From: an uncultured Acidimicrobiaceae bacterium | GTDB taxonomy: Bacteria > Actinomycetota > Acidimicrobiia > Spongiisociales > UBA5794 | Length of the DNA stretch: 64,000 bases | Direction: 5' to 3' | Assembly: GCA_964460075.1 (NCBI GenBank) | Contig: CAYWPC010000006.1 | Span: 8,711 to 72,710, forward strand | Part shown: positions 1 through 64,000 of the stretch, piece by piece | How positions within the stretch are numbered: position 1 is the stretch's first letter | Layout: each line of letters begins with the position of its first letter | Notes under the pieces: generated by a model | What the model saw: only the letters and a program-made list of their open reading frames with translations | Databases searched by the model: none | What the model was told of the DNA's origin: nothing | Position numbers and translations under genes: made by a program

Positions 1-932
1 TCCTGGCGACGTCGTACCGGCGGTCCAACCAGGTGCTTGCATTGCGAAACAGCTATCACGGCCGCAGCTTCACGGCCGTTGCTCTCACCAGTCACCGAGC
101 GTGGTCACCCACGGGGTACTCGGGTTTGAACGTGAGCTACGTCCAGGGTCCGTACAAGGTTCGGAGCCCGTACAAGGATCTGAGCGATGGCGCCTTCATC
201 GAAGCCGCAGTTGCAGATCTCCACCAAGTCATCGACATGATGACCTCTGGTGACGTTGCGTGCATGATCGCAGAGCCGATCCAGGGTGTCGGCGGATTCG
301 CAACTCCACCGGACGGGTTCTTCAAAGCGTTCAAGGATGTACTCGATGAGTACGGCATCCTGTTCGTGTCCGATGAGGTACAGACGGGTTGGGGCCGCAC
401 AGGAGAGCACATGTGGGGGTACCAGGCGCACGACATAACCCCAGACATCATGACGTTTGCGAAGGGCATTGGGAACGGCTTGTCGATTGGCGGTGTGGTC
501 GCTCGTGCCGAGATCATGGACTGCATCGGCGCCAACTCGATATCGACCTTTGGGGGGAATCCTCTCGTGTCGGCTGGTGCTTTGGCGAACCTCAAATACC
601 TCATCGATAACGACCTCCAGGGCAACGCTCTCAAGCAGGGATCAAGAATGTTCGAGAATCTGCGCCCGGTCACCGAGGCGTCACCATGGATTCTTGAGTT
701 CCGAGGTAAGGGCCTGATGCTCGCCATCGAGACGGTCGAACCCGGCACGTCGACGCCAGACGCAGGTCGCGCCGGTAGGTTGACCGAGGAGTGCAAGAAG
801 CGTGGGTTGCTGATAGGGAAGGGCGGCCTCTACGGCAACGTCCTACGTATTGCACCCCCCCTGAGCGTCACAGAACAAGAGATTGACACCGCATGCGAAA
901 TCATCGCCGAGTCGGTCTCGGTCATCGACTGA
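1..932 (+). CDS. Class-III (omega/beta-alanine-pyruvate type) aminotransferase, 5'-truncated by the window edge
   Basis: The frame is open from nt 3. The product has the NSYHG motif and the PLP-lysine context TFAKGIGNG. Function is assigned from its position next to pyrimidine catabolic genes. Confidence 0.8.
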   Translation, partial: LATSYRRSNQVLALRNSYHGRSFTAVALTSHRAWSPTGYSGLNVSYVQGPYKVRSPYKDLSDGAFIEAAVADLHQVIDMMTSGDVACMIAEPIQGVGGFATPPDGFFKAFKDVLDEYGILFVSDEVQTGWGRTGEHMWGYQAHDITPDIMTFAKGIGNGLSIGGVVARAEIMDCIGANSISTFGGNPLVSAGALANLKYLIDNDLQGNALKQGSRMFENLRPVTEASPWILEFRGKGLMLAIETVEPGTSTPDAGRAGRLTEECKKRGLLIGKGGLYGNVLRIAPPLSVTEQEIDTACEIIAESVSVID

Positions 933-953
933 TTCACACGAGAGGAACCCGCC

Positions 954-2378
954 ATGAAGACACTCATCTCAGGAGGAACCGTCATCACAGCGATCGATAC
1001 GGTCGCAGCTGATGTGCTCATCGACGGGGAGATCGTGATCGCGATCGGTGCCCCTGGAACCCATGAATGGGCTGCCATTGCTGACAAGGTGATGGATGCC
1101 ACACACAAGTATGTCATCCCAGGCGGCATTGACCCTCACACGCACATGGAACTGCCATTCGGCGGAACCTTGGCGTCAGACACGTTCGAGTCTGGAACTC
1201 GCGCCGCTGCCTGGGGCGGGACGACAACGATCGTGGACTTCGCTGTGCAGGTCAAGGGCGAAAGCCTCATCGACGGATTCGATTCCTGGATGGCGAAAGC
1301 GCAAGGTAACTGTGCCATCGACTACGGGTTCCACATGATCGCCGGCGACATCAACGAACAGTCGCTGTCAGACATGGATGTACTCATCGATCGGGGGTGC
1401 ACGAGTTTCAAGCTCTTCATGGCCTATCCGGGCGTGTTCTACTCCGACGACGGAGAGATCCTTCGCGCGATGCAGAAGGCAGCAGAGAGCGGATCGATGA
1501 TCATGATGCATGCCGAGAACGGCATGGCGATCGATGTGCTCAGAGAACAGGCCCTTGCCAGGGGTGAAACCGATCCTGTGTACCACAGTCTTACCCGCCC
1601 AGCGATCACCGAGGGTGAGGCGACGCACAGGGCGATAGCCCTTGCTGAACTCGCCGGTGCACATCTCTACGTCGTTCACATGTCGGCGAAAGAGGCACTC
1701 GAAGAGATCACGGAGGCTCGAGACCGCGGCCTGCCCGTGTTCGCTGAGACCTGTCCCCAATACCTGTTCCTCAGCGTTGAGGAGCACGTCAGCGCGGACG
1801 GATTCGAGGGCGCCAAGTATGTGTGTTCCACACCGATCCGAAAGAGCTCAGAGGGCCATCAGGACGCGCTCTGGCTAGGCCTGGCAACGAACGATCTCCA
1901 GGCGGTATCAACGGACCACTGCCCGTTCTGCATGGATGATCACCCGGTGCTCGGCACCCAGAAGCAGCTCGGTGTCGGCAATTTCACCGCTATTCCGAAT
2001 GGTCTTCCCGGTGTCGAAGATCGCTATCAGCTCATCTATCACGGAGGCGTCGTCGAGGGGCGCATCAGTGTGAACCGCTGGATCGAGGTATGCAGCACCG
2101 CGCCGGCGAAGCTCTTCGGCATGTATCCAAAGAAGGGGACCATTGCTGTGGGATCCGACGCAGACATTGTCGTGTTCGACCCAAATGCCAACTGGACGAA
2201 GTCGGTCAACCAGCATCACATGGATGTCGACTACTCGGCGTACGAGGGCAAAGAGGTATCCGGCCGGGTGGAGACCGTGCTACTGCGAGGCGAGGTCATC
2301 ATCGATGGTGATGCGTACCTTGGCAAGAGAGGGGACGGCAGATACCTCCCACGGGAACGAGTCTCGGTCGATCATTGA
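954..2378 (+). CDS. hydA: Dihydropyrimidinase / D-hydantoinase
   Basis: 474 aa with the cyclic amidohydrolase metal-ligand signature DPHTHMELPFGG. An RBS-like GAGGAA precedes the start. Confidence 0.85.
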   Translation: MKTLISGGTVITAIDTVAADVLIDGEIVIAIGAPGTHEWAAIADKVMDATHKYVIPGGIDPHTHMELPFGGTLASDTFESGTRAAAWGGTTTIVDFAVQVKGESLIDGFDSWMAKAQGNCAIDYGFHMIAGDINEQSLSDMDVLIDRGCTSFKLFMAYPGVFYSDDGEILRAMQKAAESGSMIMMHAENGMAIDVLREQALARGETDPVYHSLTRPAITEGEATHRAIALAELAGAHLYVVHMSAKEALEEITEARDRGLPVFAETCPQYLFLSVEEHVSADGFEGAKYVCSTPIRKSSEGHQDALWLGLATNDLQAVSTDHCPFCMDDHPVLGTQKQLGVGNFTAIPNGLPGVEDRYQLIYHGGVVEGRISVNRWIEVCSTAPAKLFGMYPKKGTIAVGSDADIVVFDPNANWTKSVNQHHMDVDYSAYEGKEVSGRVETVLLRGEVIIDGDAYLGKRGDGRYLPRERVSVDH

Positions 2379-3877
2379 GGAGCATCGCGGTGAAACAGAT
2401 CAACCACATAATCGGTGGCCAGGACGTCGCTTCGGCTTCTGGGCGCAAGACGCCTGTGTACAACCCAGCGACAGGCGAGGTAGCCGCAGAGGTGGGTCTT
2501 GCAACGACACAAGAGGTCGATCGCGCCGTCGAAGCAGCCAAAGAGGCGTTTGGGTCGTGGAGAGCGACATCGATCGCGGCACGCACAGCGATCATGTATC
2601 GGTTTCGCGATCTCGTTGACAGGCACAAGGGAGACATGGCAGCGCTTCTCACTGCGGAGCATGGCAAAGTTCTCTCAGACTCGCTCGGTGAGGTGAAGCG
2701 TGGACTTGAGAACATCGAATACGCGTGTGGTGTCTCGGAGCATCTGAAGGGCTCCTTCTCACAGGAAGCCTCAACCGACATCGACGTCTACTCCATACGA
2801 CAGCCGCTCGGCGTTGTGGCAGGGATCACGCCCTTCAACTTCCCTGCAATGGTCCCGATGTGGATGTACCCAAACGCTATTGCGACGGGCAACACGTTCA
2901 TACTCAAGCCGTCAGAGAAGAACCCAAGCGTCAACATGCTCGCAGCGGAACTTCTCGACAAGGCTGGCTTGCCTGCTGGTGTGTTCAACGTCGTCCAAGG
3001 CGACAAGGTCGCAGTTGATCGACTCCTCGAACATCCAGACGTCGCTGCCGTCTCTTTCGTTGGCTCGACGCCAATCGCTCGGCACATCTATGTGACGGGT
3101 ACCTCCGCAGGCAAGCGTGTGCAGGCGCTCGGCGGAGCGAAGAACCACATGGTCGTGTTGCCGGACGCCGATATCGACCTCGCAGCCGACGCCGCAGTGA
3201 GCGCGGCCTACGGATCGGCAGGCGAACGATGCATGGCCATCTCGATTGTCGTTGCCGTTGGTTCGTCCGCAGATCCGCTCGTCGCTGCCATCGAGGAGCG
3301 CATTCCTGGACTCGTCGTCGGTGACGGGACCGATGAGGCCTCTCAGATGGGTCCTGTCATCACTCGGGAACATCGCGACCGAATCGCCGAATTTGTCGCG
3401 AACGCACCCCAGGAAGGTGCGACGGTCGTCGTCGACGGACGCGAGCGAACGTATCCAGGTAACGGGTTCTTCATCGCTCCATCGCTCCTCGACCACGTAG
3501 CGCCCGGCATGGCCTGCTACGACGACGAGATCTTCGGTCCCGTGCTCGGCGTAACGCGGGTTGACACCTACGAGGAGGCGATAGAACTCATCGCAGCGAA
3601 TCCCTGGGGTAACGGCACCGCGATCTTCACACGGGACGGCGGCGCAGCGCGACGCTTCCAGATCGACGTCGATGCAGGCATGGTCGGCATAAACGTTCCT
3701 GTCCCCGTCCCTGTCGCGTACTACAGCTTCGGGGGCTGGGGAGACTCTCTGTTCGGTACCTCACACGCATATGGACCCGAAGGCATCGGTTTCTACACGA
3801 AGGCCAAGGTCGTTACCTCCAGATGGCCAGATCCGGCGACAAGCTCGATTGACCTCGGATTTCCGCAGAACACCTGA
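2375..3877 (+). CDS. mmsA: Methylmalonate/malonate-semialdehyde dehydrogenase (CoA-acylating)
   Basis: 500 aa with an aldehyde dehydrogenase fold (FNFPAMVPMWM; the catalytic Cys lies in GERCMA). It makes a TTGA overlap with the upstream stop. Confidence 0.8.
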   Translation: MRSIAVKQINHIIGGQDVASASGRKTPVYNPATGEVAAEVGLATTQEVDRAVEAAKEAFGSWRATSIAARTAIMYRFRDLVDRHKGDMAALLTAEHGKVLSDSLGEVKRGLENIEYACGVSEHLKGSFSQEASTDIDVYSIRQPLGVVAGITPFNFPAMVPMWMYPNAIATGNTFILKPSEKNPSVNMLAAELLDKAGLPAGVFNVVQGDKVAVDRLLEHPDVAAVSFVGSTPIARHIYVTGTSAGKRVQALGGAKNHMVVLPDADIDLAADAAVSAAYGSAGERCMAISIVVAVGSSADPLVAAIEERIPGLVVGDGTDEASQMGPVITREHRDRIAEFVANAPQEGATVVVDGRERTYPGNGFFIAPSLLDHVAPGMACYDDEIFGPVLGVTRVDTYEEAIELIAANPWGNGTAIFTRDGGAARRFQIDVDAGMVGINVPVPVPVAYYSFGGWGDSLFGTSHAYGPEGIGFYTKAKVVTSRWPDPATSSIDLGFPQNT

Positions 3878-3916
3878 TCGACCCGCGAGCACACCACGAT
3901 GGGGTGAGATAGATCG

Positions 3917-4861
3917 ATGACGACACGAGACCAAGCGGCTCAAGCGGTCCGCAGGTACGAGCGTGCAGCAAGCATCAAGCGTTCGGCGCGTCGAGTCGTC
4001 ATCTTTCTGGTATTCCTCATTCTCCTCGGGTTCGCGTACACGGGCTACAAGGCGTTCGGCCAAACGCTTGAGGATGCACAGACAGACTGGCCCGTGGTCG
4101 GCAGGGTGTTGCCTCGTACCGACGACCTTACGATGCCGCCGCTCGGTGACATTATTGCTGAATTCGGGAAACCTCCACAGCGGAACTCCGACAAGCCGCT
4201 TGCTGCCTTCATTGCTGAGGCGTCGCTCTTCACCTTCAGGGAGGCGGCGTTCGGGTTCCTATTCGGTGTCGTGTTCGGCATGGCCATCGCCATCGTGATG
4301 TTGCGGTCTCGGCTCATAGAGCGCGGCGTGTCCCCATATTTGGTGGCCTCCCAGACCGTGCCGTTGGTCGCGATCGCGCCGATCGTGGTGATTTGGGGAT
4401 CAAATTCGCTTGGGTGGCTGCCATTCGAGTGGACGAGGTGGATGTCTGTGGCGATCATTGCGACGTTTCTGACATTCTTCCCCGTAGCGATGAACGGGAT
4501 CAAGGGTCTCCAGTCCGCAGACGCAGCCGCGATGGAACTCATGCGGTCATATGCTGCGACGCGCCGACAGACGCTGATTCGTCTCCAACTGCCAGCATCC
4601 ATTCCGTACCTGTTCGCTGCGTTCAAGATCGCAGCGACCGCAGCGATCGTGGGGGCGATCGTCGGAGAGATATCTGGTGGTGTTCCTGGTGGTCTTGGGA
4701 GGTTGATCCTCGACTTTGCCAGTCGCTACACCACTGGGCCATCCAGGTTGTACGCCACCGTGATCGGGGCTGCGGTCCTCGGAATCATCGCGTTCGGTCT
4801 CGTAGCGGTCGCTGAATACGTTGTCCTATCCAGTCGCAAAGAGGAGCCTTTGGCGCTATGA
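3917..4861 (+). CDS. ABC transporter permease (NitT/TauT family)
   Basis: Multi-TM protein with a BPD-transporter inner-membrane signature; first gene of the permease-ATPase-permease-SBP block. Confidence 0.8.
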   Translation: MTTRDQAAQAVRRYERAASIKRSARRVVIFLVFLILLGFAYTGYKAFGQTLEDAQTDWPVVGRVLPRTDDLTMPPLGDIIAEFGKPPQRNSDKPLAAFIAEASLFTFREAAFGFLFGVVFGMAIAIVMLRSRLIERGVSPYLVASQTVPLVAIAPIVVIWGSNSLGWLPFEWTRWMSVAIIATFLTFFPVAMNGIKGLQSADAAAMELMRSYAATRRQTLIRLQLPASIPYLFAAFKIAATAAIVGAIVGEISGGVPGGLGRLILDFASRYTTGPSRLYATVIGAAVLGIIAFGLVAVAEYVVLSSRKEEPLAL

Positions 4862-5646
4862 CCGAAACCGAACGTTGTGCCGTTGAGATCTCAGGGCTCT
4901 CGAAAACCTTCAACGCTGGAAAGCCGAACGAGGTGCGTGCTCTCGATGCGATTGATCTCTCGATCACCAACGGGTCTTTCGTCTCCCTCATCGGTCCCTC
5001 TGGCTGCGGGAAATCAACGCTGCTGCGCCTCATCGGCGCATTGACACACCCAAGCAAAGGTGAAGTTCTTGTCAACGGAAAGTCGGCAGACCAAGCGCGC
5101 CTCAACCGTGATTACGGCATGGCATTTCAGACATCCGGTCTGTTCGATTGGCGGACGGTCTCGCAGAATGTTGAATTGCCGCTCCAACTCATGGGATGGG
5201 GGAAGGCCGAGCGCAAGGATCGCGCACTCGAAATGCTCGCTCTTGTGAAACTCACCGAGTTCGCGGACCACTATCCGAGAGAGCTGTCGGGCGGAATGCA
5301 GCAGCGGGTGTCTATCGCCAGGGCGCTCTCGTTCCGTCCGTCTCTCTTGCTCATGGACGAACCGTTCGGCGCCCTCGACGAGATGACTCGCGAGCACATG
5401 CAGACGGAGGTCCTCGACATCTGGAACAAGACGGGCAAGACAGTCGTGTTCGTGACCCACTCCATTCCCGAGGCGGTCTTTCTCTCGCAGCGAGTCATCG
5501 TATTGTCGCCACGTCCTGGAAGAATCGCCGTTGACATTGCGGTCGACCTTGGAGACAGAAACTTCGAGACGAGAGAGTCGCCAGCGTTCTTCGACAGCAT
5601 CACCGTTGTGCGCGAGGCGCTGCGATTCAAGGAACTAGCCAAATGA
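4858..5646 (+). CDS. ABC transporter ATP-binding protein
   Basis: Walker A GPSGCGKST, the ABC signature LSGGMQQRV and Walker B LLLMDEP. It makes an ATGA overlap with the upstream permease. Confidence 0.9.
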   Translation: MTETERCAVEISGLSKTFNAGKPNEVRALDAIDLSITNGSFVSLIGPSGCGKSTLLRLIGALTHPSKGEVLVNGKSADQARLNRDYGMAFQTSGLFDWRTVSQNVELPLQLMGWGKAERKDRALEMLALVKLTEFADHYPRELSGGMQQRVSIARALSFRPSLLLMDEPFGALDEMTREHMQTEVLDIWNKTGKTVVFVTHSIPEAVFLSQRVIVLSPRPGRIAVDIAVDLGDRNFETRESPAFFDSITVVREALRFKELAK

Positions 5647-6422
5647 TCTCGCGTGTGCTCCGGAACTTCGCCCCTGCCATAATCGTCGGCGTGGGTGGGG
5701 TTGTGTTCTGGGAGTTGACGTTGCTGGTACTCAAGCCCGAGGGGTTCTTGCTCCCCGCGCCAAGTTCGATCGGCTCCGCACTCGTCGAGAACGTCGACGA
5801 GATATGGGCAGCAACACAGAACACCGGATATGTAGTCGTGACAGGTCTTGTTGCGGGGGTGATACTGGGTGCGCTCTGGGCGTTGCTCGTATCGCGGTTC
5901 CGACTGGCAGACGAGACACTCACACCCCTGGCGATTGCTCTCAATGCCGTTCCGATCATTGCGCTTGCACCGATCTTCAACGCTTGGTTCGGCTTACTGT
6001 CACCTGTGTCGAACCAAGCCATCGTCGCGATGCTCGTGTTCTTCCCTGTGTTTATCAACACGACAAAAGGTCTCACAGAGGTGGGAGCGACCGAAATCGA
6101 ATTGATGCGATCGTACGCTGCTTCTTCGTGGCAGGTCGCCAGGATCGTTCGGATTCCGAATGCGATGCCATTCTTCTTTACCTCACTGAAGATTGCCTCA
6201 TCTTTGGCCGTGATCGGCGCGATCGTCGCTGAGTACTTCGGCGGTCGACAGGATGCTCTTGGCCCACTCATTGTCCAGAACGCAGGGCTCACACGCTACG
6301 CAGAGGCCTGGGCGGCGGTGCTTGCTGGAAGTGTCATGGGCATTCTGTTGTATTTTGTGAGCGGAGCTTTCGAGCGGGTCTCCATGCCGTGGAAGCCTGA
6401 CTGGGAAAATATGGGGTCATAG
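5643..6422 (+). CDS. ABC transporter permease (second subunit)
   Basis: Multi-TM protein; makes an ATGA overlap with the ATPase gene. Confidence 0.8.
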   Translation: MISRVLRNFAPAIIVGVGGVVFWELTLLVLKPEGFLLPAPSSIGSALVENVDEIWAATQNTGYVVVTGLVAGVILGALWALLVSRFRLADETLTPLAIALNAVPIIALAPIFNAWFGLLSPVSNQAIVAMLVFFPVFINTTKGLTEVGATEIELMRSYAASSWQVARIVRIPNAMPFFFTSLKIASSLAVIGAIVAEYFGGRQDALGPLIVQNAGLTRYAEAWAAVLAGSVMGILLYFVSGAFERVSMPWKPDWENMGS

Positions 6423-6457
6423 GCCCCGTACGTAAGCAAGCAAACGAGAAGGGAGAC

Positions 6458-7594
6458 TTGATGCGGTTGGGTACAAAGAAGGGACTCGCACGCTGGCTTG
6501 TCATATTGGCCGTGTTCGCACTGGTTGCAGCTGCGTGTAGCAGTTCGGATGACAGCGGCGGCGAGGCAGGAAGTCAAGAACTCATTCCGGTGAAGCTGCA
6601 GTTGCAGTGGTTCACCCAGGCCCAATTCGCAGGCTACTTCGCAGCCCTTGATCAGGGCTTCTACAGGGACGCCGGCCTCGACGTCGAGATTCTTGAGGGC
6701 GGCGTCGACATCGTACCTGCAACGGTTCTCGACTCGGGCGCAGCTGACTTCGCGATTTCGTGGGTTCCTCGAGGGCTCGTGCCGCGCGAAGAAGGGTTGA
6801 ACATCACCAACATCGCCCAAGTGTTCCAGCGCTCGGCGACTCTTCAGGTGTCGTTTGCCGATCAGGGCATTGCAGGTCCTAGCGATCTCAAGGGCAAGAC
6901 GGTTGGCAACTGGGGCTTCGGGAACGAGTTCGAGCTTCTGGCGGGACTCCGAGCTTCTGGCCTTGATCCAGCGTCAGACGTCTCGCTCGTTCAGCAGCAG
7001 TTCGACATGCTCGCTCTGATAAGTGGCGACATCGATGCGGCGCAAGCCATGATTTACAACGAGTACGCCCAGGTGCTCGAGACGGTGAACCCTGCCACAG
7101 GTGAGCTATACAAGCCGGAGGACCTTTCGATCATTGACTGGAATGATGTTGGCACAGCAATGCTCCAGGACGCCATTTGGGCTGATGCGGACAAGCTTGA
7201 CTCGGATGCCGAGTACCGAGCGACAGCGGTCAAGTTCGTTGAGGCATCGTTGCGCGGGTGGGCGTATTGTCGTGACCAGTTCGACGAATGCGCTGGGATC
7301 GTTCTCGATGCTGGCCCGACGCTCGGTGAGTCGCATCAGCGTTGGCAGCTCAACGAGATCAACAACCTGATATGGCCTTCACCCGCAGGTGTAGGTGTCA
7401 TGGATCAGGGCCTCTGGGATCAGACGGTGGCGGTCGCGACGTCAGAGCAGATTCTCAAGTCAGCCCCGACAGATGGCGCATTTCGTACCGATATCGTGCA
7501 AGAGGCACTCGCCAACTTGAGGGCCGCAGGGATTGATGTGATAGGCAACGACTGGGAACCAAAGACGATCGACCTGAAAGAAGGCGGCAACTGA
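6458..7594 (+). CDS. ABC substrate-binding lipoprotein (NMT1/THI5/SsuA-like)
   Basis: Signal peptide with the lipobox VAAAC|SSS. The product has the NMT1-like fold sequence QLQWFTQAQFAGYFAA. Confidence 0.8.
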   Translation: MMRLGTKKGLARWLVILAVFALVAAACSSSDDSGGEAGSQELIPVKLQLQWFTQAQFAGYFAALDQGFYRDAGLDVEILEGGVDIVPATVLDSGAADFAISWVPRGLVPREEGLNITNIAQVFQRSATLQVSFADQGIAGPSDLKGKTVGNWGFGNEFELLAGLRASGLDPASDVSLVQQQFDMLALISGDIDAAQAMIYNEYAQVLETVNPATGELYKPEDLSIIDWNDVGTAMLQDAIWADADKLDSDAEYRATAVKFVEASLRGWAYCRDQFDECAGIVLDAGPTLGESHQRWQLNEINNLIWPSPAGVGVMDQGLWDQTVAVATSEQILKSAPTDGAFRTDIVQEALANLRAAGIDVIGNDWEPKTIDLKEGGN

Positions 7595-7642
7595 GGGTCT
7601 GGCTGGTGAGACGCTGAGAGGGATCAAGAGGATGGAACGGGT

Positions 7643-8977
7643 ATGAACGAGATCATGTTGACGGTCGTCGATTCGGGAGGGCTGGCGCCCATGCCAGCAA
7701 TGACGCTCGATGAGGCGCTCGTGGAGGCACACCGCTGCCTCATGTGTTGGGACGCACCATGCACACGGGCGTGTCCAACAAGCATCGATGTACCTCGGTT
7801 CATCAAGCAGATCGCGAACGACGACCTGGTCGGTTCTGCCCGAACCATTCTCGGATCCAACATACTCGGAGCGTCCTGCGCTCGGGTCTGCCCGACAGAA
7901 GTGCTGTGTGCTGGCGCCTGCGTCCTCAACGACTTACACGAACGTCCAATCGATATCGGGCGACTCCAGGGGTACGCCACTGACGATGTCGTGTTCGGAG
8001 ATGGTGCAGTCTTTGTGCCTGCCCCCGCGACAGGGCGCAGCATCGGCATCGTCGGGGCAGGACCTGCAGGGCTTTCGTGTGCCGCTGAACTTGCAAAACT
8101 AGGCCATGAAGTCGTTGTGTATGACGCCAATGATGAACCAGGCGGTCTCAACACGCACGGCGTGGCGAATTACAAGATGGACAAGACAACGAGCCTCAAG
8201 GAGGTTGCCTTCATCGAGGCTCTCGGAGTCAACATTCAGCCAAGCGTGGCTGTTGGAGTCGATGTGTCGATCGACGAGTTACTCAGAACGCATGAGGCCC
8301 TGTTCCTCGGCGTCGGCCTCGGATCGGTTCCACCGCTCGGACTCGAAGGTGAGGATCTGCCAGGCGTGATGGATGCTCTCGATTTCATTGCCGATGTCCG
8401 ATCTGGAGACGTGCACCTAGACGGTGAGCGTGTTGCGGTCATAGGTGGCGGCAACACGGCCATCGATGCGGTATCGCAGGCCTCACGGCTCGGCGCTCAA
8501 CATGTGTATCTGGTGTACCGCAGGGGCCGACAAGAGATGCGTGCCTATCAACACGATATTGATCGGGCCCTCAGAAGTGGCGTGGAGTTCATCCATTGGA
8601 GCGCTCCAAGACGGATCGAGGGCGACGCAGTGGTCTCGGCGCTCATATGCGATCGAACTGCCTATGAAGAGGCATCCGACGGATCGGCGAAGCTTGTGTC
8701 GATGCCTGAAAGCGAGTTCAGGATTCCCGTGACGATGGTGATGCGAGCAACAGGCCAGCAGAAGCGTGTCTCGTTCTTCGATCAGCTCGATGGCGTCGAG
8801 ACCGATCACGACGGCAAGGTGGAGGTCGATGACGGTTTTCGAACCGGAAATCCCAGGATGTGGGCTGGCGGTGACTGTGTCAACGGTGGCAAGGAAGTGG
8901 TGAACGCGGTGGCACACGGCAAGGCTGCTGCAGCGGACATCGATCGAATGCTGCGTTCTGTTGCAGCCGGAAAGTGA
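7643..8977 (+). CDS. preT: NAD-dependent dihydropyrimidine dehydrogenase subunit PreT (GltD-like)
   Basis: N-terminal Cys cluster CLMCWDAPCTRACP. Two dinucleotide-binding folds (GIVGAGPAGL and IGGGNTAID). Confidence 0.8.
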   Translation: MNEIMLTVVDSGGLAPMPAMTLDEALVEAHRCLMCWDAPCTRACPTSIDVPRFIKQIANDDLVGSARTILGSNILGASCARVCPTEVLCAGACVLNDLHERPIDIGRLQGYATDDVVFGDGAVFVPAPATGRSIGIVGAGPAGLSCAAELAKLGHEVVVYDANDEPGGLNTHGVANYKMDKTTSLKEVAFIEALGVNIQPSVAVGVDVSIDELLRTHEALFLGVGLGSVPPLGLEGEDLPGVMDALDFIADVRSGDVHLDGERVAVIGGGNTAIDAVSQASRLGAQHVYLVYRRGRQEMRAYQHDIDRALRSGVEFIHWSAPRRIEGDAVVSALICDRTAYEEASDGSAKLVSMPESEFRIPVTMVMRATGQQKRVSFFDQLDGVETDHDGKVEVDDGFRTGNPRMWAGGDCVNGGKEVVNAVAHGKAAAADIDRMLRSVAAGK

Positions 8978-8986
8978 GGCGTTGGC

Positions 8987-10294
8987 ATGGCTGATCTGTC
9001 CGTGACCATGTGTGGAATCAAATCTCCCAACCCATTCTGGCTCGCGTCTGCACCACCGACCAACACCGGTGATCAGATCGCAAGAGCGTTCGATGTCGGT
9101 TGGGGTGGTGCGGTGTGGAAGACGCTAGGTGAGCCGGTCGACAACGTGTATTCGCGGTACAGCTCTCTCGACCTGAACGGTCAAAAGATGATGGGTTTCA
9201 ACAACATCGAGCTCATCACCGACCGTTCCCTCGAGGTCAACCTCATCGAGATCCAGGAGGTGAAGCGCCGGTATCCCGACCACGCTCTGATAGTGAGCCT
9301 CATGGTCGAATCCAATCCGCAGGCTTGGGATGAGATCATCAAGCAGGTCGAGCAGGCTGGTGCCGACGGTATCGAACTGAACTTTGGGTGTCCCCACGGC
9401 ATGTCCGAGCGGGGAATGGGATCCGCTGTAGGACAGGTCCCCGAATACACATGCGACATCACAGGGTGGGCGAAGGCTTCCGCCACCGTCCCTGTGTTTG
9501 TGAAATTGACCCCCAATATCACCGACATTCGGGTCGCTGCCCGCGCCGCGAAGAACGGTGGAGCGGACGCTGTGAGTCTGATCAACACGATCAACTCGAT
9601 CACAGGTGTCGACCTCGACAGCATGATTCCGCGTCCAGTCGTCGGGAACAAGTCGAGTCACGGCGGCTATTGCGGCCCAGCAGTGAAGCCGATCGCGCTG
9701 AATATGGTCGCGTCGATCGCCGCTGACCCGCTCACCGAAGACCTTCCCATCAGCGGCATCGGTGGAATCGGCACGTGGCAGGACGCTGCCGAGTTCATTC
9801 TCCTCGGAGCAACGACTGTCCAGGTCTGCACGGCCGTCATGCATTATGGGTATCGAATCGTGGAGGCAATGGCGGAGGGCCTCTCCAACTACCTCGATAG
9901 CAAAGGGATTGCCCGCGTCAGCGACCTTCGCGGCCTGTCGGTCCCCAAGGTCACCAGCTGGCAGGATCTCGACATCAACTACGTCATCAAGGCGAGCATC
10001 GATCAGGACGCGTGTGTGCACTGCGGCCTGTGCTATGTCGCTTGTCAAGATGGTGCTCATCAGGCGATCGGTACTGAGCGCATCGACGACGAGAAGACCA
10101 GGGTGTGGATCATCGAGGACCTCTGCGTCGGATGCAATCTGTGCAGTCTCGTATGCCCAGTGAGTGGATGCATCACGATGGAAGAGCGTGACTTCGACCA
10201 GACGCACATGACGTGGAATGAGTATGTGAGTGACGAATCGCCTGGTGAGCTGTATCCGAGGCCGAAGCACGGGTTGACCATCGGACGCGGTTGA
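8987..10294 (+). CDS. preA: Dihydropyrimidine dehydrogenase subunit PreA (DHOD-like, with a C-terminal 2x[4Fe-4S] domain)
   Basis: DHOD-family TIM barrel. The C-terminus carries CVHCGLCYVAC and CVGCNLCSLVCP ferredoxin motifs. Confidence 0.8.
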   Translation: MADLSVTMCGIKSPNPFWLASAPPTNTGDQIARAFDVGWGGAVWKTLGEPVDNVYSRYSSLDLNGQKMMGFNNIELITDRSLEVNLIEIQEVKRRYPDHALIVSLMVESNPQAWDEIIKQVEQAGADGIELNFGCPHGMSERGMGSAVGQVPEYTCDITGWAKASATVPVFVKLTPNITDIRVAARAAKNGGADAVSLINTINSITGVDLDSMIPRPVVGNKSSHGGYCGPAVKPIALNMVASIAADPLTEDLPISGIGGIGTWQDAAEFILLGATTVQVCTAVMHYGYRIVEAMAEGLSNYLDSKGIARVSDLRGLSVPKVTSWQDLDINYVIKASIDQDACVHCGLCYVACQDGAHQAIGTERIDDEKTRVWIIEDLCVGCNLCSLVCPVSGCITMEERDFDQTHMTWNEYVSDESPGELYPRPKHGLTIGRG

Positions 10295-10842
10295 GAGGGA
10301 AGTCGCTGTTGACTAGGAAGTTGGATACGGTGGAGATTCGACGAATATGTCACGACGAGTGGGAGCGCATCCGCGCCATCAGATTGGAGGCACTTGAGAA
10401 GTCTCCCGGCGCGTTTTTCACCCAACTCGCCGACCTCGAGAGGTTGCCTGATTCGCATTGGCGGCGGCTCGCGCGCGGTGGCGCTGCGGGTGTCGAGCAA
10501 GTCACGATCCTTGGCGTTGAAGATGATCGAACGATCGGCATGGCGGTGGGACTGAAGCCAGGAAACATAGCTACAGACGTCGTGTCCGTGGTCTCTGTGT
10601 TCGTGTCGCAGCCAGCGAGGCGATGCGGCATCGGTTCTGGTCTGCTGTCAGGCGTGGAAGCATGGGCGCGAGATCATGGTGCTTCCACAGCATCGCTCTG
10701 GGTGGTCGATTCGAACGTGGACGCCACGCGGTTCTACGAGTCGGTTGGATTCCGATCGACGTCCGAGCGACGCGAGATCTTGGAGCCGCCCTCTCGGTGG
10801 GAGACGAGGTACTTCAAGGATCTCGCCTTCGCCACCCGCTGA
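10291..10842 (+). CDS. GNAT family N-acetyltransferase
   Basis: 183 aa with an acetyl-CoA-binding-like RRCGIGSGLL motif. It overlaps the preA stop. Confidence 0.6.
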   Translation: MRGKSLLTRKLDTVEIRRICHDEWERIRAIRLEALEKSPGAFFTQLADLERLPDSHWRRLARGGAAGVEQVTILGVEDDRTIGMAVGLKPGNIATDVVSVVSVFVSQPARRCGIGSGLLSGVEAWARDHGASTASLWVVDSNVDATRFYESVGFRSTSERREILEPPSRWETRYFKDLAFATR

Positions 10843-10848
10843 CGGTGC

Positions 10849-11352
10849 TCAGCTGTCCGTTGGAATGGGGTTTGCGAGGCCCTCGACGATCGTGCAGGAG
10901 GGGAGCGACGAGAAGATTCGCGGATCGATCCTCAGCTTGAGATCCCTCGTACCACCGCCAACAACGACCCATGGCTGGTGCGTGACGACGGCATCGACGT
11001 ACACAGAGAGATCGTCCGGTGCACCGAAGGGCGTGACACCGCCCATGACCATCCCTGTCCGATCAATCGTGACCTGTGGGGGAGCGAACGACACCTTTCG
11101 TGCGTTCATGAGTCTTCGTGCAACGCCGTTTACGTCGAGTCTCGTCGTTGCGAGGACGACGAACAGGCCATGTATGCCGAGCGGTCGCTTGCTTGCGAGC
11201 ATGATCGTATTTGCGGATCTCTCAAGGGGGATCTCGTAGTGCTCGCAGAATGCTGCGGTGTCCGCTAGGTCAGGGTCGCACTCCATAGGCTCGAACGTCG
11301 CCCCTGAGGCGGCAACTGCCGCTAAGACTCGGGATCGCAGGTCGTCTGTCAT
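10849..11352 (-). CDS. YbaK/ProX-type aminoacyl-tRNA deacylase domain protein
   Basis: YbaK-like fold ([21 protein letters not shown]...GGVTPFG). The start was chosen at MTDDL, which gives an ATGA overlap with the pfk stop. Confidence 0.6.
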
Positions 11353-12470
11353 GAGGTATCTCCGAAGCAGACTCCGAGTGAACGTGCCGCTCGGACCCAT
11401 GGGTGGTCGATCGGCACCATCTGACGCCTGCCGGCAACGTCGCTCAATGGGATCGACTCGTGACCGTCTGATCTACTGGCGATCATCACGCCGAATTCGC
11501 CGCGGGCGATGGCATCGGTGGCTGCTGTGCCGAGGGTGGTCGCGAGGATCCGATCTGCCGGTGAGGGTGTGCCCCCTCGCTGAACGTGACCGAGGATCGT
11601 GACTCTCGACTCGAGGCCTGTGCGTTGTTCGAGCTCTCGAGCAATGTCAACGGTCGACCCACGAAGGGCGAACGACGCCTTCGACTGTCGCTTTAAGTCT
11701 GCTCGCTGCGTCCCTGTCGCTGCTGCCATTTTGGTCTTCAGGTCTTCGAGACGTGCGGCTACTGAGACGTCTATCGCACCCTCCGCCACGGCAACGATCG
11801 AGAAGGTGCTGCCAGCAGTCCGACGTGCCTTGATTGCGTTGGCGATCATCTCGATCGAATAGGGGATCTCAGGGATCAGGATGACATCGGCGCCACCCCC
11901 AAGTCCCGAACCGAGTGTGAGCCATCCTGCGTTGTGGCCCATGATCTCAACGACGATGATTCGGTGATGGCTGTGGGCGGTCGAGTGCAGCCGGTCAACG
12001 GCCTCAGTCGCAATCTCGAGTGCCGTGTCGAATCCGAAGGACCGATCTGTTCCGAACACGTCGTTGTCGATCGTCTTGGGAAGCGTGACTATTGGCATGC
12101 CGGCGCGGTGGAGTTTCAGAGCGTTCTTCTGTGTGCCGCCGCCGCCGAGGCAGACGAGTGCCTCAAGGTTGTGTGCGTTGAACGTTTCGATCATGACACC
12201 TGTCATGTCCATGACCGTGCCGCCGACGTGCATCTTGTCGACCTTCTCCCTCCCTGTTCCGAGGATGGTCCCACCGTGGGTCAGGATGCCGGATAGAGCC
12301 TCGTCATCGAGACGTATCGATCGGTCCTGCATAAGGCCTCGAAATCCGTCGAGGAATCCGACGACGGTCCAGCCGTGTGCACGGATCGCCGACTTCCCAA
12401 TCGCCCTGATCGCGGCGTTCAAGCCGGGCGAGTCACCACCGGCGGTCAGGATGCCGATGCTCTTGGTCAC
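11349..12470 (-). CDS. pfkA: 6-phosphofructokinase
   Basis: N-terminus [18 protein letters not shown]. Contains the PFK family signature IGGGGT / GGDGS. Confidence 0.9.
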
Positions 12471-12945
12471 TGTGGGCCCCTCCGCGGGTCGATCATGGAC
12501 GTCACACTACATCGGTGACAGATCCCTCAGGACATGGCAGAATGGCTTCACGGAGAAAGGAGGTGGTCCAGAGATGTCTGAAAGTTTCTGTAGGACCCCG
12601 GAGGTGGCCGAGCGCTAGCCCGGCCGGCTGTGTAACAGCGAGGTCGCGCTTTTCGTGAGAGACAGGTGGCGACTTCAACTCGGACCACCGGAACCCGGAG
12701 TACCACACGCAGGTCCCGTGTGGCGTCGGAGACGTCGAGGATGCTCCGGGTTTTCACGCGCCTCGTGCGCGGCTAGATGGACCGGTCGCAGAGATGATTG
12801 CTGTGTGTCTGCACTTTGACGTCTGTGGGGTCGCCCTCCGCCTTGACGCAAGAGCAAGCTCGGCTTCGCGTAGCGTCCTCGCGTAAGGTTCTTGAGTAGA
12901 GGTTGACGCTCCAAACGTCTGTGGTCATGGCAGTAGGATCGAGGC

Positions 12946-13716
12946 ATGGAAATCGATGCATACATGTCCTCGATACGCGCGACAGCAGCTGACATGGTTG
13001 CCGCTGCGAAGCTTGTGGGCCTCAGCGCAGACGTTCCCACATGCCCCGAATGGCGTATGCGAGACCTCATGGTGCACACGGGTGTTGTTCACCGACACAA
13101 GGCTGAGACCGTTCGCGGCAGCTATGTGGCGGCGCCGGGACCACAACCCGAAGGACCCGACGGCGACGTTCTCCAATGGTTCAACGACGGTGTAGGCGAC
13201 ATGTTGGACGTGTTCGCGGAGGCGGACCTTGGTGCTCCCACCTGGACCTGGTGTGCGCACAGCCACAGTGCAAGCTGGTGGGTGAGGCGAATGGCGCACG
13301 AAACGGTGATCCATGCTGCCGATGCGGTCATCGCCGCCGGCGGGGTGCCGAGCGTCGATCCATGGCTTGCGACCGACGGTGTCGACGAGATTCTCGACGA
13401 GATGATGATCGGTGGTCGCCAGTGGGGCACGGTCACCCCGAAGGATCGTGCCGTCACCCTAGAAACGGAAGGGCGCCGGTGGGTTCTTCGCATGGCGACG
13501 TTTTCGGGCACTTCCCCTGACACAGGTACCACGCACACGGGGCTTGACACCTTCGTGTACGGCGGATCCTGTGCGCCGGATGCGAGCGTACGCATTGATC
13601 CCACGACGCTCGATCTGTGGCTCTGGGGTCGCGTGGAGTTACCAGACGATGCCGTCACGGGTGATAGGTCGCTCGTCCGACATATTCGGACCGTTGCAGC
13701 GGCGGCAACCTCGTGA
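12946..13716 (+). CDS. DinB/MDMPI-like (maleylpyruvate isomerase N-terminal domain family) actinobacterial protein
   Basis: Pattern PEWRMRDLMVHTGVVHRH in the N-terminal ~60 aa. The family assignment is tentative. Confidence 0.45.
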   Translation: MEIDAYMSSIRATAADMVAAAKLVGLSADVPTCPEWRMRDLMVHTGVVHRHKAETVRGSYVAAPGPQPEGPDGDVLQWFNDGVGDMLDVFAEADLGAPTWTWCAHSHSASWWVRRMAHETVIHAADAVIAAGGVPSVDPWLATDGVDEILDEMMIGGRQWGTVTPKDRAVTLETEGRRWVLRMATFSGTSPDTGTTHTGLDTFVYGGSCAPDASVRIDPTTLDLWLWGRVELPDDAVTGDRSLVRHIRTVAAAATS

Positions 13717-14324
13717 CAGGTCCCGTCACCGTTCAGGTGTTTCCTTTTCGATCCGATGCAGAGATAGCGCTCGCACGTCTGGCGGCTGACGGTATCAAGG
13801 CGGCCATTCGGGCTGACGACGAAGGCGGGCTCAACCCAGGGTTCTTCAAACGATACGGTGTACGTCTTGAGGTGGATGGCTCCGACCTCGAGGACGCATA
13901 CGAGAGCCTTGGCATTGAACGGGTCACTGTTCCCCAGGAGATTGCAGACGCGATGTTCGCTCACTCGGCGTGGGCCTATCCCGAGGAAGCCTGCGGCCTC
14001 GTCGCCATGGACGGTCACGGTGACGTTCAGATGGTGTTCTGTCTGACGAATGCACACGACAGCGCTCATCGGTTCACGATTGATCCGGCCGAGCATTTCG
14101 GATGTGTCCGCTATGCAGATGAACGCGGTTGGGCGATTGGTGGTGTCTTCCACAGCCACGTGGAATCTGACGCCTATCCATCGCCATTCGACATCGACGG
14201 TGGAGCCGATCCTCTGTGGATCAACTTCATCGTTGGACCGGTGAGCGGTCCACGCTCACGGCTACGTGCCTTCCGCTTCGAAGGCACGTTCGTTGCTGAG
14301 GTTTCGCTTGCGGTCGGCTCGTAG
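13713..14324 (+). CDS. Fusion of an N-terminal DUF2007-like domain with a JAMM/MPN+ (Mec-like) metalloprotease
   Basis: Exact JAMM motif HSHVESDAYPSPFD (HxHx7Sx2D) with an upstream Glu (EEACG). The N-terminal ~85 aa form a separate small domain. Confidence 0.7.
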   Translation: MTGPVTVQVFPFRSDAEIALARLAADGIKAAIRADDEGGLNPGFFKRYGVRLEVDGSDLEDAYESLGIERVTVPQEIADAMFAHSAWAYPEEACGLVAMDGHGDVQMVFCLTNAHDSAHRFTIDPAEHFGCVRYADERGWAIGGVFHSHVESDAYPSPFDIDGGADPLWINFIVGPVSGPRSRLRAFRFEGTFVAEVSLAVGS

Positions 14325-14334
14325 ACTCCCAGCG

Positions 14335-14616
14335 ATGGCCCGGTCTGATCACAATCGAGAGGCGTACCGTGTGCTATTCGGGTACGTCGGCGCTGGGCTT
14401 CAGGCGTTCGCCGTGTTGATGATCGCAATCTCGATTCCTGTCGCCCCATCGTGGGTGATCGCGTTGCTCTTCGGCTTGTTCGTCGTGTCGACTGGCTGGT
14501 CGTGGACGAGGTACCGATCCAACTTCATGATGCCCACGTTCACGGGAACCGCTATGGCGGGCCTGTGGATGGTTGTCGTTGGTCTTGGCGCGATGTTGCT
14601 TGGATGGGGACCATGA
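14335..14616 (+). CDS. Small membrane protein (2-3 TM helices), hypothetical
   Basis: Hydrophobic helices follow a basic N-terminus. The stop makes an ATGA overlap with the next gene. Confidence 0.45.
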   Translation: MARSDHNREAYRVLFGYVGAGLQAFAVLMIAISIPVAPSWVIALLFGLFVVSTGWSWTRYRSNFMMPTFTGTAMAGLWMVVVGLGAMLLGWGP

Positions 14617-15374
14617 AGCTGACCGTGTTGGGATCCAACGCGAGCGCGCCGTCGCGTTCCAACCCCGCCTCGGGGTATCTGCTCGACATTGACGGGTTCA
14701 CCGTTCTGATGGACTGCGGCCCAGGTGTGTTCATGAGGCTCGCTGAGCTGATGGATCCAGGAGCGCTCGACGCTGTGATCCTCTCGCACACGCATGTCGA
14801 TCACTGTTCCGACGTTCTTGCGTTGTACTCCTACCTGGCCTTTGGGATGACTGCTTACAGGTCGATCCCCGTGTATTCGCCGGAAGGCACGAAGGAGCAT
14901 CTCGCTTCGTTCGCCCGTGCTGGGGAAGATCACGTCTTTCACGAGGTGCTCGATGTTCGCGAGCGGGCTCCGGGTCAACGTGCCGATCTCGGCCCGGCCC
15001 AGGTGACGTGGGGAGCGGCTATCCATCCTGTCCCAGCCCTTGTTTCACGGATCGAGGCCGGTTCTGGAACTTTGGTATTCAGTGGAGACACCGGTCCAGG
15101 AGGTGATCTCTTGGAACTCGCTCAAGGTGCTTCCCTTCTGCTGAGCGAGGCCTCCCTCCAGGGCAGACGCGACGAGGACACCTACGGCTTTCACCTCACC
15201 GCGGCAGATGCGGGTGACACTGCCTCATGGGCTGGAGCAGGTGAGTTGGTCCTCACGCACATTCCTGCGAGCCTCGACCCTCGGCTGAGCGTCGAGGAGG
15301 CGGAGGGAGCGTTCGCTGGATTGGTGAGTTATGCCGCACCAGGTACAACATTCGAGATCACGACAATGGGGTAG
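14613..15374 (+). CDS. MBL-fold metallo-hydrolase
   Basis: HTHVDHCSD (HxHxDH) motif. The start MKLTVLGS overlaps the upstream stop. Upstream of rph, as in mycobacteria. Confidence 0.75.
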   Translation: MKLTVLGSNASAPSRSNPASGYLLDIDGFTVLMDCGPGVFMRLAELMDPGALDAVILSHTHVDHCSDVLALYSYLAFGMTAYRSIPVYSPEGTKEHLASFARAGEDHVFHEVLDVRERAPGQRADLGPAQVTWGAAIHPVPALVSRIEAGSGTLVFSGDTGPGGDLLELAQGASLLLSEASLQGRRDEDTYGFHLTAADAGDTASWAGAGELVLTHIPASLDPRLSVEEAEGAFAGLVSYAAPGTTFEITTMG

Positions 15375-15378
15375 GGAT

Positions 15379-16080
15379 ATGAGAAATGGGCGCGAGAACG
15401 ACGGGCTGCGTGCGGTGACGATCACCCGCGGCTACACCGAGATGACACCGGGTTCGGTGCTGATCGAGATGGGCAAGACGAGGGTCCTGTGCACCGTGTC
15501 GCTCGACGATGATGTGCCTCCCTGGATGAAGAAGTCAGGGTCCGGCTGGGTGACTGCCGAATACGCGATGCTGCCCGGTGCGAGTCCCCAGCGCATTCGG
15601 CGTGGATCGGTCAATGGTGGCAGGACCAAGGAGATTCAGCGGCTGATAGGACGATCGCTGAGGGCTGCCGTCGACATGGAGGCGATGGGACCGATCACCG
15701 CCAGGATCGACTGTGACGTCCTGCAAGCCGATGGTGGTACCAGAACGGCTTCAATAACGGGGGCATGGATTGCTCTAGCCGATGCGTTTGACAGGTGGGT
15801 CGCCGACGGCAAGATGCATGCAAACCCGATCATCCGCAACATCGCAGCGATCTCGGTCGGGATTCTCGACGGTGTCCCGATGCTCGATCTTGAATATACG
15901 GAAGATGTCGCAGCGGACGTCGATGCGAACATCGTGATGACGGGAGATGGGGAGCTGATCGAGGTTCAGGGCACAGCAGAGGGTGAGCCGTTCAGTCGTG
16001 GTCTGCTCGATACGATGCTCGACTACGCGCAGTGCGGGATCGCCTCACTGGTGACGATGCAGAACGAGTCGCGTTCGTGA
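15379..16080 (+). CDS. rph: Ribonuclease PH
   Basis: N-terminus DGLRAVTITRGYTEMTPGSVLIEMGKTRVLCTVS. The ATG lies just after the upstream stop. Confidence 0.9.
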   Translation: MRNGRENDGLRAVTITRGYTEMTPGSVLIEMGKTRVLCTVSLDDDVPPWMKKSGSGWVTAEYAMLPGASPQRIRRGSVNGGRTKEIQRLIGRSLRAAVDMEAMGPITARIDCDVLQADGGTRTASITGAWIALADAFDRWVADGKMHANPIIRNIAAISVGILDGVPMLDLEYTEDVAADVDANIVMTGDGELIEVQGTAEGEPFSRGLLDTMLDYAQCGIASLVTMQNESRS

Positions 16081-16670
16081 ATCGCCCACATGGTGTGGTC
16101 GTTGCGTCGAAAAATGCAGATAAGATCGCCGAGGTGGAAGCGGTTCTAGCCGCCCTCGTCCCTTCGATTGTCGTGATTCCTGGACACGTTTGGGAGGATG
16201 TCGACGAGACGGCTGACACGCTTTCAGGTAACGCGCTGCTGAAAGCTCGGGCTGTCGTGAGCGCAACAGGGCATGCTGCGTTGGCAGATGACACTGGGTT
16301 GGAGGTCGATGCGCTTGGTGGAGCCCCCGGTGTTCAGACTGCGCGCTATGCAGGTGAGGGAGCGACATACGATGAGAACGTCGACAAGATCCTCGCCGCG
16401 ATGGTTGGCATCGCGGATCGGGGAGCAAGGTTTCGGACCGCGGTGGCGCTGGTGACGCCAACAGGTGATGAGCTTGTCGTCGAAGGCGTTCTTGAGGGGA
16501 TGATCGCGTTGGAGCGTCGGGGTGATGGTGGGTTCGGCTATGACCCGATTTTCGAGGTCGATACCAGGACACTCGCCGAGATTCCTGCTGATGAGAAGAA
16601 CCGGATCAGTCACCGTGCCCGCGCCCTGCGCGCCCTCGCGGCTTGCCTCTCCGACAGCCCAATCGTGTGA
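16077..16670 (+). CDS. rdgB: Non-canonical purine NTP pyrophosphatase (RdgB/HAM1)
   Basis: VVVASKNADKIAEV followed by the Ham1 fold. It makes a GTGA overlap with the rph stop. Confidence 0.8.
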   Translation: MNRPHGVVVASKNADKIAEVEAVLAALVPSIVVIPGHVWEDVDETADTLSGNALLKARAVVSATGHAALADDTGLEVDALGGAPGVQTARYAGEGATYDENVDKILAAMVGIADRGARFRTAVALVTPTGDELVVEGVLEGMIALERRGDGGFGYDPIFEVDTRTLAEIPADEKNRISHRARALRALAACLSDSPIV

Positions 16671-16717
16671 TGCCCGCGAACCCAGGGTTACAGAGCGGCT
16701 ATCCGACGCTGACAGCC
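16671..16717. repeat. Copy A of a ~47-bp repeat (core ACCCAGGGTTACAGAGCGGCTAT...ACGCTG.CAGCCC)
   Basis: About 85% identical to copy B at 17027-17073 (same orientation) and to the reverse complement of copy C at 18053-18100. Confidence 0.75.
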
Positions 16718-16755
16718 CACTGAATGGCTCCGGATCGGCTGTTCATGGGTGGCCG

Positions 16756-16837
16756 TGCGGGCGAGAGGACTCGAACCTCCACTCCGTTAGGAACCAGGTC
16801 CTAAACCTGGCGCGTCTGCCAATTCCGCCACACCCGC
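16756..16837 (-). tRNA. tRNA-Leu (anticodon TAG)
   Basis: Hand-folded. Acceptor stem GCGGGTG/CGCCCGC; anticodon loop TTTAGGA; long variable arm; T-arm GGTTCGAGTCC. 82 nt. Confidence 0.85.
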
Positions 16838-16883
16838 GTGTAGTCGCTGATTCTGGCACACGATGGCGCCCAGAAACGTGAAA

Positions 16884-16903
16884 GCCCCCGATGAACGGGG
16901 GCT
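16884..16903 (-). terminator. GC-rich hairpin (GCCCCCG-ATGAA-CGGGGGC) between tRNA-Lys and tRNA-Leu. Possible terminator or processing site.
   Basis: Perfect 7-bp GC stem, followed on the minus strand by TTTC. Confidence 0.35.
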
Positions 16904-16908
16904 GCCCG

Positions 16909-16982
16909 TGGGTCGCCTGGGACTTGAACCCAGAACCTACGGATTAAGAGTCCGTTGCTCTGCCAAATTGAGCTAGCGACCC
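16909..16982 (-). tRNA. tRNA-Lys (anticodon CTT)
   Basis: Hand-folded. Acceptor stem GGGTCGC/GCGACCC; anticodon loop CTCTTAA; T-arm GGTTCAAGTCC. 74 nt. Confidence 0.85.
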
Positions 16983-17026
16983 GCCGTGCGATGCTAGCAA
17001 CGCATGCTCTTTAGCGGCCGCTGATA

Positions 17027-17073
17027 GCCGGCGAACCCAGGGTTACAGAGCGGCTATATCACGCTGGGGGCCC
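17027..17073. repeat. Copy B of the ~47-bp repeat. Left inverted-repeat arm flanking the AbiEi/DUF559 gene.
   Basis: GCCGGCGAACCCAGGGTTACAGAGCGGCTATATCACGCTGGGGGCCC. It ends 5 nt before the CDS start. Confidence 0.75.
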
Positions 17074-17078
17074 ACACA

Positions 17079-18023
17079 ATGAGCGAGGGCAGCAGAAGTG
17101 TCAGTGCCGAGAGGCAAAGTGTCAATATGCACCCCGACAGGATTGTCAGTCAGATCGCCGCCAAGCAAGGCGGAGCTGTGACCCGTACGCAGGCTCTCGC
17201 CTCTGGTTTGTCTAAGGATCAGATCACCTACCGCGTTCGTACAAGGCGTTGGAGTCGGCTGGCCGACGGTGCCTACCGAGTGCTCGAGATGGATGGCCGG
17301 TTGAATCTTGCTCGGGCAGCAGTAGCGGTGTTGCCTGGGGCTGTCGCATCGCACTTTTCGGCCGCAGCCATCCACGGCATGGACAAAGTCGACACCCGAA
17401 TGGTTTCAGTTCTTGTTCATTCTCAGACGACACACAATTTCCCCGGCGTGCAAGTCTTTCGATGCCACGATCTCGCCGTGGATCACATCGTTGAACTCAA
17501 CGGGCTGGTAACCACAACGCCAGCTCGGACTGTCGTTGATCTTGCAGCGACCTTGCGCCCGAAGCGCCTCGGCTTCGTTATTGACGATGCTGTTGCAGCT
17601 CAGCGAACCACGCTCCGCCAGATAGAGGTCGTCCTCGATGCGGTTGCGCGCCGCGGGAAGCCGGGAGTGCGTGCGTTGCGGGCGGTGCTCGATCTGAGGC
17701 AAGGGGAAGATCGACCAGCGTCCGTCCTGGAGAAAGCCGGTAACAGACTGCTCAGGGAGGATGGAATTCGAGGCTTCGTCACCGAGTTCCCCCTACCGTG
17801 GTCGCCTCGCAGGCGCTTTGATGTTGCGTTTCCAGATCGTTGTCTTGCTATCGAGTGGGATTCTCGTCGCTGGCATACGCAAGCTGAAGCGTTCGAGCGC
17901 GATCGGTATCGGGACCGAGAGGCCGTCGTCCACGGGTGGCGAGTACTGCGATTCACCTGGGACGATGTTCAGACGCGACCTGAACACGTTCTCGAAACGC
18001 TGTGGGCCGTTCTCGCGTCGTAG
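17079..18023 (+). CDS. AbiEi_4-like N-terminal domain / DUF559 (Vsr-like endonuclease fold) C-terminal domain protein
   Basis: N-terminus: IAAKQGGAVTRTQALASGLSKDQITYRVRTRRW. C-terminus: RFDVAFPDRCLAIEWDSRRWH...RDRYRDREAVVHGWRVLRF. Confidence 0.7.
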   Translation: MSEGSRSVSAERQSVNMHPDRIVSQIAAKQGGAVTRTQALASGLSKDQITYRVRTRRWSRLADGAYRVLEMDGRLNLARAAVAVLPGAVASHFSAAAIHGMDKVDTRMVSVLVHSQTTHNFPGVQVFRCHDLAVDHIVELNGLVTTTPARTVVDLAATLRPKRLGFVIDDAVAAQRTTLRQIEVVLDAVARRGKPGVRALRAVLDLRQGEDRPASVLEKAGNRLLREDGIRGFVTEFPLPWSPRRRFDVAFPDRCLAIEWDSRRWHTQAEAFERDRYRDREAVVHGWRVLRFTWDDVQTRPEHVLETLWAVLAS

Positions 18024-18052
18024 GTCGTTCGCCTTCGTCCTGTTCGTTCGGT

Positions 18053-18100
18053 GGGCTGACAGCGTGATATGGCCGTTCTGTAACCCTGGGTATGAGTTCG
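18053..18100. repeat. Copy C of the ~47-bp repeat, in inverted orientation. Right arm.
   Basis: Its reverse complement, CGAACTCATACCCAGGGTTACAGAACGGCCATATCACGCTGTCAGCCC, matches copies A and B. Confidence 0.75.
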
Positions 18101-18156
18101 GTGTGATTGAACTGTGTCGGTGACGGCGCCGATGCGGTATCTTCGAGGTTTCAGGA

Positions 18157-18230
18157 CGGGCTGTGGCGCAGCTTGGAAGCGCACCTGCTTTGGGAGCAGG
18201 GGGTCGTCAGTTCAAATCTGACCAGCCCGA
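18157..18230 (+). tRNA. tRNA-Pro (anticodon TGG)
   Basis: Hand-folded. Acceptor stem CGGGCTG/CAGCCCG; anticodon loop TTTGGGA; T-arm AGTTCAAATCTGAC. 74 nt. Confidence 0.85.
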
Positions 18231-18240
18231 CTACGAACAG

Positions 18241-18273
18241 CTCCCGCGTTTCGCGGGGGCTTGCTCGTTTTCT
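18241..18273 (+). terminator. Intrinsic terminator-like hairpin (CCCGCG-TTT-CGCGGG) plus a T tract
   Basis: Lies immediately after tRNA-Pro and is followed by TTGCTCGTTTTCT. It could also serve the convergent methyltransferase gene. Confidence 0.45.
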
Positions 18274-18396
18274 GGGTCCATCATCAGATATCCGGCCGCG
18301 ATCGCTCATCTGCAGAGGGCACCGCGATCGTCGGTAGCGACCCCACAGAGCGTCACGCACGGCCTGGTTACCTACTCGATCACGATCGATGCTGCG

Positions 18397-18984
18397 TCAC
18401 GGCCCTGATTTCGTTCCCAAGGCAACAAAGTCGATCGCTGTCGCATCAGCGTCTTTGACGTACCGTTCGCGTTCGCCGAGTTCTCTGATGTCGAGACCGT
18501 CTACCAGGGAGGAGATACGATCTTTTGACCAGAGAATCTCAGGGTACGGGGGCCCTCCGTAGCCCCCGGTGAGGTTCGATAGAGCGTGGCCGACGGCGAA
18601 GAACGTACCGCCCACAGCGACCGAATCGACTGCCCTGCGGAAGGCAGAGGTCAATTCTGGAATCGGGAGGTGTAGGTAGAAGATTACGACAAGGTCGAAA
18701 GTCTTGTCCGGCTGAAATGATGTCGCGTCGGCGACGATCCAATCGACGGACGCATCGCCTGCGAGTTGGCGGGCCTTGTCGATGCCGGCACGGGAGAAGT
18801 CGACTGCCGTAACCGACCAACCTTGGCGTGCAAGCCAGATAGCGTTGCGCCCCTCACCGCAGGCGACGTCGAGGGCTGTCCCTGCCGAGAGCTCTTCGGT
18901 GATCGGTGGAAGAAATATGTTCGGTCCAGCTGACCAAACGAGGTCCGAGGCCCTGTAGCGATCATCCCACATCGTGCTGTCCAT
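18397..18984 (-). CDS. Class I SAM-dependent methyltransferase
   Basis: Motif I LDVACGEGRNAIWLA. Start taken at MDSTMWDDRY. The 354-aa ORF in the track is an upstream extension that overlaps the divergent gene. Confidence 0.7.
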   Translation of the reverse strand: MDSTMWDDRYRASDLVWSAGPNIFLPPITEELSAGTALDVACGEGRNAIWLARQGWSVTAVDFSRAGIDKARQLAGDASVDWIVADATSFQPDKTFDLVVIFYLHLPIPELTSAFRRAVDSVAVGGTFFAVGHALSNLTGGYGGPPYPEILWSKDRISSLVDGLDIRELGERERYVKDADATAIDFVALGTKSGP

Positions 18985-19635
18985 GTGGCAATGGTACGAC
19001 TGCAGTGGTGCGAAGATACCGATGTGAATACCGCATGGGACCCGCTGACCGTTGACGAGATTGCCGAACGGTTCGATCCCTACGGTGTGGCCTGGTGGAT
19101 CGCGGGTGGGTGGGCGATCGACTGCTTTCTCGGATGGGAGACGAGACCCCACGACGACATCGACGTCGAAATGTTCCGTGCCGACCGCGACGTCCTGTCT
19201 GACGTTTTCGCCGGATGGGAACTGTTCACCGTGAGCAGCGGTACATGGACACCGTGGTGTCGTGGTTCGCCGATCGCACCCGAGGTGTTCGGAATATGGG
19301 GTCGGCCATCGAAAGAATCGCCGTGGCGCGTCGAGATCTTGCTCGCCGACGGCGACGACGATCGGTGGCGTTTTCGTAGAGACCCCGCCGTCAACCTCGC
19401 ACGTGACGCGCTCATCCGCTACACGAGCAGCGGAATCCCGTACTGCACTCCTGAGGTCCAACTGCTGTACAAGGCGAAGATGGCAAGACCAAAGGATGAT
19501 GTCGATCTAGCAAGGTGCCTGCACCACATGGGAACCAAGCAGCGAAGATGGCTTGCCGAGGCCATCGAGCGCATCGATCCGCAGCACGCCTGGATCAGGG
19601 TGCTCGAGATTGCGACACGGAGTCGAGATGAATGA
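18985..19635 (+). CDS. ANT(2'')-Ia-like nucleotidyltransferase family protein
   Basis: WIAGGWAIDCFLGWETRPHDDIDVEM closely matches the AadB-type active-site region WIGGGWAID...HDDIDL. Starts with GTG at 18985 or ATG at 18991. Confidence 0.6.
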   Translation: MAMVRLQWCEDTDVNTAWDPLTVDEIAERFDPYGVAWWIAGGWAIDCFLGWETRPHDDIDVEMFRADRDVLSDVFAGWELFTVSSGTWTPWCRGSPIAPEVFGIWGRPSKESPWRVEILLADGDDDRWRFRRDPAVNLARDALIRYTSSGIPYCTPEVQLLYKAKMARPKDDVDLARCLHHMGTKQRRWLAEAIERIDPQHAWIRVLEIATRSRDE

Positions 19636-19666
19636 ATGCCGAACCCGAGTACCCTATGGCGACCAA

Positions 19667-19737
19667 GCGGGTGTAGCTCAATGGCAGAGCCCCAGCCTTC
19701 CAAGCTGGTCACGCGGGTTCGACTCCCGTCACCCGCT
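19667..19737 (+). tRNA. tRNA-Gly (anticodon TCC)
   Basis: Acceptor stem GCGGGTG/CACCCGC; anticodon loop CTTCCAA; T-arm GGTTCGACTCC. Confidence 0.85.
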
Positions 19738-19767
19738 CGACCGGTGGAACAGAACGCCACCGGCCTA

Positions 19768-19841
19768 GCCCCCGTAGCTCAATGGGATAGAGCGACGGAC
19801 TTCTAATCCGTAGGTTGCACGTTCGAGTCGTGCCGGGGGTG
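19768..19841 (+). tRNA. tRNA-Arg (anticodon TCT)
   Basis: Acceptor stem GCCCCCG/CGGGGGT; anticodon loop CTTCTAA; T-arm GGTTCGAGTCG. Confidence 0.8.
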
Positions 19842-19863
19842 CGGCGGGTTCGCCCGCTGACAT

Positions 19864-19942
19864 GGTGGCCGTAGCTCAGCTCGGTTAGAGCGCCTGGTTG
19901 TGGTCCAGGAAGTCGCGGGTTCAAATCCCGTCGGCCACCCCA
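19864..19942 (+). tRNA. tRNA-His (anticodon GTG), with encoded G-1 and CCA
   Basis: G-1 plus GTGGCCG...CGGCCAC-C-CCA; anticodon loop TTGTGGT; T-arm GGTTCAAATCC. Confidence 0.85.
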
Positions 19943-20000
19943 ATCCCATGCCTGCCCCTCATGAAGGAGGGGTAGGCATGGTTGTAAACGATGTCGAGGA

Positions 20001-21437
20001 GTGATCGTGCAAACCGAGGTCAATGATTCTGGACGGTTCGAGCGGACGTTGACCGTCCGGCTTGAGAACGACGAACTCGCTGCCGCCAAGAAGCGGGCAG
20101 CAGCGAAGATCTCGCGCAGCATGAAGATCAAGGGCTTCAGACCAGGCAAAGCCCCTCTGACCGTTGTCGAACGCGCAGCTGGCGCCGACTATGTGCGATC
20201 TGAGGCGATTGAAGAGGCGATTCAAGATATCGTTCCGACAGCGATCGATGAAGCAGGTCTTGACCCGGTAACAGTTCCGACGGTGTCAGCGGTGCGAGAC
20301 GACAATGAGGATGGCGTCGTCGAGATCGATGTCCTCGTGACTCTGTGGCCTGTGCTGGAGTCTCTGCCGGATTTCGGTGCGATCGAGATCGAGGTAGAGG
20401 ATCCGTCGGTTACACCAGACGAGATCGAAGACCAGATCAACGCCCTTCGCAACCAGTACGCCGAGTTGGAAGACCACGAAGGTGAGATCTCCGACGGGGA
20501 CTTCGCGTTGATCGACATTGCCGTCGAATTCGCGGGTGAGCCGGTTGACGACGCCGCAGCGAAGGATCTCATGTACGAGGTTGGATCGAACTCGTTCATT
20601 CCAGGCCTCGACGCGATCCTCATTGGATCGTCGGTCAAGGACACGGTGCAAGGGGACGGTTCGTTGCCTGAGGGCTATTCAGCCAGGGGTGGCGAGGAGG
20701 TTGAACTCACCGTCACGATCAAAGAGGCGAAGCACAAGACGCTCCCGGATCTCTCAGACGAGATGGTTGCAGACGCAACCGAGTTCGCCACCGAGGCCGA
20801 GTTGCGTGAGGCCATTGCGACCAACATGCATGCCTACAAGGTCCACAACCAGCGAGCAGTACTCGAAGACAAGGTCGTCCAATACGTCGTCAACGAAGTC
20901 GACTTCGAGATGCCGAAGGCGTTGGTCGATGCCGAGGTTGAGGCACGGATACGTAATCTCGCGGCACGCCTGGAATCAGACAAAATCGACCTCGCGAGCT
21001 ATCTGCGAATTATTGGCCAGGATGAATCGACCTTTGTCGCGACCATTCGTGATCAGGCAGACCATGCACTGACCACCCGAGTCCTGCTCGAGTCTCTCGC
21101 TGCGATCGAGAATATAGAGGTCTCTCACGAAGACATCCTCGAGCGTGTTACGGCGCTATTCGACGGATCACTCGACGATCCTGAGGCCGTCATCGAGGCG
21201 TGGAAGGCCAGTGGTCAAATTGAGTCGCTGACCGGTGATATCCTCCGCGAAAGGGCCCTCGCCAGCCTGGTTGAATCGGCCAAGCCGATCAACGCGGACG
21301 GTGATCCCGTCGATCTGACGCCGGTCGAGATCGAAATGAGTGAGGAAGAATCGGAAGAAGAGCCAACCGGTGAGGTTGAGGATGCTCCCGAGGCGCCGAC
21401 CGACGACGCCACCGACGAGTCGGAGGAAAGAACATGA
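20001..21437 (+). CDS. tig: Trigger factor
   Basis: [11 protein letters not shown] ribosome-binding motif and an acidic C-terminal tail. GTG start. Confidence 0.9.
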
Positions 21438-22042
21438 GCTACCTGGTTCCAACAGTCGTAGAGCAGACTCCCCGTGGTGAGCGCGCATTCGATATATACA
21501 GCCGACTTCTCAAGGATCGCATCATCTTCCTTGGGACGCCCCTCGACGATGGCGTAGCAAACATCGTGATGGCGCAGCTCCTTCATTTAGAAGGTGAGGA
21601 TCCGGACAAAGACATCAACCTGTACATCAACTCGCCTGGCGGCTCCACGTATGCACTGATGGCCATCTATGACACGATGCAGTTCATCAAGCCACCTGTC
21701 GCGACAACCTGCATGGGGCTCGCGGCATCGGCAGCAGCCGTGTTACTCGCCGCCGGAGCCAAGGGCAAGCGGTTTGCCCTTCCTCACAGCCGAATCATGA
21801 TCCATCAGCCACACGTGTCAGGTGTCGGTGGTCAGGCGACAGACATCGAGATCCATGCCAGAGAAATCCTCAAGACTCGTGAGGACATCAACGTGATCCT
21901 TGCGAAACACACGGGGAAGCCACTCGAGCAGGTTGCCGTGGATACGGAACGTGACTATTGGCTCGGACCTGAAGAGGCCATCGAGTACGGTGTCCTCGAC
22001 TCCGTGCTCTCGGGTCGCCAACTCGAGGCCGTGTCGAGCTAG
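21434..22042 (+). CDS. clpP: ATP-dependent Clp protease proteolytic subunit
   Basis: ClpP fold with Ser in GLAASAAA and His in MIHQP. Only one clpP lies in the window. Confidence 0.9.
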
Positions 22043-22054
22043 AGGAGCGAGAAC

Positions 22055-23329
22055 GTGTCGAAGTACGAAGGATCCGAGCTGCTCAAGTGCAGCTTCTGCG
22101 GGAAATCCCAGAAGCAGGTCAAGAAGCTCATTGCCGGCCCAGGTGTCTACATCTGTGACGAGTGCATCGAATTGTGCAATGAGATCATCGAAGAGGAGCT
22201 CTCCGGTACCGAAGAGGTTGCCTTTACGGAGCTCCCGAAGCCTCATGAGATCTACGGGTTCCTCGATGAGTACGTGGTCGGGCAGGCCCAGGCGAAGAAG
22301 GTTCTGTCGGTCGCCGTGTACAACCACTACAAGCGTGTTCGTGCTGGTCAGCGCTCGAAGGATGACGATGTCGAGCTTCAGAAGTCCAACATCCTCATGG
22401 TTGGTCCGACCGGATCCGGCAAGACCCTGATGGCTCAGACTCTTGCAAGACTGCTGAATGTTCCGTTTGCGATCGCTGATGCAACTGCGCTGACGGAGGC
22501 TGGTTACGTCGGAGAGGACGTCGAGAACATATTGCTCAAGATCATCACCGCCGCAGACTTCGATACGAAGCGTGCAGAGCAGGGAATCATCTACATCGAT
22601 GAGATCGACAAGATCGCGCGGAAGGCAGAGAACCCGTCGATCACGCGAGACGTCTCGGGCGAAGGCGTCCAGCAGGCTCTCTTGAAGATCATTGAAGGAA
22701 CCGTTGCATCGGTGCCACCACAGGGGGGAAGGAAGCACCCTCACCAGGAGCTGATCCAGGTTGACACGACCAACATGTTGTTCATCTGCGGTGGCGCTTT
22801 CGCAGGGCTCGAAGAAGTCATCGTCAACCGTATCGGCGCCAAGACGGTCGGTTTCGGCGCAGAGGTTGCCTCGAAGCAGGACACTCGCCCTGCAGACATC
22901 ATCGACAAGGTGATGCCGGAGGACCTGATCGGATACGGCCTAATCCCCGAGTTCATCGGCAGGCTCCCCGTTATGACGACCGTTGCAGATCTTGACAAGG
23001 AATCACTCGTTCGTGTGCTTACCGAGCCGAAGAACGCGATTGTCAAGCAGTACGAGAAGTTCTTCGAGATGGACGGGGTTGAACTCGTTATAACAGATGA
23101 AGCACTCGAGGCGATTGCTGAGCAAGCGATGAAGCGAGGAACCGGTGCTCGTGGATTGCGAGCCATCATGGAAGAGGTGCTTCTCGACACCATGTACGAG
23201 CTCCCTGCACGCACAGATGTTGCGAGAGTCGTCATCGATGGGGACGTCGTACTCGAAAAGGTCAATCCGACACTCGTACCGATCCAGGATTTAGCATCTA
23301 CCGAGCTCCCAGAGGAGCGTTCTGCCTGA
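22055..23329 (+). CDS. clpX: ATP-dependent Clp protease ATP-binding subunit ClpX
   Basis: Zinc-binding N-terminus CSFCGK...CDEC. Walker A GPTGSGKT; an IGF-like loop. Confidence 0.95.
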
Positions 23330-23366
23330 CGACGAAGTGTCGCGGTCTCAGCATGGGAGATGAGCG

Positions 23367-24029
23367 ATGAGCCGAACCTGGACGAAGAGCGCCAAGGTGG
23401 CCTTCATCGGTTCTCATGGTATTCGCAAGACCACTGCGGTTCATGCGTTCGCAAACACGATGCAACGTGCTGGACGTTCCGTAGAACACGGGCGTGAGGT
23501 TGTTCGAGACAACCCTCTTGGGATCAATGAAGCCGCCACAGGGGAGGCACAGCTCTGGGTGATCGTATCTCAAATTCGGCAAGAGCTCCGGCTTATACAG
23601 CACGCCGATGTATTGGTTCTCGATCGGGGGGTGATGGACAATTTCGCCTATTACCTACGGGCGTCCAACGGCCAGGACCCATTCGATGTCGCTCCACTCG
23701 TATCGCGGTGGTCCGCGACCTACGACATGGTTGTGCGTCTCCATCCCGATGTGGCACTTCGTTCCGACGGTGTGCGCTCGACGTCTGACACCTTCAGGGA
23801 CGAGATCGAAGCGATTATCGACCGACGACTCCCGTCACTGGTGACGCAGCGGCAGCTCGTCGAGCTCAACGCGTCCGAGATTGATGACCGCTTCGACTGG
23901 TGGCCACTCGCGGAACGCCTCGCGAGCTTGGTGGAACAGCCGCTGTTTGCAGACGGTGTGCCGCGCCGTCGGGCACGACAGGTGAGGAAGCCAAAGCCTG
24001 AGATCCCTCAGCTTGAGATGGAGATGTAA
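23367..24029 (+). CDS. P-loop NTPase-like protein with a deviant Walker A (GSHGIRKTT)
   Basis: Only fold-level similarity to AAA_28/dNK-type small kinases. The canonical Gly before the Lys is replaced by Arg. Confidence 0.4.
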   Translation: MSRTWTKSAKVAFIGSHGIRKTTAVHAFANTMQRAGRSVEHGREVVRDNPLGINEAATGEAQLWVIVSQIRQELRLIQHADVLVLDRGVMDNFAYYLRASNGQDPFDVAPLVSRWSATYDMVVRLHPDVALRSDGVRSTSDTFRDEIEAIIDRRLPSLVTQRQLVELNASEIDDRFDWWPLAERLASLVEQPLFADGVPRRRARQVRKPKPEIPQLEMEM

Positions 24030-24078
24030 CTAGGGCTGGCCGCGATTGGAGCGCTGACGTCAAGTGAGGCCCGATCGG

Positions 24079-25296
24079 TCAATGCGGTGCTTTGACTGCG
24101 GATCCGTGCTTCCAGACATGTGTCACTCGATCTGGATCACCCCAGCCTGAGGCGTCTTCGAGCGGATTGAAGTCGACAGCGATAACGTCGGCGTCATAGC
24201 CCTCCCTCAGCTGTCCCGAAAGGGGAGCACGGGATCCGAGCGTTTTTGGACCGTTGGCTGTTGCCGCTTCGATCGCTTCCAGTGCGGTCATGCCAGCGTC
24301 CTGAAGGAGTCTGATCTCCATCGAATTCTGGCCGTACAACGTGCCACTCACGAAAATGTCTGTCCCCATCGCAACAGTGACGCCTTTTGAGATCGCGAGC
24401 TTCATCGCCGCTGCTTGGTGGTCCGCGACGAGCTGTCCCTTCTCGTAGGCATATCGTGGAAGCCGATCTTCCTCCTGGAGGAGCGTGTCGATGACGAAAC
24501 GTGTCGGCACATAGATGGCTCCCTGCCGGATCATCAGATCGGCAGCTTCCTCGTCGAGGTACGAGCCGTGTTCGATGGTGTGTACCCCTGCCCGTAACGC
24601 AGCCATGATGCCAGGGAGTCCATGACAGTGCGCAGCAACGATCCGTTCGGCGCGTTCAGCCTCGCGTACGATCGCGGCGAGCTCTTCGTCGCTGAACTGC
24701 TGATGTATTGGATGGTCGACTTCTGACATCACGCCACCGGATGCGCAAATCTTGATGATCTGTGCGTTACGACGAAGGTTCAACCTGACAGCTCTCGTCA
24801 CTTCCGGCACACCGTCGCACAGCAAACCGAGGTTGTCGACCGCGTGGAGCGATTCGATTGGGATGCTGTGAACGTCTGCATGGCCTCCAGTGGTGGAGAG
24901 GATCCGGCCAGCACCGTAAACGGTTGGCCCGCAGACCTGCCCAGCAGCGATCGCCGGTTGGATGTCGAGGCCGTAGCCCCCAACCTCACGAGCCGACGTC
25001 ACCCCACCCATCAAGGTACGGTGAAGATCGCCGACAGCTCGAGCGGCCCGCCTCGCGACCGGTTCTGTGATCTGGGCAGTGAGATCGGGTTTGTCGATGC
25101 CGACGAAGTGCGCATGACACTCCCACAATCCTGGCAACACGACCGGTACAAGCGTCGGGTCGAGGCCGGGCGTTGGAGGTGCTTGGGAAGCTGACCCTGC
25201 GTATGCAATGGTCGCACCGTCGAGGATGATCGAACCCTGCACGATCGGATCGCCGCGTCCAGGTATCAGGAGATCTGCATCTATGCGCACAACCAT
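24079..25296 (-). CDS. Amidohydrolase family metal-dependent hydrolase
   Basis: HAHFVG near the N-terminus; amidohydrolase TIM-barrel His and Asp ligands. Confidence 0.7.
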   Translation of the reverse strand: MVVRIDADLLIPGRGDPIVQGSIILDGATIAYAGSASQAPPTPGLDPTLVPVVLPGLWECHAHFVGIDKPDLTAQITEPVARRAARAVGDLHRTLMGGVTSAREVGGYGLDIQPAIAAGQVCGPTVYGAGRILSTTGGHADVHSIPIESLHAVDNLGLLCDGVPEVTRAVRLNLRRNAQIIKICASGGVMSEVDHPIHQQFSDEELAAIVREAERAERIVAAHCHGLPGIMAALRAGVHTIEHGSYLDEEAADLMIRQGAIYVPTRFVIDTLLQEEDRLPRYAYEKGQLVADHQAAAMKLAISKGVTVAMGTDIFVSGTLYGQNSMEIRLLQDAGMTALEAIEAATANGPKTLGSRAPLSGQLREGYDADVIAVDFNPLEDASGWGDPDRVTHVWKHGSAVKAPH

Positions 25297-25582
25297 GTGG
25301 TACTTTCGTTCGCTTCCACGAACCTACCCGAACTGGCGGCTGACTGCACGGTGACTAGTCATCGGGCTTCGCTGCGCTTGTGTCTTGTGACGCTCGACGT
25401 TTGGGCTTATCGTTGAGCTACAGCGTTCGAGAGATCGCTTCGGTTCGAGTAACGGAGCACATCCGTGAGCCGGGTGCTGGGTCGATTCTCACGACCCAGC
25501 ATGGGATAGGAAGGCAGGAACCCGGGATGGCTACCCGGGTTTCTCATTTCGGTAGACTGTCGCACTCGGAGGATCCCCGTGA

Positions 25583-28195
25583 GTGAAGGCCGTCATGAAC
25601 CCTACGTATCAGCCCGAAGAGGTCGAGTCGCGTTGGTACGCGACCTGGGAGGAGTCCGGTTCGTTTCGTCCTGAGGTCAATCCTGGTGGTGAGCCGTACT
25701 GCATCGTCATCCCGCCTCCCAATGTCACGGGTGTCCTGCACATGGGGCATGCACTCGACCATGCGATCCAAGATGTGATCATCCGCCGCAAACGTATGCA
25801 AGGGTACGCGGCGCTCTGGCTACCTGGATCTGATCACGCAGGAATAGCGACCCAGAACGTGGTCGAGCGTGAGCTCCAAAAGGAGGGTTTGTCGAGACAC
25901 GACATTGGTCGTGATGCCTTCGTTGAGAAGGTTTGGGCATGGAAGGCGAAGTCTGGCGACACGATCGCGAATCAGATGCGCAAGCTTGGCGACTCGACCG
26001 ATTGGACCAGGGAGCGCTTCACATTCGATGACCGGTTGAGCGCAGCAGTCCGCAAGGTGTTCGTCACGCTGTACGAACAAGGTCTCATATACCGAGCGAA
26101 TCGCATCATCAACTGGTGCCCACGATGCCACACTGCGCTCTCAGAAATCGAGGTCGAGCACGAGGACGTCCAGGGCGAACTTACCCATATTCGTTACCCG
26201 TTTACGGATGGTTCGGGATACATCACGGTTGCAACGACGCGGCCCGAAACCATGCTTGGCGACACAGCGATCGCCGTGCATCCGGCCGACGAGCGCTACA
26301 GCGAAGCGATCGGAAAAACCGTCGTGATTCCGCTCATGGGCCGGGAGATCCCGGTCGTCGGCGACGACGGCGTGGAGCACGACTTCGGCACAGGGGCCGT
26401 GAAAGTGACACCTGCACACGATCCGCTCGACTTCGAGATTGGTGAGCGGCACAGTCTCGATTCAGTGGTGGTGATCGACACGGAAGCACGCATCACAGCC
26501 AACGGTGGCGAATTCGAGGGTATGGACAGGTTCGAAGCGAGGGAGGCCGTCCGGTCGCGTCTGGCGGAGATCGATGCCATTGACAAGGTTGAGGCGCACG
26601 CTCATTCGGTGGGGCACTGCTCACGCTGTCACACCGTTGTTGAGCCGCTGCTGTCGCTTCAATGGTTCGTCGACGTTCAGCCGCTGGTTGGTCCGGCGAT
26701 TGGCGCGATCACGTCCGGGAGGACGAGGTTCGTTCCGAAGCGATGGGAGAAGAACTACTTCCACTGGATGGAGAATCTTCACGACTGGTGCGTGAGCAGG
26801 CAACTGTGGTGGGGACACCGTATCCCTGCTTGGTACTGCGATGCCTGTGGCGAGACGATCGTCTCGATGGAGGATCCAACAGAGTGCTCATGTGGTGAGC
26901 GGCAGCTTCGCAGAGACGAGGACGTTCTCGACACGTGGTTCTCCTCTGCCCTGTGGCCGTTTTCAACGCTCGGATGGCCCGAGGAAACCGATGACTTTGC
27001 TGGGTTCTACCCAACATCGACGTTGGTGACGGGCTTTGACATCATCTTTTTCTGGGTGGCTCGCATGATGATGCTGGGCCTCCAGTTCACCGGAGATGCC
27101 CCATTTACCGACATCGTGATTCATGGCATGGTTCGCGACAACGCTACGGGCAAGAAAATGTCGAAGTCGGCCGGTAATGCCCTGGATCCGCTTGAACTGA
27201 TCGAAGAATATGGGGCGGACAGTGTTCGTCTTGCACTCATCCAGGCTGCTGCACCTGGTCATGATGTCCCGTTCCAAACCGGATGGGTCGATGCAGCGCG
27301 CAGGTTCGGCAACAAGCTCTGGAATGCAACAAGGTTCACTGTCGAGTTCATGCAGGTGAATCGTGTGCCGATCGAGGGAGGCTATCCAGAGCAACCGGGA
27401 CCGGAAGGCGCGTGGATTCTCTCCAGGCTTGGCGAGGTGTCCGCAGAGGTCGATCGCCTGCTGGACGACTACAGGCTGTCTGATGCCTACAGCGTGCTGT
27501 ACAACTTCGCGTGGTCGGAAGTGTTCGATTGGTATCTTGAGATGGTCAAGACGATCGCGAAAGACGATGACCGTGCAGATACGATGCGTCAGACGCTCGG
27601 CGTTGTCGTACGCGATGTGCTCAAGCTGTTCCATCCGGCCATACCGTTCGTGACCGAGGAGTTGTGGTCGCACATGGCTCAGGGACCTGATCTTCTCGTG
27701 ACTGCTCGCTGGCCGCAGATTCCGAGGTACGACTCGCCTGCCCACGTCGACTCCCTCCAGGAGCTTGTAACCGAGGTGCGCCGTTTCCGTTCACAGCACC
27801 AGATTGGTCGACGGATAGATATTGCTGTGACGGTCGTGTCGTCCGACGAGCCTCTGCCGGAATGGTGGCTCGATCAACTCGCGGCGCTCGCCAATTGTTC
27901 CCCATCCAATGGGCATCGACCAGAATCGACCGCTGGCCACACGCGTCTGTCTTCGTCAGGGGTTGAGGCATACATCGCGCTCGACGGCCTCGTCGACGTC
28001 GAAGCCGAACGGCCAAGGATCGAGAAGGCGATCGCTGATCTTGAGGCGTCGATAGGTCGGTCACGGGCGAAGCTGGACAATCCAGACTTCACGAGACGCG
28101 CCCCCGCTGAGGTCGTCGCTCAGGAAAAGCGGCGCCTCGACGAGGTGGAAGCTGAGCTACTCAAGGCGCAGCACCAACTCCAAGAGCTGGGCTGA
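25583..28195 (+). CDS. valS: Valine--tRNA ligase
   Basis: HMGHAL (HIGH) and KMSKS motifs and a C-terminal coiled coil. valS-folC-ndk order is kept. Confidence 0.95.
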   Translation: MKAVMNPTYQPEEVESRWYATWEESGSFRPEVNPGGEPYCIVIPPPNVTGVLHMGHALDHAIQDVIIRRKRMQGYAALWLPGSDHAGIATQNVVERELQKEGLSRHDIGRDAFVEKVWAWKAKSGDTIANQMRKLGDSTDWTRERFTFDDRLSAAVRKVFVTLYEQGLIYRANRIINWCPRCHTALSEIEVEHEDVQGELTHIRYPFTDGSGYITVATTRPETMLGDTAIAVHPADERYSEAIGKTVVIPLMGREIPVVGDDGVEHDFGTGAVKVTPAHDPLDFEIGERHSLDSVVVIDTEARITANGGEFEGMDRFEAREAVRSRLAEIDAIDKVEAHAHSVGHCSRCHTVVEPLLSLQWFVDVQPLVGPAIGAITSGRTRFVPKRWEKNYFHWMENLHDWCVSRQLWWGHRIPAWYCDACGETIVSMEDPTECSCGERQLRRDEDVLDTWFSSALWPFSTLGWPEETDDFAGFYPTSTLVTGFDIIFFWVARMMMLGLQFTGDAPFTDIVIHGMVRDNATGKKMSKSAGNALDPLELIEEYGADSVRLALIQAAAPGHDVPFQTGWVDAARRFGNKLWNATRFTVEFMQVNRVPIEGGYPEQPGPEGAWILSRLGEVSAEVDRLLDDYRLSDAYSVLYNFAWSEVFDWYLEMVKTIAKDDDRADTMRQTLGVVVRDVLKLFHPAIPFVTEELWSHMAQGPDLLVTARWPQIPRYDSPAHVDSLQELVTEVRRFRSQHQIGRRIDIAVTVVSSDEPLPEWWLDQLAALANCSPSNGHRPESTAGHTRLSSSGVEAYIALDGLVDVEAERPRIEKAIADLEASIGRSRAKLDNPDFTRRAPAEVVAQEKRRLDEVEAELLKAQHQLQELG

Positions 28196-28199
28196 GTCT

Positions 28200-29609
28200 G
28201 TGACCCAGGAAACAGTTCCGGTCATCACGAACCGGTACGAGGCCGAGACGTTCCTCGATATGCGGATCGGTATGGGTGTCCAACCTGGGCTCGAACGCAT
28301 AACGGGGCTGCTTGCCTTCATGGACGATCCACAGCAGTCCTATCCAAGCATCCATGTCGCAGGGACCAATGGCAAGACGTCCACATCTCGGATGGTGCAA
28401 CAGATCCTCGGGGCACACGGACTCGCGACGGGTGGGTTCACGTCGCCGCATCTCGAACGTATTGAGGAACGATTCACGATTCATGGGGTGGCTCTCGATC
28501 CAGCCGACTTCACCGACGCTGTCCAAGATATTGCGTGGTTCGTTGTTGGCTATGAGGCGTTGTCAGGAACCAGTGTTACGTATTTCGAGGTAACAGCTGC
28601 CCTGGCGTTCTCCGTGTTCGCGACTGCTGCAATCGACGTCGCCGTGGTGGAGGTTGGACTCGGTGGCAGGCTCGACGCTACGAACGTGCTTGAGGCAGGT
28701 GTGTCTGTGATCACGGGGATCGACTTCGATCACACGGAATTTCTCGGCGGTTCGCTGTCCGAGATCGCCACAGAGAAGGCCGCGATCGTCAAGGAGGGCG
28801 GGATGCTTGTTTCTGGATCGCTTCCCTCCGAGGCCGAGGCCGCTGTCGCTGCCAGGGTGGCTGAGACCACCGCGAATTGGGTGCGCACAGGACGGGACTT
28901 CTCGGTCACAGATGCACAGGTCGCGGTGGGCGGCTGGCAGACATCTATAGCTGGCGTATTCGGTGACTACCGTGATCTACACGTTCCCATTCACGGGCGA
29001 CATCAGGTCGACAACCTGGCAACCTCGGTCGCTACCGCTGAGATGTTTCTCGGTCGAGCGCTCGACGAAGACCTTCTGCGGCTGGCCGTGGCTGCAACCT
29101 CGACGCCTGGGCGGCTCGAAGTCATTGGCAGTCGACCGGTGGTTGTGCTCGACGGTGCGCACAACGAGCAGGGATTCCGCAGTCTTGCTTCGGCGCTTGG
29201 AGATGAATTTCCTGCACTTCCATGGCAGCTCGTCATTGGAGCACGTGGCCAGCGGTCCGTCAGGTCGCTTGTGGCTCCACTCAGCGGGCTCGTAGGGCGA
29301 GTGTTCGCAACTGCGGCGAAGGATCTGTCGTCTATCGACCCACAGGTCGTGGCGGCTGATGCCGCCGCGGTGCTTGAGGCGCGGGCCGATGCATACCCCG
29401 ATGTGTCGTCTGCAGTCGTAGCAGCGAAGAAAGCTGCAGGCCCTTCGGGAGGTGTCATCGTGGCTGGATCGCTCTACGTCGTCGGGGAGGCCCGACGGAA
29501 CGGGGCGAATTCTGCCGATAGATCTTCTGAAGCACATCTGCGCTTTGAGGCGGAGCGCGATGAGGATGAGTTCGAGGAGATGTCGCCTGTCGATCTTCCA
29601 GATGAATAG
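28200..29609 (+). CDS. folC: Folylpolyglutamate synthase / dihydrofolate synthase
   Basis: HVAGTNGKTSTSRM P-loop and Mur-ligase-type domains. Acidic C-terminal tail. Confidence 0.9.
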   Translation: MTQETVPVITNRYEAETFLDMRIGMGVQPGLERITGLLAFMDDPQQSYPSIHVAGTNGKTSTSRMVQQILGAHGLATGGFTSPHLERIEERFTIHGVALDPADFTDAVQDIAWFVVGYEALSGTSVTYFEVTAALAFSVFATAAIDVAVVEVGLGGRLDATNVLEAGVSVITGIDFDHTEFLGGSLSEIATEKAAIVKEGGMLVSGSLPSEAEAAVAARVAETTANWVRTGRDFSVTDAQVAVGGWQTSIAGVFGDYRDLHVPIHGRHQVDNLATSVATAEMFLGRALDEDLLRLAVAATSTPGRLEVIGSRPVVVLDGAHNEQGFRSLASALGDEFPALPWQLVIGARGQRSVRSLVAPLSGLVGRVFATAAKDLSSIDPQVVAADAAAVLEARADAYPDVSSAVVAAKKAAGPSGGVIVAGSLYVVGEARRNGANSADRSSEAHLRFEAERDEDEFEEMSPVDLPDE

Positions 29610-29681
29610 GCAGCGTTCCGGTAGCCTTGTTGCACACATCGCGATCCAGGTCGCGTTCTTTCCATTGAGGAGCTCTTTGAA

Positions 29682-30086
29682 ATGGCTGTAGAGAACACCT
29701 TTGTCATGGTGAAGCCCGATGGCGTAGCCCGCGGTCTGGTAGGCGAGGTTGTCTCGCGCTTCGAGCGCAAGGGCTTGAAGCTTGTCAAGCTGCGCATGTT
29801 CACGATGGATGCCGATGTTGCAGGTCTCCACTATGCGGAGCACTCGGAGAAGCCGTTCTTCGGTGAACTCGTTGCATTCATCACCTCTGGCCCGGTCGTC
29901 GCGATGGAGTGGTCAGGCGAATCGGCGGTCTCGGTCGCAAGAATCTTGATGGGTGGGACGAACCCTGCTGAAGCCGCGCCTGGCACGATTCGTGGCGATT
30001 ACGGTATCGTGATCACTCACAACATTGTGCATGGATCCGACGCGATTGAGAGCGCACAGCGCGAACTTGCTATCTTCTTCGGATAG
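29682..30086 (+). CDS. ndk: Nucleoside diphosphate kinase
   Basis: [10 protein letters not shown] and the catalytic His in NIVHGSD. Confidence 0.95.
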
Positions 30087-30149
30087 CAATTAGCGGCGGT
30101 TGAGAGCCTGCGGGCTACACTCGCGACGAACCACTCGAGGATATCTTCG

Positions 30150-31181
30150 ATGAATAACTTCCTGTCATTCGCTGGCCGTGACATGGCCATCGACCTCGGC
30201 ACCGCGAACACGCTCGTGTTCGTGCGTGGTCAAGGCATCGTCTTGAACGAGCCTTCTGTTGTCGCGATCAACACACGCGACAATCGACCGCTCGAAGTAG
30301 GTATGGCCGCGAAGAGAATGATCGGTCGCACACCATCGTACATTCAGGCGATTCGACCACTGAGGAATGGTGTGATCGCAGATTTCGACGTGACCGAGAA
30401 GATGTTGCGGTACTTCATCGACAAGGTTCACACAGGCCGTTTTGCTGCCCGTCCAAGGATCGTGATTTGCGTACCCTCCGGTATCACCGCTGTCGAGAGG
30501 CGTGCCGTGGAAGAGGCGTCCTATCACGCTGGCGCGCGACGTGCCTACACGATCGAAGAGCCGATGGCTGCAGCCATCGGTGTCGGACTACCCGTCCATG
30601 AGCCCGTGGGGTCGATGGTCGTCGATATTGGTGGTGGCACGACAGAGGTGGCCGTGATCTCTCTCGGCGGGATCGTCGTTTCAAAGTCGATCCGAATCGC
30701 GGGTGACGAGCTCGACGAGTCGATCATCCAGTGGGTCAAGAAGGAATACAGTTTGATGCTCGGTGAGCGGACCGCTGAGCAGATCAAGCTAGCAATCGGT
30801 TCGGCATGGCCATACGCGGACGAACCTGCAGCTGAGGTGCGGGGTCGGGATCTCATTTCCGGCCTTCCAAAGACGATCGTTCTATCGAGCGCTGAAGTAC
30901 GCGAAGCGGTCGAAGAACCCGTCGAAGCCATTGTCGATGCCGTCAAGTACACCCTCGACAAGACGCCCCCCGAGCTTGCAGCCGACATCATGGAGCGAGG
31001 AATCGTTCTCACAGGTGGTGGCGCATATCTGAAAGGCATCGATGTGCGACTCGCCCACGAGACTGGCATGCCCATCGTGACCGCAGACCACCCGTTGCAT
31101 AGCGTGGTTCTCGGTTCGGGTGCCTGCCTGGAGGAATTCGATATTCTGCATGTCGTCCTCGAGTCTTCTGGCCGCGCCTAG
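30150..31181 (+). CDS. mreB: Rod shape-determining protein MreB
   Basis: DLGTANTLV phosphate-1 motif with an actin fold. Confidence 0.95.
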   Translation: MNNFLSFAGRDMAIDLGTANTLVFVRGQGIVLNEPSVVAINTRDNRPLEVGMAAKRMIGRTPSYIQAIRPLRNGVIADFDVTEKMLRYFIDKVHTGRFAARPRIVICVPSGITAVERRAVEEASYHAGARRAYTIEEPMAAAIGVGLPVHEPVGSMVVDIGGGTTEVAVISLGGIVVSKSIRIAGDELDESIIQWVKKEYSLMLGERTAEQIKLAIGSAWPYADEPAAEVRGRDLISGLPKTIVLSSAEVREAVEEPVEAIVDAVKYTLDKTPPELAADIMERGIVLTGGGAYLKGIDVRLAHETGMPIVTADHPLHSVVLGSGACLEEFDILHVVLESSGRA

Positions 31182-31202
31182 GCAGGCGCACGCCACACGG
31201 CC

Positions 31203-32111
31203 ATGATTCCATCATCAGGGCGCCGAGTTGATCGGGTGATGATCCTGTTCTTGTTGCTCGTCGCCCTTGGTTTCGTCGTTGCGACCTTCGATGTTCGCTC
31301 AGATGGCGAAGGCATCTCGAGCGTGCTACGCGAGGGAACCCAGTCGATCTTCACACCGTTACAGAAAGGTGTGAACTGGGTCGCGGATCCCGTGGTGGGG
31401 TTCATCGACGGTGTCGGCAACATCGCGGGGCTACGGGACGAGAACGATCGACTCCGCACGAAGGTACGGGAGGCCGAGGCGCAGCTTCGAGAGACGAATG
31501 CACTCGAGGAGAAGGTTGCTCAACTGGAACTGATCAACGGACTCGAAGTGGCAGATGAACTGACCACCGTTACGGCGAAGATGTATGCGTCGGGTCCTAC
31601 AGCGTTCGACAACGTCCGCTACATCGACAAGGGCGCCAAGGACGGTGTCGTCTCAGGACAGGCAGTCGTGGATGAGGACGGGTTGGTCGGGCGGGTCGAT
31701 CTCGTGAGTGCCAACGATGCGAGGATCAGACTTATCACAGATCCTGCCGTTTCCGTCGGGGTGCGTGTGCAGTCGACGAACGAGACAGGGATCGTGACCG
31801 GCCGCGGTGGGGGCCCGTTGCGTCTTGAAATGTTTCGAGCCGAGCAGTCGGTATCCAAGGGGGCTCTCGTCGTGACGGACGGAAGCCGGTTCCCGCCAGG
31901 GATTGTTGTGGGAACGGTGCGAACGTCCGCTGAAGCCGAGGTTGGCTTCGTCCTACGCACCGACGTCGACACAGCCGCACAGTTGTCCAAGGTCGACTTC
32001 GTGAAGGTCATCCTCGGTTGGTCCGCAATCGATGCTGCCATTGAGAAGAGTGGGGGGACGGTCACCACGATCGCGACGACGACCACCACGCTTGCAGGAG
32101 AGAACGGATGA
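31203..32111 (+). CDS. mreC: Rod shape-determining protein MreC
   Basis: N-terminal TM helix, coiled coil and beta-rich C-terminus. Lies between mreB and mreD. Confidence 0.8.
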   Translation: MIPSSGRRVDRVMILFLLLVALGFVVATFDVRSDGEGISSVLREGTQSIFTPLQKGVNWVADPVVGFIDGVGNIAGLRDENDRLRTKVREAEAQLRETNALEEKVAQLELINGLEVADELTTVTAKMYASGPTAFDNVRYIDKGAKDGVVSGQAVVDEDGLVGRVDLVSANDARIRLITDPAVSVGVRVQSTNETGIVTGRGGGPLRLEMFRAEQSVSKGALVVTDGSRFPPGIVVGTVRTSAEAEVGFVLRTDVDTAAQLSKVDFVKVILGWSAIDAAIEKSGGTVTTIATTTTTLAGENG

Positions 32112-32617
32112 GCCGTACACGTGTGATGCTCGGTCTCGTTGCGGTCGTCATTGGCATCATCCTCCAAACGACCTTGTTCGGAGCTGGGAGAATCGAACCG
32201 TTGGGTGTTGCACCGGCGCTGGTTGTCCTGGTCGTGATTCTTGTCGCGGGCCCCATCGAACCGGAGTATGAGTTGCTGTTGGGGTTCACCGGTGGCATCT
32301 TGATGGACCTTGTTGGAAGCGGAACGCTTGGCCTGTGGGCGATGTCGCTCACCTCTGTCGCCTACGCGGCCTCGCGGCTACGCGGGCGATTCGTACAGGG
32401 TCCTGTCCTTATCGCAGCGGTCGTTATCGGCTTGACGATTCTTGGTCAGATTGTCTTCATTCTGGTGAGCACGTTGTTTGGGCAGAACACCATTGCCGAG
32501 CCGCAACTCGTTGCCAAGGTTGTGCTGCCAGCCGTCTGGAACCTCGTACTTGCCTTCCCGGTCCTGTGGCTTCTCAAGACCGTGTTCACACCAAGCAAGC
32601 GCAGGTGGGCTGTATGA
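32108..32617 (+). CDS. mreD: Rod shape-determining protein MreD
   Basis: Small polytopic membrane protein; ATGA overlaps on both sides. Confidence 0.7.
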   Translation: MSRTRVMLGLVAVVIGIILQTTLFGAGRIEPLGVAPALVVLVVILVAGPIEPEYELLLGFTGGILMDLVGSGTLGLWAMSLTSVAYAASRLRGRFVQGPVLIAAVVIGLTILGQIVFILVSTLFGQNTIAEPQLVAKVVLPAVWNLVLAFPVLWLLKTVFTPSKRRWAV

Positions 32618-35091
32618 CGAATCCCGTACGCGTCGGCGTACTCGGACTGGTGATCGTCGCAATGTTCGGTGTCCTCGGCTTGCGACTTTGGACGATGCAA
32701 GTCACCGACGCTCAGGCCTACGAGGTACGCGCCGAGAGCAACCAGGTCCGCGTTGTGCTCACGCCTGCGCCTCGTGGGGATATTTTCGATGCAAACGGAG
32801 TGAAGCTTGCTGGAACCCGGTCCGCCCTCGCTGCAGTTGTCGACCTCGCCCTCGTTGGCGACGATGAGCAGGAGATACTCGCTCAGAACCTCGCCGCGTT
32901 TCTCGACCAACCGGCGTCGGAAATCGCAGCCATGCTTGCAGATTCCAACCGCGGTCTGCAGATCACCGTGGCCGAGGACCTATCTGACGCCCAGGCCACC
33001 TTTCTGCTGGAGAATCGCGAGAGATTTCCTGGCGTCAACATCATTCCCCAGCCAATCCGAACCTATCCCGAGGGTGAGCTCGGTGCGCACGTCATCGGCT
33101 ATATCGGCCGTCCGAACGAGCAGGACCTCGAACGTGACGACGTTAAGGGCAACGACGTAGTCGGCAAGGCAGGCGTTGAGAAAACCTATGACGAGCTGCT
33201 TCGCGGTACGGAGGGAATCCTTGAGTACCGCGTCGATGCAAGACGGAAGGTGCTCTCGCTCGCGAGTGAGGAACCGCCAACCGCTGGCGGAAACCTCATT
33301 CTGACGATCGACGCTGGAGTGCAGGCACAACTGCAAGCCTCGTTGCGGCTTGGCTTGATCCAGGCTCGTAGGCTTGAGATGGACGAACGCAGGGACGTTC
33401 TCGCCGACAAGTCGATTCAAGAGATTATCTCGGAAGCCCAGGCGACGGAGGATCGTGAAGCTGCTGAACGCGCAGCGGCGAGCGAGTCGACGACATCGTC
33501 TTCCGGTGCCGGCGACGGTTCTCGAACGCAACCTCCTGAACGAGTCATCGTCGATCCTGCCAGAGCACTCGGCGCTCTGTACCCCGGCCTTCCGATCGAC
33601 GACGCGGGTGTGTGCGTTCCTGTTCAACGTGTCACCATCCCGATCGGTGGTCAAGGCAAGCTGTCGGGGAGAGAGCCGCGCATCGCGCGTCTCGTGGCTG
33701 TCGATGACTCTCAAGGAAAGCTGACAGCGACGGTAACCGTTGCTGGCGAAACATACACCGTGAAGAACAACCAATCGTTCGCGGGAACATTGCAGGTCCT
33801 CGAGGTCTCAGATGATCAAGTCATCCTGTATCACAAGGACAAGTGGTGTCCCGTTCGATCGGTCGGCGTGGTGCTCGATCCCAACAACGGATCGATCCTT
33901 GCGATGGCCTCGTATCCGTCGTATGACCCAACCGCGTTTGTTGACGGTCTCAGCTTGGAACAGTGGGCGTCCCTGGGTACGGTGTCGGCCTTCCAGAACT
34001 TTGCTGTGCAAGGCCTCTACGCTCCGGCGTCGACCTTCAAGACCCTTCCTTACGTGGTTGCCCTCGAGGAGAACTACTACCCGCTCGACCGAGGCATTGG
34101 TGACAAGGAGGTCGGAGATAGCGCAAGTGCGTCGGATGGCGAGGATGCGCAACCCAGGTTTCAGCCACTTCTGAGCGACACAGACGAGTACAGCTGTACA
34201 GGCCTGTTCAAGTTCCGGCTCAACGACGGCACGGTACAGGTCAAGCGAGATTGGAAGTGGCCAGGAGGCCACGGACCGCTCGACCTGCACGGTGCGCTGC
34301 AAGCATCGTGCGACCTGTACTTCTGGGATATCGCGCTCCGCCTGTGGAACGAACGCGGTGACGACTCCGGCATCGACAAAGAGAATCTGCTCCAGAAATA
34401 TGCACGAGACTTCGGATTCGGCACTGCGACAGGGATAGACCTTCCGTTCGAGAAAGATGGCCTCGTGCCGGACAAAGCTTGGTTCCTTGCCGAGCAGCGC
34501 GACGGCTCGCCTCGTGTGCGTGCCGACGGGCCATGGGTCGGTGGTGACTTGATGGACTTCGCTGTGGGTCAGGGTGCCACCCTCACGACCCCGCTGCAGA
34601 TGGCTAATGGCCTCGCGGCGATGGTCAACGGCGGGACCGTATGGCAACCACGCATCGTCAGTCGGGTCGTCGATCAGAGCGGCAAGGTTATCCAGGAGAA
34701 CCTGCCAAACATACTCAATCGTGTGGATCTGAATCCTCGAACATCGCGTATGCTGCTTGCCGATCTTCAGCAGGTCGTCAACAACCAAGCTCGAGGGACA
34801 GCGAGGAAAGCGTTCGTCAATTTCGGCCAGGGTGTTGAGCTGGTCGGTGGAAAGACGGGAACGAGCGAGGTCATCAAGGCACCCCGATCAAAGCATTACA
34901 TGCAGGTTGACAGCGCATTCTTCGTGGGTGTCGCACCGGTGAATAATCCGCAATACGTTATCTCGGTCGTTGTCGAGCGAGGTGGAAGCGGCGGCCGTAT
35001 CGCCGCACCGATAGCAAGGCAAGTGCTCCAGTATCTGCTCAACGGTCCTGGTGGCGTCACCGAGATCGCTCCTGGACTCGAGGCAGACTGA
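32614..35091 (+). CDS. mrdA: Penicillin-binding protein 2 (elongasome transpeptidase) with large lineage-specific insertions
   Basis: ASTFK (SxxK) and GGKTGTS (KTG) motifs, plus a TM anchor. True start MTNPVRV at 32614; the 918-aa ORF in the track is an out-of-frame 5' extension. Confidence 0.85.
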   Translation: MTNPVRVGVLGLVIVAMFGVLGLRLWTMQVTDAQAYEVRAESNQVRVVLTPAPRGDIFDANGVKLAGTRSALAAVVDLALVGDDEQEILAQNLAAFLDQPASEIAAMLADSNRGLQITVAEDLSDAQATFLLENRERFPGVNIIPQPIRTYPEGELGAHVIGYIGRPNEQDLERDDVKGNDVVGKAGVEKTYDELLRGTEGILEYRVDARRKVLSLASEEPPTAGGNLILTIDAGVQAQLQASLRLGLIQARRLEMDERRDVLADKSIQEIISEAQATEDREAAERAAASESTTSSSGAGDGSRTQPPERVIVDPARALGALYPGLPIDDAGVCVPVQRVTIPIGGQGKLSGREPRIARLVAVDDSQGKLTATVTVAGETYTVKNNQSFAGTLQVLEVSDDQVILYHKDKWCPVRSVGVVLDPNNGSILAMASYPSYDPTAFVDGLSLEQWASLGTVSAFQNFAVQGLYAPASTFKTLPYVVALEENYYPLDRGIGDKEVGDSASASDGEDAQPRFQPLLSDTDEYSCTGLFKFRLNDGTVQVKRDWKWPGGHGPLDLHGALQASCDLYFWDIALRLWNERGDDSGIDKENLLQKYARDFGFGTATGIDLPFEKDGLVPDKAWFLAEQRDGSPRVRADGPWVGGDLMDFAVGQGATLTTPLQMANGLAAMVNGGTVWQPRIVSRVVDQSGKVIQENLPNILNRVDLNPRTSRMLLADLQQVVNNQARGTARKAFVNFGQGVELVGGKTGTSEVIKAPRSKHYMQVDSAFFVGVAPVNNPQYVISVVVERGGSGGRIAAPIARQVLQYLLNGPGGVTEIAPGLEAD

Positions 35092-36260
35092 TGGCTAGCG
35101 CGGTCCGCAGCCGTGAACCTGTGAGCTATCACAGCCGACAGGGTCCGTTGCGGCCCGATCTCGTCCTCGTCCTGACATATCTGACGATTTCTGCCATCGG
35201 TCTTCTGATGGTGTATTCGGCGACCGCTCCAGGGCTTAGCGCACGTGGTCTGGACCCTGCGGCGGAGCTGAAGTCCCAAGCCTTTTTCGTGCTTATCGGC
35301 TTTGTCGTCTTTGCGATCGTGTCCTCCATCGACCTGACGGAGGTCAAGGGATTCGTTGGCCCTATCTACGCGATTGTGATCTTGTTGCTCGTGATGGTCC
35401 TCACCGCTCTAGGCGACAGCGAAGGTATAGCCCAGCGATGGATCGATCTCGGGCCCATCCAGTTTCAACCTTCTGAGCTTGCAAAAATCGCTGTGATCTT
35501 GATGGTCGCTTCGATCCTCGCAGAGTCTGTGGTTCCATTGTCGTGGACAACCGTTGCGCGCGCCCTCGTCGTGGTCGGCGTCCCTGCGGTCCTGATATTT
35601 CTTCAGCCCGACCTTGGAACGATGCTCGTGTTCGCATTCGTAGCGCTCGCAATGCTGTTCGTCGGTGGGTCAACGATGCGACAGTTGGCGTTTCTCTTCG
35701 TGTCAACCACGATCGCGACGGTCGGAGTCTTCCAGTTGAACCTCATCAAGAGCTACCAGGTCAATCGGCTCACGGCGTTCATCAATCCGGGAGCGCACGA
35801 GCTCAGCCTCTCCTACAACCAGGTGCAGTCGGAGATCGCCATCGGAGCTGGCGGCTTGCTCGGCAGGGGGCTCTTCGAAGGAACCCAGACGAATCTTCAG
35901 TTTGTGCCTGTCCAGTCGAGCGACTTCATCTTCACAGCCGTCGGTGAACAGTTCGGATTCGTGGGGAGCATTGCGGTGATTGCGTTGTTTGGCATCTTGT
36001 TATTCCGCCTGCTGTCGATCGCGATTCGTGCGAAAGATAGGTTCGCCTTTCTTGTGACGATCGGGATCGCTTCGTTGTTCGCCTTTCACGTCTTCGTGAA
36101 TGTCGGCATGACCATCCGGATCATGCCAGTGACAGGGTTACCTCTTCCGTTCATGTCTGCAGGCGGAACGGTGTTCGTCATGATGAGCGCGGCGCTCGGA
36201 CTCGCGCACTCGGCATGGATCAGAAGGTCTCCGTTGCCGGGTGATCGCCACCGCGCCTGA
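35091..36260 (+). CDS. rodA: Peptidoglycan glycosyltransferase RodA (SEDS family)
   Basis: 10-TM FtsW/RodA/SpoVE fold. Adjacent to mrdA. Confidence 0.85.
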   Translation: MASAVRSREPVSYHSRQGPLRPDLVLVLTYLTISAIGLLMVYSATAPGLSARGLDPAAELKSQAFFVLIGFVVFAIVSSIDLTEVKGFVGPIYAIVILLLVMVLTALGDSEGIAQRWIDLGPIQFQPSELAKIAVILMVASILAESVVPLSWTTVARALVVVGVPAVLIFLQPDLGTMLVFAFVALAMLFVGGSTMRQLAFLFVSTTIATVGVFQLNLIKSYQVNRLTAFINPGAHELSLSYNQVQSEIAIGAGGLLGRGLFEGTQTNLQFVPVQSSDFIFTAVGEQFGFVGSIAVIALFGILLFRLLSIAIRAKDRFAFLVTIGIASLFAFHVFVNVGMTIRIMPVTGLPLPFMSAGGTVFVMMSAALGLAHSAWIRRSPLPGDRHRA

Positions 36261-36301
36261 CCAAGGTGTCAGCGTATGCCGTCTTGCTATCTTCCTAGAT
36301 C

Positions 36302-36886
36302 ATGCACCGACGCGCAGATCAGGGATGGATCGAGGTCATTGCTGGCCCTATGTTCTCAGGGAAGAGTGAAGAGCTGATTCGTCGAGTCACGAGGTATCAC
36401 CTCGCCCGAGTTCCGACCCAGACCTTCAAGCCTGCCCTCGATACGCGGTACGCAGTGTCTGAGGTCGTGTCCCATTCCCGCCTGTCTACGGGAGCGACGC
36501 CGGTTGCCGATTCTGCCCAGCTGCTCCGGTCGGTTGATGACAGGACGGTCGTCGTAGGGATTGACGAGGGCCAGTTTTTCGACGACGGTCTTGTTGACGT
36601 AGCAGAGATGCTTGCAGGGGCGGGAAAGAACCTCATCATCGCCGGTTTGGATCTTGACTATCTCGGACGGCCGTTCGAGCCGATTCCTTCGTTGATGCTG
36701 CGAGCTGAATACGTTACGAAATCGCTGGCTGTCTGCCATCGGTGTGGCGGACCTGGCCTGTTCACCCAACGTGTCGTGCAGTCTGACGAACTGGTGGTCC
36801 TTGGGGCGACGGAGTCCTACGAGGCGAGGTGTCGCAGGTGTTATGACCCGCATGAAGCGTCGCAGCAAACCCTCGACGTCGAATAG
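36302..36886 (+). CDS. tdk: Thymidine kinase
   Basis: GPMFSGKSEELI P-loop and a C-terminal zinc ribbon CHRCGG...CRRCY. Confidence 0.9.
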   Translation: MHRRADQGWIEVIAGPMFSGKSEELIRRVTRYHLARVPTQTFKPALDTRYAVSEVVSHSRLSTGATPVADSAQLLRSVDDRTVVVGIDEGQFFDDGLVDVAEMLAGAGKNLIIAGLDLDYLGRPFEPIPSLMLRAEYVTKSLAVCHRCGGPGLFTQRVVQSDELVVLGATESYEARCRRCYDPHEASQQTLDVE

Positions 36887-37232
36887 GTGTGGTTGCCCCA
36901 CCAGAGTGACGGCCGCCCACTGCCAGAGAGTCACGAGATTGATTCCCGGCCTTGTTACCATTTGGCCGTCATGCCGCATCCGCGGCTGAAAGTTTTCCGA
37001 CCCGGGACGGGTATGGCCAACGTCCGATCGCTCGAAGTATTGGTGCACACACACCTATCCGCCTCGCGAGTTGCCCATCTGGCATACGAAGTAGATGGGC
37101 AGTATGACGTTGTCCCCCTCATGTCTGTGAAGATCCCACTGGGGGATGAACGATTGCGTTCTCTCACGCGATGTTGTCTTGGGCCGGATGGAACACCGAG
37201 ACGCCCTATGGGGCGTTCGAAGGAGTTGATCC
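36887..37232 (+). promoter_or_regulatory. Long 5' leader (~345 nt) upstream of rne. Candidate autoregulatory UTR.
   Basis: No convincing CDS. An AAGGAG RBS sits just before the rne ATG. rne genes commonly carry long regulatory leaders. Confidence 0.3.
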
Positions 37233-38789
37233 ATGGGCCTCTTCAAGAAGAAGACCCCCCGCGTAATTCGCAAAAGTCAAGCCACCGAAGAGCGGATGGT
37301 GAGGACTGTCGACGGACATCAGGTTACGGTTCGTAAGTTCGTCAAGCCACAGACAAAGTCAACATCGAACGCTGCGACTGCGACTCGCAGGAAGCCGCAG
37401 CGAACTTCCAGGGCCAAGGGCACAGGCGAGCGTTCCCACAGCGGATCTTCGGCCCATCGCCGTCGTCCTCGCATCGAAATCGTTGAACCGCCCGAGACTG
37501 CACGCAAGCAGATGCTGGTGCGTAGGAGTCCCCAACAGACCCAGATCGTTGTTCTCGAGGGCCCGGTTCTCGTCGAACATTACGTCGCACGGTCTGACCG
37601 CAAGTCACTTGTTGGCAATGTGTATCTCGGAAAGGTCAGAAACGTCCTTCCAGGGATGGAGGCAGCGTTCATCGATTTCGGCGAAGGAAAGAACGGCGTG
37701 TTGTACGCCGGTGACGTGAACTACGCCGAGCATGACTTCGGAGGCAAGGCCAAGCGGATCGAGAACGCTTTCGGTACCGGTGATTCCGTTCTCGTGCAGG
37801 TGGTGAAGGATGCAATGGGGCACAAGGGAGCCCGGCTCACCAATCAAATCTCGCTCGCAGGGCGGTATCTGGTCCTGGCCCCACGAGAGGACGTTCGTGG
37901 CATCTCACGGCGTTTGCCCGACGATGAACGGCGACGGCTCCGTGAGGTGGTTGGCGACTTGCGGCCTGAGGGCACAGGCATCATTGTGCGCACGGCTGCA
38001 GAAGGAGCCACCCGCGAGGACATCAAGGGCGACATCGATCGGCTCAAGGCAATGTGGGATCAGATGGATCTGGATCGTGAGTCTGCCTCGGCACCGGCAT
38101 TGATCTACGAGGAGCCACCACTTGTGATCAGAGTCATACGCGAGCACTTCACACGAGATTTTCGGCGGCTTCTGATCGACGACGCCGAGATTCACGAACA
38201 AGTCCTCGAGTACCTCTCTGGAACTGAGGCTGATCTTGTGGAGAAGGTCACACGATACAAAGACGACCTTGGGCTCTTCGAGCGGTACCACGTCGAAGAT
38301 CAGCTTCGGAAGGCCCTCGACCGACGTGTGTGGCTCCCATCGGGAGGCCATCTGGTGATCGACCGGACAGAGGCACTCACGGTGATCGATGTCAATACGG
38401 GTCGATTCGTTGGAAGCACCAATCTTGAGGAGACAGTGCTTCAGAACAATCTCGAGTCAGCCGAGGAGATCGCTCGGCAGTTACGGCTGCGCGACATCGG
38501 GGGAATCATCGTCATCGATTTCATCGATATGGAGGACACGAAGAACCAGGAGGCGGTTCTTCGTCGCCTCAGGGAGCATCTGGCAAAGGACAAGACGCGC
38601 TCGCAGGTCTTCGACGTATCGCATCTCGGACTCGTGGAGATGACGAGGAAGAACGTTTCTGCTGGCTTGCTCGAGTCGTTCTCGGAGGTGTGTCCTCACT
38701 GCAACGGTCGTGGTGTGATCCTTCACGAGGAGGCTGCCGCAACCGGCATACCGGAGCATGATGTCGGCGTCAAAGAAGCGAGCGAGTAG
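37233..38789 (+). CDS. rne: Ribonuclease E/G family endoribonuclease
   Basis: S1 domain (VGNVYLGKVRNVLPGMEAAFIDFG), DNase-I-like and Zn-link CPHCNGRG. Arg/Lys-rich disordered N-terminus. Confidence 0.85.
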   Translation: MGLFKKKTPRVIRKSQATEERMVRTVDGHQVTVRKFVKPQTKSTSNAATATRRKPQRTSRAKGTGERSHSGSSAHRRRPRIEIVEPPETARKQMLVRRSPQQTQIVVLEGPVLVEHYVARSDRKSLVGNVYLGKVRNVLPGMEAAFIDFGEGKNGVLYAGDVNYAEHDFGGKAKRIENAFGTGDSVLVQVVKDAMGHKGARLTNQISLAGRYLVLAPREDVRGISRRLPDDERRRLREVVGDLRPEGTGIIVRTAAEGATREDIKGDIDRLKAMWDQMDLDRESASAPALIYEEPPLVIRVIREHFTRDFRRLLIDDAEIHEQVLEYLSGTEADLVEKVTRYKDDLGLFERYHVEDQLRKALDRRVWLPSGGHLVIDRTEALTVIDVNTGRFVGSTNLEETVLQNNLESAEEIARQLRLRDIGGIIVIDFIDMEDTKNQEAVLRRLREHLAKDKTRSQVFDVSHLGLVEMTRKNVSAGLLESFSEVCPHCNGRGVILHEEAAATGIPEHDVGVKEASE

Positions 38790-38935
38790 ACGAGAGCCAG
38801 GACCACGAGGTCGGGTCGCGAACTGTCAACTGTGCACGCGACGCTGATACACTGAGCTGGCGCTCCTAACGTGGAGTGTGCTCACCGCGTCGGAATGCAG
38901 GAAGTTCCGGCACTTTGAAAGACCACCTGAGGAAT

Positions 38936-39304
38936 ATGTACGCGATCATCCGCGCTGGCGGCAAGCAGGCAAAGGTCCACGAGGGCGATGTGCTCGACGT
39001 GGAACGCATCAAGGACACTGGCAAGGTGTCGTACACACCGCTGCTCATCGTAAAGGATGATGGATCAGTCATCTCCGGTCGCGATGCACTCGACAAGGCA
39101 TCGGTCACCGTTGAGGTGGTTGGCCAGTCCGCTGGCCCGAAGGTCGACATATTCAAGTACAAGAACAAGACCGGATACCGCCGTCGCCAGGGCCATCGTC
39201 AGAAGTACACGACGATCAAGGTCCTAAAGATAAAGGCCGGTAGCACAGCCAAGAAGGCGACCAAGGCCGATTCCAGCAAGGCGACCGACACCGAGGAGGC
39301 GTAG
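38936..39304 (+). CDS. rplU: 50S ribosomal protein L21
   Basis: [14 protein letters not shown] plus a Lys-rich C-terminal extension. Start chosen at the conserved Met. Confidence 0.9.
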
Positions 39305-39306
39305 AG

Positions 39307-39561
39307 ATGTCAAAAACCAAGGCAAGCGGCTCATCACGGAACGGTCGCGACTCTCAGGCGAAGCGGCTTGGACCGAAGGTGTTCGATGGCCAGTCGATCA
39401 ACGCGGGTGCCATCATTGTGCGCCAACGCGGGACTCGTATCCACCCGGGTATCAACGTTGGACGTGGCGGAGACGACACGCTCTATGCGCTCGAGGCGGG
39501 CATCGTGAAATACGGTTCACGGCGTGGCCGCCGAGAGGTATCCGTTCTCGTACCCCAGTAG
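39307..39561 (+). CDS. rpmA: 50S ribosomal protein L27
   Basis: [18 protein letters not shown]...[13 protein letters not shown]. Confidence 0.95.
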
Positions 39562-39740
39562 CTCGTTCACGGTAGGGGACATGCCAATCGGCCGGGTCTC
39601 AGACGGTCTGTGCATGGCTTACCTCGGCGGCACAGCGATGCAGCATCAACGATGGGGAATTACACCAAGGCTCTCCACTTTCACGGCAGAGCAAGCCATC
39701 AGAGCGCACCCACTGGGCTCTCTCGTATATCGTCGTGCAC

Positions 39741-41012
39741 ATGTTCGTCGATAGGGTGACTATCAGAGTTCGGGGCGGGAGTGGTGGTGCTGGTGTTTCG
39801 TCGTTCCTTCGCAGAAAGGGCCTGCCTAAGGGGAAACCGAATGGTGGGTCCGGAGGCAGCGGCGGCGATGTGATCCTCTTTGCCGATGCGCAGGTTCCAA
39901 CGTTGCTGCGCTACGACAGACACCCGGATTGGCATGCGCCTAGCGGGTCACACGGCGAGGGTGACCTGCGTCACGGCCGATACGGGCAGGATCTCCGGCT
40001 CGCGGTCCCCGTCGGGACAGTGGTGCGAGATCGGGAGGACGTCGTGATCGCGGACCTTGTTGAGAACGGCCAAGAGCTCACCATTGCTCGTGGTGGCAAA
40101 GGGGGAAGAGGGAACGCCGCTTTCGTGTCTCCCGCCCGGAGGGCCCCGACGTTCGCTGAGCAGGGCGAGTACGGGGAAGAAGTCGAACTTCGCCTTGAGA
40201 TGAAGTTGCTTGCAGACGCGGCTTTGATCGGGTATCCAAATGCAGGCAAGTCGACGCTCATAGCTCGCGTATCGGCGGCTCGCCCGAAGATTGCCGACTA
40301 TCCGTTCACGACCTTGAGCCCAAACCTCGGCGTTGTCTCACTCGGTGACCGCGAGCTTGTTCTCGCTGATATCCCTGGCCTCATCGAGGGCGCAGCCAGT
40401 GGTAAGGGCCTCGGTCACGAGTTTCTGCGCCACACCGAGCGCGCTAGGGCGCTTGTGGTGCTCCTCGACCCATCCTCGCTCCAGACCGACCCACCAGACC
40501 GACAGCTCGAGGTCTTGCTTCAGGAACTCGAATGTCACGACCCTGGGCTCGCGTTGCGTGGGCGTATCGTTGTCGTGACGAAGTCCGAGTTGCTTGACGA
40601 TGAAGCCTTCGCCGCGCTCGGACTCGACGACAGCGTGTTGCGAGTCTCTTCCATGACGGGGGAGGGCGTCGACGCACTGATGTACGCCATTGCTGAACTC
40701 GTCGATCGAGTAGTGAGGGAGACGCCTCAGCGCGAGGGGTTCATTCTGCACCGACCCCTACGGGACGACTTTACGATTCGACGTGACACAAACGTGTGGA
40801 TCGTTGAGGGGATTGCCGCCGTTCGTGCAGTCAATTTGTCCGATCTCACCGATCCCGACGCGGCTGAGTTCGTTGCACGGCGACTCGTTCGAAGCGGAAT
40901 CGTAGATGGGTTGGTAGCGGCTGGAGCGCAGCAGGGCGACGATGTCCGCATTGGGTCTATCGTGTTCACCTTCGATCCGGACTCCGAGACCGGAGGAGAG
41001 GACTTCTTGTGA
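39741..41012 (+). CDS. obg: GTPase Obg/CgtA
   Basis: Glycine-rich Obg fold GGSGGAGVSSF...GGSGGSGG. G1 motif GYPNAGKST. Confidence 0.9.
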   Translation: MFVDRVTIRVRGGSGGAGVSSFLRRKGLPKGKPNGGSGGSGGDVILFADAQVPTLLRYDRHPDWHAPSGSHGEGDLRHGRYGQDLRLAVPVGTVVRDREDVVIADLVENGQELTIARGGKGGRGNAAFVSPARRAPTFAEQGEYGEEVELRLEMKLLADAALIGYPNAGKSTLIARVSAARPKIADYPFTTLSPNLGVVSLGDRELVLADIPGLIEGAASGKGLGHEFLRHTERARALVVLLDPSSLQTDPPDRQLEVLLQELECHDPGLALRGRIVVVTKSELLDDEAFAALGLDDSVLRVSSMTGEGVDALMYAIAELVDRVVRETPQREGFILHRPLRDDFTIRRDTNVWIVEGIAAVRAVNLSDLTDPDAAEFVARRLVRSGIVDGLVAAGAQQGDDVRIGSIVFTFDPDSETGGEDFL

Positions 41013-42121
41013 GACGAGCCGTTCGTGCCGGATCCCCCGTCGTGGTGAAAGTCGGTTCGTCGAGCCTCACCGATGCACAAGGAGGCCTTGATCCTCGCTC
41101 GGTCGCATCTGTAGCGGGGCAACTCGCCGACCTCAGATCTGCGGGGTATCCGCCGGTGCTGGTGAGTTCCGGTGCGATAGCTGCCGGTTTCGCGGATCTC
41201 GGTTTCTCCGAGCGACCAACGGACATTGCCAAACTTCAGGTGTCTGCCGCTGTCGGCCAGACCAAGTTGATGGGACAGTACGGTGCAGCATTCGGTCGAT
41301 ACGGTATCCAGGTTGGACAGATCCTCCTCACCAAGGATGTGCTTGGATCGAGAACGCAGTACCTCAACGCCCGAGCCGCTCTTGGGGCGATGCTCGGTCT
41401 TGGGGTGATCCCGATCGTGAACGAGAACGACACCGTTGCCGTTGATGAGGTACGTCTTGGCGACAACGATCAGCTCGCGGCAATCACCGCGCACCTGACG
41501 AACGCTGGGATGCTGGTGATCTTGACTGATACCGAGGGGTTGTACTCGCACGATCCCCGACTTTCGGACACAGCAGAGTTGCTCGCGGCTGTGGAGCACT
41601 CTGATGTTATTCTCGACCGTCTCGGCGCAACGGCGACGAAGGGCTCGCTCGGATCCGGCGGTGTCGCGACGAAGATTGGTGCGGCCCGTATGGCTGCATT
41701 CTCGGGCATCCCGACGGTGATTGCTGCAAGCCACGTCGGTGACGCTGTTGCTCAGGCAATCGCCGGTGCGGAGATCGGGACATGGATCGACCCGAGGTCG
41801 TCCTCGCTTCCGGCCAGAAAGCTCTGGATCGCCTTTGGGCTTGCCTCATCGGGAACCGTAACTGTTGACGATGGTGCTGTTGAGGCGCTTTGTTCAGCAG
41901 GAGGATCGCTCCTCGCCGTTGGGGTCATCAGCTCCTCTGGTGGGTTTCGGCGGCTGCAAGCGATCGAGGTCCTCACGACCGATGGCCACCTCGTCGCGAA
42001 GGGTCTGACACGGCTCTCTGCATCCGAACTCGATCGCGTCATCGGATCGCGTAGTCCGAAGACTGGTGGAGAGGTAATCCATCGCGATGACCTCGTCATC
42101 GTGGATGTGAACCATCGATAA
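41009..42121 (+). CDS. proB: Glutamate 5-kinase
   Basis: VVKVGSSSLT amino-acid-kinase fold plus a C-terminal PUA domain. GTGA overlap with obg. Confidence 0.9.
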   Translation: MRRAVRAGSPVVVKVGSSSLTDAQGGLDPRSVASVAGQLADLRSAGYPPVLVSSGAIAAGFADLGFSERPTDIAKLQVSAAVGQTKLMGQYGAAFGRYGIQVGQILLTKDVLGSRTQYLNARAALGAMLGLGVIPIVNENDTVAVDEVRLGDNDQLAAITAHLTNAGMLVILTDTEGLYSHDPRLSDTAELLAAVEHSDVILDRLGATATKGSLGSGGVATKIGAARMAAFSGIPTVIAASHVGDAVAQAIAGAEIGTWIDPRSSSLPARKLWIAFGLASSGTVTVDDGAVEALCSAGGSLLAVGVISSSGGFRRLQAIEVLTTDGHLVAKGLTRLSASELDRVIGSRSPKTGGEVIHRDDLVIVDVNHR

Positions 42122-42142
42122 CAACAGGGCTACGATGCCCCT

Positions 42143-43018
42143 ATGACGACCGGATGGACGACTCCAGGAGATGTCGGCGCGGATCTCGCCGACGTCGGAT
42201 ACCTTTCAGATTCCCGAATCGCGCAGGTTGTCTTCCTCGCCGATCGGCTTGAGAAACCGATTCTGGCCGAAGGGCCAGCAGGCGTCGGCAAGACCGCTCT
42301 GGCGATTGCTCTGGCCGAGGCCACAGGACGGAGACTCGTTCGTCTCCAGTGCTATGAGGGTCTCGACGAAGCGAAAGCTCTCTACGAGTGGGACTATCAC
42401 AAGCAACTACTTCGGCTCCAGACAGATGAGGGAGCTGCATGGACGGAACTTGAGGGTGATATCTTCTCGGAGCCGTTTCTGCTTGAACGTCCACTCTTGG
42501 CGGCTATTCGCTCGGAGGATCCCGTTGTGCTCCTCATAGACGAGGTCGACCGCGTCGAGGTGGAGACAGAGGCGCTGCTACTCGAGGTGCTTGACGCGTT
42601 CCAGGTGACGATCCCTGAACTTGGGACCATCACGGCTGTGTCGAAGCCGATTGTCGTGTTGACCTCGAACAACACGAGGGAGCTTTCCGAGGCGCTCAAG
42701 CGTCGATGTTTGTACCTCCATATTCCGTATCCAACGATCGATCGAGAGAGATTGATCCTCGAAGCTCGAGTTCCGCAGCTCCCGAAGGTGCTCGCCGACA
42801 GGGTCGCGAGGACCGTTGCGGCGATCAGAGAGGTTCCCCTGAGGAAGGCACCGTCGGTTTCTGAGACAATCGACTGGGCCCGTACGCTCCTCGAGTTGGG
42901 AATCGAGGATCTCGACGACGATGCGACCTCAGAGACGCTTCATGTCTTGCTCAAGTATCGAGCAGACATCGAAAAGGTTGCAAAGGAGCTTTCACTCGAC
43001 GTTTCCGAAGACCGATAG
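42143..43018 (+). CDS. MoxR-family AAA+ ATPase (CbbQ/NorQ/CoxD-like short form)
   Basis: Walker A GPAGVGKT and Walker B LLIDEVDR. 291 aa. Confidence 0.8.
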   Translation: MTTGWTTPGDVGADLADVGYLSDSRIAQVVFLADRLEKPILAEGPAGVGKTALAIALAEATGRRLVRLQCYEGLDEAKALYEWDYHKQLLRLQTDEGAAWTELEGDIFSEPFLLERPLLAAIRSEDPVVLLIDEVDRVEVETEALLLEVLDAFQVTIPELGTITAVSKPIVVLTSNNTRELSEALKRRCLYLHIPYPTIDRERLILEARVPQLPKVLADRVARTVAAIREVPLRKAPSVSETIDWARTLLELGIEDLDDDATSETLHVLLKYRADIEKVAKELSLDVSEDR

Positions 43019-43023
43019 CGGCG

Positions 43024-44445
43024 ATGTTCGCCTCCCTGACTACGTTCGTCGATGAGCTGCGAACGACCGGCATTCCTATATCGATGGTCGAGGTGATCGA
43101 TGCTGCGTCTGCGCTTGAGCACACTGATTTCACCCAATCAGAGAATCTCAGGTCGACGCTCGGTGCGACCTTGATCAAGAACACACGTCACTACGTCGCG
43201 TTCAATGCAGCGTTCGATGTCTTCTTCGGCCTAACGGTCGCAACGGTCGGTGACGAGGCTGAGGCACTCGGCCCAGGCCAAGAGGGTGATGGTGGGTCAG
43301 GGGGGTCTGACGGTGGTGGCGGCGAGCTACTCGATGCGCTTGTTGACGCACTGATGAGCGGCAGACGGGACGATCTGCGTCGGCTGATCGGGCGAGCGGT
43401 GACACTGTACGCAGCCATGCAGCCTGGGAGACCGGTCGGAGGCAGGTACTACATGTATCGGGTGTTGCGTCGGATCAACACGGACGAGCTACTCGCCAGG
43501 CTATTAGCGGCGCTTGTGTCACCTGATCCAGAAGGTGCCATCGACCGAAGGCTCCGTTCGAGCGAAGCCGAGGCGATGGTGCAGACGGTCAGGGACGAAC
43601 TCGAGCGCGAAGTCACCTCGCGGCTCGTCGCAGATAGGGGGGCGAGACAGGTAGCTGCGTCGCGTCGCTTGCCACTCGTAGAAGACATGGATCTCATGCA
43701 TGCGACAAGGACCGAGATCGCTCAGGTAGAGATGGCTATTGCTCCCCTTGCAAGGAAGCTCGCTACCAGGTTGGCGCAGCGCAGAAGGTACGGTCGTGGC
43801 GGGCGCCTCGACGTTCGGCGGACGATCAGACGCTCGCTTGGTCACGGTGGCGTCTTGTTGGAGCCACAGTTCAAAGCGCCCCGGCTATCCAAGCCAGAGA
43901 TCGTCGTGCTATGCGACCTGTCTGGATCTATGGCGACATTTGCGCGGTTTACGATGCAACTGACCTATGCAATTGCATCCGAACTGTCGAAGGTGCGCGT
44001 ATTCGGGTTTATCGATGGCCTCGACGAGGTGACCGAGTACTTCGGGACGGGTGTCGACTTCGCTGACGGGCTCATCGAGATGAGTCGGCGGGCCGATCTT
44101 GTGCGGGCAGATGGGCATTCCGACTACGGGAGGTCCTTCCTGGACATGTGGGAACGGTACAGCGAGGCGATCACGCCGCGTACCTCTGTCATCATCACCG
44201 GTGACGCCCGAAACAACTACCGGAGCCCTGGGGAGTCGTATCTCGATCGCATCGTGGAACGCTCACGAGCGACGTTCTGGCTCAACCCCGAACCGCGACG
44301 ATACTGGGACACAGGCGACTCGATCATGTCGCTGTATGCGAATCGATGCGACGTCGTGGAACAGGTACGCACACTCAGACAGCTCGAAGCATTTGTCGAA
44401 CGTGCCGCGCTCCCCACGATGAGGAGACCACGGCTGGCATCCTGA
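43024..44445 (+). CDS. VWA domain protein (CoxE/NorD-like partner of MoxR)
   Basis: C-terminal VWA domain with the MIDAS motif CDLSGSM. Long helical N-terminus. Lies 5 nt after moxR. Confidence 0.75.
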   Translation: MFASLTTFVDELRTTGIPISMVEVIDAASALEHTDFTQSENLRSTLGATLIKNTRHYVAFNAAFDVFFGLTVATVGDEAEALGPGQEGDGGSGGSDGGGGELLDALVDALMSGRRDDLRRLIGRAVTLYAAMQPGRPVGGRYYMYRVLRRINTDELLARLLAALVSPDPEGAIDRRLRSSEAEAMVQTVRDELEREVTSRLVADRGARQVAASRRLPLVEDMDLMHATRTEIAQVEMAIAPLARKLATRLAQRRRYGRGGRLDVRRTIRRSLGHGGVLLEPQFKAPRLSKPEIVVLCDLSGSMATFARFTMQLTYAIASELSKVRVFGFIDGLDEVTEYFGTGVDFADGLIEMSRRADLVRADGHSDYGRSFLDMWERYSEAITPRTSVIITGDARNNYRSPGESYLDRIVERSRATFWLNPEPRRYWDTGDSIMSLYANRCDVVEQVRTLRQLEAFVERAALPTMRRPRLAS

Positions 44446-44529
44446 GCCTGTTGTTCAAGTCTTTCCGTCGAAATGCCGATATAAAGATTGACACATAACC
44501 CCTACCTGATAGATGAGAGGGTGTCGAAA

Positions 44530-44913
44530 ATGCCGAAGGCGCTTGTGGTCGATGACTCCCAGGCCATCCGCAGATTCGTCGAGCTGTGTCTCGGCGCATT
44601 GGAGCTTGAGGTAGATGGCGTAGGTACAGGTGCCAGTGCGTGTCGGTCGATAGCTACGTGCCCTCCAGACGTCTTTCTTCTGGACGTGGGCCTCCCAGAC
44701 GTTTCTGGTTGGGATGTGCTTGAGTTCGTGCGTTCCGATCCCTCGTTGGACCATCTTCCCGTCATCATGATGACAGGAAGGGTTGACACGTCGGATGTCG
44801 AGCGGGCCACTGCTGCCGGGGCAGATGGGTACCTAATAAAGCCGTTCCGACCAGCCGATCTACGTCAGATCGTTCTCGATGCACTCACCGAGGTTCTCAC
44901 ACCGAGTGTCTAG
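44530..44913 (+). CDS. Stand-alone response-regulator receiver domain (CheY-like)
   Basis: VVDDS, phospho-acceptor Asp in FLLDVGLPD, and a conserved Lys in LIKPF. No output domain and no kinase nearby. Confidence 0.75.
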   Translation: MPKALVVDDSQAIRRFVELCLGALELEVDGVGTGASACRSIATCPPDVFLLDVGLPDVSGWDVLEFVRSDPSLDHLPVIMMTGRVDTSDVERATAAGADGYLIKPFRPADLRQIVLDALTEVLTPSV

Positions 44914-44967
44914 CGGTCCGCCTGTGGGTGCGATACGATCGCTGCGCTGCGGCGGTGTGAATGCGAC

Positions 44968-45636
44968 GTGTACATGGTGGCCACCTTGCTTGCTGTGTCG
45001 CTGCTTCCGGCTGCTGTTCCCTGCTACGGCTTGGTTTTGACGGAGCCGGTAGCGATCATCCGCCCGTTCGCTCCAATCGGAATGTACGGTGGACACTGGG
45101 GATTAGATGTAGCGGTGGCGGTGCCGGGCGATGTGGTGGCCGTAGGCAGTGGTTTTGTCACGTTTGCCGGGCGGGTCGGCGCGAGGCGTTCGGTGACGGT
45201 TGAGCACGGCGGGGGAGTGCGGACGTCGTACTCGTATCTTTCACGCATCCGTGTTACGACAGGCGAGTGGATCGAGCGCGGTAGCGTCATCGGCTCCTCG
45301 GGTTTCCACGATGAGCGAAGGGCCTTCCACCTCTCTCTACGGAAAGGGTCGACGTATCTTGATCCGTCCATGCTGGCTCGCTGTTCCGCCGCTCCTCATC
45401 GAGGTCTGTGGCTCGCAGTCCCTCGATTTCGGTATCCTGTAACCCGTGATCGGAATCCTCGGCGGAACATTCGACCCTCCTCACCTTGGACATCTCGCGA
45501 TAGCCAACGCTACGTTCGATCAACTCGCCCTCGACAAGATCTTGCTCATGCCAGCGGGTCGTCCATGGCAGAAAGCGGATCATGTGTTAACCGATGCGGG
45601 CCATCGTCTGGCGATGACCAAACTCGCTGCGTCTGA
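44968..45636 (+). CDS. M23 family metallopeptidase (LytM-like), secreted
   Basis: Signal-like N-terminus. M23 core GGHWGLD...VEHGGGVRTSYSYL...GSSG. The 3' end overlaps nadD by 191 nt. Confidence 0.65.
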   Translation: MYMVATLLAVSLLPAAVPCYGLVLTEPVAIIRPFAPIGMYGGHWGLDVAVAVPGDVVAVGSGFVTFAGRVGARRSVTVEHGGGVRTSYSYLSRIRVTTGEWIERGSVIGSSGFHDERRAFHLSLRKGSTYLDPSMLARCSAAPHRGLWLAVPRFRYPVTRDRNPRRNIRPSSPWTSRDSQRYVRSTRPRQDLAHASGSSMAESGSCVNRCGPSSGDDQTRCV

Positions 45637-46054
45637 GGTTCCGTACCTCGTCGTCGACGATCGTGAGATCCGTCGCGAAGGACCGACCTATACGATCGAT
45701 ACGGTCGAGGCGATGACGGAGCCTTGTGTGCTGATCATCGGTGCCGATACCGCCGTTGGCCTATCGACATGGCATCGCGGAGTGGAACTCCTAGAGAAGG
45801 CAGCCTTCGCCATCGTCGCACGGTCGGGAATCACTGCCGCTGACGTCGATGCTGCCCTCGGTGGCAGATACACGTTGATCGACCTGCCGCCGATCGATAT
45901 CTCATCCACCCAGATCAGGGACCACATTTCTCGAGGCCACAGTCCGCGGTTCCTCGTCTCTGAGGCTGTTGCGGCATACATCGAAACCAACGGCCTGTAC
46001 AGGTCTCCGACATCGGCGCACGATCCGGTCCCTATCATCACCGTCGATGAGTAA
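45446..46054 (+). CDS. nadD: Nicotinate-nucleotide adenylyltransferase
   Basis: IGILGGTFDPPHLGH at the N-terminus. GTG start. Confidence 0.9.
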   Translation: MIGILGGTFDPPHLGHLAIANATFDQLALDKILLMPAGRPWQKADHVLTDAGHRLAMTKLAASEVPYLVVDDREIRREGPTYTIDTVEAMTEPCVLIIGADTAVGLSTWHRGVELLEKAAFAIVARSGITAADVDAALGGRYTLIDLPPIDISSTQIRDHISRGHSPRFLVSEAVAAYIETNGLYRSPTSAHDPVPIITVDE

Positions 46055-46442
46055 ACCGCAACAACGAGCAACGCCAGAAGCGATCGCTGTTGCGGTAGCC
46101 GCAGCCGAGGCGATCTCCGACAAGAAGGGTGAGGAGATCATGATTCTCGATCTCTCCGGTCTTCTCGTTGTCACCGACATCTTCGTCTTAGCAAGCGGAA
46201 CGTCGACACGGCACGTCAAGGGTCTCGTCGACGACGCGGAAGAGGCACTTCGCGAACTTGGAAGGAAGCCGATCCGTCGGGAGGGGCGTGACCATGGGGA
46301 GTGGGTTTTGCTCGACTACGGTGACGTTGTCGTGCACATCTTTGATCGTGTGACGAGGGCCTATTACCAACTCGAACGACTGTGGGCCGACGCCCCGCGG
46401 ATCGCGTTTGCAGCGATGTCGGCAGCGCCAGAGTCCGAGTAA
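46047..46442 (+). CDS. rsfS: Ribosome silencing factor RsfS (Iojap)
   Basis: Start MSKPQQ; 8-nt overlap with nadD. Core MILDLSGLLVVTDIFVLASGTSTRHV. Confidence 0.85.
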   Translation: MSKPQQRATPEAIAVAVAAAEAISDKKGEEIMILDLSGLLVVTDIFVLASGTSTRHVKGLVDDAEEALRELGRKPIRREGRDHGEWVLLDYGDVVVHIFDRVTRAYYQLERLWADAPRIAFAAMSAAPESE

Positions 46443-46457
46443 ACTTTCCATTCGCCG

Positions 46458-46531
46458 GGGGCTGTAGCTCAGCCTGGCAGAGCACTTGACTGGCAGTCAA
46501 GGGGTCAGGGGTTCGAATCCCCTCAGCTCCA
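46458..46531 (+). tRNA. tRNA-Ala (anticodon GGC). Integration target.
   Basis: Acceptor stem GGGGCTG/CAGCTCC with G3-U70; anticodon loop CTGGCAG; T-arm GGTTCGAATCC. Confidence 0.85.
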
Positions 46532-46556
46532 CGGGAGAGAGAAACGCTGGAACCCT
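46496..46556 (+). repeat. attL-like direct repeat (3' half of tRNA-Ala plus ~25 nt)
   Basis: GTCAAGGGGTCAGGGGTTCGAATCCCCTCAGCTCCACGGGAGAGAGAAACGCTGGAACC recurs at 49371-49430 with about 5 mismatches. Confidence 0.8.
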
Positions 46557-46558
46557 AG

Positions 46559-47460
46559 CCATGGCTGGGGTTTCGGCGCGTCTGGAGGTGATTCGTCGGG
46601 TCGTTCTCAAGGTCGTGTTCGGGTCGAGAGTCCGCGAGGAGTCCGCGGGTCCGCTGGAAGTCTGTGTCGAGGAGGTGGGGAGAGATCGCGCGTCAGGGTG
46701 AGGCGCCGATCGGATCGAGACTCGTCGTAAGGATCCGGCGTTCCAGACCAGGATCCGGTCGATCATCGAACAGAACCAGCGGGTGCTCGAGCGGCTCGCT
46801 GAGTGAGCGTCGCGTACCTCGACCTCGCCGACTTCCCTGTGACCGTCGAGTCCGGAGCGAGACCCGGTACCCAGGGTTCGATTGCACGTGTACGTGCAAT
46901 GTGGCCCACAGATCGGTGCTGCGGGTTGGCGGGTGGTGTTGGTGTACCGGTAGCGTGGCGTTCTTGTCGGGTGCAAGTCTCCATCCGCTGAACGCCCATT
47001 GAAGAACCGTCGTAGTGCTTCGGCCTCTCTCGATGGTGCTTTGGTTGCGCCAACCCCGAAGTGCAGTCACTCGATTCGCGCCGTATCCATTGGATAGGCG
47101 GTCTCCGTTGCACTCCACGCCCATGGGCGTTGTCAAGCCACACGATCGTCTTGCCGCGAGTAACTGGTTGGACGAGGACGCTCACATCGCTCTTACCAAG
47201 ATCGGACGAAGGCTTCGCCCGTCACCACCACTTATCGGTTCAGTCAATCGGCGAGCAAGGCGCGATTGCCGTGGATGCGGCTTCGTGGCTGTCGTCACAC
47301 GATGGCGTCGATAACACTCCAGCATGGAGTCGGTATAGCGACGGTGTCTGAGCGGCTGGGACACGCCGACCTGAACATCACGGTGAAGATCTATCTGAAC
47401 GGATCAGGGGAATCAGATCGCTCCGCCACAGAAACACACGATGCGGCACTCCACAGGTGA
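46559..47460 (+). pseudogene. Tyrosine recombinase (phage-type integrase) remnant, frameshifted
   Basis: Box-II-like LRHTMASITLQHGVGIATVSERLGHADLNITVKIY in one frame at 47266-47460. A box-I-like RLRPSPPLIG lies in another frame. No single intact ORF. The 5' limit is uncertain. Confidence 0.55.
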
Positions 47461-47586
47461 CGGCCGGACGCCTCCCACGGAGGAAACGAAGGGCCAGATC
47501 TATGGGTCGATACGGGCAGGTAGAACCCACTTGGGACTCTTTTAGATTGATGCGGGTGAACGAGAATCACCCGGGATTGATTGTGT

Positions 47587-47721
47587 TCAGTGACCGAACG
47601 TGTTGTCGAGAGACTGGTTGGTGTGCGACGCCTTCTTGGCCTTCTTGGCAAGACGTTTTTCCTTGAGGGTCTTCTCAGCAACCTTCCTTGAACCCTTGCC
47701 ACCCTTGTCCTTGTTCGCCAT
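47587..47721 (-). CDS. Unannotated 44-aa Lys-rich basic protein (MANKDKGGKGSRKVAEKTLKEKRLAKKAKKASHTNQSLDNTFGH)
   Basis: Not in the ORF track (below 60 aa). A strong RBS AGGAGG sits 6 nt before the ATG. Inside the integrated element. Confidence 0.5.
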   Translation of the reverse strand: MANKDKGGKGSRKVAEKTLKEKRLAKKAKKASHTNQSLDNTFGH

Positions 47722-47978
47722 CGGAGCCTCCTGACTGATGACCGGAGTGGTAACCATGGAACCAGTGTCTCACATCACGACAAACCGCGGAGCGAACGCG
47801 TCCCTAACAAGCCCAAACATATGCGTTGTTATGGGTGGGTGTGGACGATATAGATCTGGAGGATGGCGCACGGTGGGGTGGGCGTTACCAGAGTGCAGTA
47901 CGCTGCGAGTGGTGAAACGGGAACATCTAGGTATTGGAGTCTGGCGTGGAAGCTGATCGGGAGAGAGCAGAACGCCAT

Positions 47979-48119
47979 GAGCGGGAGCGTAAGGAAGAAC
48001 ACGAGCGCAGTGAGCAGAGACGTAAGGAAGATCGTGAGCGGGCTGACCAAAGGCGTAAGGAAGAGCGTGAGCGGGCTGACCGTAGGCGTAAGGAAGAGCG
48101 TGAGCGGGAGGGTCATGGT
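47979..48119. repeat. Tandem repeat, 4 x 33 bp (unit ..CGTAAGGAAGAGCGTGAGCGGGCTGACC..)
   Basis: The CGTAAGGAAG phase recurs at 47988, 48021, 48054 and 48087. The period of 33 nt is frame-preserving. The plus frame encodes an RRKEERERAD-type charged repeat. Confidence 0.8.
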
Positions 48120-48206
48120 CGGAGCGGGAGTTAGCTTCGGCTGATCGGTTCCTCACTTCGGCGGGGGGCGCTTCTTGTTTGGCGACATGTACTTGGAGGA
48201 TTCCTG

Positions 48207-48347
48207 ATGAAGTCCAAGCCGATTATCGATGGTGGAAGGCAGCGGTGCGTGGATTGTGGCCACCCTCGCAGGGAGCACAGTGATAATCACAGGTGCACAG
48301 TGCCGAAGTGTGAGTGTCTCGAATACCAATTGCCAGAGGCGAACTGA
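48207..48347 (+). CDS. Unannotated 46-aa zinc-ribbon protein (CxxC...CxxxxCxC)
   Basis: MKSKPIIDGGRQRCVDCGHPRREHSDNHRCTVPKCECLEYQLPEAN. A GGAGGA RBS lies 7 nt upstream. Below the ORF-track size cut-off. Confidence 0.5.
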   Translation: MKSKPIIDGGRQRCVDCGHPRREHSDNHRCTVPKCECLEYQLPEAN

Positions 48348-48462
48348 ACTCTGGACCTGGCTCGCTGAGGCCAGTCTTAACCGGTGACCGGTGTGGTTCG
48401 CCCGGCTTGGCCTGGTCGCTCATAGGTGTCGTTATGGGCGAGCTCCGCAAGAAGGCTTGCTA

Positions 48463-48978
48463 CTAGGAAACGGCGGTCGTCACCGTTACACCAGTCTCCT
48501 CACTGGTTGCATGGCGCCACGAGTCTCCGTTCCATTGGAATTGAACAACAATGAATCGGGCACCATCTCGTGCCGTCACGACCCCTATCGGGACGCCCAC
48601 CACATTGGATGCAAGCTCCTCAATCGGACCTACGTAGAGGATGACACCGTCACTCTCCACCACGCCATCGACAAACAGAGCATCATCTTCGGCAGGGCTG
48701 ACGAACATCGCATTGGGGAATTTGGCTACAACCTCGTTGCGAACCTGCTCAGGCATTGGGAGTTCCTGACCTTCGGGCGTGTCCGAGGTGATGAGTTGCT
48801 TGCGTACGAACATTGGGCGAGCTTGACAATCAGGGCAACCGATTTCGACAGCGTTGACCGACGATGTTGCTCGGGTCGCTCCATCGATTGCCGAAGCCTC
48901 GCTACCCGACCCAGTACAAGCCGCTACAAGGACCGACAAGGCTACGACCGCTGCCAGAATGTGTCGACTCCTCAACAT
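48463..48978 (-). CDS. Hypothetical lipoprotein
   Basis: Signal peptide plus lipobox LVAAC|TGSG. Preferred over the overlapping plus-strand ORF 48391-48990. Confidence 0.5.
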   Translation of the reverse strand: MLRSRHILAAVVALSVLVAACTGSGSEASAIDGATRATSSVNAVEIGCPDCQARPMFVRKQLITSDTPEGQELPMPEQVRNEVVAKFPNAMFVSPAEDDALFVDGVVESDGVILYVGPIEELASNVVGVPIGVVTARDGARFIVVQFQWNGDSWRHATSEETGVTVTTAVS

Positions 48979-49370
48979 ACTGTCTTCTAACGTCGCTGAT
49001 TGGTTTCGTCGTTCGGACGCTCATGCACACTGATCGGTTCCCTCAGCCTACGGCAGCATGCGTGATTCCGACTAGCCCGGCCGCCCAGGTCCGGCAATGT
49101 GGGCGAGTTACGCTTACGGACGTGACCACATGGGTGCCAGCTCGAATGTAGCGCCGAATTCGATGACTCAAGGCTTGCGGGAGTGGTGATCGATATCGTC
49201 GGGCCATGGGTTGTGTGTTCATGGTCGAGACCCCGCTGAGCGCCTTCGGGGTATCTATCCGCAGCAACGGCTCCGTGCGCGCAATGCGCCAAGGGCTATC
49301 GTGCGTGACACGTGTAGGGCTTTGAAACTCTTGCACCGCAAGGGCTATAGAAGACGCGATGTGTCCGGTG

Positions 49371-49430
<60 letters not shown>

Positions 49431-49854
49431 CAGCTTCGAATTTGGAGTCTCGGCTCGCCTGAAGGCGACTCCTGTCTAGCCCTTGAACCCGCCTGGGTCA
49501 TGCCTACCGGCGATGAGGATGGGGACGCGGGTGCAGAGACCGTCGGTGTCATAGTGCAGTGGCGAACTGGTTGCGAAGTGTCTCTGGTCCGATTCGCACC
49601 AGCGCGAAGGTGTCTGTCTGAACACGACAGTCTCCGACGGGAATGGTCCGAGTAGCGCCTTACCGCCTACCACATCGCACGGTGCCAGAGCGCCGTTTCA
49701 TGTGTACCCGAGTAGTCCGTTGGGTGGATTCTGCACCGCACCGACTCGAGTTGGCGGCTGCCGCTCAGATCCGCTGGGGTTTGCTTGACGGCACCATCTG
49801 GTGCGCTCTGGCACGGATGGTGGACGCGGTGTACTGTCGACAACAGGAGGAGCC

Positions 49855-50688
49855 ATGGATGATGTAGACGGTAGGGTCGCTGTGGTTACGGGTGCTGCTG
49901 GGGGGATCGGGCTAGGAATGGCTCACGCTTTTGCTGACGCGGGGATGAGCCTCGTGCTCGCTGACATCGACGAAGAGAGGCTCACGGATGCTGTGAACAG
50001 CGTTCAAGCGACCGGAGCCACAGTCATAGGGGTACCGACCGATGTAGCTGATCGGGCAGCTGTCGATTCGTTGGCGGCCGCGACGCTTGAACGATTCGGG
50101 GCAGCACATTTGATCTGCAACAACGCAGGCTTGCCGCTGCCGAGATCCTTGACACAGGTCACGCCCGACGATTGGGAGCGAGGGCTAGGTGTCAACTTGT
50201 TCGGCGTGGTCAACGGAATCCAGGCCTTTATGCCGATCCTCGAGCAGCAAGGTGTGGGACACATCAATGCAACGTCGTCGATGAGCGGCCTCGTAGGGAT
50301 TCCGCCCGTCGTCGTGTACAGCGTCGCAAAATTCGGTGTTATCGCTGTGATGGAGACACTCGCTCGGGAGCTACGTCAGAGCCACTCACCGATCGAGGTG
50401 TCAGTGTTCTGTCCCGGCGAGGTCGCCACGCACGCGATCGACAACGCCATGCACAATGCGTGCGTGTCAGGGCTTGTGCCTTCGCCAGAAGAGCTAGAAG
50501 CGGTCAAAGCTGCGCAAGCAGATCTTCTGAGATCTGGTATTAGCCCTGAAGTTGCCGGCCAGATTGTGCTCGACGGTGTGAGGCAGGGGCGTTTCTGGAT
50601 TTTCAGCCACCCGCAATGGGTCGAAGGACCGGTCCGGTCGCGCTTCGAGGCCATGGCGGGGGACGGAAGTCTGCCCAATCTGTTCTAG
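49855..50688 (+). CDS. SDR family oxidoreductase
   Basis: TGAAGGIG Rossmann motif and the YSVAK (YxxxK) catalytic motif. AGGAGG RBS. Confidence 0.8.
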   Translation: MDDVDGRVAVVTGAAGGIGLGMAHAFADAGMSLVLADIDEERLTDAVNSVQATGATVIGVPTDVADRAAVDSLAAATLERFGAAHLICNNAGLPLPRSLTQVTPDDWERGLGVNLFGVVNGIQAFMPILEQQGVGHINATSSMSGLVGIPPVVVYSVAKFGVIAVMETLARELRQSHSPIEVSVFCPGEVATHAIDNAMHNACVSGLVPSPEELEAVKAAQADLLRSGISPEVAGQIVLDGVRQGRFWIFSHPQWVEGPVRSRFEAMAGDGSLPNLF

Positions 50689-50709
50689 CGACCACAGCGG
50701 ACGAGCGGT

Positions 50710-52221
50710 TTAGTCGTCTTCGAGTTCGTAGATTCTGTCGATGTAGCGGGTGATCAGTTCCTTCACAGCGGTGCGCGACGGGAAGGTCGCCGCCATCCCG
50801 TACATCGGTGCAGCACCGGTCACGGCCTCACCGCCAGCCGCTCGAGCCTGTGTAACTGCATCGGTGAGATCAGCGAGGAATCGATCGGCAACACCCGGCT
50901 TCGTGTGGCGCAGGGTCACAGCGATGTGCACGGCAGGCGGGTGGTGCAGCCCGTTGAGACTCCACCCCCGCTCGGCCATCCTCGCCATGACCTCATAGAC
51001 GTCTACGTCATCCGATCCAAAGGCGATGACCCACAGCGGATCGCCGAGTACGTGCAACCCTTCGATGTCCCCGATACCGTCTCTGATCTGGGCACCGGTC
51101 GTGAGGATTGCCTCCGTTGCACGCAGATAGCCGTCTTCTCCCATTGAAACCAGGGCGGCCCAGGCGGCAGCGAGAAGGCCTCCTGGGCGGCTTCCCGCAA
51201 GCGTCGGGGAGTAGTAGAGCCCGCCAGGCCATTCGGTAGCAACATGAAACTGGTTCCTGCGAAGGTCCCTTCCGCGGTACAGGACAACAGAAGTCCCTTT
51301 GGCCGCATATCCGTACTTGTGTGTGTCGGCAGACATCGAAGTGACACCTGGCAGTCGGAAATCGAACGGGGCGATGTCATAGCCGAGCCGTTCAGCCCAC
51401 GGCAGCACGAAGCCGCCAAGGCACGCGTCCGTGTGAAATGCAACGCCGCGCTCTCGGGCCATATCGGAGAGTTCAGCAATGGGGTCGATGACACCGTGTG
51501 GGAAGCCAGGTGAGGAACCGGCTACGACAATGGTTCGCCTCGTCATCGCCCTTGCCATCGCATCGACGTCGGCACGAAAATCTCCTCCGACGGGGACACG
51601 CACCTGATCGTATCCGAAATACGCAGCTGCCTTGTCGAAGGCAACGTGGGCTGAGTCTGGCAGCACCATCTGAGGCTTCGAGACGTGAGCGCGGTCCCGA
51701 TACGCCTTCATTGCCATGATGATCGACTCGGTACCCCCCGATGTCACTGTGCCTACGATCTCGTCCCCAGCTTGGGCGGCGACCCGTGCGCCGAGCATCC
51801 CGGCTGTCATGGCAACGACCTCCGCCTCGAACTTCATTCCAGACGGCCACACATCGAGGTGGAGTGGATTCGACTGAGACTGGAGCGCATAGACCCTATT
51901 GAGGAAATCGATGTGTTCGCCGTCGCCGTGATAGACAGCTCCAGAGGCGTAGCCGTCGTTCCAGTCGCCCCTTTCTGCCTCAGCAAGGGCTGAGACGTTG
52001 GCGATGATCTCGTCTCGTGGACGGCCGGTCGCCGGCAGCCGCGAATACACGGGGACGTCGACCTCAGGCCGCACGACAGGCGTGGCGTCGAGCATCGTTT
52101 CATACTCGGCTTCGAGCATCGCGCGAATCTTCGGGACCCTCCCTGCACCGCCTATGAGGGCTGAGGCGACACGACGCGGGAGTTTGTCTATGACTTTCTT
52201 GGCTCGCTCGCTGATGCTCAT
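50710..52221 (-). CDS. PLP-dependent group II decarboxylase family protein (glutamate decarboxylase / sphingosine-1-phosphate-lyase-like)
   Basis: [10 protein letters not shown] and [10 protein letters not shown] (PLP-Lys) motifs. Start chosen at MSISERAKK. Confidence 0.65.
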
Positions 52222-52228
52222 CTGTCTC

Positions 52229-53783
52229 TCATGTGTTGATGCGGCGGTAGATGCCGCGGTTGGCCTTGTGGATCCTGCGGAATGTGTCGTATCGGCTGTC
52301 GTACACGTCTCGATTCGCCGGATTCGGTGAGCGCGAGGCGGCGGTGGGAGCGGTCTCATCGATGTCCTCCCAGGTGATGTGGCCGAGCGCAGCGTGCGCC
52401 AGCATTCCCGCACCCCGCACATTCACCCAGAGCGGCTCGCCGCGTTGGAGGATCGTACGCCCGAGTACATCGGCGTGGATCTGGGCCCATAGGTCCGACT
52501 GGGCGCCACCACCAACCATCGAGATCGGATCCAGGCGTCGCTTCGTGAACCGCTCGACTGTCTCGAGCAGCCAGCGTGTGTTGAACGCGACGCCCTCGAA
52601 TACGGCACGGATCATCGCGTCGCGGCCCGTGTCGAGAGACTGATTGAAGAACCCGCCTCGCAGGCTCGCATCCTCGATGGGTGTGCGTTCGCCGTAGAGC
52701 CACGGCGTGAAGATGACACCGTTGGATCCAGGAGGAACGCCCGCAGCAGCCAGATTGAGATCCGCGTACACCGATTCGTCTCTGCGACGGTCGGGGTAGA
52801 GGATCGACGCGAACCAGTCGATCGCTTTCCCCGCGGTCTCCTGCTCGTTGGCGACGAACCATCGGCCAGGCACGGCAGCTGGGAGGGAAGCTACCGAATG
52901 CAGCAGGTCGGTTTTCTTGTAGGGCACGTGGCAGGTCAGCCACGACGACGTGCCGATGTAGAGATGCGCTGCATAGTCCGCAACGGTTCCTGCTCCAATG
53001 GCTGCAGATGAAACGTCGGGTGTTCCCGCAATGACCGGTGTGCCAGGCGTGAGGCCCAACGCATCGGCTGCTGTCTTCGTGAGGCCACCGATCACTTCGG
53101 TTGCGTGGGCCAACTCGGGGAGTCGGTCGCGGCTCAGGTCCGCATAGCCGAGGAGCGTGTCGTCGTAGGTTACGGAGTCGGGATCTCGGTTGTTGGTGAC
53201 CCAGTGCAGGGCGATCGAGTCGTACGAGGCGACCGCTCTGCCGGTAAGGCGGAGGTTCAGATAGTCCTTCGGTTCGAGGAACTTGTCAGCAGCGAGGTAG
53301 ATGTCGGGTCGTTCGTGTCGCAGGAAGAGAATGTGAGCGATTGGGTCCTTGCCAGAGCCCGATGGTGCGCCACCGGTCGTGTGTATCCATCGACGAATCC
53401 GGAGTGGACCGAAGCCCTCGACTCTGAGAGGTCCAGCCGCTGTGAGACCGTCTAGATACGGCGCACCACGGGAATCCATCCAGATGACCGCATTGCCGAT
53501 CGGTTCTCCGTGCCGATCGACGGCTACGGTGCCTGACCACTGCGACGTGACTGACACCGAGGAAATCTCGATGTGAGTCGATGAGGCGATCGTTCGCCGT
53601 GTCGCCGCTACGATCGCATCCCACCAGGCGTGTGGGTCCTGTTCCGCTCCGCCGTGGCCGTCGAGGAGGAGGTCGACGGATTCGGTAGCCCCTCCAAGGA
53701 TCTCGCCACGATCCGATACGATTGCCACTTTCGGCCCAGATGTGCCGAGGTCGATAGCGAGGACGTGCGTCGGAGGTTCCACG
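52229..53783 (-). CDS. FGGY family carbohydrate kinase
   Basis: N-terminus [15 protein letters not shown]; actin-like ATPase fold. Start approximate (GTG chosen). Confidence 0.65.
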
Positions 53784-53888
53784 ACGACACGATACCTGGG
53801 TCCCCGCAGGTCGACCTTCCCAAACGCAAGATGAACACCGGTGACCCGATCGCAGCTGCGCTGGTGCAATGTTGCAGTCAAGCACCGG

Positions 53889-56333
53889 CTAGGGGGACCA
53901 CCAGAGGCCAACGCCGAGGGTTATCGCGGTGATCAATACGCCAATGACTGTCCAGAAGTACACGGTGTGGCCATCGATACGGATAGAGAGCAGGTTCGCG
54001 CCGCTGGTCGTGTACGCAGCGTCTCGTCCAACCTCTCGCGTGTTGCTCGAACCCTGTCTGTGACTGTCTTGTGTGATGGACTCGTATCGGGTGTTGAGCG
54101 ACTCTCGTCGTATGAGTTGGCCGCCGAACGAGTTGGCCAGAACTGCGGTGACAGACGAGATCATGGCGATCATCGCCCACACCGGGCTGATGAGCCCTGT
54201 GACTGCTGCGAAAACTCCGATGCCGTTGAAGCTGAACGCGAGTACGAGGTTCTGCTTAGTTTTGCGGTACGAGGAGATACCGATCTCATGGGCATCCATC
54301 ACGGATCCAAGCCGGTCGCTCATGATGACGATGTCGGCGGATTCGATAGCGATGTCCGTACCGGCACCGATAGCGACACCGATGTCGGCCTGGGTGAGCG
54401 CCGGGGCGTCGTTGATACCGTCGCCGACCATCATGACGCGTGAACCGTGGCGTTGCAGCCTCCGGATCTCAGCGGCTTTCTCGTCGGGGAGTACCTCAGC
54501 GAGCACATCGCCGATCCCCACCATCGCGGCGATCGTGTGTGCGGTGCGTGGGTTGTCGCCGGTGACCATCACAGGGACGATGCCTGCGGACTTGATCCGT
54601 GCAATGGCTGCTGCCGCGTCGTCTTTGACGGTGTCGGCAATTCCGATGAGCCCAACGAGGATTCCGTCGCGGGACACTGCAATGACAGTTTCGCCCTGCT
54701 CTTCGAGCTTTCGCCTGTTGGTGTCGAGTGGCGACAGGTCGATGCCCTGTTCGACCAACCAATTCGGTTTGCCGACGAGCACGCGGGCCCCGTCGAGATT
54801 GGCCTCGACCCCGCGTCCCGTGTGCGACTCGAACGTGCCGGCTTCGACGAGGGACAGCTTTCGTGACTCGGCTGCGTCTTCCACCGCACGGGCGAGGGGA
54901 TGCTCGCTGTTCATCTCGGCTGCGGCTGCAACAGCAAGCAGAACATCGGCCGACACGTCGCCGGTTGTGACTACCGTCTGGACGGTCGGCTCGCCCCTGG
55001 TGATCGTGCCGGTCTTGTCGAACACCACAGTGGTGACGTCCCCCATGACCTGGAACGCCTCGCCTGAGCGCATCAAGATCCCCCGCTGGGCGGCTTCGCC
55101 CCCACCTCGGATAGTGGCCAACGGTGTTGCCATGCCCAACGCACACGGGTACCCCATGACGAGTGTTGCGAGTCCTGCTAGGAGCGCACGGTTCCAATTC
55201 GGACCGTCCCCGAGAAGTGTCGGCGCAATGGTCCACAGCAGAAATCCGCTGGCGGCGAAGACGAGCACGGTGGGCGCGAAGTAGCGAAGCACGACATCGA
55301 CGACCTGGAGCACGCCGGGCCTGAGGCTTCGAGCTTCATCGATCGACCGGGCGATTTGGGACAGAAATGCGTCGTCGCCGATGCGGGTCACCTCGACGAC
55401 TAGCGTGCCGGTCTGGTTGATCGACCCTCCGATCACGTCGTCACCGGACACCTTCTCTGCAGGGATCGACTCGCCGGTCACGAGCGCCTCATTCACCGCA
55501 GACACACCATCGACGACAGTTCCGTCCACCGGGATCGACTCGCCCGGCCGGATACGGACCAGGTCTCCTGAAAGGACATCGTCGATCGGTGTGTCGACCT
55601 CCTTGCCATCGCGCACCACGCGGGCCGTGTCCGGGCGTAGATCCATCAGCCGTCGCACGGCCTGGGACGACCGGGTACGCACAACGAGCGACGAATAGTG
55701 GGACAAGATGTGATAGGTGGTCACGAGGGTTGCTGCCGCGAAGAAGTCACCGACGGGAAAGTTGTCCAAGACGAACAAGCCGAGGAAGCCTCCGGCAATC
55801 CCTGCGAACGCCGCAGACTCCAACAGCACATGCTGATTGAGTATGCCTCGCCGCAGTGACGCCCATGCCATCTTCTTGATGAACCAGCCGGTGAGGAACA
55901 TCGTGTTCAACGCGAATGCCAACAACAGCCACGGCATCAGGGGGACAGCAACGATGTCGAGCCACTGCCCGACGAGCATCAGGAGCAGGCTCGCCACTGT
56001 GAGGCTGCCTGCAACGACGAGCCGGCCTCGTTCCCGTCGAAGCTCCGCCGCGTCGTCGTCGAAGCTCCGCAGTTTCTCAGGATCTCTGTAGGTGTAGCCC
56101 ATTTCCTCGAGGGTCCGTCGCAGCTTCTCCGGCGTCACCTTGGATGGGTCATACCTGACCAGGCCCTCCTCGTGGGCAAGCGACACACCCACCTCGTGCA
56201 CTCCGTCGATTCGTCCGTAGGCCTTGTCGATCGTCGATGTACAGAACGAGCAGGACATGCCACCAATTTTCATCCGGAACGTAGCTTGACCCGCTTGAGC
56301 AGTCGCATTCGCTGCTGCATTGTCGCTCGCCAT
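53889..56333 (-). CDS. Heavy-metal translocating P1B-type ATPase (probably copper)
   Basis: N-terminal HMA domain GMSCSFC. DKTGTIT phosphorylation site and GDGINDAP. The TM6 motif is YPC rather than the canonical CPC. Confidence 0.85.
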   Translation of the reverse strand: MASDNAAANATAQAGQATFRMKIGGMSCSFCTSTIDKAYGRIDGVHEVGVSLAHEEGLVRYDPSKVTPEKLRRTLEEMGYTYRDPEKLRSFDDDAAELRRERGRLVVAGSLTVASLLLMLVGQWLDIVAVPLMPWLLLAFALNTMFLTGWFIKKMAWASLRRGILNQHVLLESAAFAGIAGGFLGLFVLDNFPVGDFFAAATLVTTYHILSHYSSLVVRTRSSQAVRRLMDLRPDTARVVRDGKEVDTPIDDVLSGDLVRIRPGESIPVDGTVVDGVSAVNEALVTGESIPAEKVSGDDVIGGSINQTGTLVVEVTRIGDDAFLSQIARSIDEARSLRPGVLQVVDVVLRYFAPTVLVFAASGFLLWTIAPTLLGDGPNWNRALLAGLATLVMGYPCALGMATPLATIRGGGEAAQRGILMRSGEAFQVMGDVTTVVFDKTGTITRGEPTVQTVVTTGDVSADVLLAVAAAAEMNSEHPLARAVEDAAESRKLSLVEAGTFESHTGRGVEANLDGARVLVGKPNWLVEQGIDLSPLDTNRRKLEEQGETVIAVSRDGILVGLIGIADTVKDDAAAAIARIKSAGIVPVMVTGDNPRTAHTIAAMVGIGDVLAEVLPDEKAAEIRRLQRHGSRVMMVGDGINDAPALTQADIGVAIGAGTDIAIESADIVIMSDRLGSVMDAHEIGISSYRKTKQNLVLAFSFNGIGVFAAVTGLISPVWAMIAMISSVTAVLANSFGGQLIRRESLNTRYESITQDSHRQGSSNTREVGRDAAYTTSGANLLSIRIDGHTVYFWTVIGVLITAITLGVGLWWSP

Positions 56334-56351
56334 ATCAGGTCCTTCTCCCGC

Positions 56352-56567
56352 TCACTCGGCTTCAAATCCTGAGGCCGCTATGCGGTCGCGGATGTCTTGC
56401 TCTGAAACGCGGTCCGTGTCGAAACGAACCTCCACCCTGCCGTTCTCGAAACTGGCACCGACACGGATTACCCCTTCGAGGTTGCCGAGCGCCGTTGAGA
56501 GATTGTCCGCGCACCCGCTGCAGTGGAATCCCCGAACGGTGAAAGTCTCTGATGTTGCAGTAGTCAT
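56352..56567 (-). CDS. copZ: Heavy-metal-associated (CopZ-like) metallochaperone
   Basis: 71 aa; HCSGC metal-binding loop in a ferredoxin-like fold. Confidence 0.75.
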   Translation of the reverse strand: MTTATSETFTVRGFHCSGCADNLSTALGNLEGVIRVGASFENGRVEVRFDTDRVSEQDIRDRIAASGFEAE

Positions 56568-56617
56568 TTCGTCATCACCTCCAGATCAATGGACCGGGTT
56601 TCGCGTAGCTGTCGGCA

Positions 56618-57028
56618 TCAATGCGTCGCTCCGACACGCTGGAGAATGTGACACACGCAAGGATCTTCCGATCCGGTGTCCGGTATTGTGCTGGCGACCG
56701 CCTGAAGGTGGCTCAGCTCCTCTGACAGCGCAATCAACTGGCTAATACGCTCCTTGACAGCTTCTACCTGTCGATCAAGCACACCGCGGACATATCCGCA
56801 CGGCGCCTCGCCCTGATCCCTGAGGTTCAAGATCTGGCGGATATCGTCCAATCCGACACCGAGCGACCTTGCCAGGGACACAAATCGCAACCGTTCGACG
56901 TCGGCCTCAGAGTAGGTGCGGTAACCCGACTCGGTTCGTCGCGGCTCGGGCAGCACGCCAACCGACTCGTAGTATCGAATGGTTGGTGGGTCGACGCCGA
57001 CGGCGGCGCCCGCTTCGCCAATCCTCAT
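56618..57028 (-). CDS. MerR family metal-responsive transcriptional regulator (CueR-like)
   Basis: N-terminal HTH IGEAGAAVGVDPPTIRYYE. C-terminal Cys residues (APCGY, DPCVCH). Confidence 0.85.
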   Translation of the reverse strand: MRIGEAGAAVGVDPPTIRYYESVGVLPEPRRTESGYRTYSEADVERLRFVSLARSLGVGLDDIRQILNLRDQGEAPCGYVRGVLDRQVEAVKERISQLIALSEELSHLQAVASTIPDTGSEDPCVCHILQRVGATH

Positions 57029-57240
57029 CCTGTCACCACCTCATAGCCGAGGTCTTCGATCGCTCCACGCACCGAATTCATGTCAGTGACAGCCACATCC
57101 AGAGACAAGGAAACCGTTCCTTCCAAGTGGTCGGCCGATGCGTGGCTGACCCCCGACAGCCCACCGAGGGCGGTCGTGACCCGTCGCTCGCAACCGTCAC
57201 ACGTCATGCCGTTTACGGTGAACACCTGCTGCGCCATGGT
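57025..57240 (-). CDS. Second HMA-domain metallochaperone
   Basis: GMTCDGC motif. Start at MAQQVF, consistent with the promoter position. ATGA overlap with merR. Confidence 0.7.
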   Translation of the reverse strand, partial: TMAQQVFTVNGMTCDGCERRVTTALGGLSGVSHASADHLEGTVSLSLDVAVTDMNSVRGAIEDLGYEVVTG

Positions 57241-57283
57241 CGCTCCTCGATCAGAAAGTCCTGCGGTCTTAGCCAACTCGTCG

Positions 57284-57314
57284 AACATACACCTTCAAGC
57301 AACTTGAAGGTCAA
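57284..57314 (-). promoter_or_regulatory. MerR-type promoter/operator: TTGACC-N19-TATGTT with a perfect 9-3-9 dyad ACCTTCAAG-CAA-CTTGAAGGT in the spacer
   Basis: Read on the minus strand upstream of the chaperone-merR-copZ-ATPase operon. The 19-bp spacer and the dyad resemble the E. coli CueR box ACCTTCC...GGAAGGT. Confidence 0.75.
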
Positions 57315-57629
57315 CACCATTCCCGAAGATTCGCGGCTCGATGCGATACCCAAGGCACGTCCGTCTTCCGATGGCAGACCACACCGTCGAAATCGGATAC
57401 AGAGACGGTTGCGGCCTCGTGGCGATTAGGTCTTGCCAGCCCGTGGCTCTACCGCATGCCTCAGTGACAGCTACATCTTCGAGTCAGGTGGTGGCATGAT
57501 CGGACCCGGCGGCGCTTGGCGCGTGCCGAACTCGTCGGATGACCGGAATGCGGCATCCAATGCCGGAAGTTTGATCACTGGCGTCGATAGGCGGCGTGTA
57601 CTGCGCAACGCGCTCCTAGCCTCGGCACC

Positions 57630-58142
57630 ATGGTCGAACTCTACGACTTCATCACCGACGTCCCCGACTTCCCAGAGCCGGGCATCATATTCAAAGACAT
57701 CACGCCACTGCTTGCGGACCCAGCGGCCTTCCTGCAGGCCGTCGACGAGATGGCAGACCCGTTCAACGCCTCCAGTGTCGACATCGTTGTCGGTATTGAG
57801 TCTCGCGGTTTTCTCCTCGCCGGATCAATAGCCGAGCGCATCGGATCTGGTGTAGGGCTTGTTCGCAAACCGGGCAAGCTGCCGAGAAAGACCGTTTCGG
57901 TGACCTATGAACTCGAATACGGTACAGACTCGCTCGAGATCCACGAAGATGCCTTTCCAAACGGAGCTCGCGTCCTGATCGTCGATGACGTGCTAGCAAC
58001 CGGTGGAACGCTGGCTGCGACGAGCGATCTCATCGCGAAGGCAGGAGGCGTTGTCGTCGGAGCGACAATGCTCATAGAGCTCACCTTTCTCGATGGCCGC
58101 TCAAGGTTCGACGGCCCCCTCCACGCCGTGTTGGCTTACTGA
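57630..58142 (+). CDS. apt: Adenine phosphoribosyltransferase
   Basis: PRPP-binding motif VLIVDDVLATGGT. Confidence 0.9.
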   Translation: MVELYDFITDVPDFPEPGIIFKDITPLLADPAAFLQAVDEMADPFNASSVDIVVGIESRGFLLAGSIAERIGSGVGLVRKPGKLPRKTVSVTYELEYGTDSLEIHEDAFPNGARVLIVDDVLATGGTLAATSDLIAKAGGVVVGATMLIELTFLDGRSRFDGPLHAVLAY

Positions 58143-58209
58143 TCCAGTTTTCGGCGAGGCGACGCACGCCATAACCTCGGCGAAGACGCCTCGAGGGTAC
58201 GATTCGGGC

Positions 58210-59715
58210 ATGGTGCTAGACAGACTCACGTCACTCGAACCGGGCATGCCGATCGTATGGGGAGGATCTCGCATTGCTCGTGTCTCTGAGGCTTTGGCCG
58301 CTGCCTTCTCTTCGGGGGACGCGTTGATCGTTCGACAGGACACAGGCGAGCTGATCCACATTCCCGCCACAGCAACGCAGATCGCAGCCGAAGCAGTGAG
58401 GAGAGCTCATCAGGCCTTTGATTCGATGGGTTCCGTCGGTGATGATCAGATCACCGACTTTTACAACCGATTCGCCGACGCACTCGATGATGACCAACGA
58501 TTCGGCCCAATTGCGGCAGCGAACGAGGTCGATGTCGCTGCCGCTCAGCAGGCTGGCCGATCCGCGACAAGGCTGATACTCGACGCCGAGATGCGCTCCG
58601 GCATGGTCGCTGGACTTCGTGGCTGGGCAGCAGCGCCGAGCGGTCGTAGGCGTACGCTCGAAACGGTTGAGCACGACGGGTGGCGTGTGGAGCAGATCGC
58701 GGATGGCCTCGGGGTGATCGGATTCGTGTTCGAGGGGAGGCCCAACGTGTTTGCCGATGCCACAGGTGTACTCCGCAGTGGCAACACGGTCGTGTTCAGA
58801 ATCGGTTCGGATGCACTTGGAACTGCACGCGCAATCGTCGAAGCCGCGCTGGATCCCTCACTTTCGGCCTCAGGACTGCCTCCGGGCGCGGCAACGCTCG
58901 TTCCGAGCCGATCAAGAGAGACTGGGCTTGCAATGATGAACGATCCACGGTTGGCGCTGGCCGTTGCAAGAGGTTCTGGCCCTGCGACTGAACGTCTAGG
59001 AGCTGTTGCACGTCAGGCCGGCAACGCAGTCAGTCTGCACGGTACGGGCGGTGCGTGGATCATCGCCGGACTCGGCGCAGATCCACAAGATCTTGCCGCC
59101 GCGGTGTATCACTCGCTTGATCGCAAGGTCTGCAACACGCTCAACACTGCCTGTATCCCTCGAAGCGTTGCCCATGCCCTCGTTCCGGCATTCCTCGAGG
59201 CGATCGAGCGAGCTGGCGAGAGAAGATATGCCAACACGAAGCTCCATGTTCTCGAGTCGAGCCTCGACGCTATCCCTTCTGAATGGTTTGATCGCCACGT
59301 TCCAATCTCGAGGGCGGGAGGTCCCGTCGTTGAGCCACAAGCCGAGGCGATCAAGGAGGCCTTCCTCGGTCAAGAGTGGGAGTGGGAGGACAGCCCAGAG
59401 GTAACACTGGCATTGGTCGACTCGGTCAGACAGGCTGCAGATTGGTTCAACCAGTACAGTCCACGATTCGTCGTCTCGCTCATTTCTGACGACCAATCCG
59501 AACAGGACCGCTTTTTCGGAGACGTCGATGCCCCCTTCGTCGGAAACGGGTTCACTCGGTGGGTTGACGGTCAATACGCGCTCGACAAGCCTGAGCTTGG
59601 ACTGTCTAACTGGCAAAGGGGGCGCCTATTCGGAAGAGGCGGAATTCTGTCAGGTGACTCTGCATACACCGTGCGAACCCGCGTCACGCAGAGCGATCCC
59701 GACATCGGCCGTTGA
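58210..59715 (+). CDS. proA: Gamma-glutamyl phosphate reductase-like aldehyde dehydrogenase (ProA-like, elongated)
   Basis: ProA-like VIGFVFEGRPNV and the catalytic Cys context RKVCNTLNT. About 500 aa, longer than typical ProA. Start uncertain. Confidence 0.6.
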   Translation: MVLDRLTSLEPGMPIVWGGSRIARVSEALAAAFSSGDALIVRQDTGELIHIPATATQIAAEAVRRAHQAFDSMGSVGDDQITDFYNRFADALDDDQRFGPIAAANEVDVAAAQQAGRSATRLILDAEMRSGMVAGLRGWAAAPSGRRRTLETVEHDGWRVEQIADGLGVIGFVFEGRPNVFADATGVLRSGNTVVFRIGSDALGTARAIVEAALDPSLSASGLPPGAATLVPSRSRETGLAMMNDPRLALAVARGSGPATERLGAVARQAGNAVSLHGTGGAWIIAGLGADPQDLAAAVYHSLDRKVCNTLNTACIPRSVAHALVPAFLEAIERAGERRYANTKLHVLESSLDAIPSEWFDRHVPISRAGGPVVEPQAEAIKEAFLGQEWEWEDSPEVTLALVDSVRQAADWFNQYSPRFVVSLISDDQSEQDRFFGDVDAPFVGNGFTRWVDGQYALDKPELGLSNWQRGRLFGRGGILSGDSAYTVRTRVTQSDPDIGR

Positions 59716-59772
59716 CGTCGAATCGGCCATTCTTCGTAAGCGCACTACGCTTGCGTGTCCGCAAGGAGATGT

Positions 59773-62508
59773 ATGGCGTCGTACGACTTTCGTGAGATAG
59801 AAGACCGTTGGCAGAGCATCTGGGCCGACCAGGGGACCTACCGCGTCGCGAACCCAGGCGACCCTGATTTCGATAGTACGAAGCCGAAGAAGTACATCCT
59901 CGACATGTTCCCGTATCCCTCCGGTGCAGGACTGCACGTAGGCCATCCGCTCGGATACATCGGAACCGACATCTACTCGCGCTACCACCGAATGTGTGGC
60001 GCCAATGTCCTTCACCCCATGGGTTTCGACGCGTTCGGCCTACCCGCTGAGCAGTACGCCGTGGAGACGGGGATTCATCCACGCGTCACGACAGACAAGA
60101 ACCTCAAGAACTACACGCGGCAATTGAAGGCGTTCGGATTCTCCTACGACTGGGACCGGTCTCTCGCCACGACCGATCCGGGGTACTACAGGTGGACACA
60201 GTGGATATTTCTCCAACTGTTCGAATCCTGGTTCGATGTGCACAGGCAGAAGGCACGTCCCATCGCCGAACTTGTTGCAGACCTCGAGGACGGATTGAGA
60301 GATGCCGACGGCGTTGCGTGGAGGAATCTCCCACCGGAAGACCGTCTCTCCTATCTCGATAGCCAGCGTTTGGCCTATATCGATGAAGTTCCCGTTAACT
60401 GGTGCCCTGCGCTCGGTACGGTCCTCGCCAACGAAGAGGTCACACCCGAAGGTCGATCTGAACGTGGCAACCACCCCGTTTACCAGCGCCCACTTCGGCA
60501 GTGGATGCTCCGCATCACTGCGTACGCCGATCGTCTCATCGACGAATTGGACCTCGTTGACTGGCCAGAGTCCGTCAAGACGATGCAACGCAACTGGATT
60601 GGGCGTTCGGAGGGCGCACACATCGTGTTCCCCATCGAAGGCCACACCCAGATACGGGTCTTCACGACCAGGCCAGACACCGTCTTCGGAGCGACCTACA
60701 TGGTCTTGGCACCCGAACTTCCCATCGTTGACGAAATCACAGCCGAGCAGTGGCCAGACGGCACGAAACCGAAGTGGACCCTTGGAATCGACGACCCCAA
60801 AACAGCCGTCGAGGCCTACCGGCTTGCCGCATCTCGAAAGTCTGAACTTGAGAGGCAGATCGAGGACAGAGAAAAGACTGGTGTCTTCACCGGTGCCTAT
60901 GCAACCAATCCGCTCACTGGCGACCTCATCCCGATATTCGTCGCGGACTATGTGCTCATGGGGTATGGAACCGGTGCCATCATGGCGGTCCCTGGTCAGG
61001 ACGAGAGGGACTGGGAATTCGCGGACGTCTTCGACCTACCGATCGTGCGAACCGTTCAGCCGCCAGTGGAGTTCGATGGCGACGCATACACAGGAGAAGG
61101 TCCAGCGATCAATTCGGGCTTCCTCGACGGTCTCGATGTCGACGCAGCGAAGATTCGGATCATCCAGTGGCTTGAGTCGAACGGCCACGGGGAAGGCACG
61201 ATCACGTACAAGTTACGCGACTGGCTTTTCTCCAGGCAGCGCTACTGGGGCGAGCCCATCCCGATTCTCCATGGACCCAATGGTGAGCTGCTGGCTGTAC
61301 CAGACGAGGACCTCCCGCTTCGGCTCCCAGAGGTCGACGATTACCGACCGCACGCATCGAACGACGAGGACGCCGAACCGACGCCTGCGCTGGCGAACGC
61401 GCCCGATAGTTGGAAACACGTTGAGATCGACGGCGTTGCCTATACGCGAGAGCTCAACACGATGCCCCAGTGGGCTGGCTCGTGCTGGTACTACCTTCGC
61501 TACCTCGACCCACACAATGAGGAGGTACTGGTTGCACCGACAGCCGAGGAGTACTGGATGGGTGACCAAGGTGTTGACCTCTACGTTGGAGGTGTCGAAC
61601 ACGCCGTCTTGCACCTGTTGTACTCCCGGTTCTGGCACAAGGTGCTCAATGATCTTGGCCATGTGTCGACGAGGGAGCCGTTCGGTCGGTTGTTCAACCA
61701 GGGATACATCCTCGCTGACGCATTCCAGGACGATCGCGGCGTGTATGTGCATGCAGATGAGGTCCTCGGTGAAGGCGAATCCTTCACGCACAACGGCGAA
61801 CCTGTCTCGCGTGTGTATGGAAAGATGGGAAAGTCACTGAAGAACTCGGTCAATCCCGATGACATCTTCGAGGAATACGGCGTCGACACACTCCGACTCT
61901 ACGAGATGTTCATGGGTCCGCTCGACGCATCACGTCCATGGTCGACCCGCGACATCGTTGGTGTGCACCGGTTCCTTCAACGTCTGTGGCGCGCATTCAT
62001 TGACGAAGACACGGACACCGTGTTGGTCTCGGACGATCCCGCAGAAGGTGAACTCCTGATTCTTCTGCATCGAACGATCGAGGCTGTCACAGATGACATG
62101 GAGAACCTGCACTTCAACACGGCAGTCGCTCGGCTGTTCGAACTCAACAACGCGCTCGTCGCTGAGCCGAGCGTTCCTGCGGACGTAGCAGACGTGCTTC
62201 CGAGACTGCTGGCCCCACTCGCTCCCCACATCAGTGAGGAGCTGTGGCACCGAATGGGCAAGAGCGGATCTGTCGTTGACGCGCCATGGCCTACGTTTGA
62301 TGCAGCGATCATCGCTGAGGACACGGCAACGATGGTTGTTCAGGTGAACGGAAAGGTCCGCGACCGCATCGGAGTTCCCGTGCACATCTCGGAGAAGGAA
62401 GCATTGCTGCTTGCGTTGGCGTCCGAGCGCGTCCTTGCGCACACCGGGGGAGCGGATCCTCGCAAGGTCATCGCGAGGCTGCCCAACGTGCTGAGCATCG
62501 TAGTGTGA
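59773..62508 (+). CDS. leuS: Leucine--tRNA ligase
   Basis: HVGH and KMGKS motifs; CP1 editing domain. AAGGAG RBS. Confidence 0.95.
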   Translation: MASYDFREIEDRWQSIWADQGTYRVANPGDPDFDSTKPKKYILDMFPYPSGAGLHVGHPLGYIGTDIYSRYHRMCGANVLHPMGFDAFGLPAEQYAVETGIHPRVTTDKNLKNYTRQLKAFGFSYDWDRSLATTDPGYYRWTQWIFLQLFESWFDVHRQKARPIAELVADLEDGLRDADGVAWRNLPPEDRLSYLDSQRLAYIDEVPVNWCPALGTVLANEEVTPEGRSERGNHPVYQRPLRQWMLRITAYADRLIDELDLVDWPESVKTMQRNWIGRSEGAHIVFPIEGHTQIRVFTTRPDTVFGATYMVLAPELPIVDEITAEQWPDGTKPKWTLGIDDPKTAVEAYRLAASRKSELERQIEDREKTGVFTGAYATNPLTGDLIPIFVADYVLMGYGTGAIMAVPGQDERDWEFADVFDLPIVRTVQPPVEFDGDAYTGEGPAINSGFLDGLDVDAAKIRIIQWLESNGHGEGTITYKLRDWLFSRQRYWGEPIPILHGPNGELLAVPDEDLPLRLPEVDDYRPHASNDEDAEPTPALANAPDSWKHVEIDGVAYTRELNTMPQWAGSCWYYLRYLDPHNEEVLVAPTAEEYWMGDQGVDLYVGGVEHAVLHLLYSRFWHKVLNDLGHVSTREPFGRLFNQGYILADAFQDDRGVYVHADEVLGEGESFTHNGEPVSRVYGKMGKSLKNSVNPDDIFEEYGVDTLRLYEMFMGPLDASRPWSTRDIVGVHRFLQRLWRAFIDEDTDTVLVSDDPAEGELLILLHRTIEAVTDDMENLHFNTAVARLFELNNALVAEPSVPADVADVLPRLLAPLAPHISEELWHRMGKSGSVVDAPWPTFDAAIIAEDTATMVVQVNGKVRDRIGVPVHISEKEALLLALASERVLAHTGGADPRKVIARLPNVLSIVV

Positions 62509-62897
62509 GCATTCCCGCCGAGATCGCGGTCGTTCGTGCTGGCCTCGATGCCACGTCCCTCGATGCTCAAGGTGTCCGACTCGTTGCTATGCCGTGGATG
62601 GCCAGCGTTGCTTTCGGACGCAGCGTGCAGGCGATAACGCTCAACCGAACGATCTTCATCCAGCCGTCAATGTACGATCGAGTCGCGTCTGGCGTCGAAC
62701 CGTCGCTGCTGGTGCACGAGCTGATACATGTGGCACAGTGGCGTGACCAGGGCATTGTTGGGTTCACGTTCCAATACGTGGCTCAATACGCTCGGCTTCG
62801 GTTGCTCGGTGTCGGCCATGATGCTGCGTATCGAGGAGTCAGCTTCGAGTATGCAGCATTCGACGCGGCGAAGCGCTCACGGAGATACGCGGCGTGA
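62505..62897 (+). CDS. DUF4157-type putative zinc metallopeptidase domain protein (HExxH)
   Basis: LLVHELIHVAQW, the DUF4157 hallmark. Stand-alone, 130 aa. GTGA overlap with leuS. Confidence 0.55.
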   Translation: MSIPAEIAVVRAGLDATSLDAQGVRLVAMPWMASVAFGRSVQAITLNRTIFIQPSMYDRVASGVEPSLLVHELIHVAQWRDQGIVGFTFQYVAQYARLRLLGVGHDAAYRGVSFEYAAFDAAKRSRRYAA

Positions 62898-63685
62898 CGC
62901 AGGTGCCGCCTCCACCGCCAGGGTATCTTCCCGTGTCCAAGTGGCGATTGTGGGACTTCGTCACGGTGTTCTTCGCGGGTATCGGCGGATCGATCGTGGC
63001 CACCGTCGTCGTGGTTGGAGTTGGTGCAGATCCTCTCGATCCGCTTCCGTTCTCCCTGGTTTTCCTGACGCAGGCCGCGGCGAGTTTCTGGGTAGTGGTA
63101 GTGCTCTCGAGACGGAGAGGGTCAGGATCGCTCGCGGCCGATGTCGGCCTGATCGTTCGACCTGGCCACTGGTGGGGAGTCGTCGTCGGTATGGGCCTCC
63201 AAGTCGCGATCTCGCTCATCACTGCGCCGTTCATCCTGTGGATGTTCCCTGACGGCCCCCCACAACAAGGTGTGTCCGAGATCGCTGGACAGTCCGACAC
63301 CGTCGTCGATCAACTCGCGGTATTTGTAGCAATCGCTGTTGTAGCGCCGATCATCGAGGAGATCATCTTCCGTGGAATCTTGCTGTCGGTGCTCGACAGG
63401 GTGATGGCGAAGTGGCCAGCAATCCTCGTATCTGCCGCGGTGTTCGCGTCGGTTCACCTCCTCGATCCAAACGCGATTGCGGTGATTCCCGGCCTCTTCC
63501 TCGTGGGTATCGCCCTTGCATGGGCTGCGCTGCGCACTGGTGATCTCTCACTCCCCATAGCACTCCACAGCGGCATCAATCTCCTTGCTGCGATCAGTAT
63601 CTTGTATGGGACCGAGCTGCTGAACTGGTCCGAACAGCAGCTTCAACAGATGCAAGGCATCATCAGATTCGTCTGGTTCTTCTGA
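62894..63685 (+). CDS. CPBP family (CAAX/Abi) intramembrane metalloprotease
   Basis: EEIIFRG (EExxxR) and FASVHLL (FxxxH) motifs. Multi-TM. GTGA overlap with the upstream gene. Confidence 0.75.
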   Translation: MTQVPPPPPGYLPVSKWRLWDFVTVFFAGIGGSIVATVVVVGVGADPLDPLPFSLVFLTQAAASFWVVVVLSRRRGSGSLAADVGLIVRPGHWWGVVVGMGLQVAISLITAPFILWMFPDGPPQQGVSEIAGQSDTVVDQLAVFVAIAVVAPIIEEIIFRGILLSVLDRVMAKWPAILVSAAVFASVHLLDPNAIAVIPGLFLVGIALAWAALRTGDLSLPIALHSGINLLAAISILYGTELLNWSEQQLQQMQGIIRFVWFF

Positions 63686-63828
63686 ACTGGCTCTCTTCGA
63701 TGTCTCAGGAACTAGGATCAGCGCACGATTTCGACTCGGCGGTGCCGTCGACGGGAGCCCAAGATATTCCCTTCGATGGTGCTGATGGCTACCAATGTTG
63801 ACCCAACCGTGCTTGTGAGGGGCGTACC

Positions 63829-64000
63829 GTGACATCTCGAGAACACCACTGGGAGCGCGTGTACCAAGACCGCGGGCCGATCAATGTGTCGTGGTATCAG
63901 GAGCACGCTTCCCGATCCTTGGATTTGATCGCGGCTACAAGGGTCGATCTGGACGCCTCGATCATCGATATCGGCGGTGGAGCATCGCCGTTGGTGGATG
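63829..64000 (+). CDS. Probable SAM-dependent methyltransferase, 3'-truncated by the window edge
   Basis: N-terminal HWERVYQ...VSWYQ...IIDIGGGAS (motif I). GTG start. Not in the ORF track. Confidence 0.45.
   Translation, partial: MTSREHHWERVYQDRGPINVSWYQEHASRSLDLIAATRVDLDASIIDIGGGASPLVD

What the first reader, a model, noticed from the sequence alone, without database searches (positions are those of the whole stretch)
13713..14324. Mec-like JAMM metalloprotease fused to an N-terminal DUF2007-like domain and uncoupled from cysO/cysM
The exact JAMM signature HSHVESDAYPSPFD with an upstream Glu identifies an Mpn+ deubiquitinase-like enzyme. Mycobacterial Mec (Rv1334) cleaves CysO-cysteine adducts and sits next to cysO-cysM. 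Here downstream synteny (MBL-rph-rdgB) is kept, but cysO/cysM/rhomboid/murI are replaced by a small membrane protein. The enzyme also has an extra ~85-aa N-terminal domain. Its substrate is therefore open: another ThiS/MoaD-type carrier or a Pup-like modifier.
Basis: partly seen in the sequence, partly recalled or inferred. Interest (0 to 1): 0.5.

Follow-up and report, generated by a model that had tools for sequence, protein, structure and literature searches.

The report
Two-part JAMM peptidase of Acidimicrobiia
This gene encodes an intact zinc "deubiquitinase-type" (JAMM) peptidase that, in a group of uncultured Acidimicrobiia, always comes with a small, highly conserved partner domain of unknown function (fused to it or encoded just upstream), and its substrate is not encoded nearby.

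Summary
Window 13713-14324 (+) encodes a 203-aa protein with a complete JAMM motif (E92, H147-S-H149-x7-S157-x2-D160) and a genuine extra N-terminal domain. That domain spans about 70 residues, not 85.

The N-domain is not a start-codon artefact. It is conserved in hundreds of homologs and is more conserved than the catalytic domain (59.8% vs 47.0% mean identity). It carries an invariant flexible loop, D-[DN]-E-G-G-L-[NS]-P-G-F. It is a distant DUF2007 relative with a small α/β fold, not a ubiquitin-like β-grasp.

In about a tenth of lineages the two halves are separate adjacent genes, mostly with 4-nt overlaps. This split/fused pattern indicates an obligate partnership.

The order (MDMPI-like)–N-dom/JAB–(3-TM protein)–MBL–rph–rdgB holds across about 85 Acidimicrobiia loci. 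None has a CysO/ThiS/MoaD, CysM or full E1 gene within ±10 kb. The nearest single-domain relatives sit either at the same position or beside a MoeZ-type E1.

Most likely it is a Mec-type peptidase acting on a sulfur-carrier protein encoded elsewhere, with the N-domain as a regulatory or docking subunit. The substrate is inferred, not shown. I rate it a new variant of a known kind, of moderate interest.

The parts
13713..14324 (+). Whole gene: 203-aa two-domain protein (DUF2007-like N-domain + Prok-JAB/JAMM domain). The GTG start overlaps the stop of the upstream gene by 4 nt (GTGA).
13713..13928 (+). N-terminal domain, residues 1-72. Predicted fold is β1(4-10)-α1(13-25)-β2(30-34)-long loop-β3(50-55)-α2(56-66). 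It is a distant DUF2007 relative.
13815..13844 (+). Invariant loop D35-D-E-G-G-L-N-P-G-F44, predicted flexible (pLDDT below 50 within residues 37-47).
   Evidence: Invariant in alignments A1 and A2, and conserved in at least 90-95% of unique N-domains from the loci. Part of this constancy comes from how the loci were found, because the genome scan used this motif as its search pattern.
13929..14321 (+). JAMM/MPN+ (Prok-JAB) catalytic domain, residues 73-203.
13986..13988 (+). Catalytic Glu92 (E-A-C-G motif).
   Evidence: Invariant. E[AG]CG is present in all complete copies.
14151..14192 (+). Zinc-binding JAMM motif H147-S-H149-x7-S157-x2-D160.
   Evidence: Read from the sequence. Invariant. 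Present in all complete copies in related loci.
12946..13716 (+). Upstream MDMPI/DinB-like (TIGR03083) gene, translationally coupled to the JAB gene. It is present immediately upstream in roughly half of the related loci.
14335..14616 (+). 93-aa protein with three predicted TM segments and no family match. It is a frequent but dispensable neighbour (55 of 75 loci).
14613..15374 (+). MBL-fold hydrolase related to the Rv1339-type cyclic-nucleotide phosphodiesterase (below the equivalog cut-off). Its start overlaps the stop of the 3-TM gene.
   Evidence: Pfam Lactamase_B_2. NCBIfam NF041851 E=6e-48, 163 bits vs cut-off 400. Rv1339 function from PMC9293780.
15379..16080 (+). rph (RNase PH).
16032..16670 (+). 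rdgB (Ham1-family non-canonical NTP pyrophosphatase).

Best explanation
The gene encodes an active JAMM/MPN+ zinc peptidase of the minimal bacterial 'Prok-JAB'/Mec type. It sits in the mec position of the conserved actinobacterial block that ends in MBL phosphodiesterase, rph and rdgB.

In a clade of uncultured Acidimicrobiia this peptidase works as a two-part unit with a ~70-residue DUF2007-family α/β module. The two are fused in most lineages and are separate but translationally coupled genes in the rest.

Shown:
- The catalytic motif is intact.
- The partnership is obligate (split/fused pattern).
- The N-domain is under stronger constraint than the catalytic domain.
- No sulfur-carrier, CysM or full E1 gene lies nearby.

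Inferred:
- The JAB half hydrolyses the bond after the C-terminal Gly-Gly of a ThiS/MoaD/CysO-type sulfur-carrier protein encoded elsewhere. That could be adduct release as in Mec, or tail/fusion processing as in QbsD or DRJAMM.
- The N-domain acts as a regulatory or substrate-docking subunit through its invariant flexible D-D-E-G-G-L-N-P-G-F loop.
For: - JAMM motif and fold.
- N-domain real and conserved. It is more conserved than the JAB domain in 94% of 2278 pairs (59.8% vs 47.0% mean identity).
- Split/fused pattern: 73 fused and 10 split-adjacent loci among 89. Eight of the 10 split pairs have 4-nt GTGA/ATGA overlaps. Examples are L006, L007 and L094. About 60 stand-alone proteins of ~72 aa are 50-63% identical to the N-domain. 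Split forms nest among fused forms in a crude tree.
- Conserved position upstream of MBL-rph-rdgB. M. tuberculosis mec lies in the rv1331-rv1341 operon with cysO-cysM (PMC8280819).
- Link to sulfur-carrier chemistry: the nearest single-domain relative (P0208, 45% identical, also from an Acidimicrobiia MAG) overlaps a rhodanese+ThiF MoeZ-type E1 gene. Single-domain rhodanese genes lie just upstream in L012 and L080.
- JAMM enzymes are known to process MoaD-type proteins (abstracts of PMC8832034 and PMC4443979).
Against: - No ThiS/MoaD/CysO homolog, CysM or full E1 lies within ±10 kb in any of about 85 N-dom/JAB loci or in the 64-kb window (and the Pfam tables). The substrate assignment therefore rests on family analogy and on one related clade.
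- The JAB is more tightly linked to MBL-rph-rdgB than to any sulfur gene.
- The N-domain's role is pure inference. AF2 does not place its loop confidently, and DUF2007 has no characterised member.
- NCBIfam has no equivalog-level match. The best is desampylase at 42.8 bits against a cut-off of 130.
Confidence: 0.5

Rival explanations
1. Ligand-gated peptidase. The N-domain is a PII/ACT-like small-molecule sensor, for example for a cyclic nucleotide handled by the adjacent MBL phosphodiesterase, or for cysteine or a thiol. It would switch the JAB on or off through its T-loop-like invariant loop. This is compatible with the best explanation and specifies the N-domain's role.
For: The β-α-β-loop-β-α fold has a long flexible invariant β2-β3 loop. 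Structural neighbours include the DUF2007 structure 2HFV, CutA, PII proteins, the c-di-AMP receptor PstA and ACT domains. The gene is constantly adjacent to an Rv1339-like phosphodiesterase. A stand-alone homolog sits beside a GGDEF-EAL gene in L008/L009.
Confidence: 0.2
2. Internal Gly-Gly loop as pseudo-substrate or cleavage site. The invariant E-G-G|L in the flexible loop would occupy the JAB catalytic groove, giving auto-inhibition or being cleaved. The N-domain would then be a built-in inhibitor or a cleaved pro-domain rather than an adaptor.
For: JAMM enzymes cleave directly after Gly-Gly, including linear bonds (abstracts of PMC8832034 and PMC6043591). The motif D-[DN]-E-G-G-L is invariant, lies in a predicted disordered loop, and is kept in both fused and stand-alone partners.
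Against: AF2 gives the loop low confidence rather than docking it. Known substrates present Gly-Gly at the end of a β-grasp domain, which this domain is not. Homologs with the same loop exist without an adjacent JAB (L008/L009, L089). There is no direct evidence of processing.
Confidence: 0.08
3. Non-Ubl substrate tied to the operon. The JAB would have lost sulfur-carrier work and would act on another peptide or protein connected with the MBL-rph-rdgB block or the 3-TM protein. The N-domain would be an oligomerisation module.
Against: This block is a long-range syntenic backbone in Actinomycetota (11-gene operon in M. tuberculosis, PMC8280819), so adjacency need not mean shared function. No neighbour ends in Gly-Gly. 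The 3-TM protein is dispensable. The closest single-domain relative is E1-linked.
Confidence: 0.15
4. Artefact. The N-terminal 70-85 residues are a mis-called 5' extension, and the true protein is a ~130-aa Mec.
For: In-frame GTG codons (V71, V73) lie near the domain boundary. Single-domain relatives are 130-150 aa.
Against: The N-terminal region is the best-conserved part of the protein across hundreds of homologs. It folds into a compact domain. It also exists as an independent gene product.
Confidence: 0.01

Closest known systems
Mec (Rv1334), the CysO-cysteine hydrolase of Mycobacterium tuberculosis (EC 3.13.1.6)
   Same: Both are minimal bacterial JAMM/MPN+ domains with a full E...HxH...S..D motif. 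Both occupy the same position in the actinobacterial block that ends in the MBL phosphodiesterase (Rv1339), rph and rdgB. JGI's automatic annotation labels a few family members with the Mec KO name.
   Different: Here there is no adjacent cysO/cysM. There is an extra, obligatory DUF2007-like partner domain. Activity is untested. I measured no sequence identity to Mec because my recalled Mec sequence proved inexact.
Archaeal and bacterial stand-alone JAMMs acting on MoaD/SAMP-type proteins (PfJAMM1 5LD9, HvJAMM1, DRJAMM; structural-genomics proteins 2KKS, 2KCQ)
   Different: They are single-domain proteins. NCBIfam desampylase scores 42.8 bits against a cut-off of 130. No solved structure covers both domains.
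DUF2007 (PF09413; structure 2HFV, RPA1041)
   Different: The window protein is below the Pfam cut-off (13.4 vs 25.7 bits). The subfamily has its own invariant D-D-E-G-G-L-N-P-G-F loop. DUF2007 itself has no known function, so the resemblance explains nothing mechanistically.
JAB plus MoeZ-type E1 pairs (for example P0208/L091 in Acidimicrobiia)
   Same: P0208 is the nearest single-domain JAB (45% identity over 135 aa) and comes from the same class.
   Different: It has no N-domain and sits in a different locus, where the JAB gene overlaps a rhodanese+ThiF gene. Whether it is an ortholog or a paralog of the fused gene is unresolved.

Membership tests
JAMM/MPN+ metallopeptidase (Pfam Prok-JAB PF14464; MEROPS M67) | Catalytic motif E-x(n)-H-x-H-x7-S-x2-D | tested here: met
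   E92 and H147-S-H149-x7-S157-x2-D160 are present, invariant in the alignment, and intact in all complete homologs.
JAMM/MPN+ metallopeptidase (Pfam Prok-JAB PF14464; MEROPS M67) | Profile score above the curated cut-off, and MPN fold | tested here: met
Mec (CysO-cysteine hydrolase) | Gene clustered with cysO (ThiS/MoaD-type carrier) and cysM | tested here: not met
   No CysO homolog (phmmer --max, best E=0.18) and no conserved GG-terminal ORF in the window or in 89 loci at ±10 kb. No PALP, ThiF or ThiS appears in the Pfam tables of 7 annotated loci.
Mec (CysO-cysteine hydrolase) | Position in the conserved actinobacterial operon upstream of the MBL phosphodiesterase, rph and rdgB | tested here: met
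   Gene order shown. The M. tuberculosis rv1331-rv1341 operon containing mec is taken from PMC8280819. The identities of rv1340 and rv1341 come from my own knowledge.
Mec (CysO-cysteine hydrolase) | Hydrolysis of the CysO-cysteine adduct, and presence of CysO/CysM/MoeZ in the same genome | not testable with these tools
   Only 64 kb of the genome is available, and this needs biochemistry.
DUF2007 (PF09413) | Profile score above the Pfam gathering cut-off | tested here: not met
   The window N-domain scores 13.4 bits, E=0.089, against a cut-off of 25.7.
DUF2007 (PF09413) | Consistent family-level relationship (relatives' hits, fold) | tested here: inconclusive
Ubiquitin-like β-grasp sulfur carriers (ThiS/MoaD/CysO), considered for the N-domain | β-grasp fold and C-terminal Gly-Gly | tested here: not met
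PII/GlnB-like or ACT-like sensor domains, considered for the N-domain | Fold similarity plus ligand binding or trimer architecture | tested here: inconclusive
Desampylase (NCBIfam NF041370) | Equivalog score cut-off | tested here: not met
   42.8 bits vs cut-off 130.
Anti-phage JAB proteins (CBASS Cap3, Bil DUB and similar) | Match to defence-system profiles and a defence-island context | tested here: not met
   No PADLOC hit for the protein or its neighbours. The context is housekeeping genes.

The most novel reading that the evidence does not exclude
The invariant, flexible D-D-E-G-G-L loop of the DUF2007-like module could be read by the JAMM active site itself, as a built-in pseudo-substrate or self-cleavage site, possibly released by a ligand bound to this PII/ACT-like module. 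That would be a previously undescribed mode of JAMM regulation by a non-ubiquitin-fold partner, and it would give the first function for any DUF2007 domain.
Probability: 0.1. Interest if true: 0.7.

Novelty: new variant of a known kind. Interest (0 to 1): 0.4.

Why it matters
Bacterial JAMM peptidases are the relatives of eukaryotic deubiquitinases. Outside sulfur-carrier and phage-defence systems their substrates and regulation are largely unknown.

This case shows a JAMM that has acquired an obligatory partner that is not ubiquitin-like. The partner is more constrained than the enzyme, occurs either fused or as a translationally coupled separate gene, and is kept across a whole clade of uncultured Acidimicrobiia. 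That gives DUF2007, a family with no characterised member, its first firm functional association. It also gives a simple experimental handle: co-express the two halves and test them on the organism's ThiS/MoaD-type proteins.

The data also indicate that the JAB-MBL-rph-rdgB arrangement occurs without cysO-cysM in several related lineages. This bears on how the mycobacterial mec-cysO-cysM cluster arose. The practical importance is modest, because the enzyme class and chemistry are known.

Tried and rejected
- **Start-codon artefact:** rejected on conservation.
- **N-domain as a ubiquitin-like carrier:** rejected. No β-grasp fold and no C-terminal GG.
- **A ThiS/MoaD/CysO gene hidden nearby:** no conserved GG-terminal ORF was found; the only clusters are antisense shadow ORFs. 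phmmer --max with a PDB-verified CysO sequence found only noise.
- **CysM, E1 or a second JAB in the window:** none found by Pfam spot checks, MoeZ phmmer and JAB hmmsearch.
- **Anti-phage defence role:** no PADLOC hits.
- **Identity to M. tuberculosis Mec:** my recalled sequence was not an exact database sequence, so I dropped it.
- **AFDB Foldseek:** the library was unavailable.
- **PDB profile search with the N-domain:** no hits.
- **Literature on DUF2007:** six papers, none functional.
- **NJ tree of JAB domains:** too poorly resolved to decide monophyly of the N-dom-linked family. It shows only that split forms nest among fused forms.
- **Not attempted:** a third large protein search and the metagenome scan, because neither could link genes to the same genome.

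Full report
**1. The observation**

The ORF at window 13713-14324 (+) exists as described. It starts with GTG and encodes 203 aa. Residues 147-160 read HSHVESDAYPSPFD, a perfect H-x-H-x7-S-x2-D JAMM motif, and the catalytic glutamate is E92 in EEACG. Pfam Prok-JAB (PF14464) matches residues 74-180 at E=4.1e-16, 59.3 bits against a cut-off of 25.

**2. The N-terminal region is a real domain**

A search of 5.8 billion proteins returned 237 hits. The best 120 are nearly all ~203 aa and cover the query from residue 1, at 57-79% identity. In a 24-sequence alignment the N-terminal 70 residues hold 21 invariant columns, including the run D35-x-E-G-G-L-x-P-G-F44.

Across 68 unique fused proteins from named genomes, the N-domain averages 59.8% pairwise identity against 47.0% for the JAB domain. 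It is the more conserved half in 94% of 2278 pairs. One caveat applies: the genome scan that gathered these loci used the loop motif as a search pattern, so the loop's constancy there is partly by construction. The independent searches show the same constancy.

The domain boundary is at residue ~68-72, not 85. Three results agree:
- The N-domain's AF2 elements are β(4-10), α(13-25), β(30-34), loop, β(50-55), α(56-66).
- The Pfam JAB match begins at residue 74.
- The stand-alone JAB genes of split loci start at the equivalent of residue ~69-71.

**3. What the N-domain is**

The window protein scores only 13.4 bits on Pfam DUF2007, below the cut-off of 25.7. Even so, DUF2007 is the top family for 17 of 20 relatives (best E=8e-05), and many stand-alone homologs carry a precomputed PF09413 annotation.

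No ubiquitin-like β-grasp appears in the list. Foldseek finds nothing at E<=1e-3, and its weak list has the same mix plus the c-di-AMP receptor PstA. A PDB profile search found nothing. The literature holds no functional study of DUF2007.

So the domain is a small α/β module and a diverged DUF2007 subfamily. It is not a Ubl. The invariant loop is predicted to be flexible, with pLDDT below 50.

**4. The split/fused evidence**

Searching with the N-domain alone found about 60 stand-alone proteins of 69-78 aa, 50-63% identical, with the same loop and varied non-GG C-termini.

On a 4.16-Mb Acidimicrobiia contig (L006), the 71-aa gene overlaps by 4 nt a stand-alone 131-aa Prok-JAB gene. That pair is followed by the same 94-aa membrane protein, MBL, rph and rdgB. 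L007 and L094 show the same pairing.

In 89 loci, of which 80 came from a scan of GTDB species-representative genomes, my script found:
- 73 fused genes;
- 10 split-adjacent pairs;
- 6 with the N-domain only. Two of these are cut by contig ends, three are copies of one unclassified lineage, and one is labelled Oligoflexales.

Eight of the 10 split pairs have GTGA or ATGA overlaps. In a crude NJ tree the split JABs nest among fused ones. All complete copies keep the catalytic motif.

The exhaustive search of 1.84 billion 50%-identity representatives found 2591 relatives. Only about 10 representatives carry the N-domain. The rest are 130-150-aa single-domain JABs that match only residues ~70-200. 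The architecture is therefore a clade-specific elaboration, seen almost only in MAGs labelled Acidimicrobiia or Actinomycetota. A few contigs are labelled otherwise, and I did not check whether these are binning errors.

**5. Genomic context**

The order (MDMPI/DinB-like)–N-dom/JAB–(3-TM protein)–MBL–rph–rdgB is nearly universal. In the window the genes are tightly packed, with 4-nt overlaps at 13713-13716 and 14613-16.

The 3-TM protein (window 14335-14616, no family match) is present in 55 of 75 loci and absent from 19. It is therefore an accessory, not a replacement for cysO/cysM.

No conserved Gly-Gly-terminal small ORF exists near the pair. A PDB-verified CysO sequence finds nothing in the window or in any locus with phmmer --max. 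The Pfam tables of seven annotated loci show no PALP, ThiF or ThiS domain.

The window itself is housekeeping DNA. It holds an ABC transporter, a dihydropyrimidine-dehydrogenase-like pair, PFK, tig, valS, mreBC-rodA, L21-L27, proB, MoxR/VWA, copper resistance genes and leuS. It contains no second JAB or N-domain.

The M. tuberculosis frame of reference comes from PMC8280819: mec = rv1334 lies in an rv1331-rv1341 operon that includes cysO and cysM. PMC9293780 identifies Rv1339 as a cAMP phosphodiesterase.

**6. Nearest relatives without the N-domain**

- P0216 (39% identity) and P0230 sit directly upstream of MBL-rph-rdgB with neither the N-domain nor cysO.
- P0208 is the closest (45% identity over 135 aa). 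It comes from an Acidimicrobiia MAG and overlaps a rhodanese+ThiF MoeZ-type E1 gene.
- Single-domain rhodanese genes lie just upstream of the MDMPI-like/JAB genes in L012 and L080.

These are the only pointers found here to sulfur-carrier chemistry for this JAB clade.

**7. Interpretation**

Shown:
- An intact JAMM peptidase.
- An obligatory DUF2007-like partner, fused or translationally coupled, under stronger constraint than the enzyme.
- A conserved position in the actinobacterial mec...rph-rdgB block.
- No local carrier, CysM or full E1 gene.

Inferred:
- The substrate is a ThiS/MoaD/CysO-type protein encoded elsewhere, with Mec-like adduct release or QbsD/DRJAMM-like processing.
- The N-domain is a regulatory or docking subunit acting through its invariant loop.

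Alternatives:
- The N-domain is a ligand-sensing PII/ACT-like switch. This is compatible with the main model.
- The internal E-G-G-L loop acts as a pseudo-substrate or cleavage site. This is speculative.
- The substrate is not a Ubl and is tied to the neighbouring genes.
- The N-terminus is an annotation artefact. This is refuted.

Nothing supports a Pup-like modifier.

**8. Verdict**

This is a new variant of a known kind: a JAMM peptidase with a previously unannotated, obligatory accessory domain that is not ubiquitin-like. Interest is moderate (0.4). It gives DUF2007 its first firm functional association and a readily testable system, but the chemistry and enzyme family are familiar.

Noticed in passing
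L091 6001-7568 (also L092): In an Acidimicrobiia MAG, a single-domain JAB (P0208, 140 aa, 45% identical to the window's JAB domain) overlaps a 384-aa rhodanese+ThiF MoeZ-type E1 gene. No ThiS/CysO-like ORF lies within ±6 kb.
   Followed up: partly
L090 6001-8474; L093 74-1256: Single-domain JABs (39% and 38% identical to the query) sit directly upstream of MBL-rph-rdgB with no N-domain and no cysO/cysM. The cysO-free JAB-MBL-rph-rdgB arrangement therefore extends beyond the fused family.
   Followed up: partly
L008 10001-10237; L009 7916-8152; L087: A 78-aa stand-alone N-domain homolog with the same DDEGGLNPGFF loop is not next to any JAB. It overlaps the end of a DUF218 gene and faces a GGDEF-EAL gene.
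   Followed up: no
L012 1326-1823; L080 8766-9176: Single-domain rhodanese genes (Pfam E=1e-14 and 3e-12) lie immediately upstream of the MDMPI-like/N-dom-JAB genes in two close relatives. The window has a 475-bp non-coding gap (12471-12945) at that place.
   Followed up: partly
L006 8696-9922; L007 8742-9968; L094 4240-5088: In split-gene lineages an amidinotransferase/arginine-deiminase-family gene (PF02274) lies upstream of the N-domain gene: directly in L006 and L007, and separated from it by a divergent MBL gene in L094.
   Followed up: no
window 14335-14616: A 93-aa protein with three predicted TM segments has no Pfam, NCBIfam or PADLOC match. It lies between the JAB and MBL genes in 55 of 75 loci and is absent from 19.
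   Followed up: partly
window 16755-16982 (-), 18157-18231, 19667-19942, 46458-46532: Seven tRNA genes are present: Leu-TAG, Lys-CTT, Pro-TGG, a Gly-TCC/Arg-TCT/His-GTG cluster, and Ala-GGC. The first six flank the small island described in the next item.
   Followed up: no
window 17079-18023, 18397-18963 (-), 18985-19635: Between the tRNA genes lie three genes: a DUF559/MTES_1575 endonuclease-like gene (34.5 bits, below the Pfam cut-off), a SAM methyltransferase, and an aminoglycoside-2''-adenylyltransferase-like gene. The same trio recurs downstream of rdgB in related loci (L002, L003, L005).
   Followed up: no
window 42143-44445: A MoxR-type AAA ATPase gene is followed by a VWA CoxE-like gene, a typical chaperone pair of unknown client.
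   Followed up: no
window 50905-51993 and 47829-48116: Four small ORFs (80, 89, 102 and 95 aa) have coding-like GC3 and no Pfam match.
   Followed up: no
L072 and L094 (5104-5919, - strand): A second, divergently oriented MBL-fold gene lies just upstream of the split N-dom/JAB pair, in addition to the downstream MBL gene.
   Followed up: no

What the first reader, a model, noticed from the sequence alone, without database searches (positions are those of the whole stretch)
16671..18100. Three copies of a ~47-bp repeat; two form inverted repeats tightly flanking an AbiEi_4/DUF559 gene, in a tRNA hotspot
Copy B (17027-17073) ends 5 nt before the 314-aa AbiEi_4/DUF559 CDS. Copy C (18053-18100) starts 29 nt after its stop, in inverted orientation. 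This is a TIR-gene-TIR layout, like a minimal mobile cassette or homing-endonuclease-like unit. A solo copy A (16671-16717) lies right after rdgB. The tRNA-Leu and tRNA-Lys genes sit between A and B, and tRNA-Pro follows C. DUF559 proteins have a Vsr-like nuclease fold and are multicopy in actinobacteria. TIR-bounded copies next to tRNAs have, to my knowledge, not been described as mobile units. The repeat could instead be a recognition or target site.
Basis: partly seen in the sequence, partly recalled or inferred. Interest (0 to 1): 0.65.

Follow-up and report, generated by a model that had tools for sequence, protein, structure and literature searches.

The report
Nuclease gene bracketed by palindromic repeats
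A DNA-binding nuclease gene sits between two inverted copies of a hairpin-forming repeat, and the same layout recurs in its relatives across Actinobacteria, so the protein probably acts on its own flanking repeats, much as REP-associated transposases do, but with a different enzyme.

Summary
Three copies of a ~55-nt repeat lie at 16675-16732 (+), 17030-17087 (+) and 18039-18096 (-). The last two bracket a 298-aa gene whose true start is 17127. The protein is an AbiEi-like DNA-binding module fused to a Vsr/DUF559-type nuclease.

The layout is a family trait and has nothing to do with tRNAs. In 54 of 73 testable homologous loci from Acidimicrobiia, the gene is flanked by the same kind of unit in inverted orientation. 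The unit has a conserved head (GCGWACCCWGGGTT), a variable hairpin supported by covariation, and a conserved tail (AGCCCRCRGAA).

A 26%-identical homologue in Tsukamurella, and another in Gordonia, are flanked by unrelated palindromes. Tsukamurella also has solo copies elsewhere in the genome.

Paralogues occupy about five fixed syntenic sites, evolve under purifying selection (dN/dS about 0.1), have no target-site duplications, and show no recent copies. They are therefore not currently mobile. Units within one locus are homogenised, the cassette has flipped several times, and empty sites lack both gene and units.

Best reading: a REPtron-like resident system in which the nuclease acts on its own palindromes. 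I found no prior description.

The parts
16675..16732 (+). Unit A. A third, distal copy of the palindromic unit, direct with respect to B. Together with B it encloses tRNA-Leu and tRNA-Lys.
   Evidence: CM R1 44.1 bits, E 2.7e-07. 84% identical to B over 55 nt. Equivalent distal units occur in L007, L017 and in synteny groups A, B and C.
16755..16982 (-). tRNA-Leu(tag) and tRNA-Lys(ctt). An ordinary segment enclosed by the direct units A and B.
   Evidence: ARAGORN, Rfam tRNA. The same tRNAs flank the cassette in L002-L008, L017, L021, L041, L046 and L047.
17030..17087 (+). Unit B, the left arm of the cassette. Outer head GGCGAACCCAGGGTT, imperfect hairpin GGGTT..GCCC, tail ACACAATGA.
   Evidence: CM 43.5 bits. 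Inverted repeat with C, 48 nt, 83%. Hairpin covariation across 101 arms.
17098..17124 (+). Short region between the left arm and the start codon, with two GTGTCA copies (17098-17103 and 17119-17124). Candidate promoter or operator.
   Evidence: Read from the sequence. A CTGTCAC/TGTCA..TGACA motif recurs at this place in many homologous loci. The function is inferred only.
17127..18023 (+). 298-aa gene: an AbiEi-like module (wHTH plus AbiEi C-domain, residues ~1-176) fused to a Vsr/DUF559/MTES_1575 nuclease domain (residues ~215-298).
18039..18096 (-). Unit C, the right arm of the cassette, inverted with respect to B.
   Evidence: CM 39.9 bits. Inverted repeats I1 and I2.
18157..18231 (+). tRNA-Pro(tgg), the flanking gene transcribed away from the cassette. 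It marks the conserved insertion site.
   Evidence: The empty Lys|Pro spacer of about 130 nt in L099 is shown.
46864..46921 (+). Solo unit of the same class with a different, near-perfect hairpin (ATTGCACGTGTACGTGCAAT). No family gene lies nearby.
   Evidence: Best CM hit in the window, 44.9 bits, and not in the training set. tblastn finds no paralogue in the window. Overlapping ORFs have no Pfam hit.

Best explanation
The locus is one member of a widespread, vertically inherited class of actinobacterial cassettes. A single gene encodes an AbiEi-type DNA-binding module fused to a Vsr-like endonuclease. It is bracketed by two inverted copies of a cognate REP-like palindromic unit, and further cognate copies often lie nearby.

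Proposed mechanism (inferred):
- The DNA-binding module recognises the conserved, partly palindromic head of the unit (GCGWACCCWGGGTT).
- The nuclease nicks or cuts at the extruded hairpin or cruciform.
- Repair from another unit of the same locus homogenises the units by gene conversion.
- Crossovers between inverted units flip the cassette.
- Exchange between direct units deletes or duplicates intervening segments and makes tandem arrays.

What is shown: the architecture, its conservation, the hairpin covariation, concerted evolution, flips, indels, purifying selection, and the absence of recent mobility.

What is inferred: that the protein binds and cuts the units.
For: Architecture conserved:
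- An inverted unit pair flanks the gene in 54 of 73 testable loci. The left arm ends a median 42 nt before the start codon, and the right arm starts a median 2.5 nt after the stop.
- CCCNGGG and GCCC are invariant in 101 arms.

Hairpin:
- 74.6% of cells are paired, against 33-48% when partners are slid. The covariation score is 0.323, against at most 0.155 for slid partners, and 0 of 500 shuffles reach it.

Same layout with unrelated palindromes:
- Tsukamurella (41-nt units, 93% complementary, 952 nt apart), with solo copies elsewhere in the genome.
- Gordonia and one unnamed ENA metagenome MAG (L184).

Cognate units within a locus:
- Variable-core identity between arms of one locus is 76.7%, against 57-66% between loci.
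- Distal units 0.25-2.4 kb away share the locus-specific hairpin, and the distal unit of L014 combines left-arm-like and right-arm-like stretches.

Rearrangements at units:
- Cassette flips in synteny groups T (4:4), A (L035) and D (L069).
- A HerA-like gene between direct units is present or absent among species.
- Tandem arrays of units.

Protein is functional:
- dN/dS 0.07-0.25.
- Invariant D232, E243, D245, H250 and others.
- Vsr/I-Bth0305I fold plus a full AbiEi-like module.

Empty sites lack both gene and units.
Against: - There is no biochemical evidence that the protein touches the units.
- Unit copy number is low: one solo in about 62 kb of the window.
- Homogenisation could come from ordinary recombination.
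- A second conserved motif (CTGTCAC) between the arm and the start codon could be the real AbiEi-type operator, leaving the arms without a demonstrated ligand.
- Some homologues (T. soli, the Pseudonocardiaceae MAG, and 8 Acidimicrobiia loci) have one unit or none that I could detect.
Confidence: 0.5

Rival explanations
1. Regulatory and insulating elements only. The units are stable hairpins that act as bidirectional terminators or mRNA-end stabilisers, and perhaps as auxiliary operators for AbiEi-like autoregulation. The nuclease works on something else, such as defence or repair. Similarity between units is kept by ordinary recombination and by shared constraint.
For: - The hairpins are strong in several lineages, -26 to -45 kcal/mol.
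- The right arm sits at the stop codon.
- In Tsukamurella, one solo unit (L179) lies in the short gap between convergent genes and another (L180) between divergent genes.
- AbiEi proteins are known autorepressors that bind inverted repeats (my own knowledge of Hampton et al. 2018, not read here).
- A separate conserved motif lies next to the start codon.
Against: - Invariant bases lie outside the stem (CCC of CCCNGGG, plus the head and tail).
- The asymmetric units are consistently in inverted orientation.
- Tandem arrays of up to 4 units occur.
- Distal units kilobases away are homogenised.
- The layout recurs with unrelated palindromes next to the same gene family in distant orders.
- There is no T-run, and the window copies do not fold better than shuffled sequence.
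Confidence: 0.25
2. An active mobile element. A minimal TIR transposon or homing cassette copies itself into new sites, with a preference for tRNA regions.
For: - The TIR-gene-TIR layout is present.
- The nuclease fold is homing-endonuclease-like.
- Empty sites exist.
- Paralogues at about five loci all carry arms.
Against: - No target-site duplications: 1 of 59 loci has a repeat of 4 nt or more, which is below the control rate.
- Same-genome paralogues are only 39-67% identical, and protein similarity follows synteny.
- Identical proteins always appear in the same context and orientation across samples.
- No relatives in viral contigs.
- Most loci have no tRNA within 4 kb.
- Strong purifying selection.
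Confidence: 0.12
3. A programmed inversion switch. The inverted repeats are recombination sites for frequent flipping that changes expression of the gene or of its neighbours.
For: - Both orientations occur among species at the same locus.
- 'DUF559 domain-containing protein' is enriched (odds ratio 14) among predicted programmed-inversion targets in PMC9881135.
Against: - No tyrosine or serine recombinase was found in or next to the cassette.
- The start-proximal region flips together with the gene, so a flip gives no obvious on/off change.
- Of the contigs carrying protein P0094, all 10 examined, and the contigs for three other proteins, show a single orientation.
Confidence: 0.08

Closest known systems
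REPtrons: RAYT/TnpA_REP genes flanked by inverted REP sequences, with REPINs dispersed in the genome (PMC3733652, PMC8266576, PMC3337134, bioRxiv 10.1101/2022.05.22.493013)
   Same: - A single gene is bracketed by inverted copies of a short palindromic unit.
- The unit has a conserved unpaired head and a variable, structure-conserved stem.
- The units are cognate to the gene.
- Solo and tandem units occur elsewhere.
- The gene is vertically inherited at fixed loci, with no classical transposition signs.
   Different: - The enzyme is an AbiEi-like wHTH fused to a Vsr-like PD-(D/E)xK nuclease, not an HUH Y1 transposase.
- There is no GTAG or CGTC head.
- Copy number appears low.
- There are several paralogous cassettes per genome.
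- The host phylum is Actinomycetota.
Free-standing or intron-borne homing endonucleases of the Vsr-like EDxHD family (I-Bth0305I, PDB 3R3P; PMC3239194)
   Same: - The gene sits in an intergenic spacer that is empty in some relatives.
   Different: - The I-Bth0305I family is not described with flanking inverted palindromes.
- Here the phylogeny follows synteny.
- No recent spread is seen.
- The DNA-binding module is AbiEi-like.
AbiEi antitoxin of type IV AbiE toxin-antitoxin systems (PDB 6Y8Q; Rv2827c, PDB 1ZEL)
   Different: There is no AbiEii nucleotidyltransferase partner. The module is fused to a nuclease instead, and the repeats flank the whole gene.
Vsr very-short-patch repair endonuclease (PDB 1CW0) and DUF559 proteins (NGO0050, PDB 3HRL)
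   Same: - The invariant CCCNGGG of the unit contains a CCNGG/CCWGG-type site, like Vsr substrates. This is a lead only.
   Different: There is no adjacent C5 DNA methyltransferase. The neighbouring methyltransferase is a TPMT/TehB-like class I enzyme. The extra AbiEi module and the flanking repeats are also absent from Vsr.
Integron attC sites
   Same: They are imperfect palindromes with conserved ends and a variable centre, next to gene-sized segments that come and go.
   Different: There is no IntI recombinase. The units are inverted around the core gene rather than forming uniform direct arrays.

Membership tests
REPtron (RAYT + REP) | Gene encodes an HUH Y1 transposase (TnpA_REP/RAYT) | tested here: not met
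   [not shown]
REPtron (RAYT + REP) | Gene flanked by palindromic repeat units in inverted orientation | tested here: met
   (54 of 73 loci).
REPtron (RAYT + REP) | Units carry a GTAG (or CGTC) head | tested here: not met
   The head consensus is CGCGWACCCWGGG. In Tsukamurella it is TGCGGTGGAT.
REPtron (RAYT + REP) | Units dispersed at high copy number through the genome | tested here: inconclusive
   One solo unit in about 62 kb of the window. About 20 distal units within 4 kb of cassettes. 5 places in about 0.93 Mb of Tsukamurella at low sensitivity. No complete genome could be scanned.
Homing endonuclease gene (Vsr-like EDxHD family) | Vsr-like/EDxHD catalytic domain | tested here: met
   [not shown]
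Homing endonuclease gene (Vsr-like EDxHD family) | Patchy presence/absence among close relatives, with signs of recent horizontal spread | tested here: not met
   Empty sites occur only in relatives whose RdgB is 61-63% identical. Protein similarity follows synteny in 49 of 55 cases.
Homing endonuclease gene (Vsr-like EDxHD family) | Enzyme cleaves the uninterrupted (empty) allele | not testable with these tools
   Needs a cleavage assay on the L099-type spacer.
Classical TIR insertion sequence | Target-site duplications flanking the TIRs | tested here: not met
   50 of 59 loci have none and the longest is 4 nt, no more than the permuted control.
Classical TIR insertion sequence | Multiple near-identical copies per genome | tested here: not met
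   16 same-genome pairs are 39-67% identical.
Programmed inversion (inverton) | Dedicated site-specific recombinase at the locus | tested here: not met
   The neighbours are RNase PH, RdgB, tRNAs, a methyltransferase and trigger factor.
Programmed inversion (inverton) | Both orientations coexist within one population | tested here: not met
   All contigs examined that carry identical proteins share one orientation. Assemblies show only the majority form, so this is a weak test.
AbiE type IV toxin-antitoxin system | AbiEi-like antitoxin module | tested here: met
   [not shown]
AbiE type IV toxin-antitoxin system | Adjacent AbiEii nucleotidyltransferase toxin gene | tested here: not met
   There is only one gene between the arms, and the flanks are tRNAs.
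Vsr mismatch-repair endonuclease | Paired with a C5 cytosine DNA methyltransferase | tested here: not met
   The adjacent methyltransferase matches Methyltransf_25/11 and TPMT/TehB, not a DNA C5 methylase. The rest of the genome was not available.

The most novel reading that the evidence does not exclude
AbiEi-Vsr fusion proteins are a second, non-HUH class of enzymes that create, maintain and homogenise their own REP-like palindromes. This would make them an actinobacterial counterpart of the RAYT/REPIN partnership. A structure- and sequence-specific PD-(D/E)xK nuclease would drive gene conversion, inversion and local copy-number change at its cognate hairpins. It would give a mechanism for the origin of palindromic repeats in a phylum where no REP-associated enzyme is known to me.
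Probability: 0.35. Interest if true: 0.85.

Novelty: new variant of a known kind. Interest (0 to 1): 0.74.

Why it matters
The family is large. At 50% identity it forms 3,246 clusters at E<=1e-30 and 16,506 at E<=1e-10. Its members are annotated only as 'DUF559' or 'AbiEi antitoxin domain' proteins.

A conserved link between these genes and cognate palindromes gives the family its first testable function. It offers a candidate enzyme for REP-like repeats in Actinomycetota. It may also explain why DUF559 genes stood out among predicted inversion targets in an earlier survey (PMC9881135).

There is a practical point as well. The inverted arms break short-k assemblies into ~1-kb contigs and can mislead inversion or mobile-element callers.

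Tried and rejected
- **Rfam scan of 15-21 kb:** only tRNAs were found.
- **RNA folding of the three copies on both strands:** z-scores ran from -1.1 to +0.8. The window copies are weak hairpins on their own, and the structure became clear only from 101 arms.
- **Sigma-70 promoter scan:** none found. The idea that the arms are tRNA promoters was rejected because most loci have no tRNA.
- **Exact 21-base pattern in GTDB genomes:** 0 hits, so the species is not represented there.
- **Exact look-up of the 314-aa ORF:** it failed because the real start codon is downstream.
- **Viral contigs:** no relatives.
- **Target-site duplications:** none.
- **Population-level inversion among contigs carrying identical proteins:** none seen.
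- **att-site or integrase explanation:** no integrase is present, and the repeats do not overlap tRNA 3' ends.
- **Literature:** searches on DUF559, MTES_1575, I-Bth0305I, REP plus very short patch, and Vsr plus TIR found no description of this arrangement. The library covers open-access papers only.

Full report
**1. Observation**

The repeat is real. The repeat finder gives a direct pair, 16672-16726 and 17027-17081 (84%). It also gives inverted pairs, 17035-17082 with 18044-18091 (48 nt, 83%) and 16680-16724 with 18047-18091. The 23-nt core matches three times in 64 kb and never in 100 shuffles.

tRNA-Leu(tag) and tRNA-Lys(ctt) on the minus strand lie between A and B. tRNA-Pro(tgg) follows C. 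RdgB/Ham1 ends just before A.

The gene carries weak AbiEi_4, DUF559 and MTES_1575 Pfam hits. The database copy (P0001, 100% identical) and its relatives are 298-300 aa long, so the start codon is ATG 17127, not 17079.

**2. The layout is a property of the gene family, not of the tRNA site**

Orthologues at 61-64% identity (L002, L003, L004) sit in the same tRNA-Lys/tRNA-Pro spacer. They are flanked by 54-63-nt inverted repeats that are 87-91% complementary and 948-960 nt apart.

I surveyed 80 homologous loci from GTDB genomes, nearly all Acidimicrobiia MAGs at 42-80% identity.
- A local alignment of upstream against reverse-complemented downstream flanks found strong inverted repeats at a stereotyped position in most loci.
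- With an HMM of the unit, 54 of 73 loci with enough flank have a (+) unit upstream and a (-) unit downstream. Three have units on both sides in another orientation, 8 have a unit on one side, and 8 have none.
- At least four of the 8 'none' loci (L064, L067, L074, L082) still have divergent inverted repeats.
- Only about 12 loci are at the tRNA site. The others have no tRNA within 4 kb.

**3. Anatomy of the unit**

Reading from the outside inwards, the unit has three parts:
- a head, CGCGWACCCWGGGTT, in which AACCCWGGGTT is palindromic;
- a variable 20-28-nt segment that is usually an imperfect or perfect palindrome;
- a tail, AGCCCRCRGAA.

CCCNGGG and GCCC are invariant in 101 arms. GGGYT pairs with AGCCC and extends the variable stem.

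On a MAFFT alignment of 101 arms, 74.6% of cells in the proposed 14-pair hairpin are paired. Slid partners give 33-48%. The covariation score is 0.323, against at most 0.155 for slid partners, and 0 of 500 shuffles reach it. The centre of the hairpin is AT-enriched (0.57 against 0.45 for the whole core).

A covariance model finds only four units in the window: A, B, C and a solo unit at 46864-46921 with a different, near-perfect hairpin. There is no paralogue gene anywhere in the window.

**4. Evolutionary behaviour**

*Fixed sites.* Flanking genes define about five synteny groups:
- T, the tRNA site;
- A, next to a HerA-like ATPase;
- B, next to a hydroxyacyl-CoA dehydrogenase;
- C, next to macro/MurI genes;
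- D.

The nearest protein neighbour belongs to the same synteny group in 49 of 55 cases. Paralogues from one genome are 39-67% identical. dN/dS is 0.07-0.25. These are old, vertically inherited, functional paralogues.

*No sign of current mobility.* There are no target-site duplications and no relatives in viral contigs.

*Empty sites.* More distant lineages keep the same tRNA cluster with an empty spacer of about 130-144 nt and no unit (L099, L101). Gene and units therefore come and go together.

*Flips.* The cassette is flipped relative to its flanks in some species. In group T the split is 4:4 by the RdgB marker. L035 is flipped in group A and L069 in group D. In L035 the flank sequences just outside the arms are swapped relative to L032, which points to an inversion between the arms.

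*No flipping seen within populations.* Contigs from many samples that encode an identical protein all share one orientation.

*Homogenised units.* Units of one locus resemble each other more than they resemble units at the orthologous position in other species:
- Variable-core identity is 76.7% within a locus and 57-66% between loci.
- Distal units 0.25-2.4 kb away share the locus-specific hairpin. They are more often closest to the far, inverted arm (13 cases against 7). The distal unit of L014 combines left-arm-like and right-arm-like stretches.

*Other rearrangements.* Segments between direct units vary. The HerA-like gene is present in some group A species and absent in others. Tandem arrays of 2-4 units occur. 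In six loci the hairpin core of one arm is the reverse complement of the other.

**5. The protein**

PADLOC AbiEi models match residues 7-176 at E 2.5e-24. No AbiEii partner gene, C5 DNA methylase or recombinase is adjacent. Acidic and histidine residues in the nuclease domain are invariant among 31 homologues.

**6. Generality**

A 26%-identical DUF559 gene in Tsukamurella tyrosinosolvens is flanked by unrelated 41-nt palindromes of the form TGCGGTGGAT..ATCCACCGCA. They are 93% complementary and 952 nt apart. Solo copies lie between ordinary genes elsewhere in that genome.

Other relatives of the Tsukamurella protein gave mixed results:
- A Gordonia MAG (L182) has 68-nt inverted arms flanking the gene, and the right arm contains a strong palindrome.
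- An unnamed ENA metagenome MAG (L184) has a strong palindrome downstream and a partial copy upstream.
- T. soli has only a downstream palindrome.
- A Pseudonocardiaceae MAG has only marginal repeats.

A profile of the family finds 3,246 clusters (at 50% identity) at E<=1e-30.

**7. Interpretation**

The closest known organisation is the REPtron, a RAYT gene flanked by inverted REPs. The enzyme here is unrelated to RAYTs, so this is a functional analogue and not a member.

The most economical mechanism has four steps: the AbiEi-like module reads the conserved head; the Vsr-like nuclease cuts the hairpin or cruciform; repair between units homogenises them; and that repair occasionally inverts, deletes or duplicates DNA. 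All of these steps are inferred.

The main rival is that the units are terminator or operator hairpins with no enzymatic link to the protein. A conserved CTGTCAC motif between the arm and the start codon keeps that rival alive.

An active transposon or homing element, a phase-variation switch, and tRNA promoters are each disfavoured by specific tests described above.

**8. Prior knowledge**

Full-text searches found no description of this arrangement. The only hint is a table entry in PMC9881135, where DUF559 proteins are enriched among predicted programmed-inversion targets without further comment. The search covers open-access literature only.

Noticed in passing
window 46864-46921 (+): A solo unit of the same class with a different, near-perfect hairpin. 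It is the best CM hit in the window. It lies about 330 nt downstream of tRNA-Ala(ggc), inside a ~1.8-kb stretch (46533-48390) where the ORFs tested had no Pfam hit.
   Followed up: partly
window 17098-17124; the same position in many loci: A conserved CTGTCAC / TGTCA..TGACA motif lies between the left arm and the start codon. In the window it appears as two GTGTCA copies. It may be the promoter or an AbiEi-type operator. CTGTCA also occurs inside many arms next to the invariant GCCC.
   Followed up: partly
L011, L015, L018, L029, L031, L032, L038, L040 (about 4970-7400), compared with L020, L025, L036, L037: A ~780-aa HerA-like P-loop ATPase gene lies between the right arm and a further direct unit in some species and is missing in others. 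Of the four species that lack it, L020 and L025 carry tandem units on that side. This looks like gain or loss of a gene between direct units.
   Followed up: partly
L104 5215-5985: In another lineage the same tRNA-Lys/tRNA-Pro spacer holds an unrelated ~0.8-kb insert. Its ORFs have no Pfam hit and it has no inverted repeats. The spacer may be a general landing site.
   Followed up: partly
L041, L039, L045, L054, L042, L052 (arms): The variable hairpin core of one arm is the reverse complement of the other arm's core, while the head and tail stay inverted as usual. The palindrome centre appears to have flipped on its own.
   Followed up: no
L011 3717-3953; L020, L024, L025, L037, L073: Tandem arrays of 2-4 units with a ~60-nt period sit on one or both sides of the gene.
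   Followed up: no
Homologue table; L005: Many homologues are known only from contigs of about 1.0-1.05 kb, which is exactly arm-gene-arm (L005 starts and ends inside the arms). The inverted arms break short-k assemblies.
   Followed up: partly
L030, L049, L084: In these loci the flanking units are not in the usual inverted orientation. In L030 and L084 they are direct. In L049 the unit has become a fully symmetric palindrome that scores on both strands.
   Followed up: no
NZ_LR134451.1, NZ_LR134454.1, NZ_LR134464.1 (L178-L180): The Tsukamurella tyrosinosolvens NCTC13231 'plasmids' 9, 12 and 22 carry housekeeping genes (nrdF, pntB, TrmH-family). They look like chromosome pieces labelled as plasmids.
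   Followed up: no

Follow-up and report, generated by a model that had tools for sequence, protein, structure and literature searches.

Predicted micro-protein genes with RNA-binding neighbours on putative repeat-bounded cassettes in an uncultured Acidimicrobiaceae genome

The 64,000 nt stretch of uncultured Acidimicrobiaceae DNA analysed here (the window) contains two small open reading frames, ORF1 and ORF2, that comparison with their relatives identifies as apparently genuine, conserved protein genes, representing two micro-protein families without annotation. A third gene, designated RE-ORF, is predicted between them. Each gene unit appears to be a discrete cassette, lying between co-oriented copies of a short boundary repeat with the consensus CATAKGTGCCGWTATGGGCGG. 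The reading that we favour joins three propositions: that these are real micro-protein genes, that their products are accessory factors associated with RNA or the ribosome, and that the cassettes are moved by a site-specific recombinase. We consider the three together reasonably, though far from overwhelmingly, probable. A preliminary description of this DNA had drawn attention to ORF1 and ORF2 but overlooked both RE-ORF and the repeat-bounded cassette around each gene.

ORF1 (47721..47587, minus strand) encodes a 44 amino acid Lys-rich protein, MANKDKGGKGSRKVAEKTLKEKRLAKKAKKASHTNQSLDNTFGH, and ORF2 (48207..48347, plus strand) a 46 amino acid protein with cysteines at positions 14, 17, 30, 35 and 37. 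Coordinates, strands and ribosome-binding sites (RBSs) are as first described, but the gap between AGGAGG (47732..47727) and the ORF1 ATG is 5 nt, not 6, and that between GGAGGA (48195-48200) and the ORF2 ATG is 6 nt, not 7. An upstream ATG at 47757, which would give a 56 amino acid version of ORF1, is ACG in relatives and the ORF1 start is therefore placed at 47721. Both ORFs had been presented as strongly supported by their RBSs. The ORFs certainly exist, but the window holds five ATG-initiated ORFs of 40-60 codons with an SD-like pentamer, against 3.85 ± 2.1 expected from Markov simulations, and the RBS-plus-ORF pattern by itself is not beyond chance. The remaining three of the five are junk-like. 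It is because of their conservation, rather than this pattern, that ORF1 and ORF2 are taken as real.

That conservation is extensive. A protein search returned 47 clusters of ORF1 homologues, and relatives were found at 65 genome loci in at least 65 species-level genomes, the family being widespread in the Acidimicrobiia and other Actinomycetota. For ORF2, a first protein search gave 13 clusters and a search of 1.84 billion proteins gave 73, with 102 metagenome loci found, of which 80 were kept. Might one or both ORFs nevertheless be chance open frames in DNA conserved as a non-coding RNA or regulatory element? About four RBS-plus-ORF cases are expected by chance in such a window, and to this extent the idea has something in its favour. 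Against it, pN/pS is 0.28-0.32 for ORF1 and ORF2 with third codon positions the most variable (values biased downwards by the collection of loci through peptide similarity), the ATG and RBS (GGAGG) are kept among relatives that are 60-95% identical, and the Cys and His residues of ORF2 are invariant. Start/stop overlaps with upstream genes point to translational coupling, and a search of the window against Rfam returned tRNAs only, at gathering and E-value thresholds alike, with no match for the conserved DNA. The chance-frame explanation is thus effectively refuted, its residual probability being very small indeed. Two checks proposed in the preliminary description, conservation of both peptides and GC3 relative to neighbouring genes, point the same way: GC3 is 0.73 for ORF1 and 0.64 for ORF2, within the host range of 0.63-0.75. 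Its expectation that neither ORF would be called under standard length filters holds for ORF2, which is absent from the public annotation of the source contig, but not for ORF1, whose exact sequence is called there.

In ORF2, residues C14, C17, H19, H24, C30, C35 and C37 are invariant across a 14-member alignment, and the pattern C..CGH....H...C....C.C is kept in all of the approximately 69 relatives read out. The protein is thus very likely, on sequence grounds, to bind metal through C-x2-C-G-H-x4-H...C-x4-C-x-C. Its original designation as a zinc ribbon is borne out as regards the ligands, five Cys and two His, but no recognisable zinc-ribbon fold or family was found. Two relatives (P0126 and P0129) are tandem two-domain proteins, suggesting that the ORF2 unit folds independently, and an AlphaFold2 model of ORF2 is of moderate confidence (pLDDT 71). 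Longer matches to the ORF2 profile, considered as possible RRM fusions, were rejected as over-extended ORF calls. Searches of Pfam, NCBIfam, PHROGs and PADLOC yielded no significant family match for ORF1, ORF2, RE-ORF or the lipoprotein-like ORF described below, and sequence-profile searches of the PDB with ORF1, ORF2 and RE-ORF gave no solved structure or fold match.

RE-ORF (47946..48134, plus strand) encodes a 62 amino acid Arg/Glu-rich protein from a GTG start, with a TTG at 47934 as a possible alternative, and contains an internal 33 nt (11-codon) tandem repeat (47987-48108). Comparison of frames argues that this is a third real gene: the proposed frame has a pN/pS of 0.37 and is free of stops in 11 loci, versus pN/pS values of 1.0-1.4, and stops, in the other frames. 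The public annotation of the source contig calls RE-ORF in the wrong frame. The 72 nt spacer between RE-ORF and ORF2 contains a terminator-like hairpin and T-run (48148..48179, plus strand), which is only a weak consensus match, and the possibility that the spacer forms an unusually stable RNA was rejected (fold z = +1.08).

The gene directly upstream of ORF2, scored at 83 loci, encodes an RRM protein at 41, an RE-rich protein at 26 (the window included) and ORF1 at one. The RRM partner is an 81-90 amino acid single-RRM protein (PF00076) whose stop codon, in 20 of 21 distinct loci, shares nucleotides with the start codon of ORF2 (ATGA or TGATG). At one locus, L166, an overlapping operon comprises genes for an RRM protein (Pfam RRM_1, E = 3e-21), a 60 amino acid C2H2-like protein, an 80 amino acid protein, an RE-rich protein and finally ORF2. 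From this arrangement ORF2 appears to close a small operon headed by a gene for an RRM RNA-binding protein. The window has no RRM gene and retains only the distal half, RE-ORF followed by ORF2.

The description of ORF1 as Lys-rich and potentially nucleic-acid binding stands, in that the peptide is indeed basic and binding is plausible. AlphaFold2 leaves residues 1-18 disordered and places a helix at 19-42 (pLDDT 67, moderate confidence), so that the protein is predicted to comprise a disordered N-terminus and a single basic helix. No literature on an ORF1 motif was found, and a SERF/4F5-like identity was rejected when hhalign of the ORF1 alignment against human SERF2 gave a probability of 0.1%. 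An RRM gene precedes ORF1 at four loci (L032, L035, L053 and L069), and a cold-shock domain gene adjoins it at another (L159), although naive clustering of its neighbouring ORFs was too noisy in this high-GC DNA. At most of its 65 genome loci ORF1 is accompanied by neither the repeat nor a neighbouring RRM gene, so that its link to RNA-binding genes is weaker than that of ORF2. ORF1 and ORF2 are found within 5 kb of each other in only four lineages (the window, L001, L004 and L150-152), which led us to reject the notion that they form a constant adjacent pair; in L004 they are in tandem, with 9 nt between them.

Both ORFs lie, as first proposed, inside an integrated element. A tRNA-Ala (GGC) gene (46458..46532, plus strand; ARAGORN, Rfam tRNA 67.4 bits) is the integration target of a 2.9 kb islet bounded by the duplicated 3' end of this gene. 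The left, attL-like copy (46487..46559) consists of the tRNA 3' half plus 27 nt, and this 73 nt direct repeat is 86% identical to the right, attR-like copy at the islet end (49362..49434), 2875 nt away; both are on the plus strand. Adjacent to the tRNA is a decayed tyrosine-recombinase gene (47135..47460, plus strand), recognised by three-frame reading and a match to PF00589 positions 132-167 (E = 1.7e-6, 28.3 bits). The gene is frameshifted and internally deleted. Its C-terminal fragment (47266-47460) keeps the RHT...LGH...Y box, but only the C-terminus survives and the region where an IntI insert would lie is deleted. No intact relatives of this heavily decayed remnant were retrieved. With tRNA gene, 3'-end direct repeat and neighbouring decayed tyrosine integrase all present, the islet has the features of a tRNA-targeted element, and the recombinase may have served the tRNA islet only.

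The boundary repeat is found in the window only between 47486 and 49150, where there are four copies in 1.7 kb, all on the plus strand. Two were located by repeat search, copy A (CATATGCGTTGTTATGGGTGGG, 47818..47839) and copy B (CATAGGTGTCGTTATGGGCGAG, 48421..48442), and two are degenerate and were recognised by eye. Copy C (TCTATGGGTCGATACGGGCAGG, 47486..47507), supported by the boundary alignment, is followed by TAGAACCCACTTGGGA, a feature shared with other ORF1 cassettes. Copy D (49079..49150), read against the long-form consensus, has the left arm CCGCCCAGGTCCGGCAATGTG, a spacer and a right-arm remnant, and was not detected by an nhmmer scan. Most copies of the repeat comprise a conserved 21-26 nt core in which inverted arms, CCCATA and TATGGG, extendable to about 10 nt, surround a conserved, asymmetric centre, TGTGCCGW, which spans about 8 nt and makes the site polar. 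Conservation of the left arm is much below that of the right. Core position 12 is A in 25, T in 15, C in four and G in three of 47 unique copies (GAT versus GTT), and the left arm varies jointly with it (ATC versus AAC). The repeat occurs as singlets and also as inverted doublets of 62-77 nt. In the fold of these doublets the outer stem leads through an internal loop to an inner stem, which has a single bulged base and carries a variable loop. Across about 12 such long forms 84% of positions are paired, compared to 20-50% for slid controls, and covariation in the hairpin is not significant, being no higher than in shuffles.

The window would hold a three-cassette mini-array (47486-49150) on a degraded tRNA-Ala islet. 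The ORF1 cassette (332 bp, 47508..47839, minus strand) ends with copy A and contains, besides the gene itself, some 115 nt of conserved sequence on the 5' side and some 80 nt on the 3' side; its blastn homology limits are 47508-47838, and in an alignment of eight contexts homology is lost outside the repeats. The RE+ORF2 cassette (about 600 bp, 47840..48442, plus strand) ends with copy B. Its blastn limits are 47828/37-48440, with homology to L070 (90%), L072 and L076-79, and its flanks are unrelated in eight loci. The third cassette carries a 171 amino acid lipoprotein-like ORF (48463..48978, minus strand; signal ...LVAAC) without family match, of which the public annotation has a shorter, 97 amino acid version. 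The ORF1 and RE+ORF2 cassettes are each found in at least eight contexts, in unrelated neighbourhoods of uncultured Actinomycetota, and homology between cassettes breaks exactly at the repeats. One of these contexts, L156, is an array of about 11 single-gene cassettes, in which 11-12 repeats are spread over 12.8 kb and the intervals contain between one and three called genes each, most often one; ydhR, MerB, AKR and SnoaL are among its cargo. Some cassettes, that of ORF1 for example, clearly possess their own 5' region. We propose that a site-specific recombinase excises the cassettes and reinserts them at repeat sites, and that this enzyme is probably of the tyrosine type, like the decayed one at 47135-47460.

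What might the micro-proteins do? From gene neighbourhood only, we infer that ORF1, ORF2 and RE-ORF encode small accessory factors associated with RNA or the ribosome. The ORF2 product would depend on zinc and pair stoichiometrically with the protein of the preceding gene, and none of the three would run the mobile element. In the preliminary description the suggestion had instead been that the peptides work for the integrated element, whether in regulation, in anti-defence or as toxin/antitoxin partners. Small basic and zinc-ribbon proteins do have such roles in other elements, and in the window both genes sit between the duplicated tRNA-Ala ends beside an integrase remnant. Elsewhere, however, a tRNA is nearby in almost none of the approximately 120 related loci, so that residence of the relatives in tRNA-integrated elements was rejected, and a box-II motif (regex) scan detected no recombinase in any of the fetched loci. 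There were no PADLOC matches, matches to PHROGs were marginal only (E >= 0.002, families of unknown function), and no relatives were present among 50,697 phage records, 72,556 plasmids and viral contigs. No toxin-like partner was seen, the constant partners being RRM and RE-rich genes, with a cold-shock gene in addition. Service to the element is therefore decidedly improbable. A role for ORF2 and ORF1 in DNA binding and transcription, as a zinc-finger and basic protein pair tuning promoters in the manner of Halobacterium Brz and Brb, finds a precedent in the co-transcription of brz and brb and their joint activation of bop transcription (PMC2253796, PMC3184054), and the tandem arrangement in L004 would suit it. 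Yet neither protein has sequence similarity to Brz or Brb, there is no conserved HTH neighbour, and the partner to which ORF2 is most often coupled in translation is an RRM protein rather than a transcription factor. We think a transcriptional role improbable.

A different objection concerns the cassettes rather than the genes. The genes could be real and the repeat a REP/REPIN-type palindrome or a shared operator or terminator, with shuffling brought about by ordinary homologous recombination among repeats within a variable part of the chromosome. The occurrence of a short palindrome as singlets and inverted 62-77 nt doublets recalls REP and REPIN, the motif scan showed no intact recombinase beside any array, genes within arrays are in mixed orientation, significant covariation is absent and, in L166, two further co-oriented copies lie 6.5 kb beyond the dense array. 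Mobile cassettes account better for the extreme clustering (four copies in 1.7 kb of a 64 kb window, 12 copies in 12.8 kb in L156), for the co-orientation of all 32 adjacent repeat pairs (median spacing 875 nt), for the typical single gene per interval, for the end of homology between identical cassettes at the repeat and for the tyrosine-recombinase remnant that directly abuts the window's array. On balance the palindrome explanation is unlikely, though it deserves serious weight.

If site-specific cassette movement is accepted, uncultured marine and sediment Actinomycetota may possess a native integron-like cassette system. Its putative recombinase would act on CATAKGTGCCGWTATGGGCGG, a polar core site that departs from the canonical form and in some cases is doubled to give an attC-like hairpin, and its cargo would include a new RNA-binding module in which a Cys5His2 zinc micro-protein is translated together with an RRM or Arg/Glu-rich protein. 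We offer this broader proposal tentatively. The three micro-protein families are outside curated libraries, one being miscalled and one missing in the source contig annotation, and a Cys/His micro-protein apparently coupled in translation to an RRM protein provides a handle on the poorly understood function of bacterial RRM proteins. Cassettes bounded in this way suggest that genes are shuffled site-specifically in a phylum with essentially no integrons in surveys. Should a recombinase indeed act on this site, cassette-based genome plasticity would extend to a new lineage and a new type of site.

Several known systems invite comparison. Among cyanobacteria, some rbp genes are co-transcribed with the gene for a small basic ribosomal protein. 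ORF2's upstream partner resembles the cyanobacterial Rbp proteins in being an 81-90 amino acid single-RRM protein, although the window itself has only the distal RE+ORF2 half and no RRM gene. Cyanobacterial Rbp3 is reported to associate both with ribosomes and with the 3' ends of mRNAs (PMC12232666); we found no description in the literature of a zinc micro-protein partner for bacterial Rbp-type proteins. The cooperatively acting Brz/Brb pair of Halobacterium salinarum (PMC2253796, PMC3184054), with other haloarchaeal CPxCG micro-proteins, offers a likeness in the encoding of a stand-alone zinc finger of <70 amino acids with a small basic protein and in a CxxCG knuckle that ORF2 has in common. 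The haloarchaeal proteins belong to another domain of life, however, with no detectable sequence relationship; the Cys/His pattern of ORF2 is its own, and RNA-binding genes, rather than transcription factors, are the partners in the present case.

As regards the repeat, REP/REPIN elements are short imperfect palindromes, intergenic and present as singlets and inverted doublets, all of which is seen here, but they number hundreds of copies dispersed over the genome and go together with a RAYT transposase, whereas the copies in the 64 kb window are confined to 47486-49150. We found no literature on REPINs in Actinobacteria or on integrons in Acidimicrobiia, and no copy of the repeat in phage, plasmid or viral-contig collections. 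The lox/FRT and dif sites are simple tyrosine-recombinase core sites, and pdif sites flank modules on Acinetobacter plasmids. Like the former, the repeat has short inverted arms around an asymmetric central region that confers polarity, and E. coli dif has GCGCATA...TTATG in common with the repeat arms; like pdif modules, the cassettes are gene modules flanked by core-type sites. Here, though, the two arms are unequally conserved, the left far less than the right, the candidate site has no cognate recombinase found for it, and the sites are co-oriented where those of pdif modules alternate.

The closest parallels are with integrons and CALIN, although Actinobacteria reportedly have no complete integrons and few CALIN (PMC9024848). 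The arrays have the co-oriented sites with single ORFs between them expected of integron arrays, where these ORFs are promoterless: structured repeats 0.3-2.6 kb apart, one small accessory gene each, the identical cassette in different arrays and a typical cargo (glyoxalase, MerB, acetyltransferase, SnoaL and many tiny unknowns). With their outer stem, internal loop, bulged inner stem and variable loop, the 62-77 nt long forms may have the architecture of attC, an imperfect R''-L''...L'-R' hairpin with extrahelical bases, and a tyrosine-recombinase remnant adjoins the window's array. The repeat was nonetheless rejected as a canonical attC in the strict sense for want of a conserved GTT: no more than about one-third of copies have the GTT/AAC triplet typical of R boxes, and A occupies that position in about half. 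No IntI was found here, the genes face both ways, and most copies are 21-26 nt cores, whereas attC sites are full hairpins of 57-141 nt.

The Lys-rich peptide gene ORF1 (47721..47587, minus strand, 44 amino acids) and the Cys/His micro-protein gene ORF2 (48207..48347, plus strand, 46 amino acids, with C14, C17, C30, C35 and C37) were both found in the sequence where a preliminary description of this DNA had placed them, with the ORF2 cysteines positioned as reported. The ribosome-binding motifs claimed for them are also present (AGGAGG at 47732..47727 and GGAGGA at 48195-48200), although the distance to the ATG is 5 nt rather than 6 for ORF1 and 6 nt rather than 7 for ORF2. The window contains five ATG-initiated ORFs of 40-60 amino acids preceded by a Shine-Dalgarno-like pentamer, against 3.85 ± 2.1 in second-order Markov simulations, and the other three resemble out-of-frame junk. 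This pattern being statistically unremarkable, the case for ORF1 and ORF2 depends on cross-sequence comparison.

Both peptides are conserved in relatives, a check that had been proposed at the outset. The ORF1 family comprises 47 protein clusters (64-95% identity), and a pattern scan traced it to 65 species-level genomes whose labels are almost all Acidimicrobiia, Actinomycetes or Actinomycetota; ORF2 has 13 protein clusters (60-87% identity), and over 100 metagenome contigs carry a relative. Virtually every ORF1 relative, and likewise the closer relatives of ORF2, has kept the ATG together with a GGAGG-type ribosome-binding site. A second ATG upstream of ORF1 (47757) reads ACG in relatives. 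Third positions vary most, and the pooled pairwise pN/pS values are 0.32 for ORF1 and 0.28 for ORF2, both biased downward because the loci were selected by peptide similarity. GC3 (0.73 and 0.64, respectively) falls within the 0.63-0.75 of neighbouring genes. ORF1 and ORF2 are thus almost certainly both genes, but the suggestion that callers miss them holds only for ORF2, ORF1 being called in the public source contig.

The ORF1 family shares a core of ~31 amino acids, MANKDKGG[KR]S.KK.A.K.LK[EQ]KR..K..K, and the tail HTNQSLDNTFGH marks the subfamily found in the window. AlphaFold2 predicts a disordered N-terminus and a single basic helix (residues 19-42; pLDDT 67). No known family was matched, and a relationship to SERF was considered and rejected. 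Relatives of just 31-33 amino acids are numerous (L009 1248-1382, P0035-P0037, P0041, P0044-P0046); at the L009 locus codon 32 is an in-frame TAG beyond which the frame HTNESFDNAFGH is still intact, possibly reflecting recent truncation or read-through.

ORF2 represents a small and specific family: when 1.84 billion representatives were searched exhaustively with its profile, only 73 family clusters emerged (E<=1e-3), mostly of 46-65 amino acids, the longer members being over-extended calls or tandem two-domain proteins. Residues C14, C17, G18, H19, P20, H24, C30, T31, V32, P33, C35 and C37 are invariant in a 14-member alignment, with E23 and Y40 nearly so across a wider set of relatives. Because the five cysteines and two histidines are invariant, we predict that they form a metal site, and metal binding by ORF2 is very likely. 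The AlphaFold2 model is compact and knuckle-type at moderate confidence (pLDDT 71), with no match among solved folds or curated families. In two of the profile matches, P0126 and P0129, the Cys/His unit is doubled in tandem; a third, P0062, has an Arg/Glu-rich frame, spacer and ORF2 fused in-frame, with C30 replaced by Ser, so that a frameshift or degeneration may explain this copy.

At 83 loci the gene directly 5' of ORF2 on the same strand encodes an RRM protein (41 loci), an Arg/Glu-rich protein (26), an ORF1 relative (one) or something else (11), the contig being cut off in the remaining four. Among 21 distinct RRM-type loci, 20 have an RRM stop that overlaps the ORF2 start (NTGA or TGATG), an instance of classic translational coupling. 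Both partner types occur in a single operon of contig L166 (602-1586, minus strand), where five small genes with consecutive overlapping stops and starts encode an 81-amino acid RRM protein (PF00076, E=3e-21), a basic-tailed, C2H2-like zinc protein of 60 amino acids, an 80-amino acid protein with a weak DUF6897 match, a 75-amino acid Arg/Glu-rich protein and an ORF2 relative 87% identical to that in the window. What the window carries of such an RRM operon is therefore its distal half.

The Arg/Glu-rich gene of the window, RE-ORF (47946-48134, plus strand, 62 amino acids), is a third gene, situated between ORF1 and ORF2; it is conserved in 26 loci and lies within a homology unit around ORF2 (47828-48440). 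Its frame is free of stops in all 11 loci compared (pN/pS 0.37), whereas the 93-amino acid ORF of the public annotation (47863-48144) has a pN/pS of 1.4 and stops in relatives; RE-ORF is mis-framed in the source contig (L167). A tandem repeat at 47987-48108 comprises 3.7 copies of a 33-nt (11-codon) unit, and copy number varies among relatives in whole units, the charged helix thereby varying in length in-frame.

ORF1 relatives in L032, L035, L053 and L069 have an RRM gene 170-450 nt upstream. ORF1 and ORF2 occur together in four lineages: divergent and 486 nt apart in the window, tandem and 9 nt apart in L004, 4.6 kb apart in L001, and within a co-directional cluster in L150-152 (in L151 at 4000-5641, plus strand) that encodes DUF1059 (55 amino acids), RRM (84), ORF2 (46), a 97-amino acid unknown protein and an ORF1-like peptide (41). 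Most likely, ORF2 would act as a zinc-dependent partner, in fixed ratio, of the RNA-binding protein encoded upstream, this being an RRM protein at other loci and the Arg/Glu-rich helix in the window, and ORF1 would be a basic peptide that folds upon RNA or ribosomes. Whether the function is RNA-related at all we regard as evenly balanced, a rival being action on DNA or transcription, as with the Halobacterium Brz/Brb pair. The preliminary description, right about the genes and probably about metal binding by ORF2, had proposed regulators, toxin partners or anti-defence factors. These roles are not borne out: PADLOC detected no defence system, no relatives were present among the phages, plasmids or viral contigs searched, and tRNAs are almost absent from the vicinity of related loci, where a motif scan likewise detected no recombinase.

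In the alignments, either end of the RE-ORF+ORF2 unit proved to carry a 22-nt motif (copies A, 47818-47839, and B, 48421-48442). Its consensus core is CATAtGTGCCGaTATGgGcGG (47 unique copies), and as the conserved polar repeat CATAKGTGCCGWTATGGGCGG it bounds single-gene cassettes in the window, L156, L153/L166, L005, L009 and L078. With degenerate copy C (47486-47507) and decayed long-form copy D (~49079-49150), the only others in the window, it marks off three cassettes: ORF1, RE-ORF+ORF2, and a 171-amino acid ORF (48463-48978, minus strand) with a lipoprotein-type signal (LVAAC), matching no family and publicly called only as a 97-amino acid version. Repeat orientation is the same in every multi-copy locus (32/32 adjacent pairs; median spacing 875 nt). 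L156 has 11-12 repeats in 12.8 kb, giving ~11 cassettes whose intervals hold mostly one called gene and at most three; the cargo runs from a 459-amino acid protein, ydhR, MerB, an aminotransferase and a 46-amino acid membrane peptide to an aldo-keto reductase, cupin/SBP, ORF1, DUF1254 and SnoaL.

The ORF1 unit, 318-332 bp long, is enclosed by a pair of repeats in the window, L153/L166, L156, L159, L009, L005, L160, L161 and L165, with unrelated outer neighbours and homology that stops at the repeats. In L159 (1265-1734) it adjoins a cassette encoding a 67-amino acid cold-shock-domain protein, a further small RNA-binding gene in the cargo. The flanks of the RE-ORF+ORF2 unit are likewise unrelated in eight loci, and a 1.1-kb unit lies downstream of it in L072 and L095 and upstream in L088, a pattern that cassette reshuffling would produce. 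We consider it probable that these are repeat-bounded mobile cassettes.

The array adjoins a tyrosine-recombinase remnant (47135-47460, plus strand; PF00589 C-terminus), frameshifted and lacking ~30-50 amino acids between the VPL-like strand and HxxR box. The 2.9-kb islet that contains the array, with tRNA-Ala at one end and a 73-nt copy of the tRNA 3' end (86% identical) at the other, has therefore lost the ability to move on its own. The two genes to its right (50710-53911) are syntenic with a related MAG (L008 779-4117), where an ORF1-family gene directly follows the pair, without repeat, islet or SDR gene; non-cassette chromosomal copies of the family thus exist too.

Around 12 repeat copies are doubled, forming hairpins of 62-77 nt with left arm CCGCCCATATCCGGCAATATG, a 17-29 nt spacer and a right arm. 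The hairpin is 84% paired, with covariation no higher than in shuffles, and the repeat could alternatively be a lox/dif-like double-stranded core site. A REP/REPIN element is another alternative, but the extreme clustering of the copies argues against dispersed REPs. In Actinobacteria, IntegronFinder surveys have recorded few CALINs and not a single complete integron (PMC9024848, PMC4889954). Strict integron/CALIN membership fails, since the GTT/AAC triplet of attC is not kept (GAT in about half of copies, GTT in about a third), many sites are short, gene orientation is mixed and no IntI was detected among the loci scanned; in its architecture, however, the cassette array works like that of an integron or CALIN.

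Follow-up and report, generated by a model that had tools for sequence, protein, structure and literature searches.

Two small genes that overlap behind leuS, the gene for leucyl-tRNA synthetase, in an uncultured Acidimicrobiaceae bacterium probably belong to a housekeeping operon that has been inherited vertically, rather than to a conflict module. The first gene encodes a small zincin of the DUF4157 superfamily and the second a membrane protease of the CPBP family. The zincin is distributed far more widely than its CPBP neighbor, which accompanies it in one clade (clade A, to which the present locus belongs).

Gene organization of the locus

The window, that is, the whole stretch of DNA that was analyzed, is 64,000 nucleotides long. 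The features that make up the locus are the following.

59755..62508, plus strand: leuS, leucyl-tRNA synthetase, with Pfam domains tRNA-synt_1_2, tRNA-synt_1 and Anticodon_1
62505..62508, plus strand: GTGA, in which the GTG start of the zincin gene overlaps the TGA stop of leuS
62505..62897, plus strand: zincin gene, 130 aa, GTG start; putative stand-alone minimal gluzincin of the DUF4157/eCIS_core superfamily, predicted cytoplasmic
62881..62885, plus strand: GGAGA, a Shine-Dalgarno-like site read from the sequence, 8 nt 5' of the CPBP start
62894..62897, plus strand: GTGA, in which the GTG start of the CPBP gene overlaps the TGA stop of the zincin gene
62894..63685, plus strand: CPBP gene, 263 aa, GTG start; Rce1-like glutamic intramembrane protease with 7 predicted TM segments
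63829..64000, plus strand: 5' part of a SAM-methyltransferase-like gene (IDIGGGAS read by eye in the translation); the window ends inside the gene

The true start of leuS is probably at 59773 rather than 59755, because the gene was called as 911 aa on the contig from which the window comes. Judged by their homologues, the two genes that follow are genuine genes rather than chance ORFs: the 31 close homologues of the zincin are nearly all 130 aa long and share 26 invariant columns, and the CPBP protein has 180 homologues at E<=1e-10. The GC3 of the zincin-CPBP locus is native, and its neighborhood is ordinary core chromosome. A scan of positions 57500-64000 found no promoters or terminators, and an Rfam search of the whole window returned tRNAs only.

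The first-pass annotation had described a 130-aa DUF4157 protein overlapping the leuS stop, a CPBP protease whose start overlaps the stop of that protein and whose EExxxR and FxxxH motifs are intact, and a SAM-methyltransferase gene behind them. The first two descriptions agree with the two GTGA overlaps and with the Pfam score and the motifs given below. The methyltransferase-like ORF does follow, from 63829 on, but it is no part of the conserved unit. It is seen downstream in this window only, and in the closest relative (L032) comEA comes directly after the CPBP gene with no methyltransferase between them.

The small zincin

The zincin scored 26.5 bits against PF13699 (eCIS_core, formerly DUF4157; cutoff 22, E 7.5e-6) in Pfam, which is a small margin. 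The scores of two relatives lie on both sides of the cutoff, at 18.1 for the distant homologue L013 and 27.5 for L019. Residues 68-79 of the zincin are LLVHELIHVAQW and contain the first of three conserved features.

62715..62729, plus strand: HELIH (residues 71-75), predicted zinc-binding/catalytic motif with H71, E72 and H75; invariant in all family groups
62817..62849, plus strand: C-terminal conserved block H105-x3-Y109-x5-E115; H105, Y109 and E115 invariant family-wide
62847..62849, plus strand: codon of E115, the proposed third zinc ligand

E115 sits 40 residues past H75, at the start of a predicted helix that spans residues 113-129. For VgrG2b, a distance of 44 residues separates H939 from E983, the third ligand there, which occupies the top of helix alpha5 (PMC6899460). 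From the spacing and the helix position we infer that E115 may serve as the third zinc ligand. An aspzincin-type third ligand at D106 was also considered and was ruled out, since D106 is variable outside clade A.

The best fold match of the zincin is the C-terminal metallopeptidase of VgrG2b, and other matches are BlaR1 and M1, M32 and thermolysin-like enzymes. A PDB sequence search with the zincin family profile gave nothing significant (best E 0.14). The combination of an HExxH motif, a downstream invariant Glu on the following helix and a zincin fold is that of the gluzincins (clan MA(E)). Neither a signal peptide nor a TM segment was found in the protein, with a maximum 19-aa hydropathy of 1.17. 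Read from its sequence, the protein is a soluble minimal gluzincin and a putative peptidase. A T7SS-type YxxxD/E export motif at Y116-D120 was ruled out by eye, as it is unconserved across the zincin family.

The CPBP membrane protease

The second protein scored 75.2 bits against PF02517 (Rce1-like; cutoff 22.4) in Pfam and has the multi-pass character of the Rce1 fold. It reached none of the NCBIfam equivalog cutoffs and so is assigned to none of the named subfamilies (MroQ, Mrt, LnsB, Rv0804). Its conserved elements are listed below.

62906..62932, plus strand: proline-rich N-terminal tail PPPPPGYLP, predicted cytoplasmic, before TM1; L12, P13 and W17 invariant in 39 homologues
63356..63373, plus strand: motif 1, EEIIFR (residues 155-160); E155, E156 and R160 invariant in 39 homologues
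63443..63457, plus strand: motif 2, FASVH (residues 184-188; F184, H188); invariant in 39 homologues
63566..63580, plus strand: motif 3, HSGIN (residues 225-229; H225, N229); invariant in 39 homologues

A motif search found all three motifs in 26 clade-A ORFs as well. The two proteins had been called a pair of metalloproteases. That label fits the small zincin only, because current classification, as reflected in the NCBIfam names, places CPBP/Rce1 proteins among the glutamic intramembrane proteases.

Distribution and neighborhood of the zincin family

The zincin family comprises 735 stand-alone proteins at E<=1e-5; a threshold of E<=1e-3 gives 1,332 representative clusters. Its members are stand-alone proteins, mostly of about 100-150 aa, and are labeled Acidimicrobiia wherever names exist. 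Among the best 150 of the 1,332 representatives, 148 are <=205 aa (nearly all 60-205 aa). Of the two longer proteins in this set, one is a DUF4157 protein of 295 aa and the other an RHS-repeat protein with the domain at its C-terminal tip.

The genomic context was surveyed in 109 non-redundant loci, mostly metagenome contigs, sampled via the pattern HEL[IV]HVxQW (at most 80 matches taken). The conserved position of the family is between leuS and comEA-comEC-holA. The leuS gene lies directly upstream of the zincin in 56 of the 90 informative loci sampled, and the zincin overlaps the leuS stop or starts within about 30 nt of it. Among the 64 sampled loci that are informative on both sides, 39 have both leuS and comEA, 2 leuS only, 6 comEA only and 17 neither. 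Some lineages are without leuS, and there the zincin heads the comEA/comEC operon. Group D has no leuS. Outside clade A, the zincin has comEA or a convergent PPK2 gene directly behind it; the latter is the intervening gene in group B. The named flanks at family loci are holA, PPK2 and apt. It has been considered that the function of the zincin is tied to these conserved neighbors and not to CPBP, as a LeuRS-linked factor or a factor in ComEA/ComEC DNA uptake. We regard this as doubtful.

A CPBP gene comes next after the zincin in 23 of 76 informative sampled loci, all of them in clade A. No CPBP or CPBP-like ORF was found within about 5 kb in any of the 53 informative sampled loci outside clade A, and an HMM search together with a motif search ruled out hidden divergent CPBPs in those loci. 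In the tree, the CPBP-linked zincins are monophyletic (24/24 tips), and their sister groups are lineages with the order leuS-zincin-comEA. The confinement of CPBP to one monophyletic clade (23/23 versus 0/53 elsewhere) points to a single gain. The co-occurrence of the two genes, which the first-pass annotation had named among the points to check, is complete in the informative loci of clade A and does not extend to the other informative loci sampled.

Within clade A, the zincin-CPBP adjacency and the overlapping junction are kept in every one of the 23 loci that extend far enough downstream. The zincin, CPBP and LeuS co-diverge in this clade (Mantel r 0.82-0.85; 0/2000 permutations), with mean pairwise identities of 0.46, 0.60 and 0.81, respectively. 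The identity between zincins falls to 36% within the clade, yet the overlap with CPBP is kept throughout.

Stop/start overlaps and the relation between the two genes

The overlap between leuS and the zincin gene is kept in clades A and B as GTGA, ATGA, TGATG or TAATG. That the overlap is conserved through four different sequence solutions fits termination-reinitiation. The plausibility of a ribosome-binding site had been raised as a check on the zincin ORF. A canonical Shine-Dalgarno sequence is absent upstream of this ORF, which counts in part against it, but the overlap with the leuS stop is conserved in the way just described. The overlap between the zincin and CPBP genes occurs as GTGA, ATGA or TGATG in every clade-A locus. 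Based on the conserved overlaps, both junctions are putatively translationally coupled. An overlap is low-specificity evidence for coupling, however, because the same type is found at 9 of the 36 same-strand junctions in the window (25%), including tig/clpP and obg/proB.

This baseline bears on how the relation between the two genes is to be understood. The zincin and CPBP may be functionally unrelated, with CPBP having landed by chance in an operon that is expressed constitutively, and with genome compaction as the cause of the overlaps. The overlap frequency in the window, the single-gain topology and the independence of the zincin from CPBP elsewhere all favor this account, whereas the retention of CPBP next to the zincin in all 23 loci, deeply diverged as they are, speaks against it. 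We consider it somewhat less than probable as a separate explanation, and it is already largely contained in the housekeeping-operon explanation.

At the other extreme, the two proteins of clade A could constitute an obligate two-protease machine, in which the zincin docks on CPBP, perhaps on the proline-rich N-terminal tail, for sequential processing of one substrate or for regulation of one protease by the other. The strict zincin/CPBP overlap across clade A, which we treat as secondary, could reflect a real partnership of this kind. Against it, the zincin occurs without CPBP in 53/53 informative sampled loci outside clade A, overlaps of the same type are found at a quarter of the same-strand window junctions and also at leuS/zincin, and no fusion of zincin to CPBP is present in the best 150 of the 1,332 representatives. 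An obligate machine is therefore unlikely. A two-protease partnership of a looser kind may exist, and so may the pro-protein-processing pair that the first-pass annotation had offered as its other option.

Discussion

Abi/CPBP proteins are bacteriocin immunity factors in Firmicutes. The first-pass annotation had suggested that the two genes could form a toxin-immunity-like pair, in which the DUF4157 zincin is the toxin and the CPBP/Abi protein guards the producer. The faster evolution of the zincin relative to its neighbors would suit a toxin, and the fold does serve as one in VgrG2b C-ter and Tpe1 (PMC6899460) and at the RHS C-terminal tip. The remaining evidence does not support the suggestion. 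Neither a signal peptide nor a TM segment is evident in the zincin. No eCIS, T6SS or Rhs genes are present in the window (by inspection) or in related loci, and PADLOC finds no match for the zincin or CPBP. All 53 informative sampled loci outside clade A lack an adjacent candidate immunity gene. Inheritance with leuS is strictly vertical, at a fixed chromosomal position. In addition, VgrG2b C-ter is harmless when located in the cytoplasm; the immunity protein that goes with it is a periplasmic protein without relation to CPBP (PMC6899460). The co-divergence, the native composition and the lack of eCIS, T6SS or defense genes nearby make a toxin-immunity pair very unlikely indeed.

Under the housekeeping-operon explanation, the zincin would be co-produced with LeuRS through termination-reinitiation at the GTGA overlap and would act as a small cytoplasmic peptidase whose substrates are endogenous peptides or proteins. 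In clade A the CPBP gene was inserted once between the zincin and comEA, and the stop/start overlap has been retained since. At low confidence, the two proteases of this clade might be made in fixed proportion and might share a membrane-proximal substrate. The ancestral role of the zincin would be independent of CPBP, and CPBP would not be an immunity factor for the zincin.

Few unexplained domains are as common as DUF4157 in the toxin loci of contractile-injection systems and the T6SS. The zincin family is the simplest form of the domain, about 100-130 aa long, stand-alone, predicted cytoplasmic, class-wide and tied to an essential gene, which makes it a tractable model for the role of the domain. 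The locus also carries a caution, in that a DUF4157 gene adjoining an Abi/CPBP gene is by itself no toxin-immunity signature. The interest of the locus is modest and lies in a predicted mini-protease that is uncharacterized, class-wide and leuS-coupled.

Comparison with known systems

VgrG2b C-ter and Tpe1 are T6SS effectors annotated as DUF4157. They are VgrG-fused or secreted, act in the target periplasm and are countered by a small periplasmic immunity protein (PMC6899460). The zincin differs from them in being stand-alone, predicted cytoplasmic and encoded in a leuS operon that lacks a delivery system, and the sequence similarity is insignificant (E 1.3). That same-fold relatives such as VgrG2b C-ter and the RHS tip can be delivered toxins is a consideration that runs counter to a housekeeping view. 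In eCIS cargo, DUF4157 is flanked by a disordered loading sequence on one side and a toxin domain on the other, within eCIS loci (PMC8213781). It is dispensable for loading. [quoted passage not shown]

Rv2189c is a stand-alone actinobacterial DUF4157 protein encoded beside ripC (PMC12067865). Like the zincin, it is an HExxH protein in a conserved actinobacterial housekeeping neighborhood; unlike the zincin, it is larger (about 230-280 aa in the BLAST matches listed), and its neighbor is an NlpC/P60 hydrolase gene. The minigluzincins proabylysin, projannalysin and selecase are archaeal and of a different sequence family (similarity to the zincin E 1.2). They are regulated via C-terminal self-inhibition or oligomer switching.

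CPBP-fold proteins are known to partner other hydrolases, as in SpdC-SagB and LnsB-LnsA, and SpbR-SpsB is probably a further case. SpdC and LnsB are without catalytic residues and their partners are extracytoplasmic, whereas the CPBP protein described here keeps all catalytic motifs and its neighbor is predicted to be cytoplasmic. Should a partnership between the zincin and CPBP be demonstrated, it would add a catalytically active case to the CPBP-fold proteins known to cooperate with another hydrolase.

Among the eukaryotic CAAX proteases, Rce1 is the founder of the CPBP family and Ste24 is a membrane gluzincin. We know of no prenylation system or CAAX substrates in the Acidimicrobiia. An Rce1-type glutamic protease beside an HExxH+E zincin recalls this pairing by analogy only, since Ste24 is a 7-TM M48 enzyme and the zincin a soluble protein of 130 aa. 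One may imagine a class-wide, dedicated housekeeping mini-zincin slaved to LeuRS translation which, in clade A, has CPBP as its partner and the proline-rich N-terminal tail as docking site or substrate. This is a speculative proposal to which we give a low probability. If it were true, the zincin-CPBP machine would represent either a new two-protease processing unit or the bacterial equivalent of the Ste24/Rce1 pairing.

Organization of the leuS-zincin-CPBP locus

Two intact protease genes follow leuS in the window, the first encoding a small zincin with a HELIH motif and the second a membrane protease of the CPBP type.

59755-62508: leuS, ending GTG-TGA
62505-62897 (+): zincin ORF, 130 aa, starting at the GTG within the GTGA of the leuS end
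8 nt upstream of the CPBP start: GGAGA Shine-Dalgarno site
62894-63685 (+): CPBP ORF, 263 aa, its GTG start sharing the TGA stop of the 130-aa ORF
63829-64000 (visible part): methyltransferase-like (SAM) ORF, continuing past the window end

In Pfam, the small protein scored 26.5 bits for PF13699 (eCIS_core, formerly DUF4157), where the cutoff is 22, and its features are those of a DUF4157 superfamily member with a gluzincin layout. The PHROG profile phrog_15610 (105 positions, annotated 'protease') matches the same ORF with an E value of 4.6e-6; thus similar mini-zincins are encoded by phages. The 263-aa protein matched PF02517 (Rce1-like) with 75.2 bits. In NCBIfam it hit CPBP models only, and since every score was below the equivalog cutoff it lies outside every named CPBP subfamily. 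The first-pass annotation was correct on both stop/start overlaps, at 62505 and 62894, and on the intactness of the CPBP motifs EExxxR and FxxxH, present as EEIIFR and FASVH; the third motif, HSGIN, is intact as well. It also placed a methyltransferase gene next. The ORF is indeed there, but in the closest relative, locus L032, comEA lies directly 3' of CPBP with no methyltransferase gene. The gene is therefore a local addition, inserted between CPBP and, presumably, comEA.

The overlap of the leuS stop with the zincin start is kept by differing solutions (GTGA, ATGA, TGATG and TAATG) in clade A, the CPBP-bearing clade of the window, and in clade B, another zincin group; in group C the gap is just ~7-30 nt. 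The zincin/CPBP overlap is found in every clade A locus, also by differing solutions. These conserved overlaps are compatible with termination-reinitiation. The first-pass annotation held that lack of a plausible RBS would count against the zincin ORF; a canonical Shine-Dalgarno sequence is absent before it, but termination-reinitiation would account for the start. Overlap alone is poor evidence that two genes are specific functional partners, because 4-nt or 1-nt stop/start overlaps occur at 9 of the 36 same-strand junctions in the window, including tig/clpP (21434-21437) and obg/proB (41009-41012). Judged by this count, operon packing in the genome is very tight.

A stand-alone zincin family appended to leuS

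The zincin family has many members, the great majority of them stand-alone proteins. With a word-indexed profile search, 735 came up at E<=1e-5; for an exhaustive search, the representative clusters numbered 1,332 at E<=1e-3 and 251 at E<=1e-10. Among the best 150 of the 1,332 representatives, 148 are <=205 aa and none is a zincin-CPBP fusion. Close homologues are nearly all precisely 130 aa, and the reference-genome matches are Acidimicrobiia MAGs. One metagenome protein with RHS repeats (P0388, 1843 aa) carries a mini-zincin relative at its extreme C-terminus (residues 1720-1828), where polymorphic toxins carry the toxin domain.

HMMs trained on sequences gathered in the analysis served to classify 109 non-redundant loci. 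Almost all are metagenome contigs or MAGs, a metagenome scan that used one peptide pattern and was capped at 80 loci added 80 to the sample, and gene starts in newly called ORFs are approximate. The zincin family is conserved, its gene appended to the 3' end of leuS with comEA-comEC-holA downstream: leuS is directly upstream in 56 of the 90 loci with sufficient upstream sequence, and among 64 loci that are informative in both directions, 39 show leuS and comEA, 2 leuS only, 6 comEA only and 17 neither. The order on long contigs is apt, proA-like ALDH, leuS, zincin, CPBP, comEA, comEC, holA. In other Acidimicrobiia, whose LeuRS of ~810 aa shares only 42% identity with that of the window, a 129-131-aa homologue likewise overlaps the leuS stop with no CPBP after it; outside the CPBP cases, any gene between zincin and comEA is a convergent PPK2 kinase gene.

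Zincin-bearing Acidimicrobiia have two LeuRS forms (911-924 aa versus ~806-822 aa, mutual identity ~42%), and both retain the overlap (L013-L015, L044-L049 and L053-L055 versus the window). In four Aldehydirespiratoraceae MAG loci (L018-L021, ~5935-6315), a more distant 122-148-aa homologue does not adjoin leuS and lies ~1.6 kb from cysS. A ~515-aa divergent beta-propeller protein with a threonine run near its N-terminus lies in between, and L020 and L021 have a second, paralogous class-I synthetase-like ORF just upstream of cysS.

A single gain of CPBP and vertical inheritance

CPBP directly follows the zincin in 23 of the 76 loci with sufficient downstream sequence. The co-occurrence that the first-pass annotation proposed to check holds within clade A, where all 23 fall, but not beyond it: neither HMM nor motif found CPBP within ~5 kb in the remaining 53 (0/53). 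In a neighbour-joining tree of 100 zincins, all 24 CPBP-linked zincins fall into a single clade, which contains no informative tip lacking CPBP; the groups sister to it have the arrangement leuS-zincin-comEA. CPBP was thus acquired a single time, in this clade, which has kept it with an overlapping junction; parsimony suggests one insertion between zincin and comEA. Inside the clade, the zincin, CPBP and LeuS diverge in close step (Mantel r 0.82-0.85; 0/2000 permutations), and pairwise identity averages 0.46 for the zincin, 0.60 for CPBP and 0.81 for LeuS. In GC3, the zincin and CPBP genes match the genes around them. The window carries ordinary core-chromosome genes (tig-clpP-clpX, valS, mre/rod genes, obg-proB, nadD, apt), identified by N-terminal sequence and gene order rather than profile searches.

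Elsewhere, six tRNA genes cluster on both strands at 16756-19939, three of them in tandem at 19667-19939. Downstream of a tRNA at 46458-46531, ~46500-53000 holds only short ORFs of low GC3 and could represent an island or decayed sequence; a CopA-like P-type ATPase gene follows at 53889-56333 (minus strand).

The vertical inheritance of the locus bears on the earlier proposal of a toxin-immunity-like pair, with the zincin as toxin and CPBP as immunity factor. Abi/CPBP proteins can serve as immunity factors, which favours it. Toxins also exist among relatives of the zincin fold, namely VgrG2b, Tpe1 (PMC6899460) and the RHS C-terminal tip. However, the zincin has no export signal, no delivery system lies near the locus, PADLOC returned no match on it, and in most lineages the proposed toxin has no adjoining candidate immunity gene. 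Strictly vertical inheritance beside an essential gene and native composition also argue against it, as does VgrG2b itself, whose C-terminal domain is harmless in the cytoplasm and whose immunity protein resides in the periplasm and is no relative of CPBP (PMC6899460). We consider the proposal very improbable.

Proposed function and comparison with known systems

The zincin would be a constitutively made cytoplasmic peptidase, its synthesis tied to LeuRS translation, and CPBP would cleave membrane or membrane-proximal substrates. Alternatively, the zincin may be tied functionally to LeuRS or ComEA/ComEC, a link that synteny alone cannot tell from simple inheritance. In clade A, the two proteases might work on the same substrate or assemble into one complex. 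Such a partnership is hinted at by the conserved, predicted cytoplasmic PPPPGYLP tail of CPBP. Right after the start codon (62906-62932, residues 5-13), five prolines precede GYLP; the clade consensus is PPPP(P)GYLPV.xW, and L12, P13 and W17 are invariant in 39 homologues. The tail might act as a peptide for docking or as a substrate. A five-proline run would need EF-P for translation. The partnership would also have precedents, since CPBP-fold proteins team up with other hydrolases in SagB-SpdC, LnsA-LnsB and, apparently, SpbR-SpsB (PMC12260438).

In a limited literature search, we found no description of the leuS-coupled mini-zincin family or its CPBP pairing. The current name of PF13699 comes from an eCIS and toxin context, whereas the leuS-coupled zincin lacks either association. 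In mycobacteria, too, a stand-alone DUF4157 gene, Rv2189c beside ripC, has been described in a housekeeping neighbourhood (PMC12067865).
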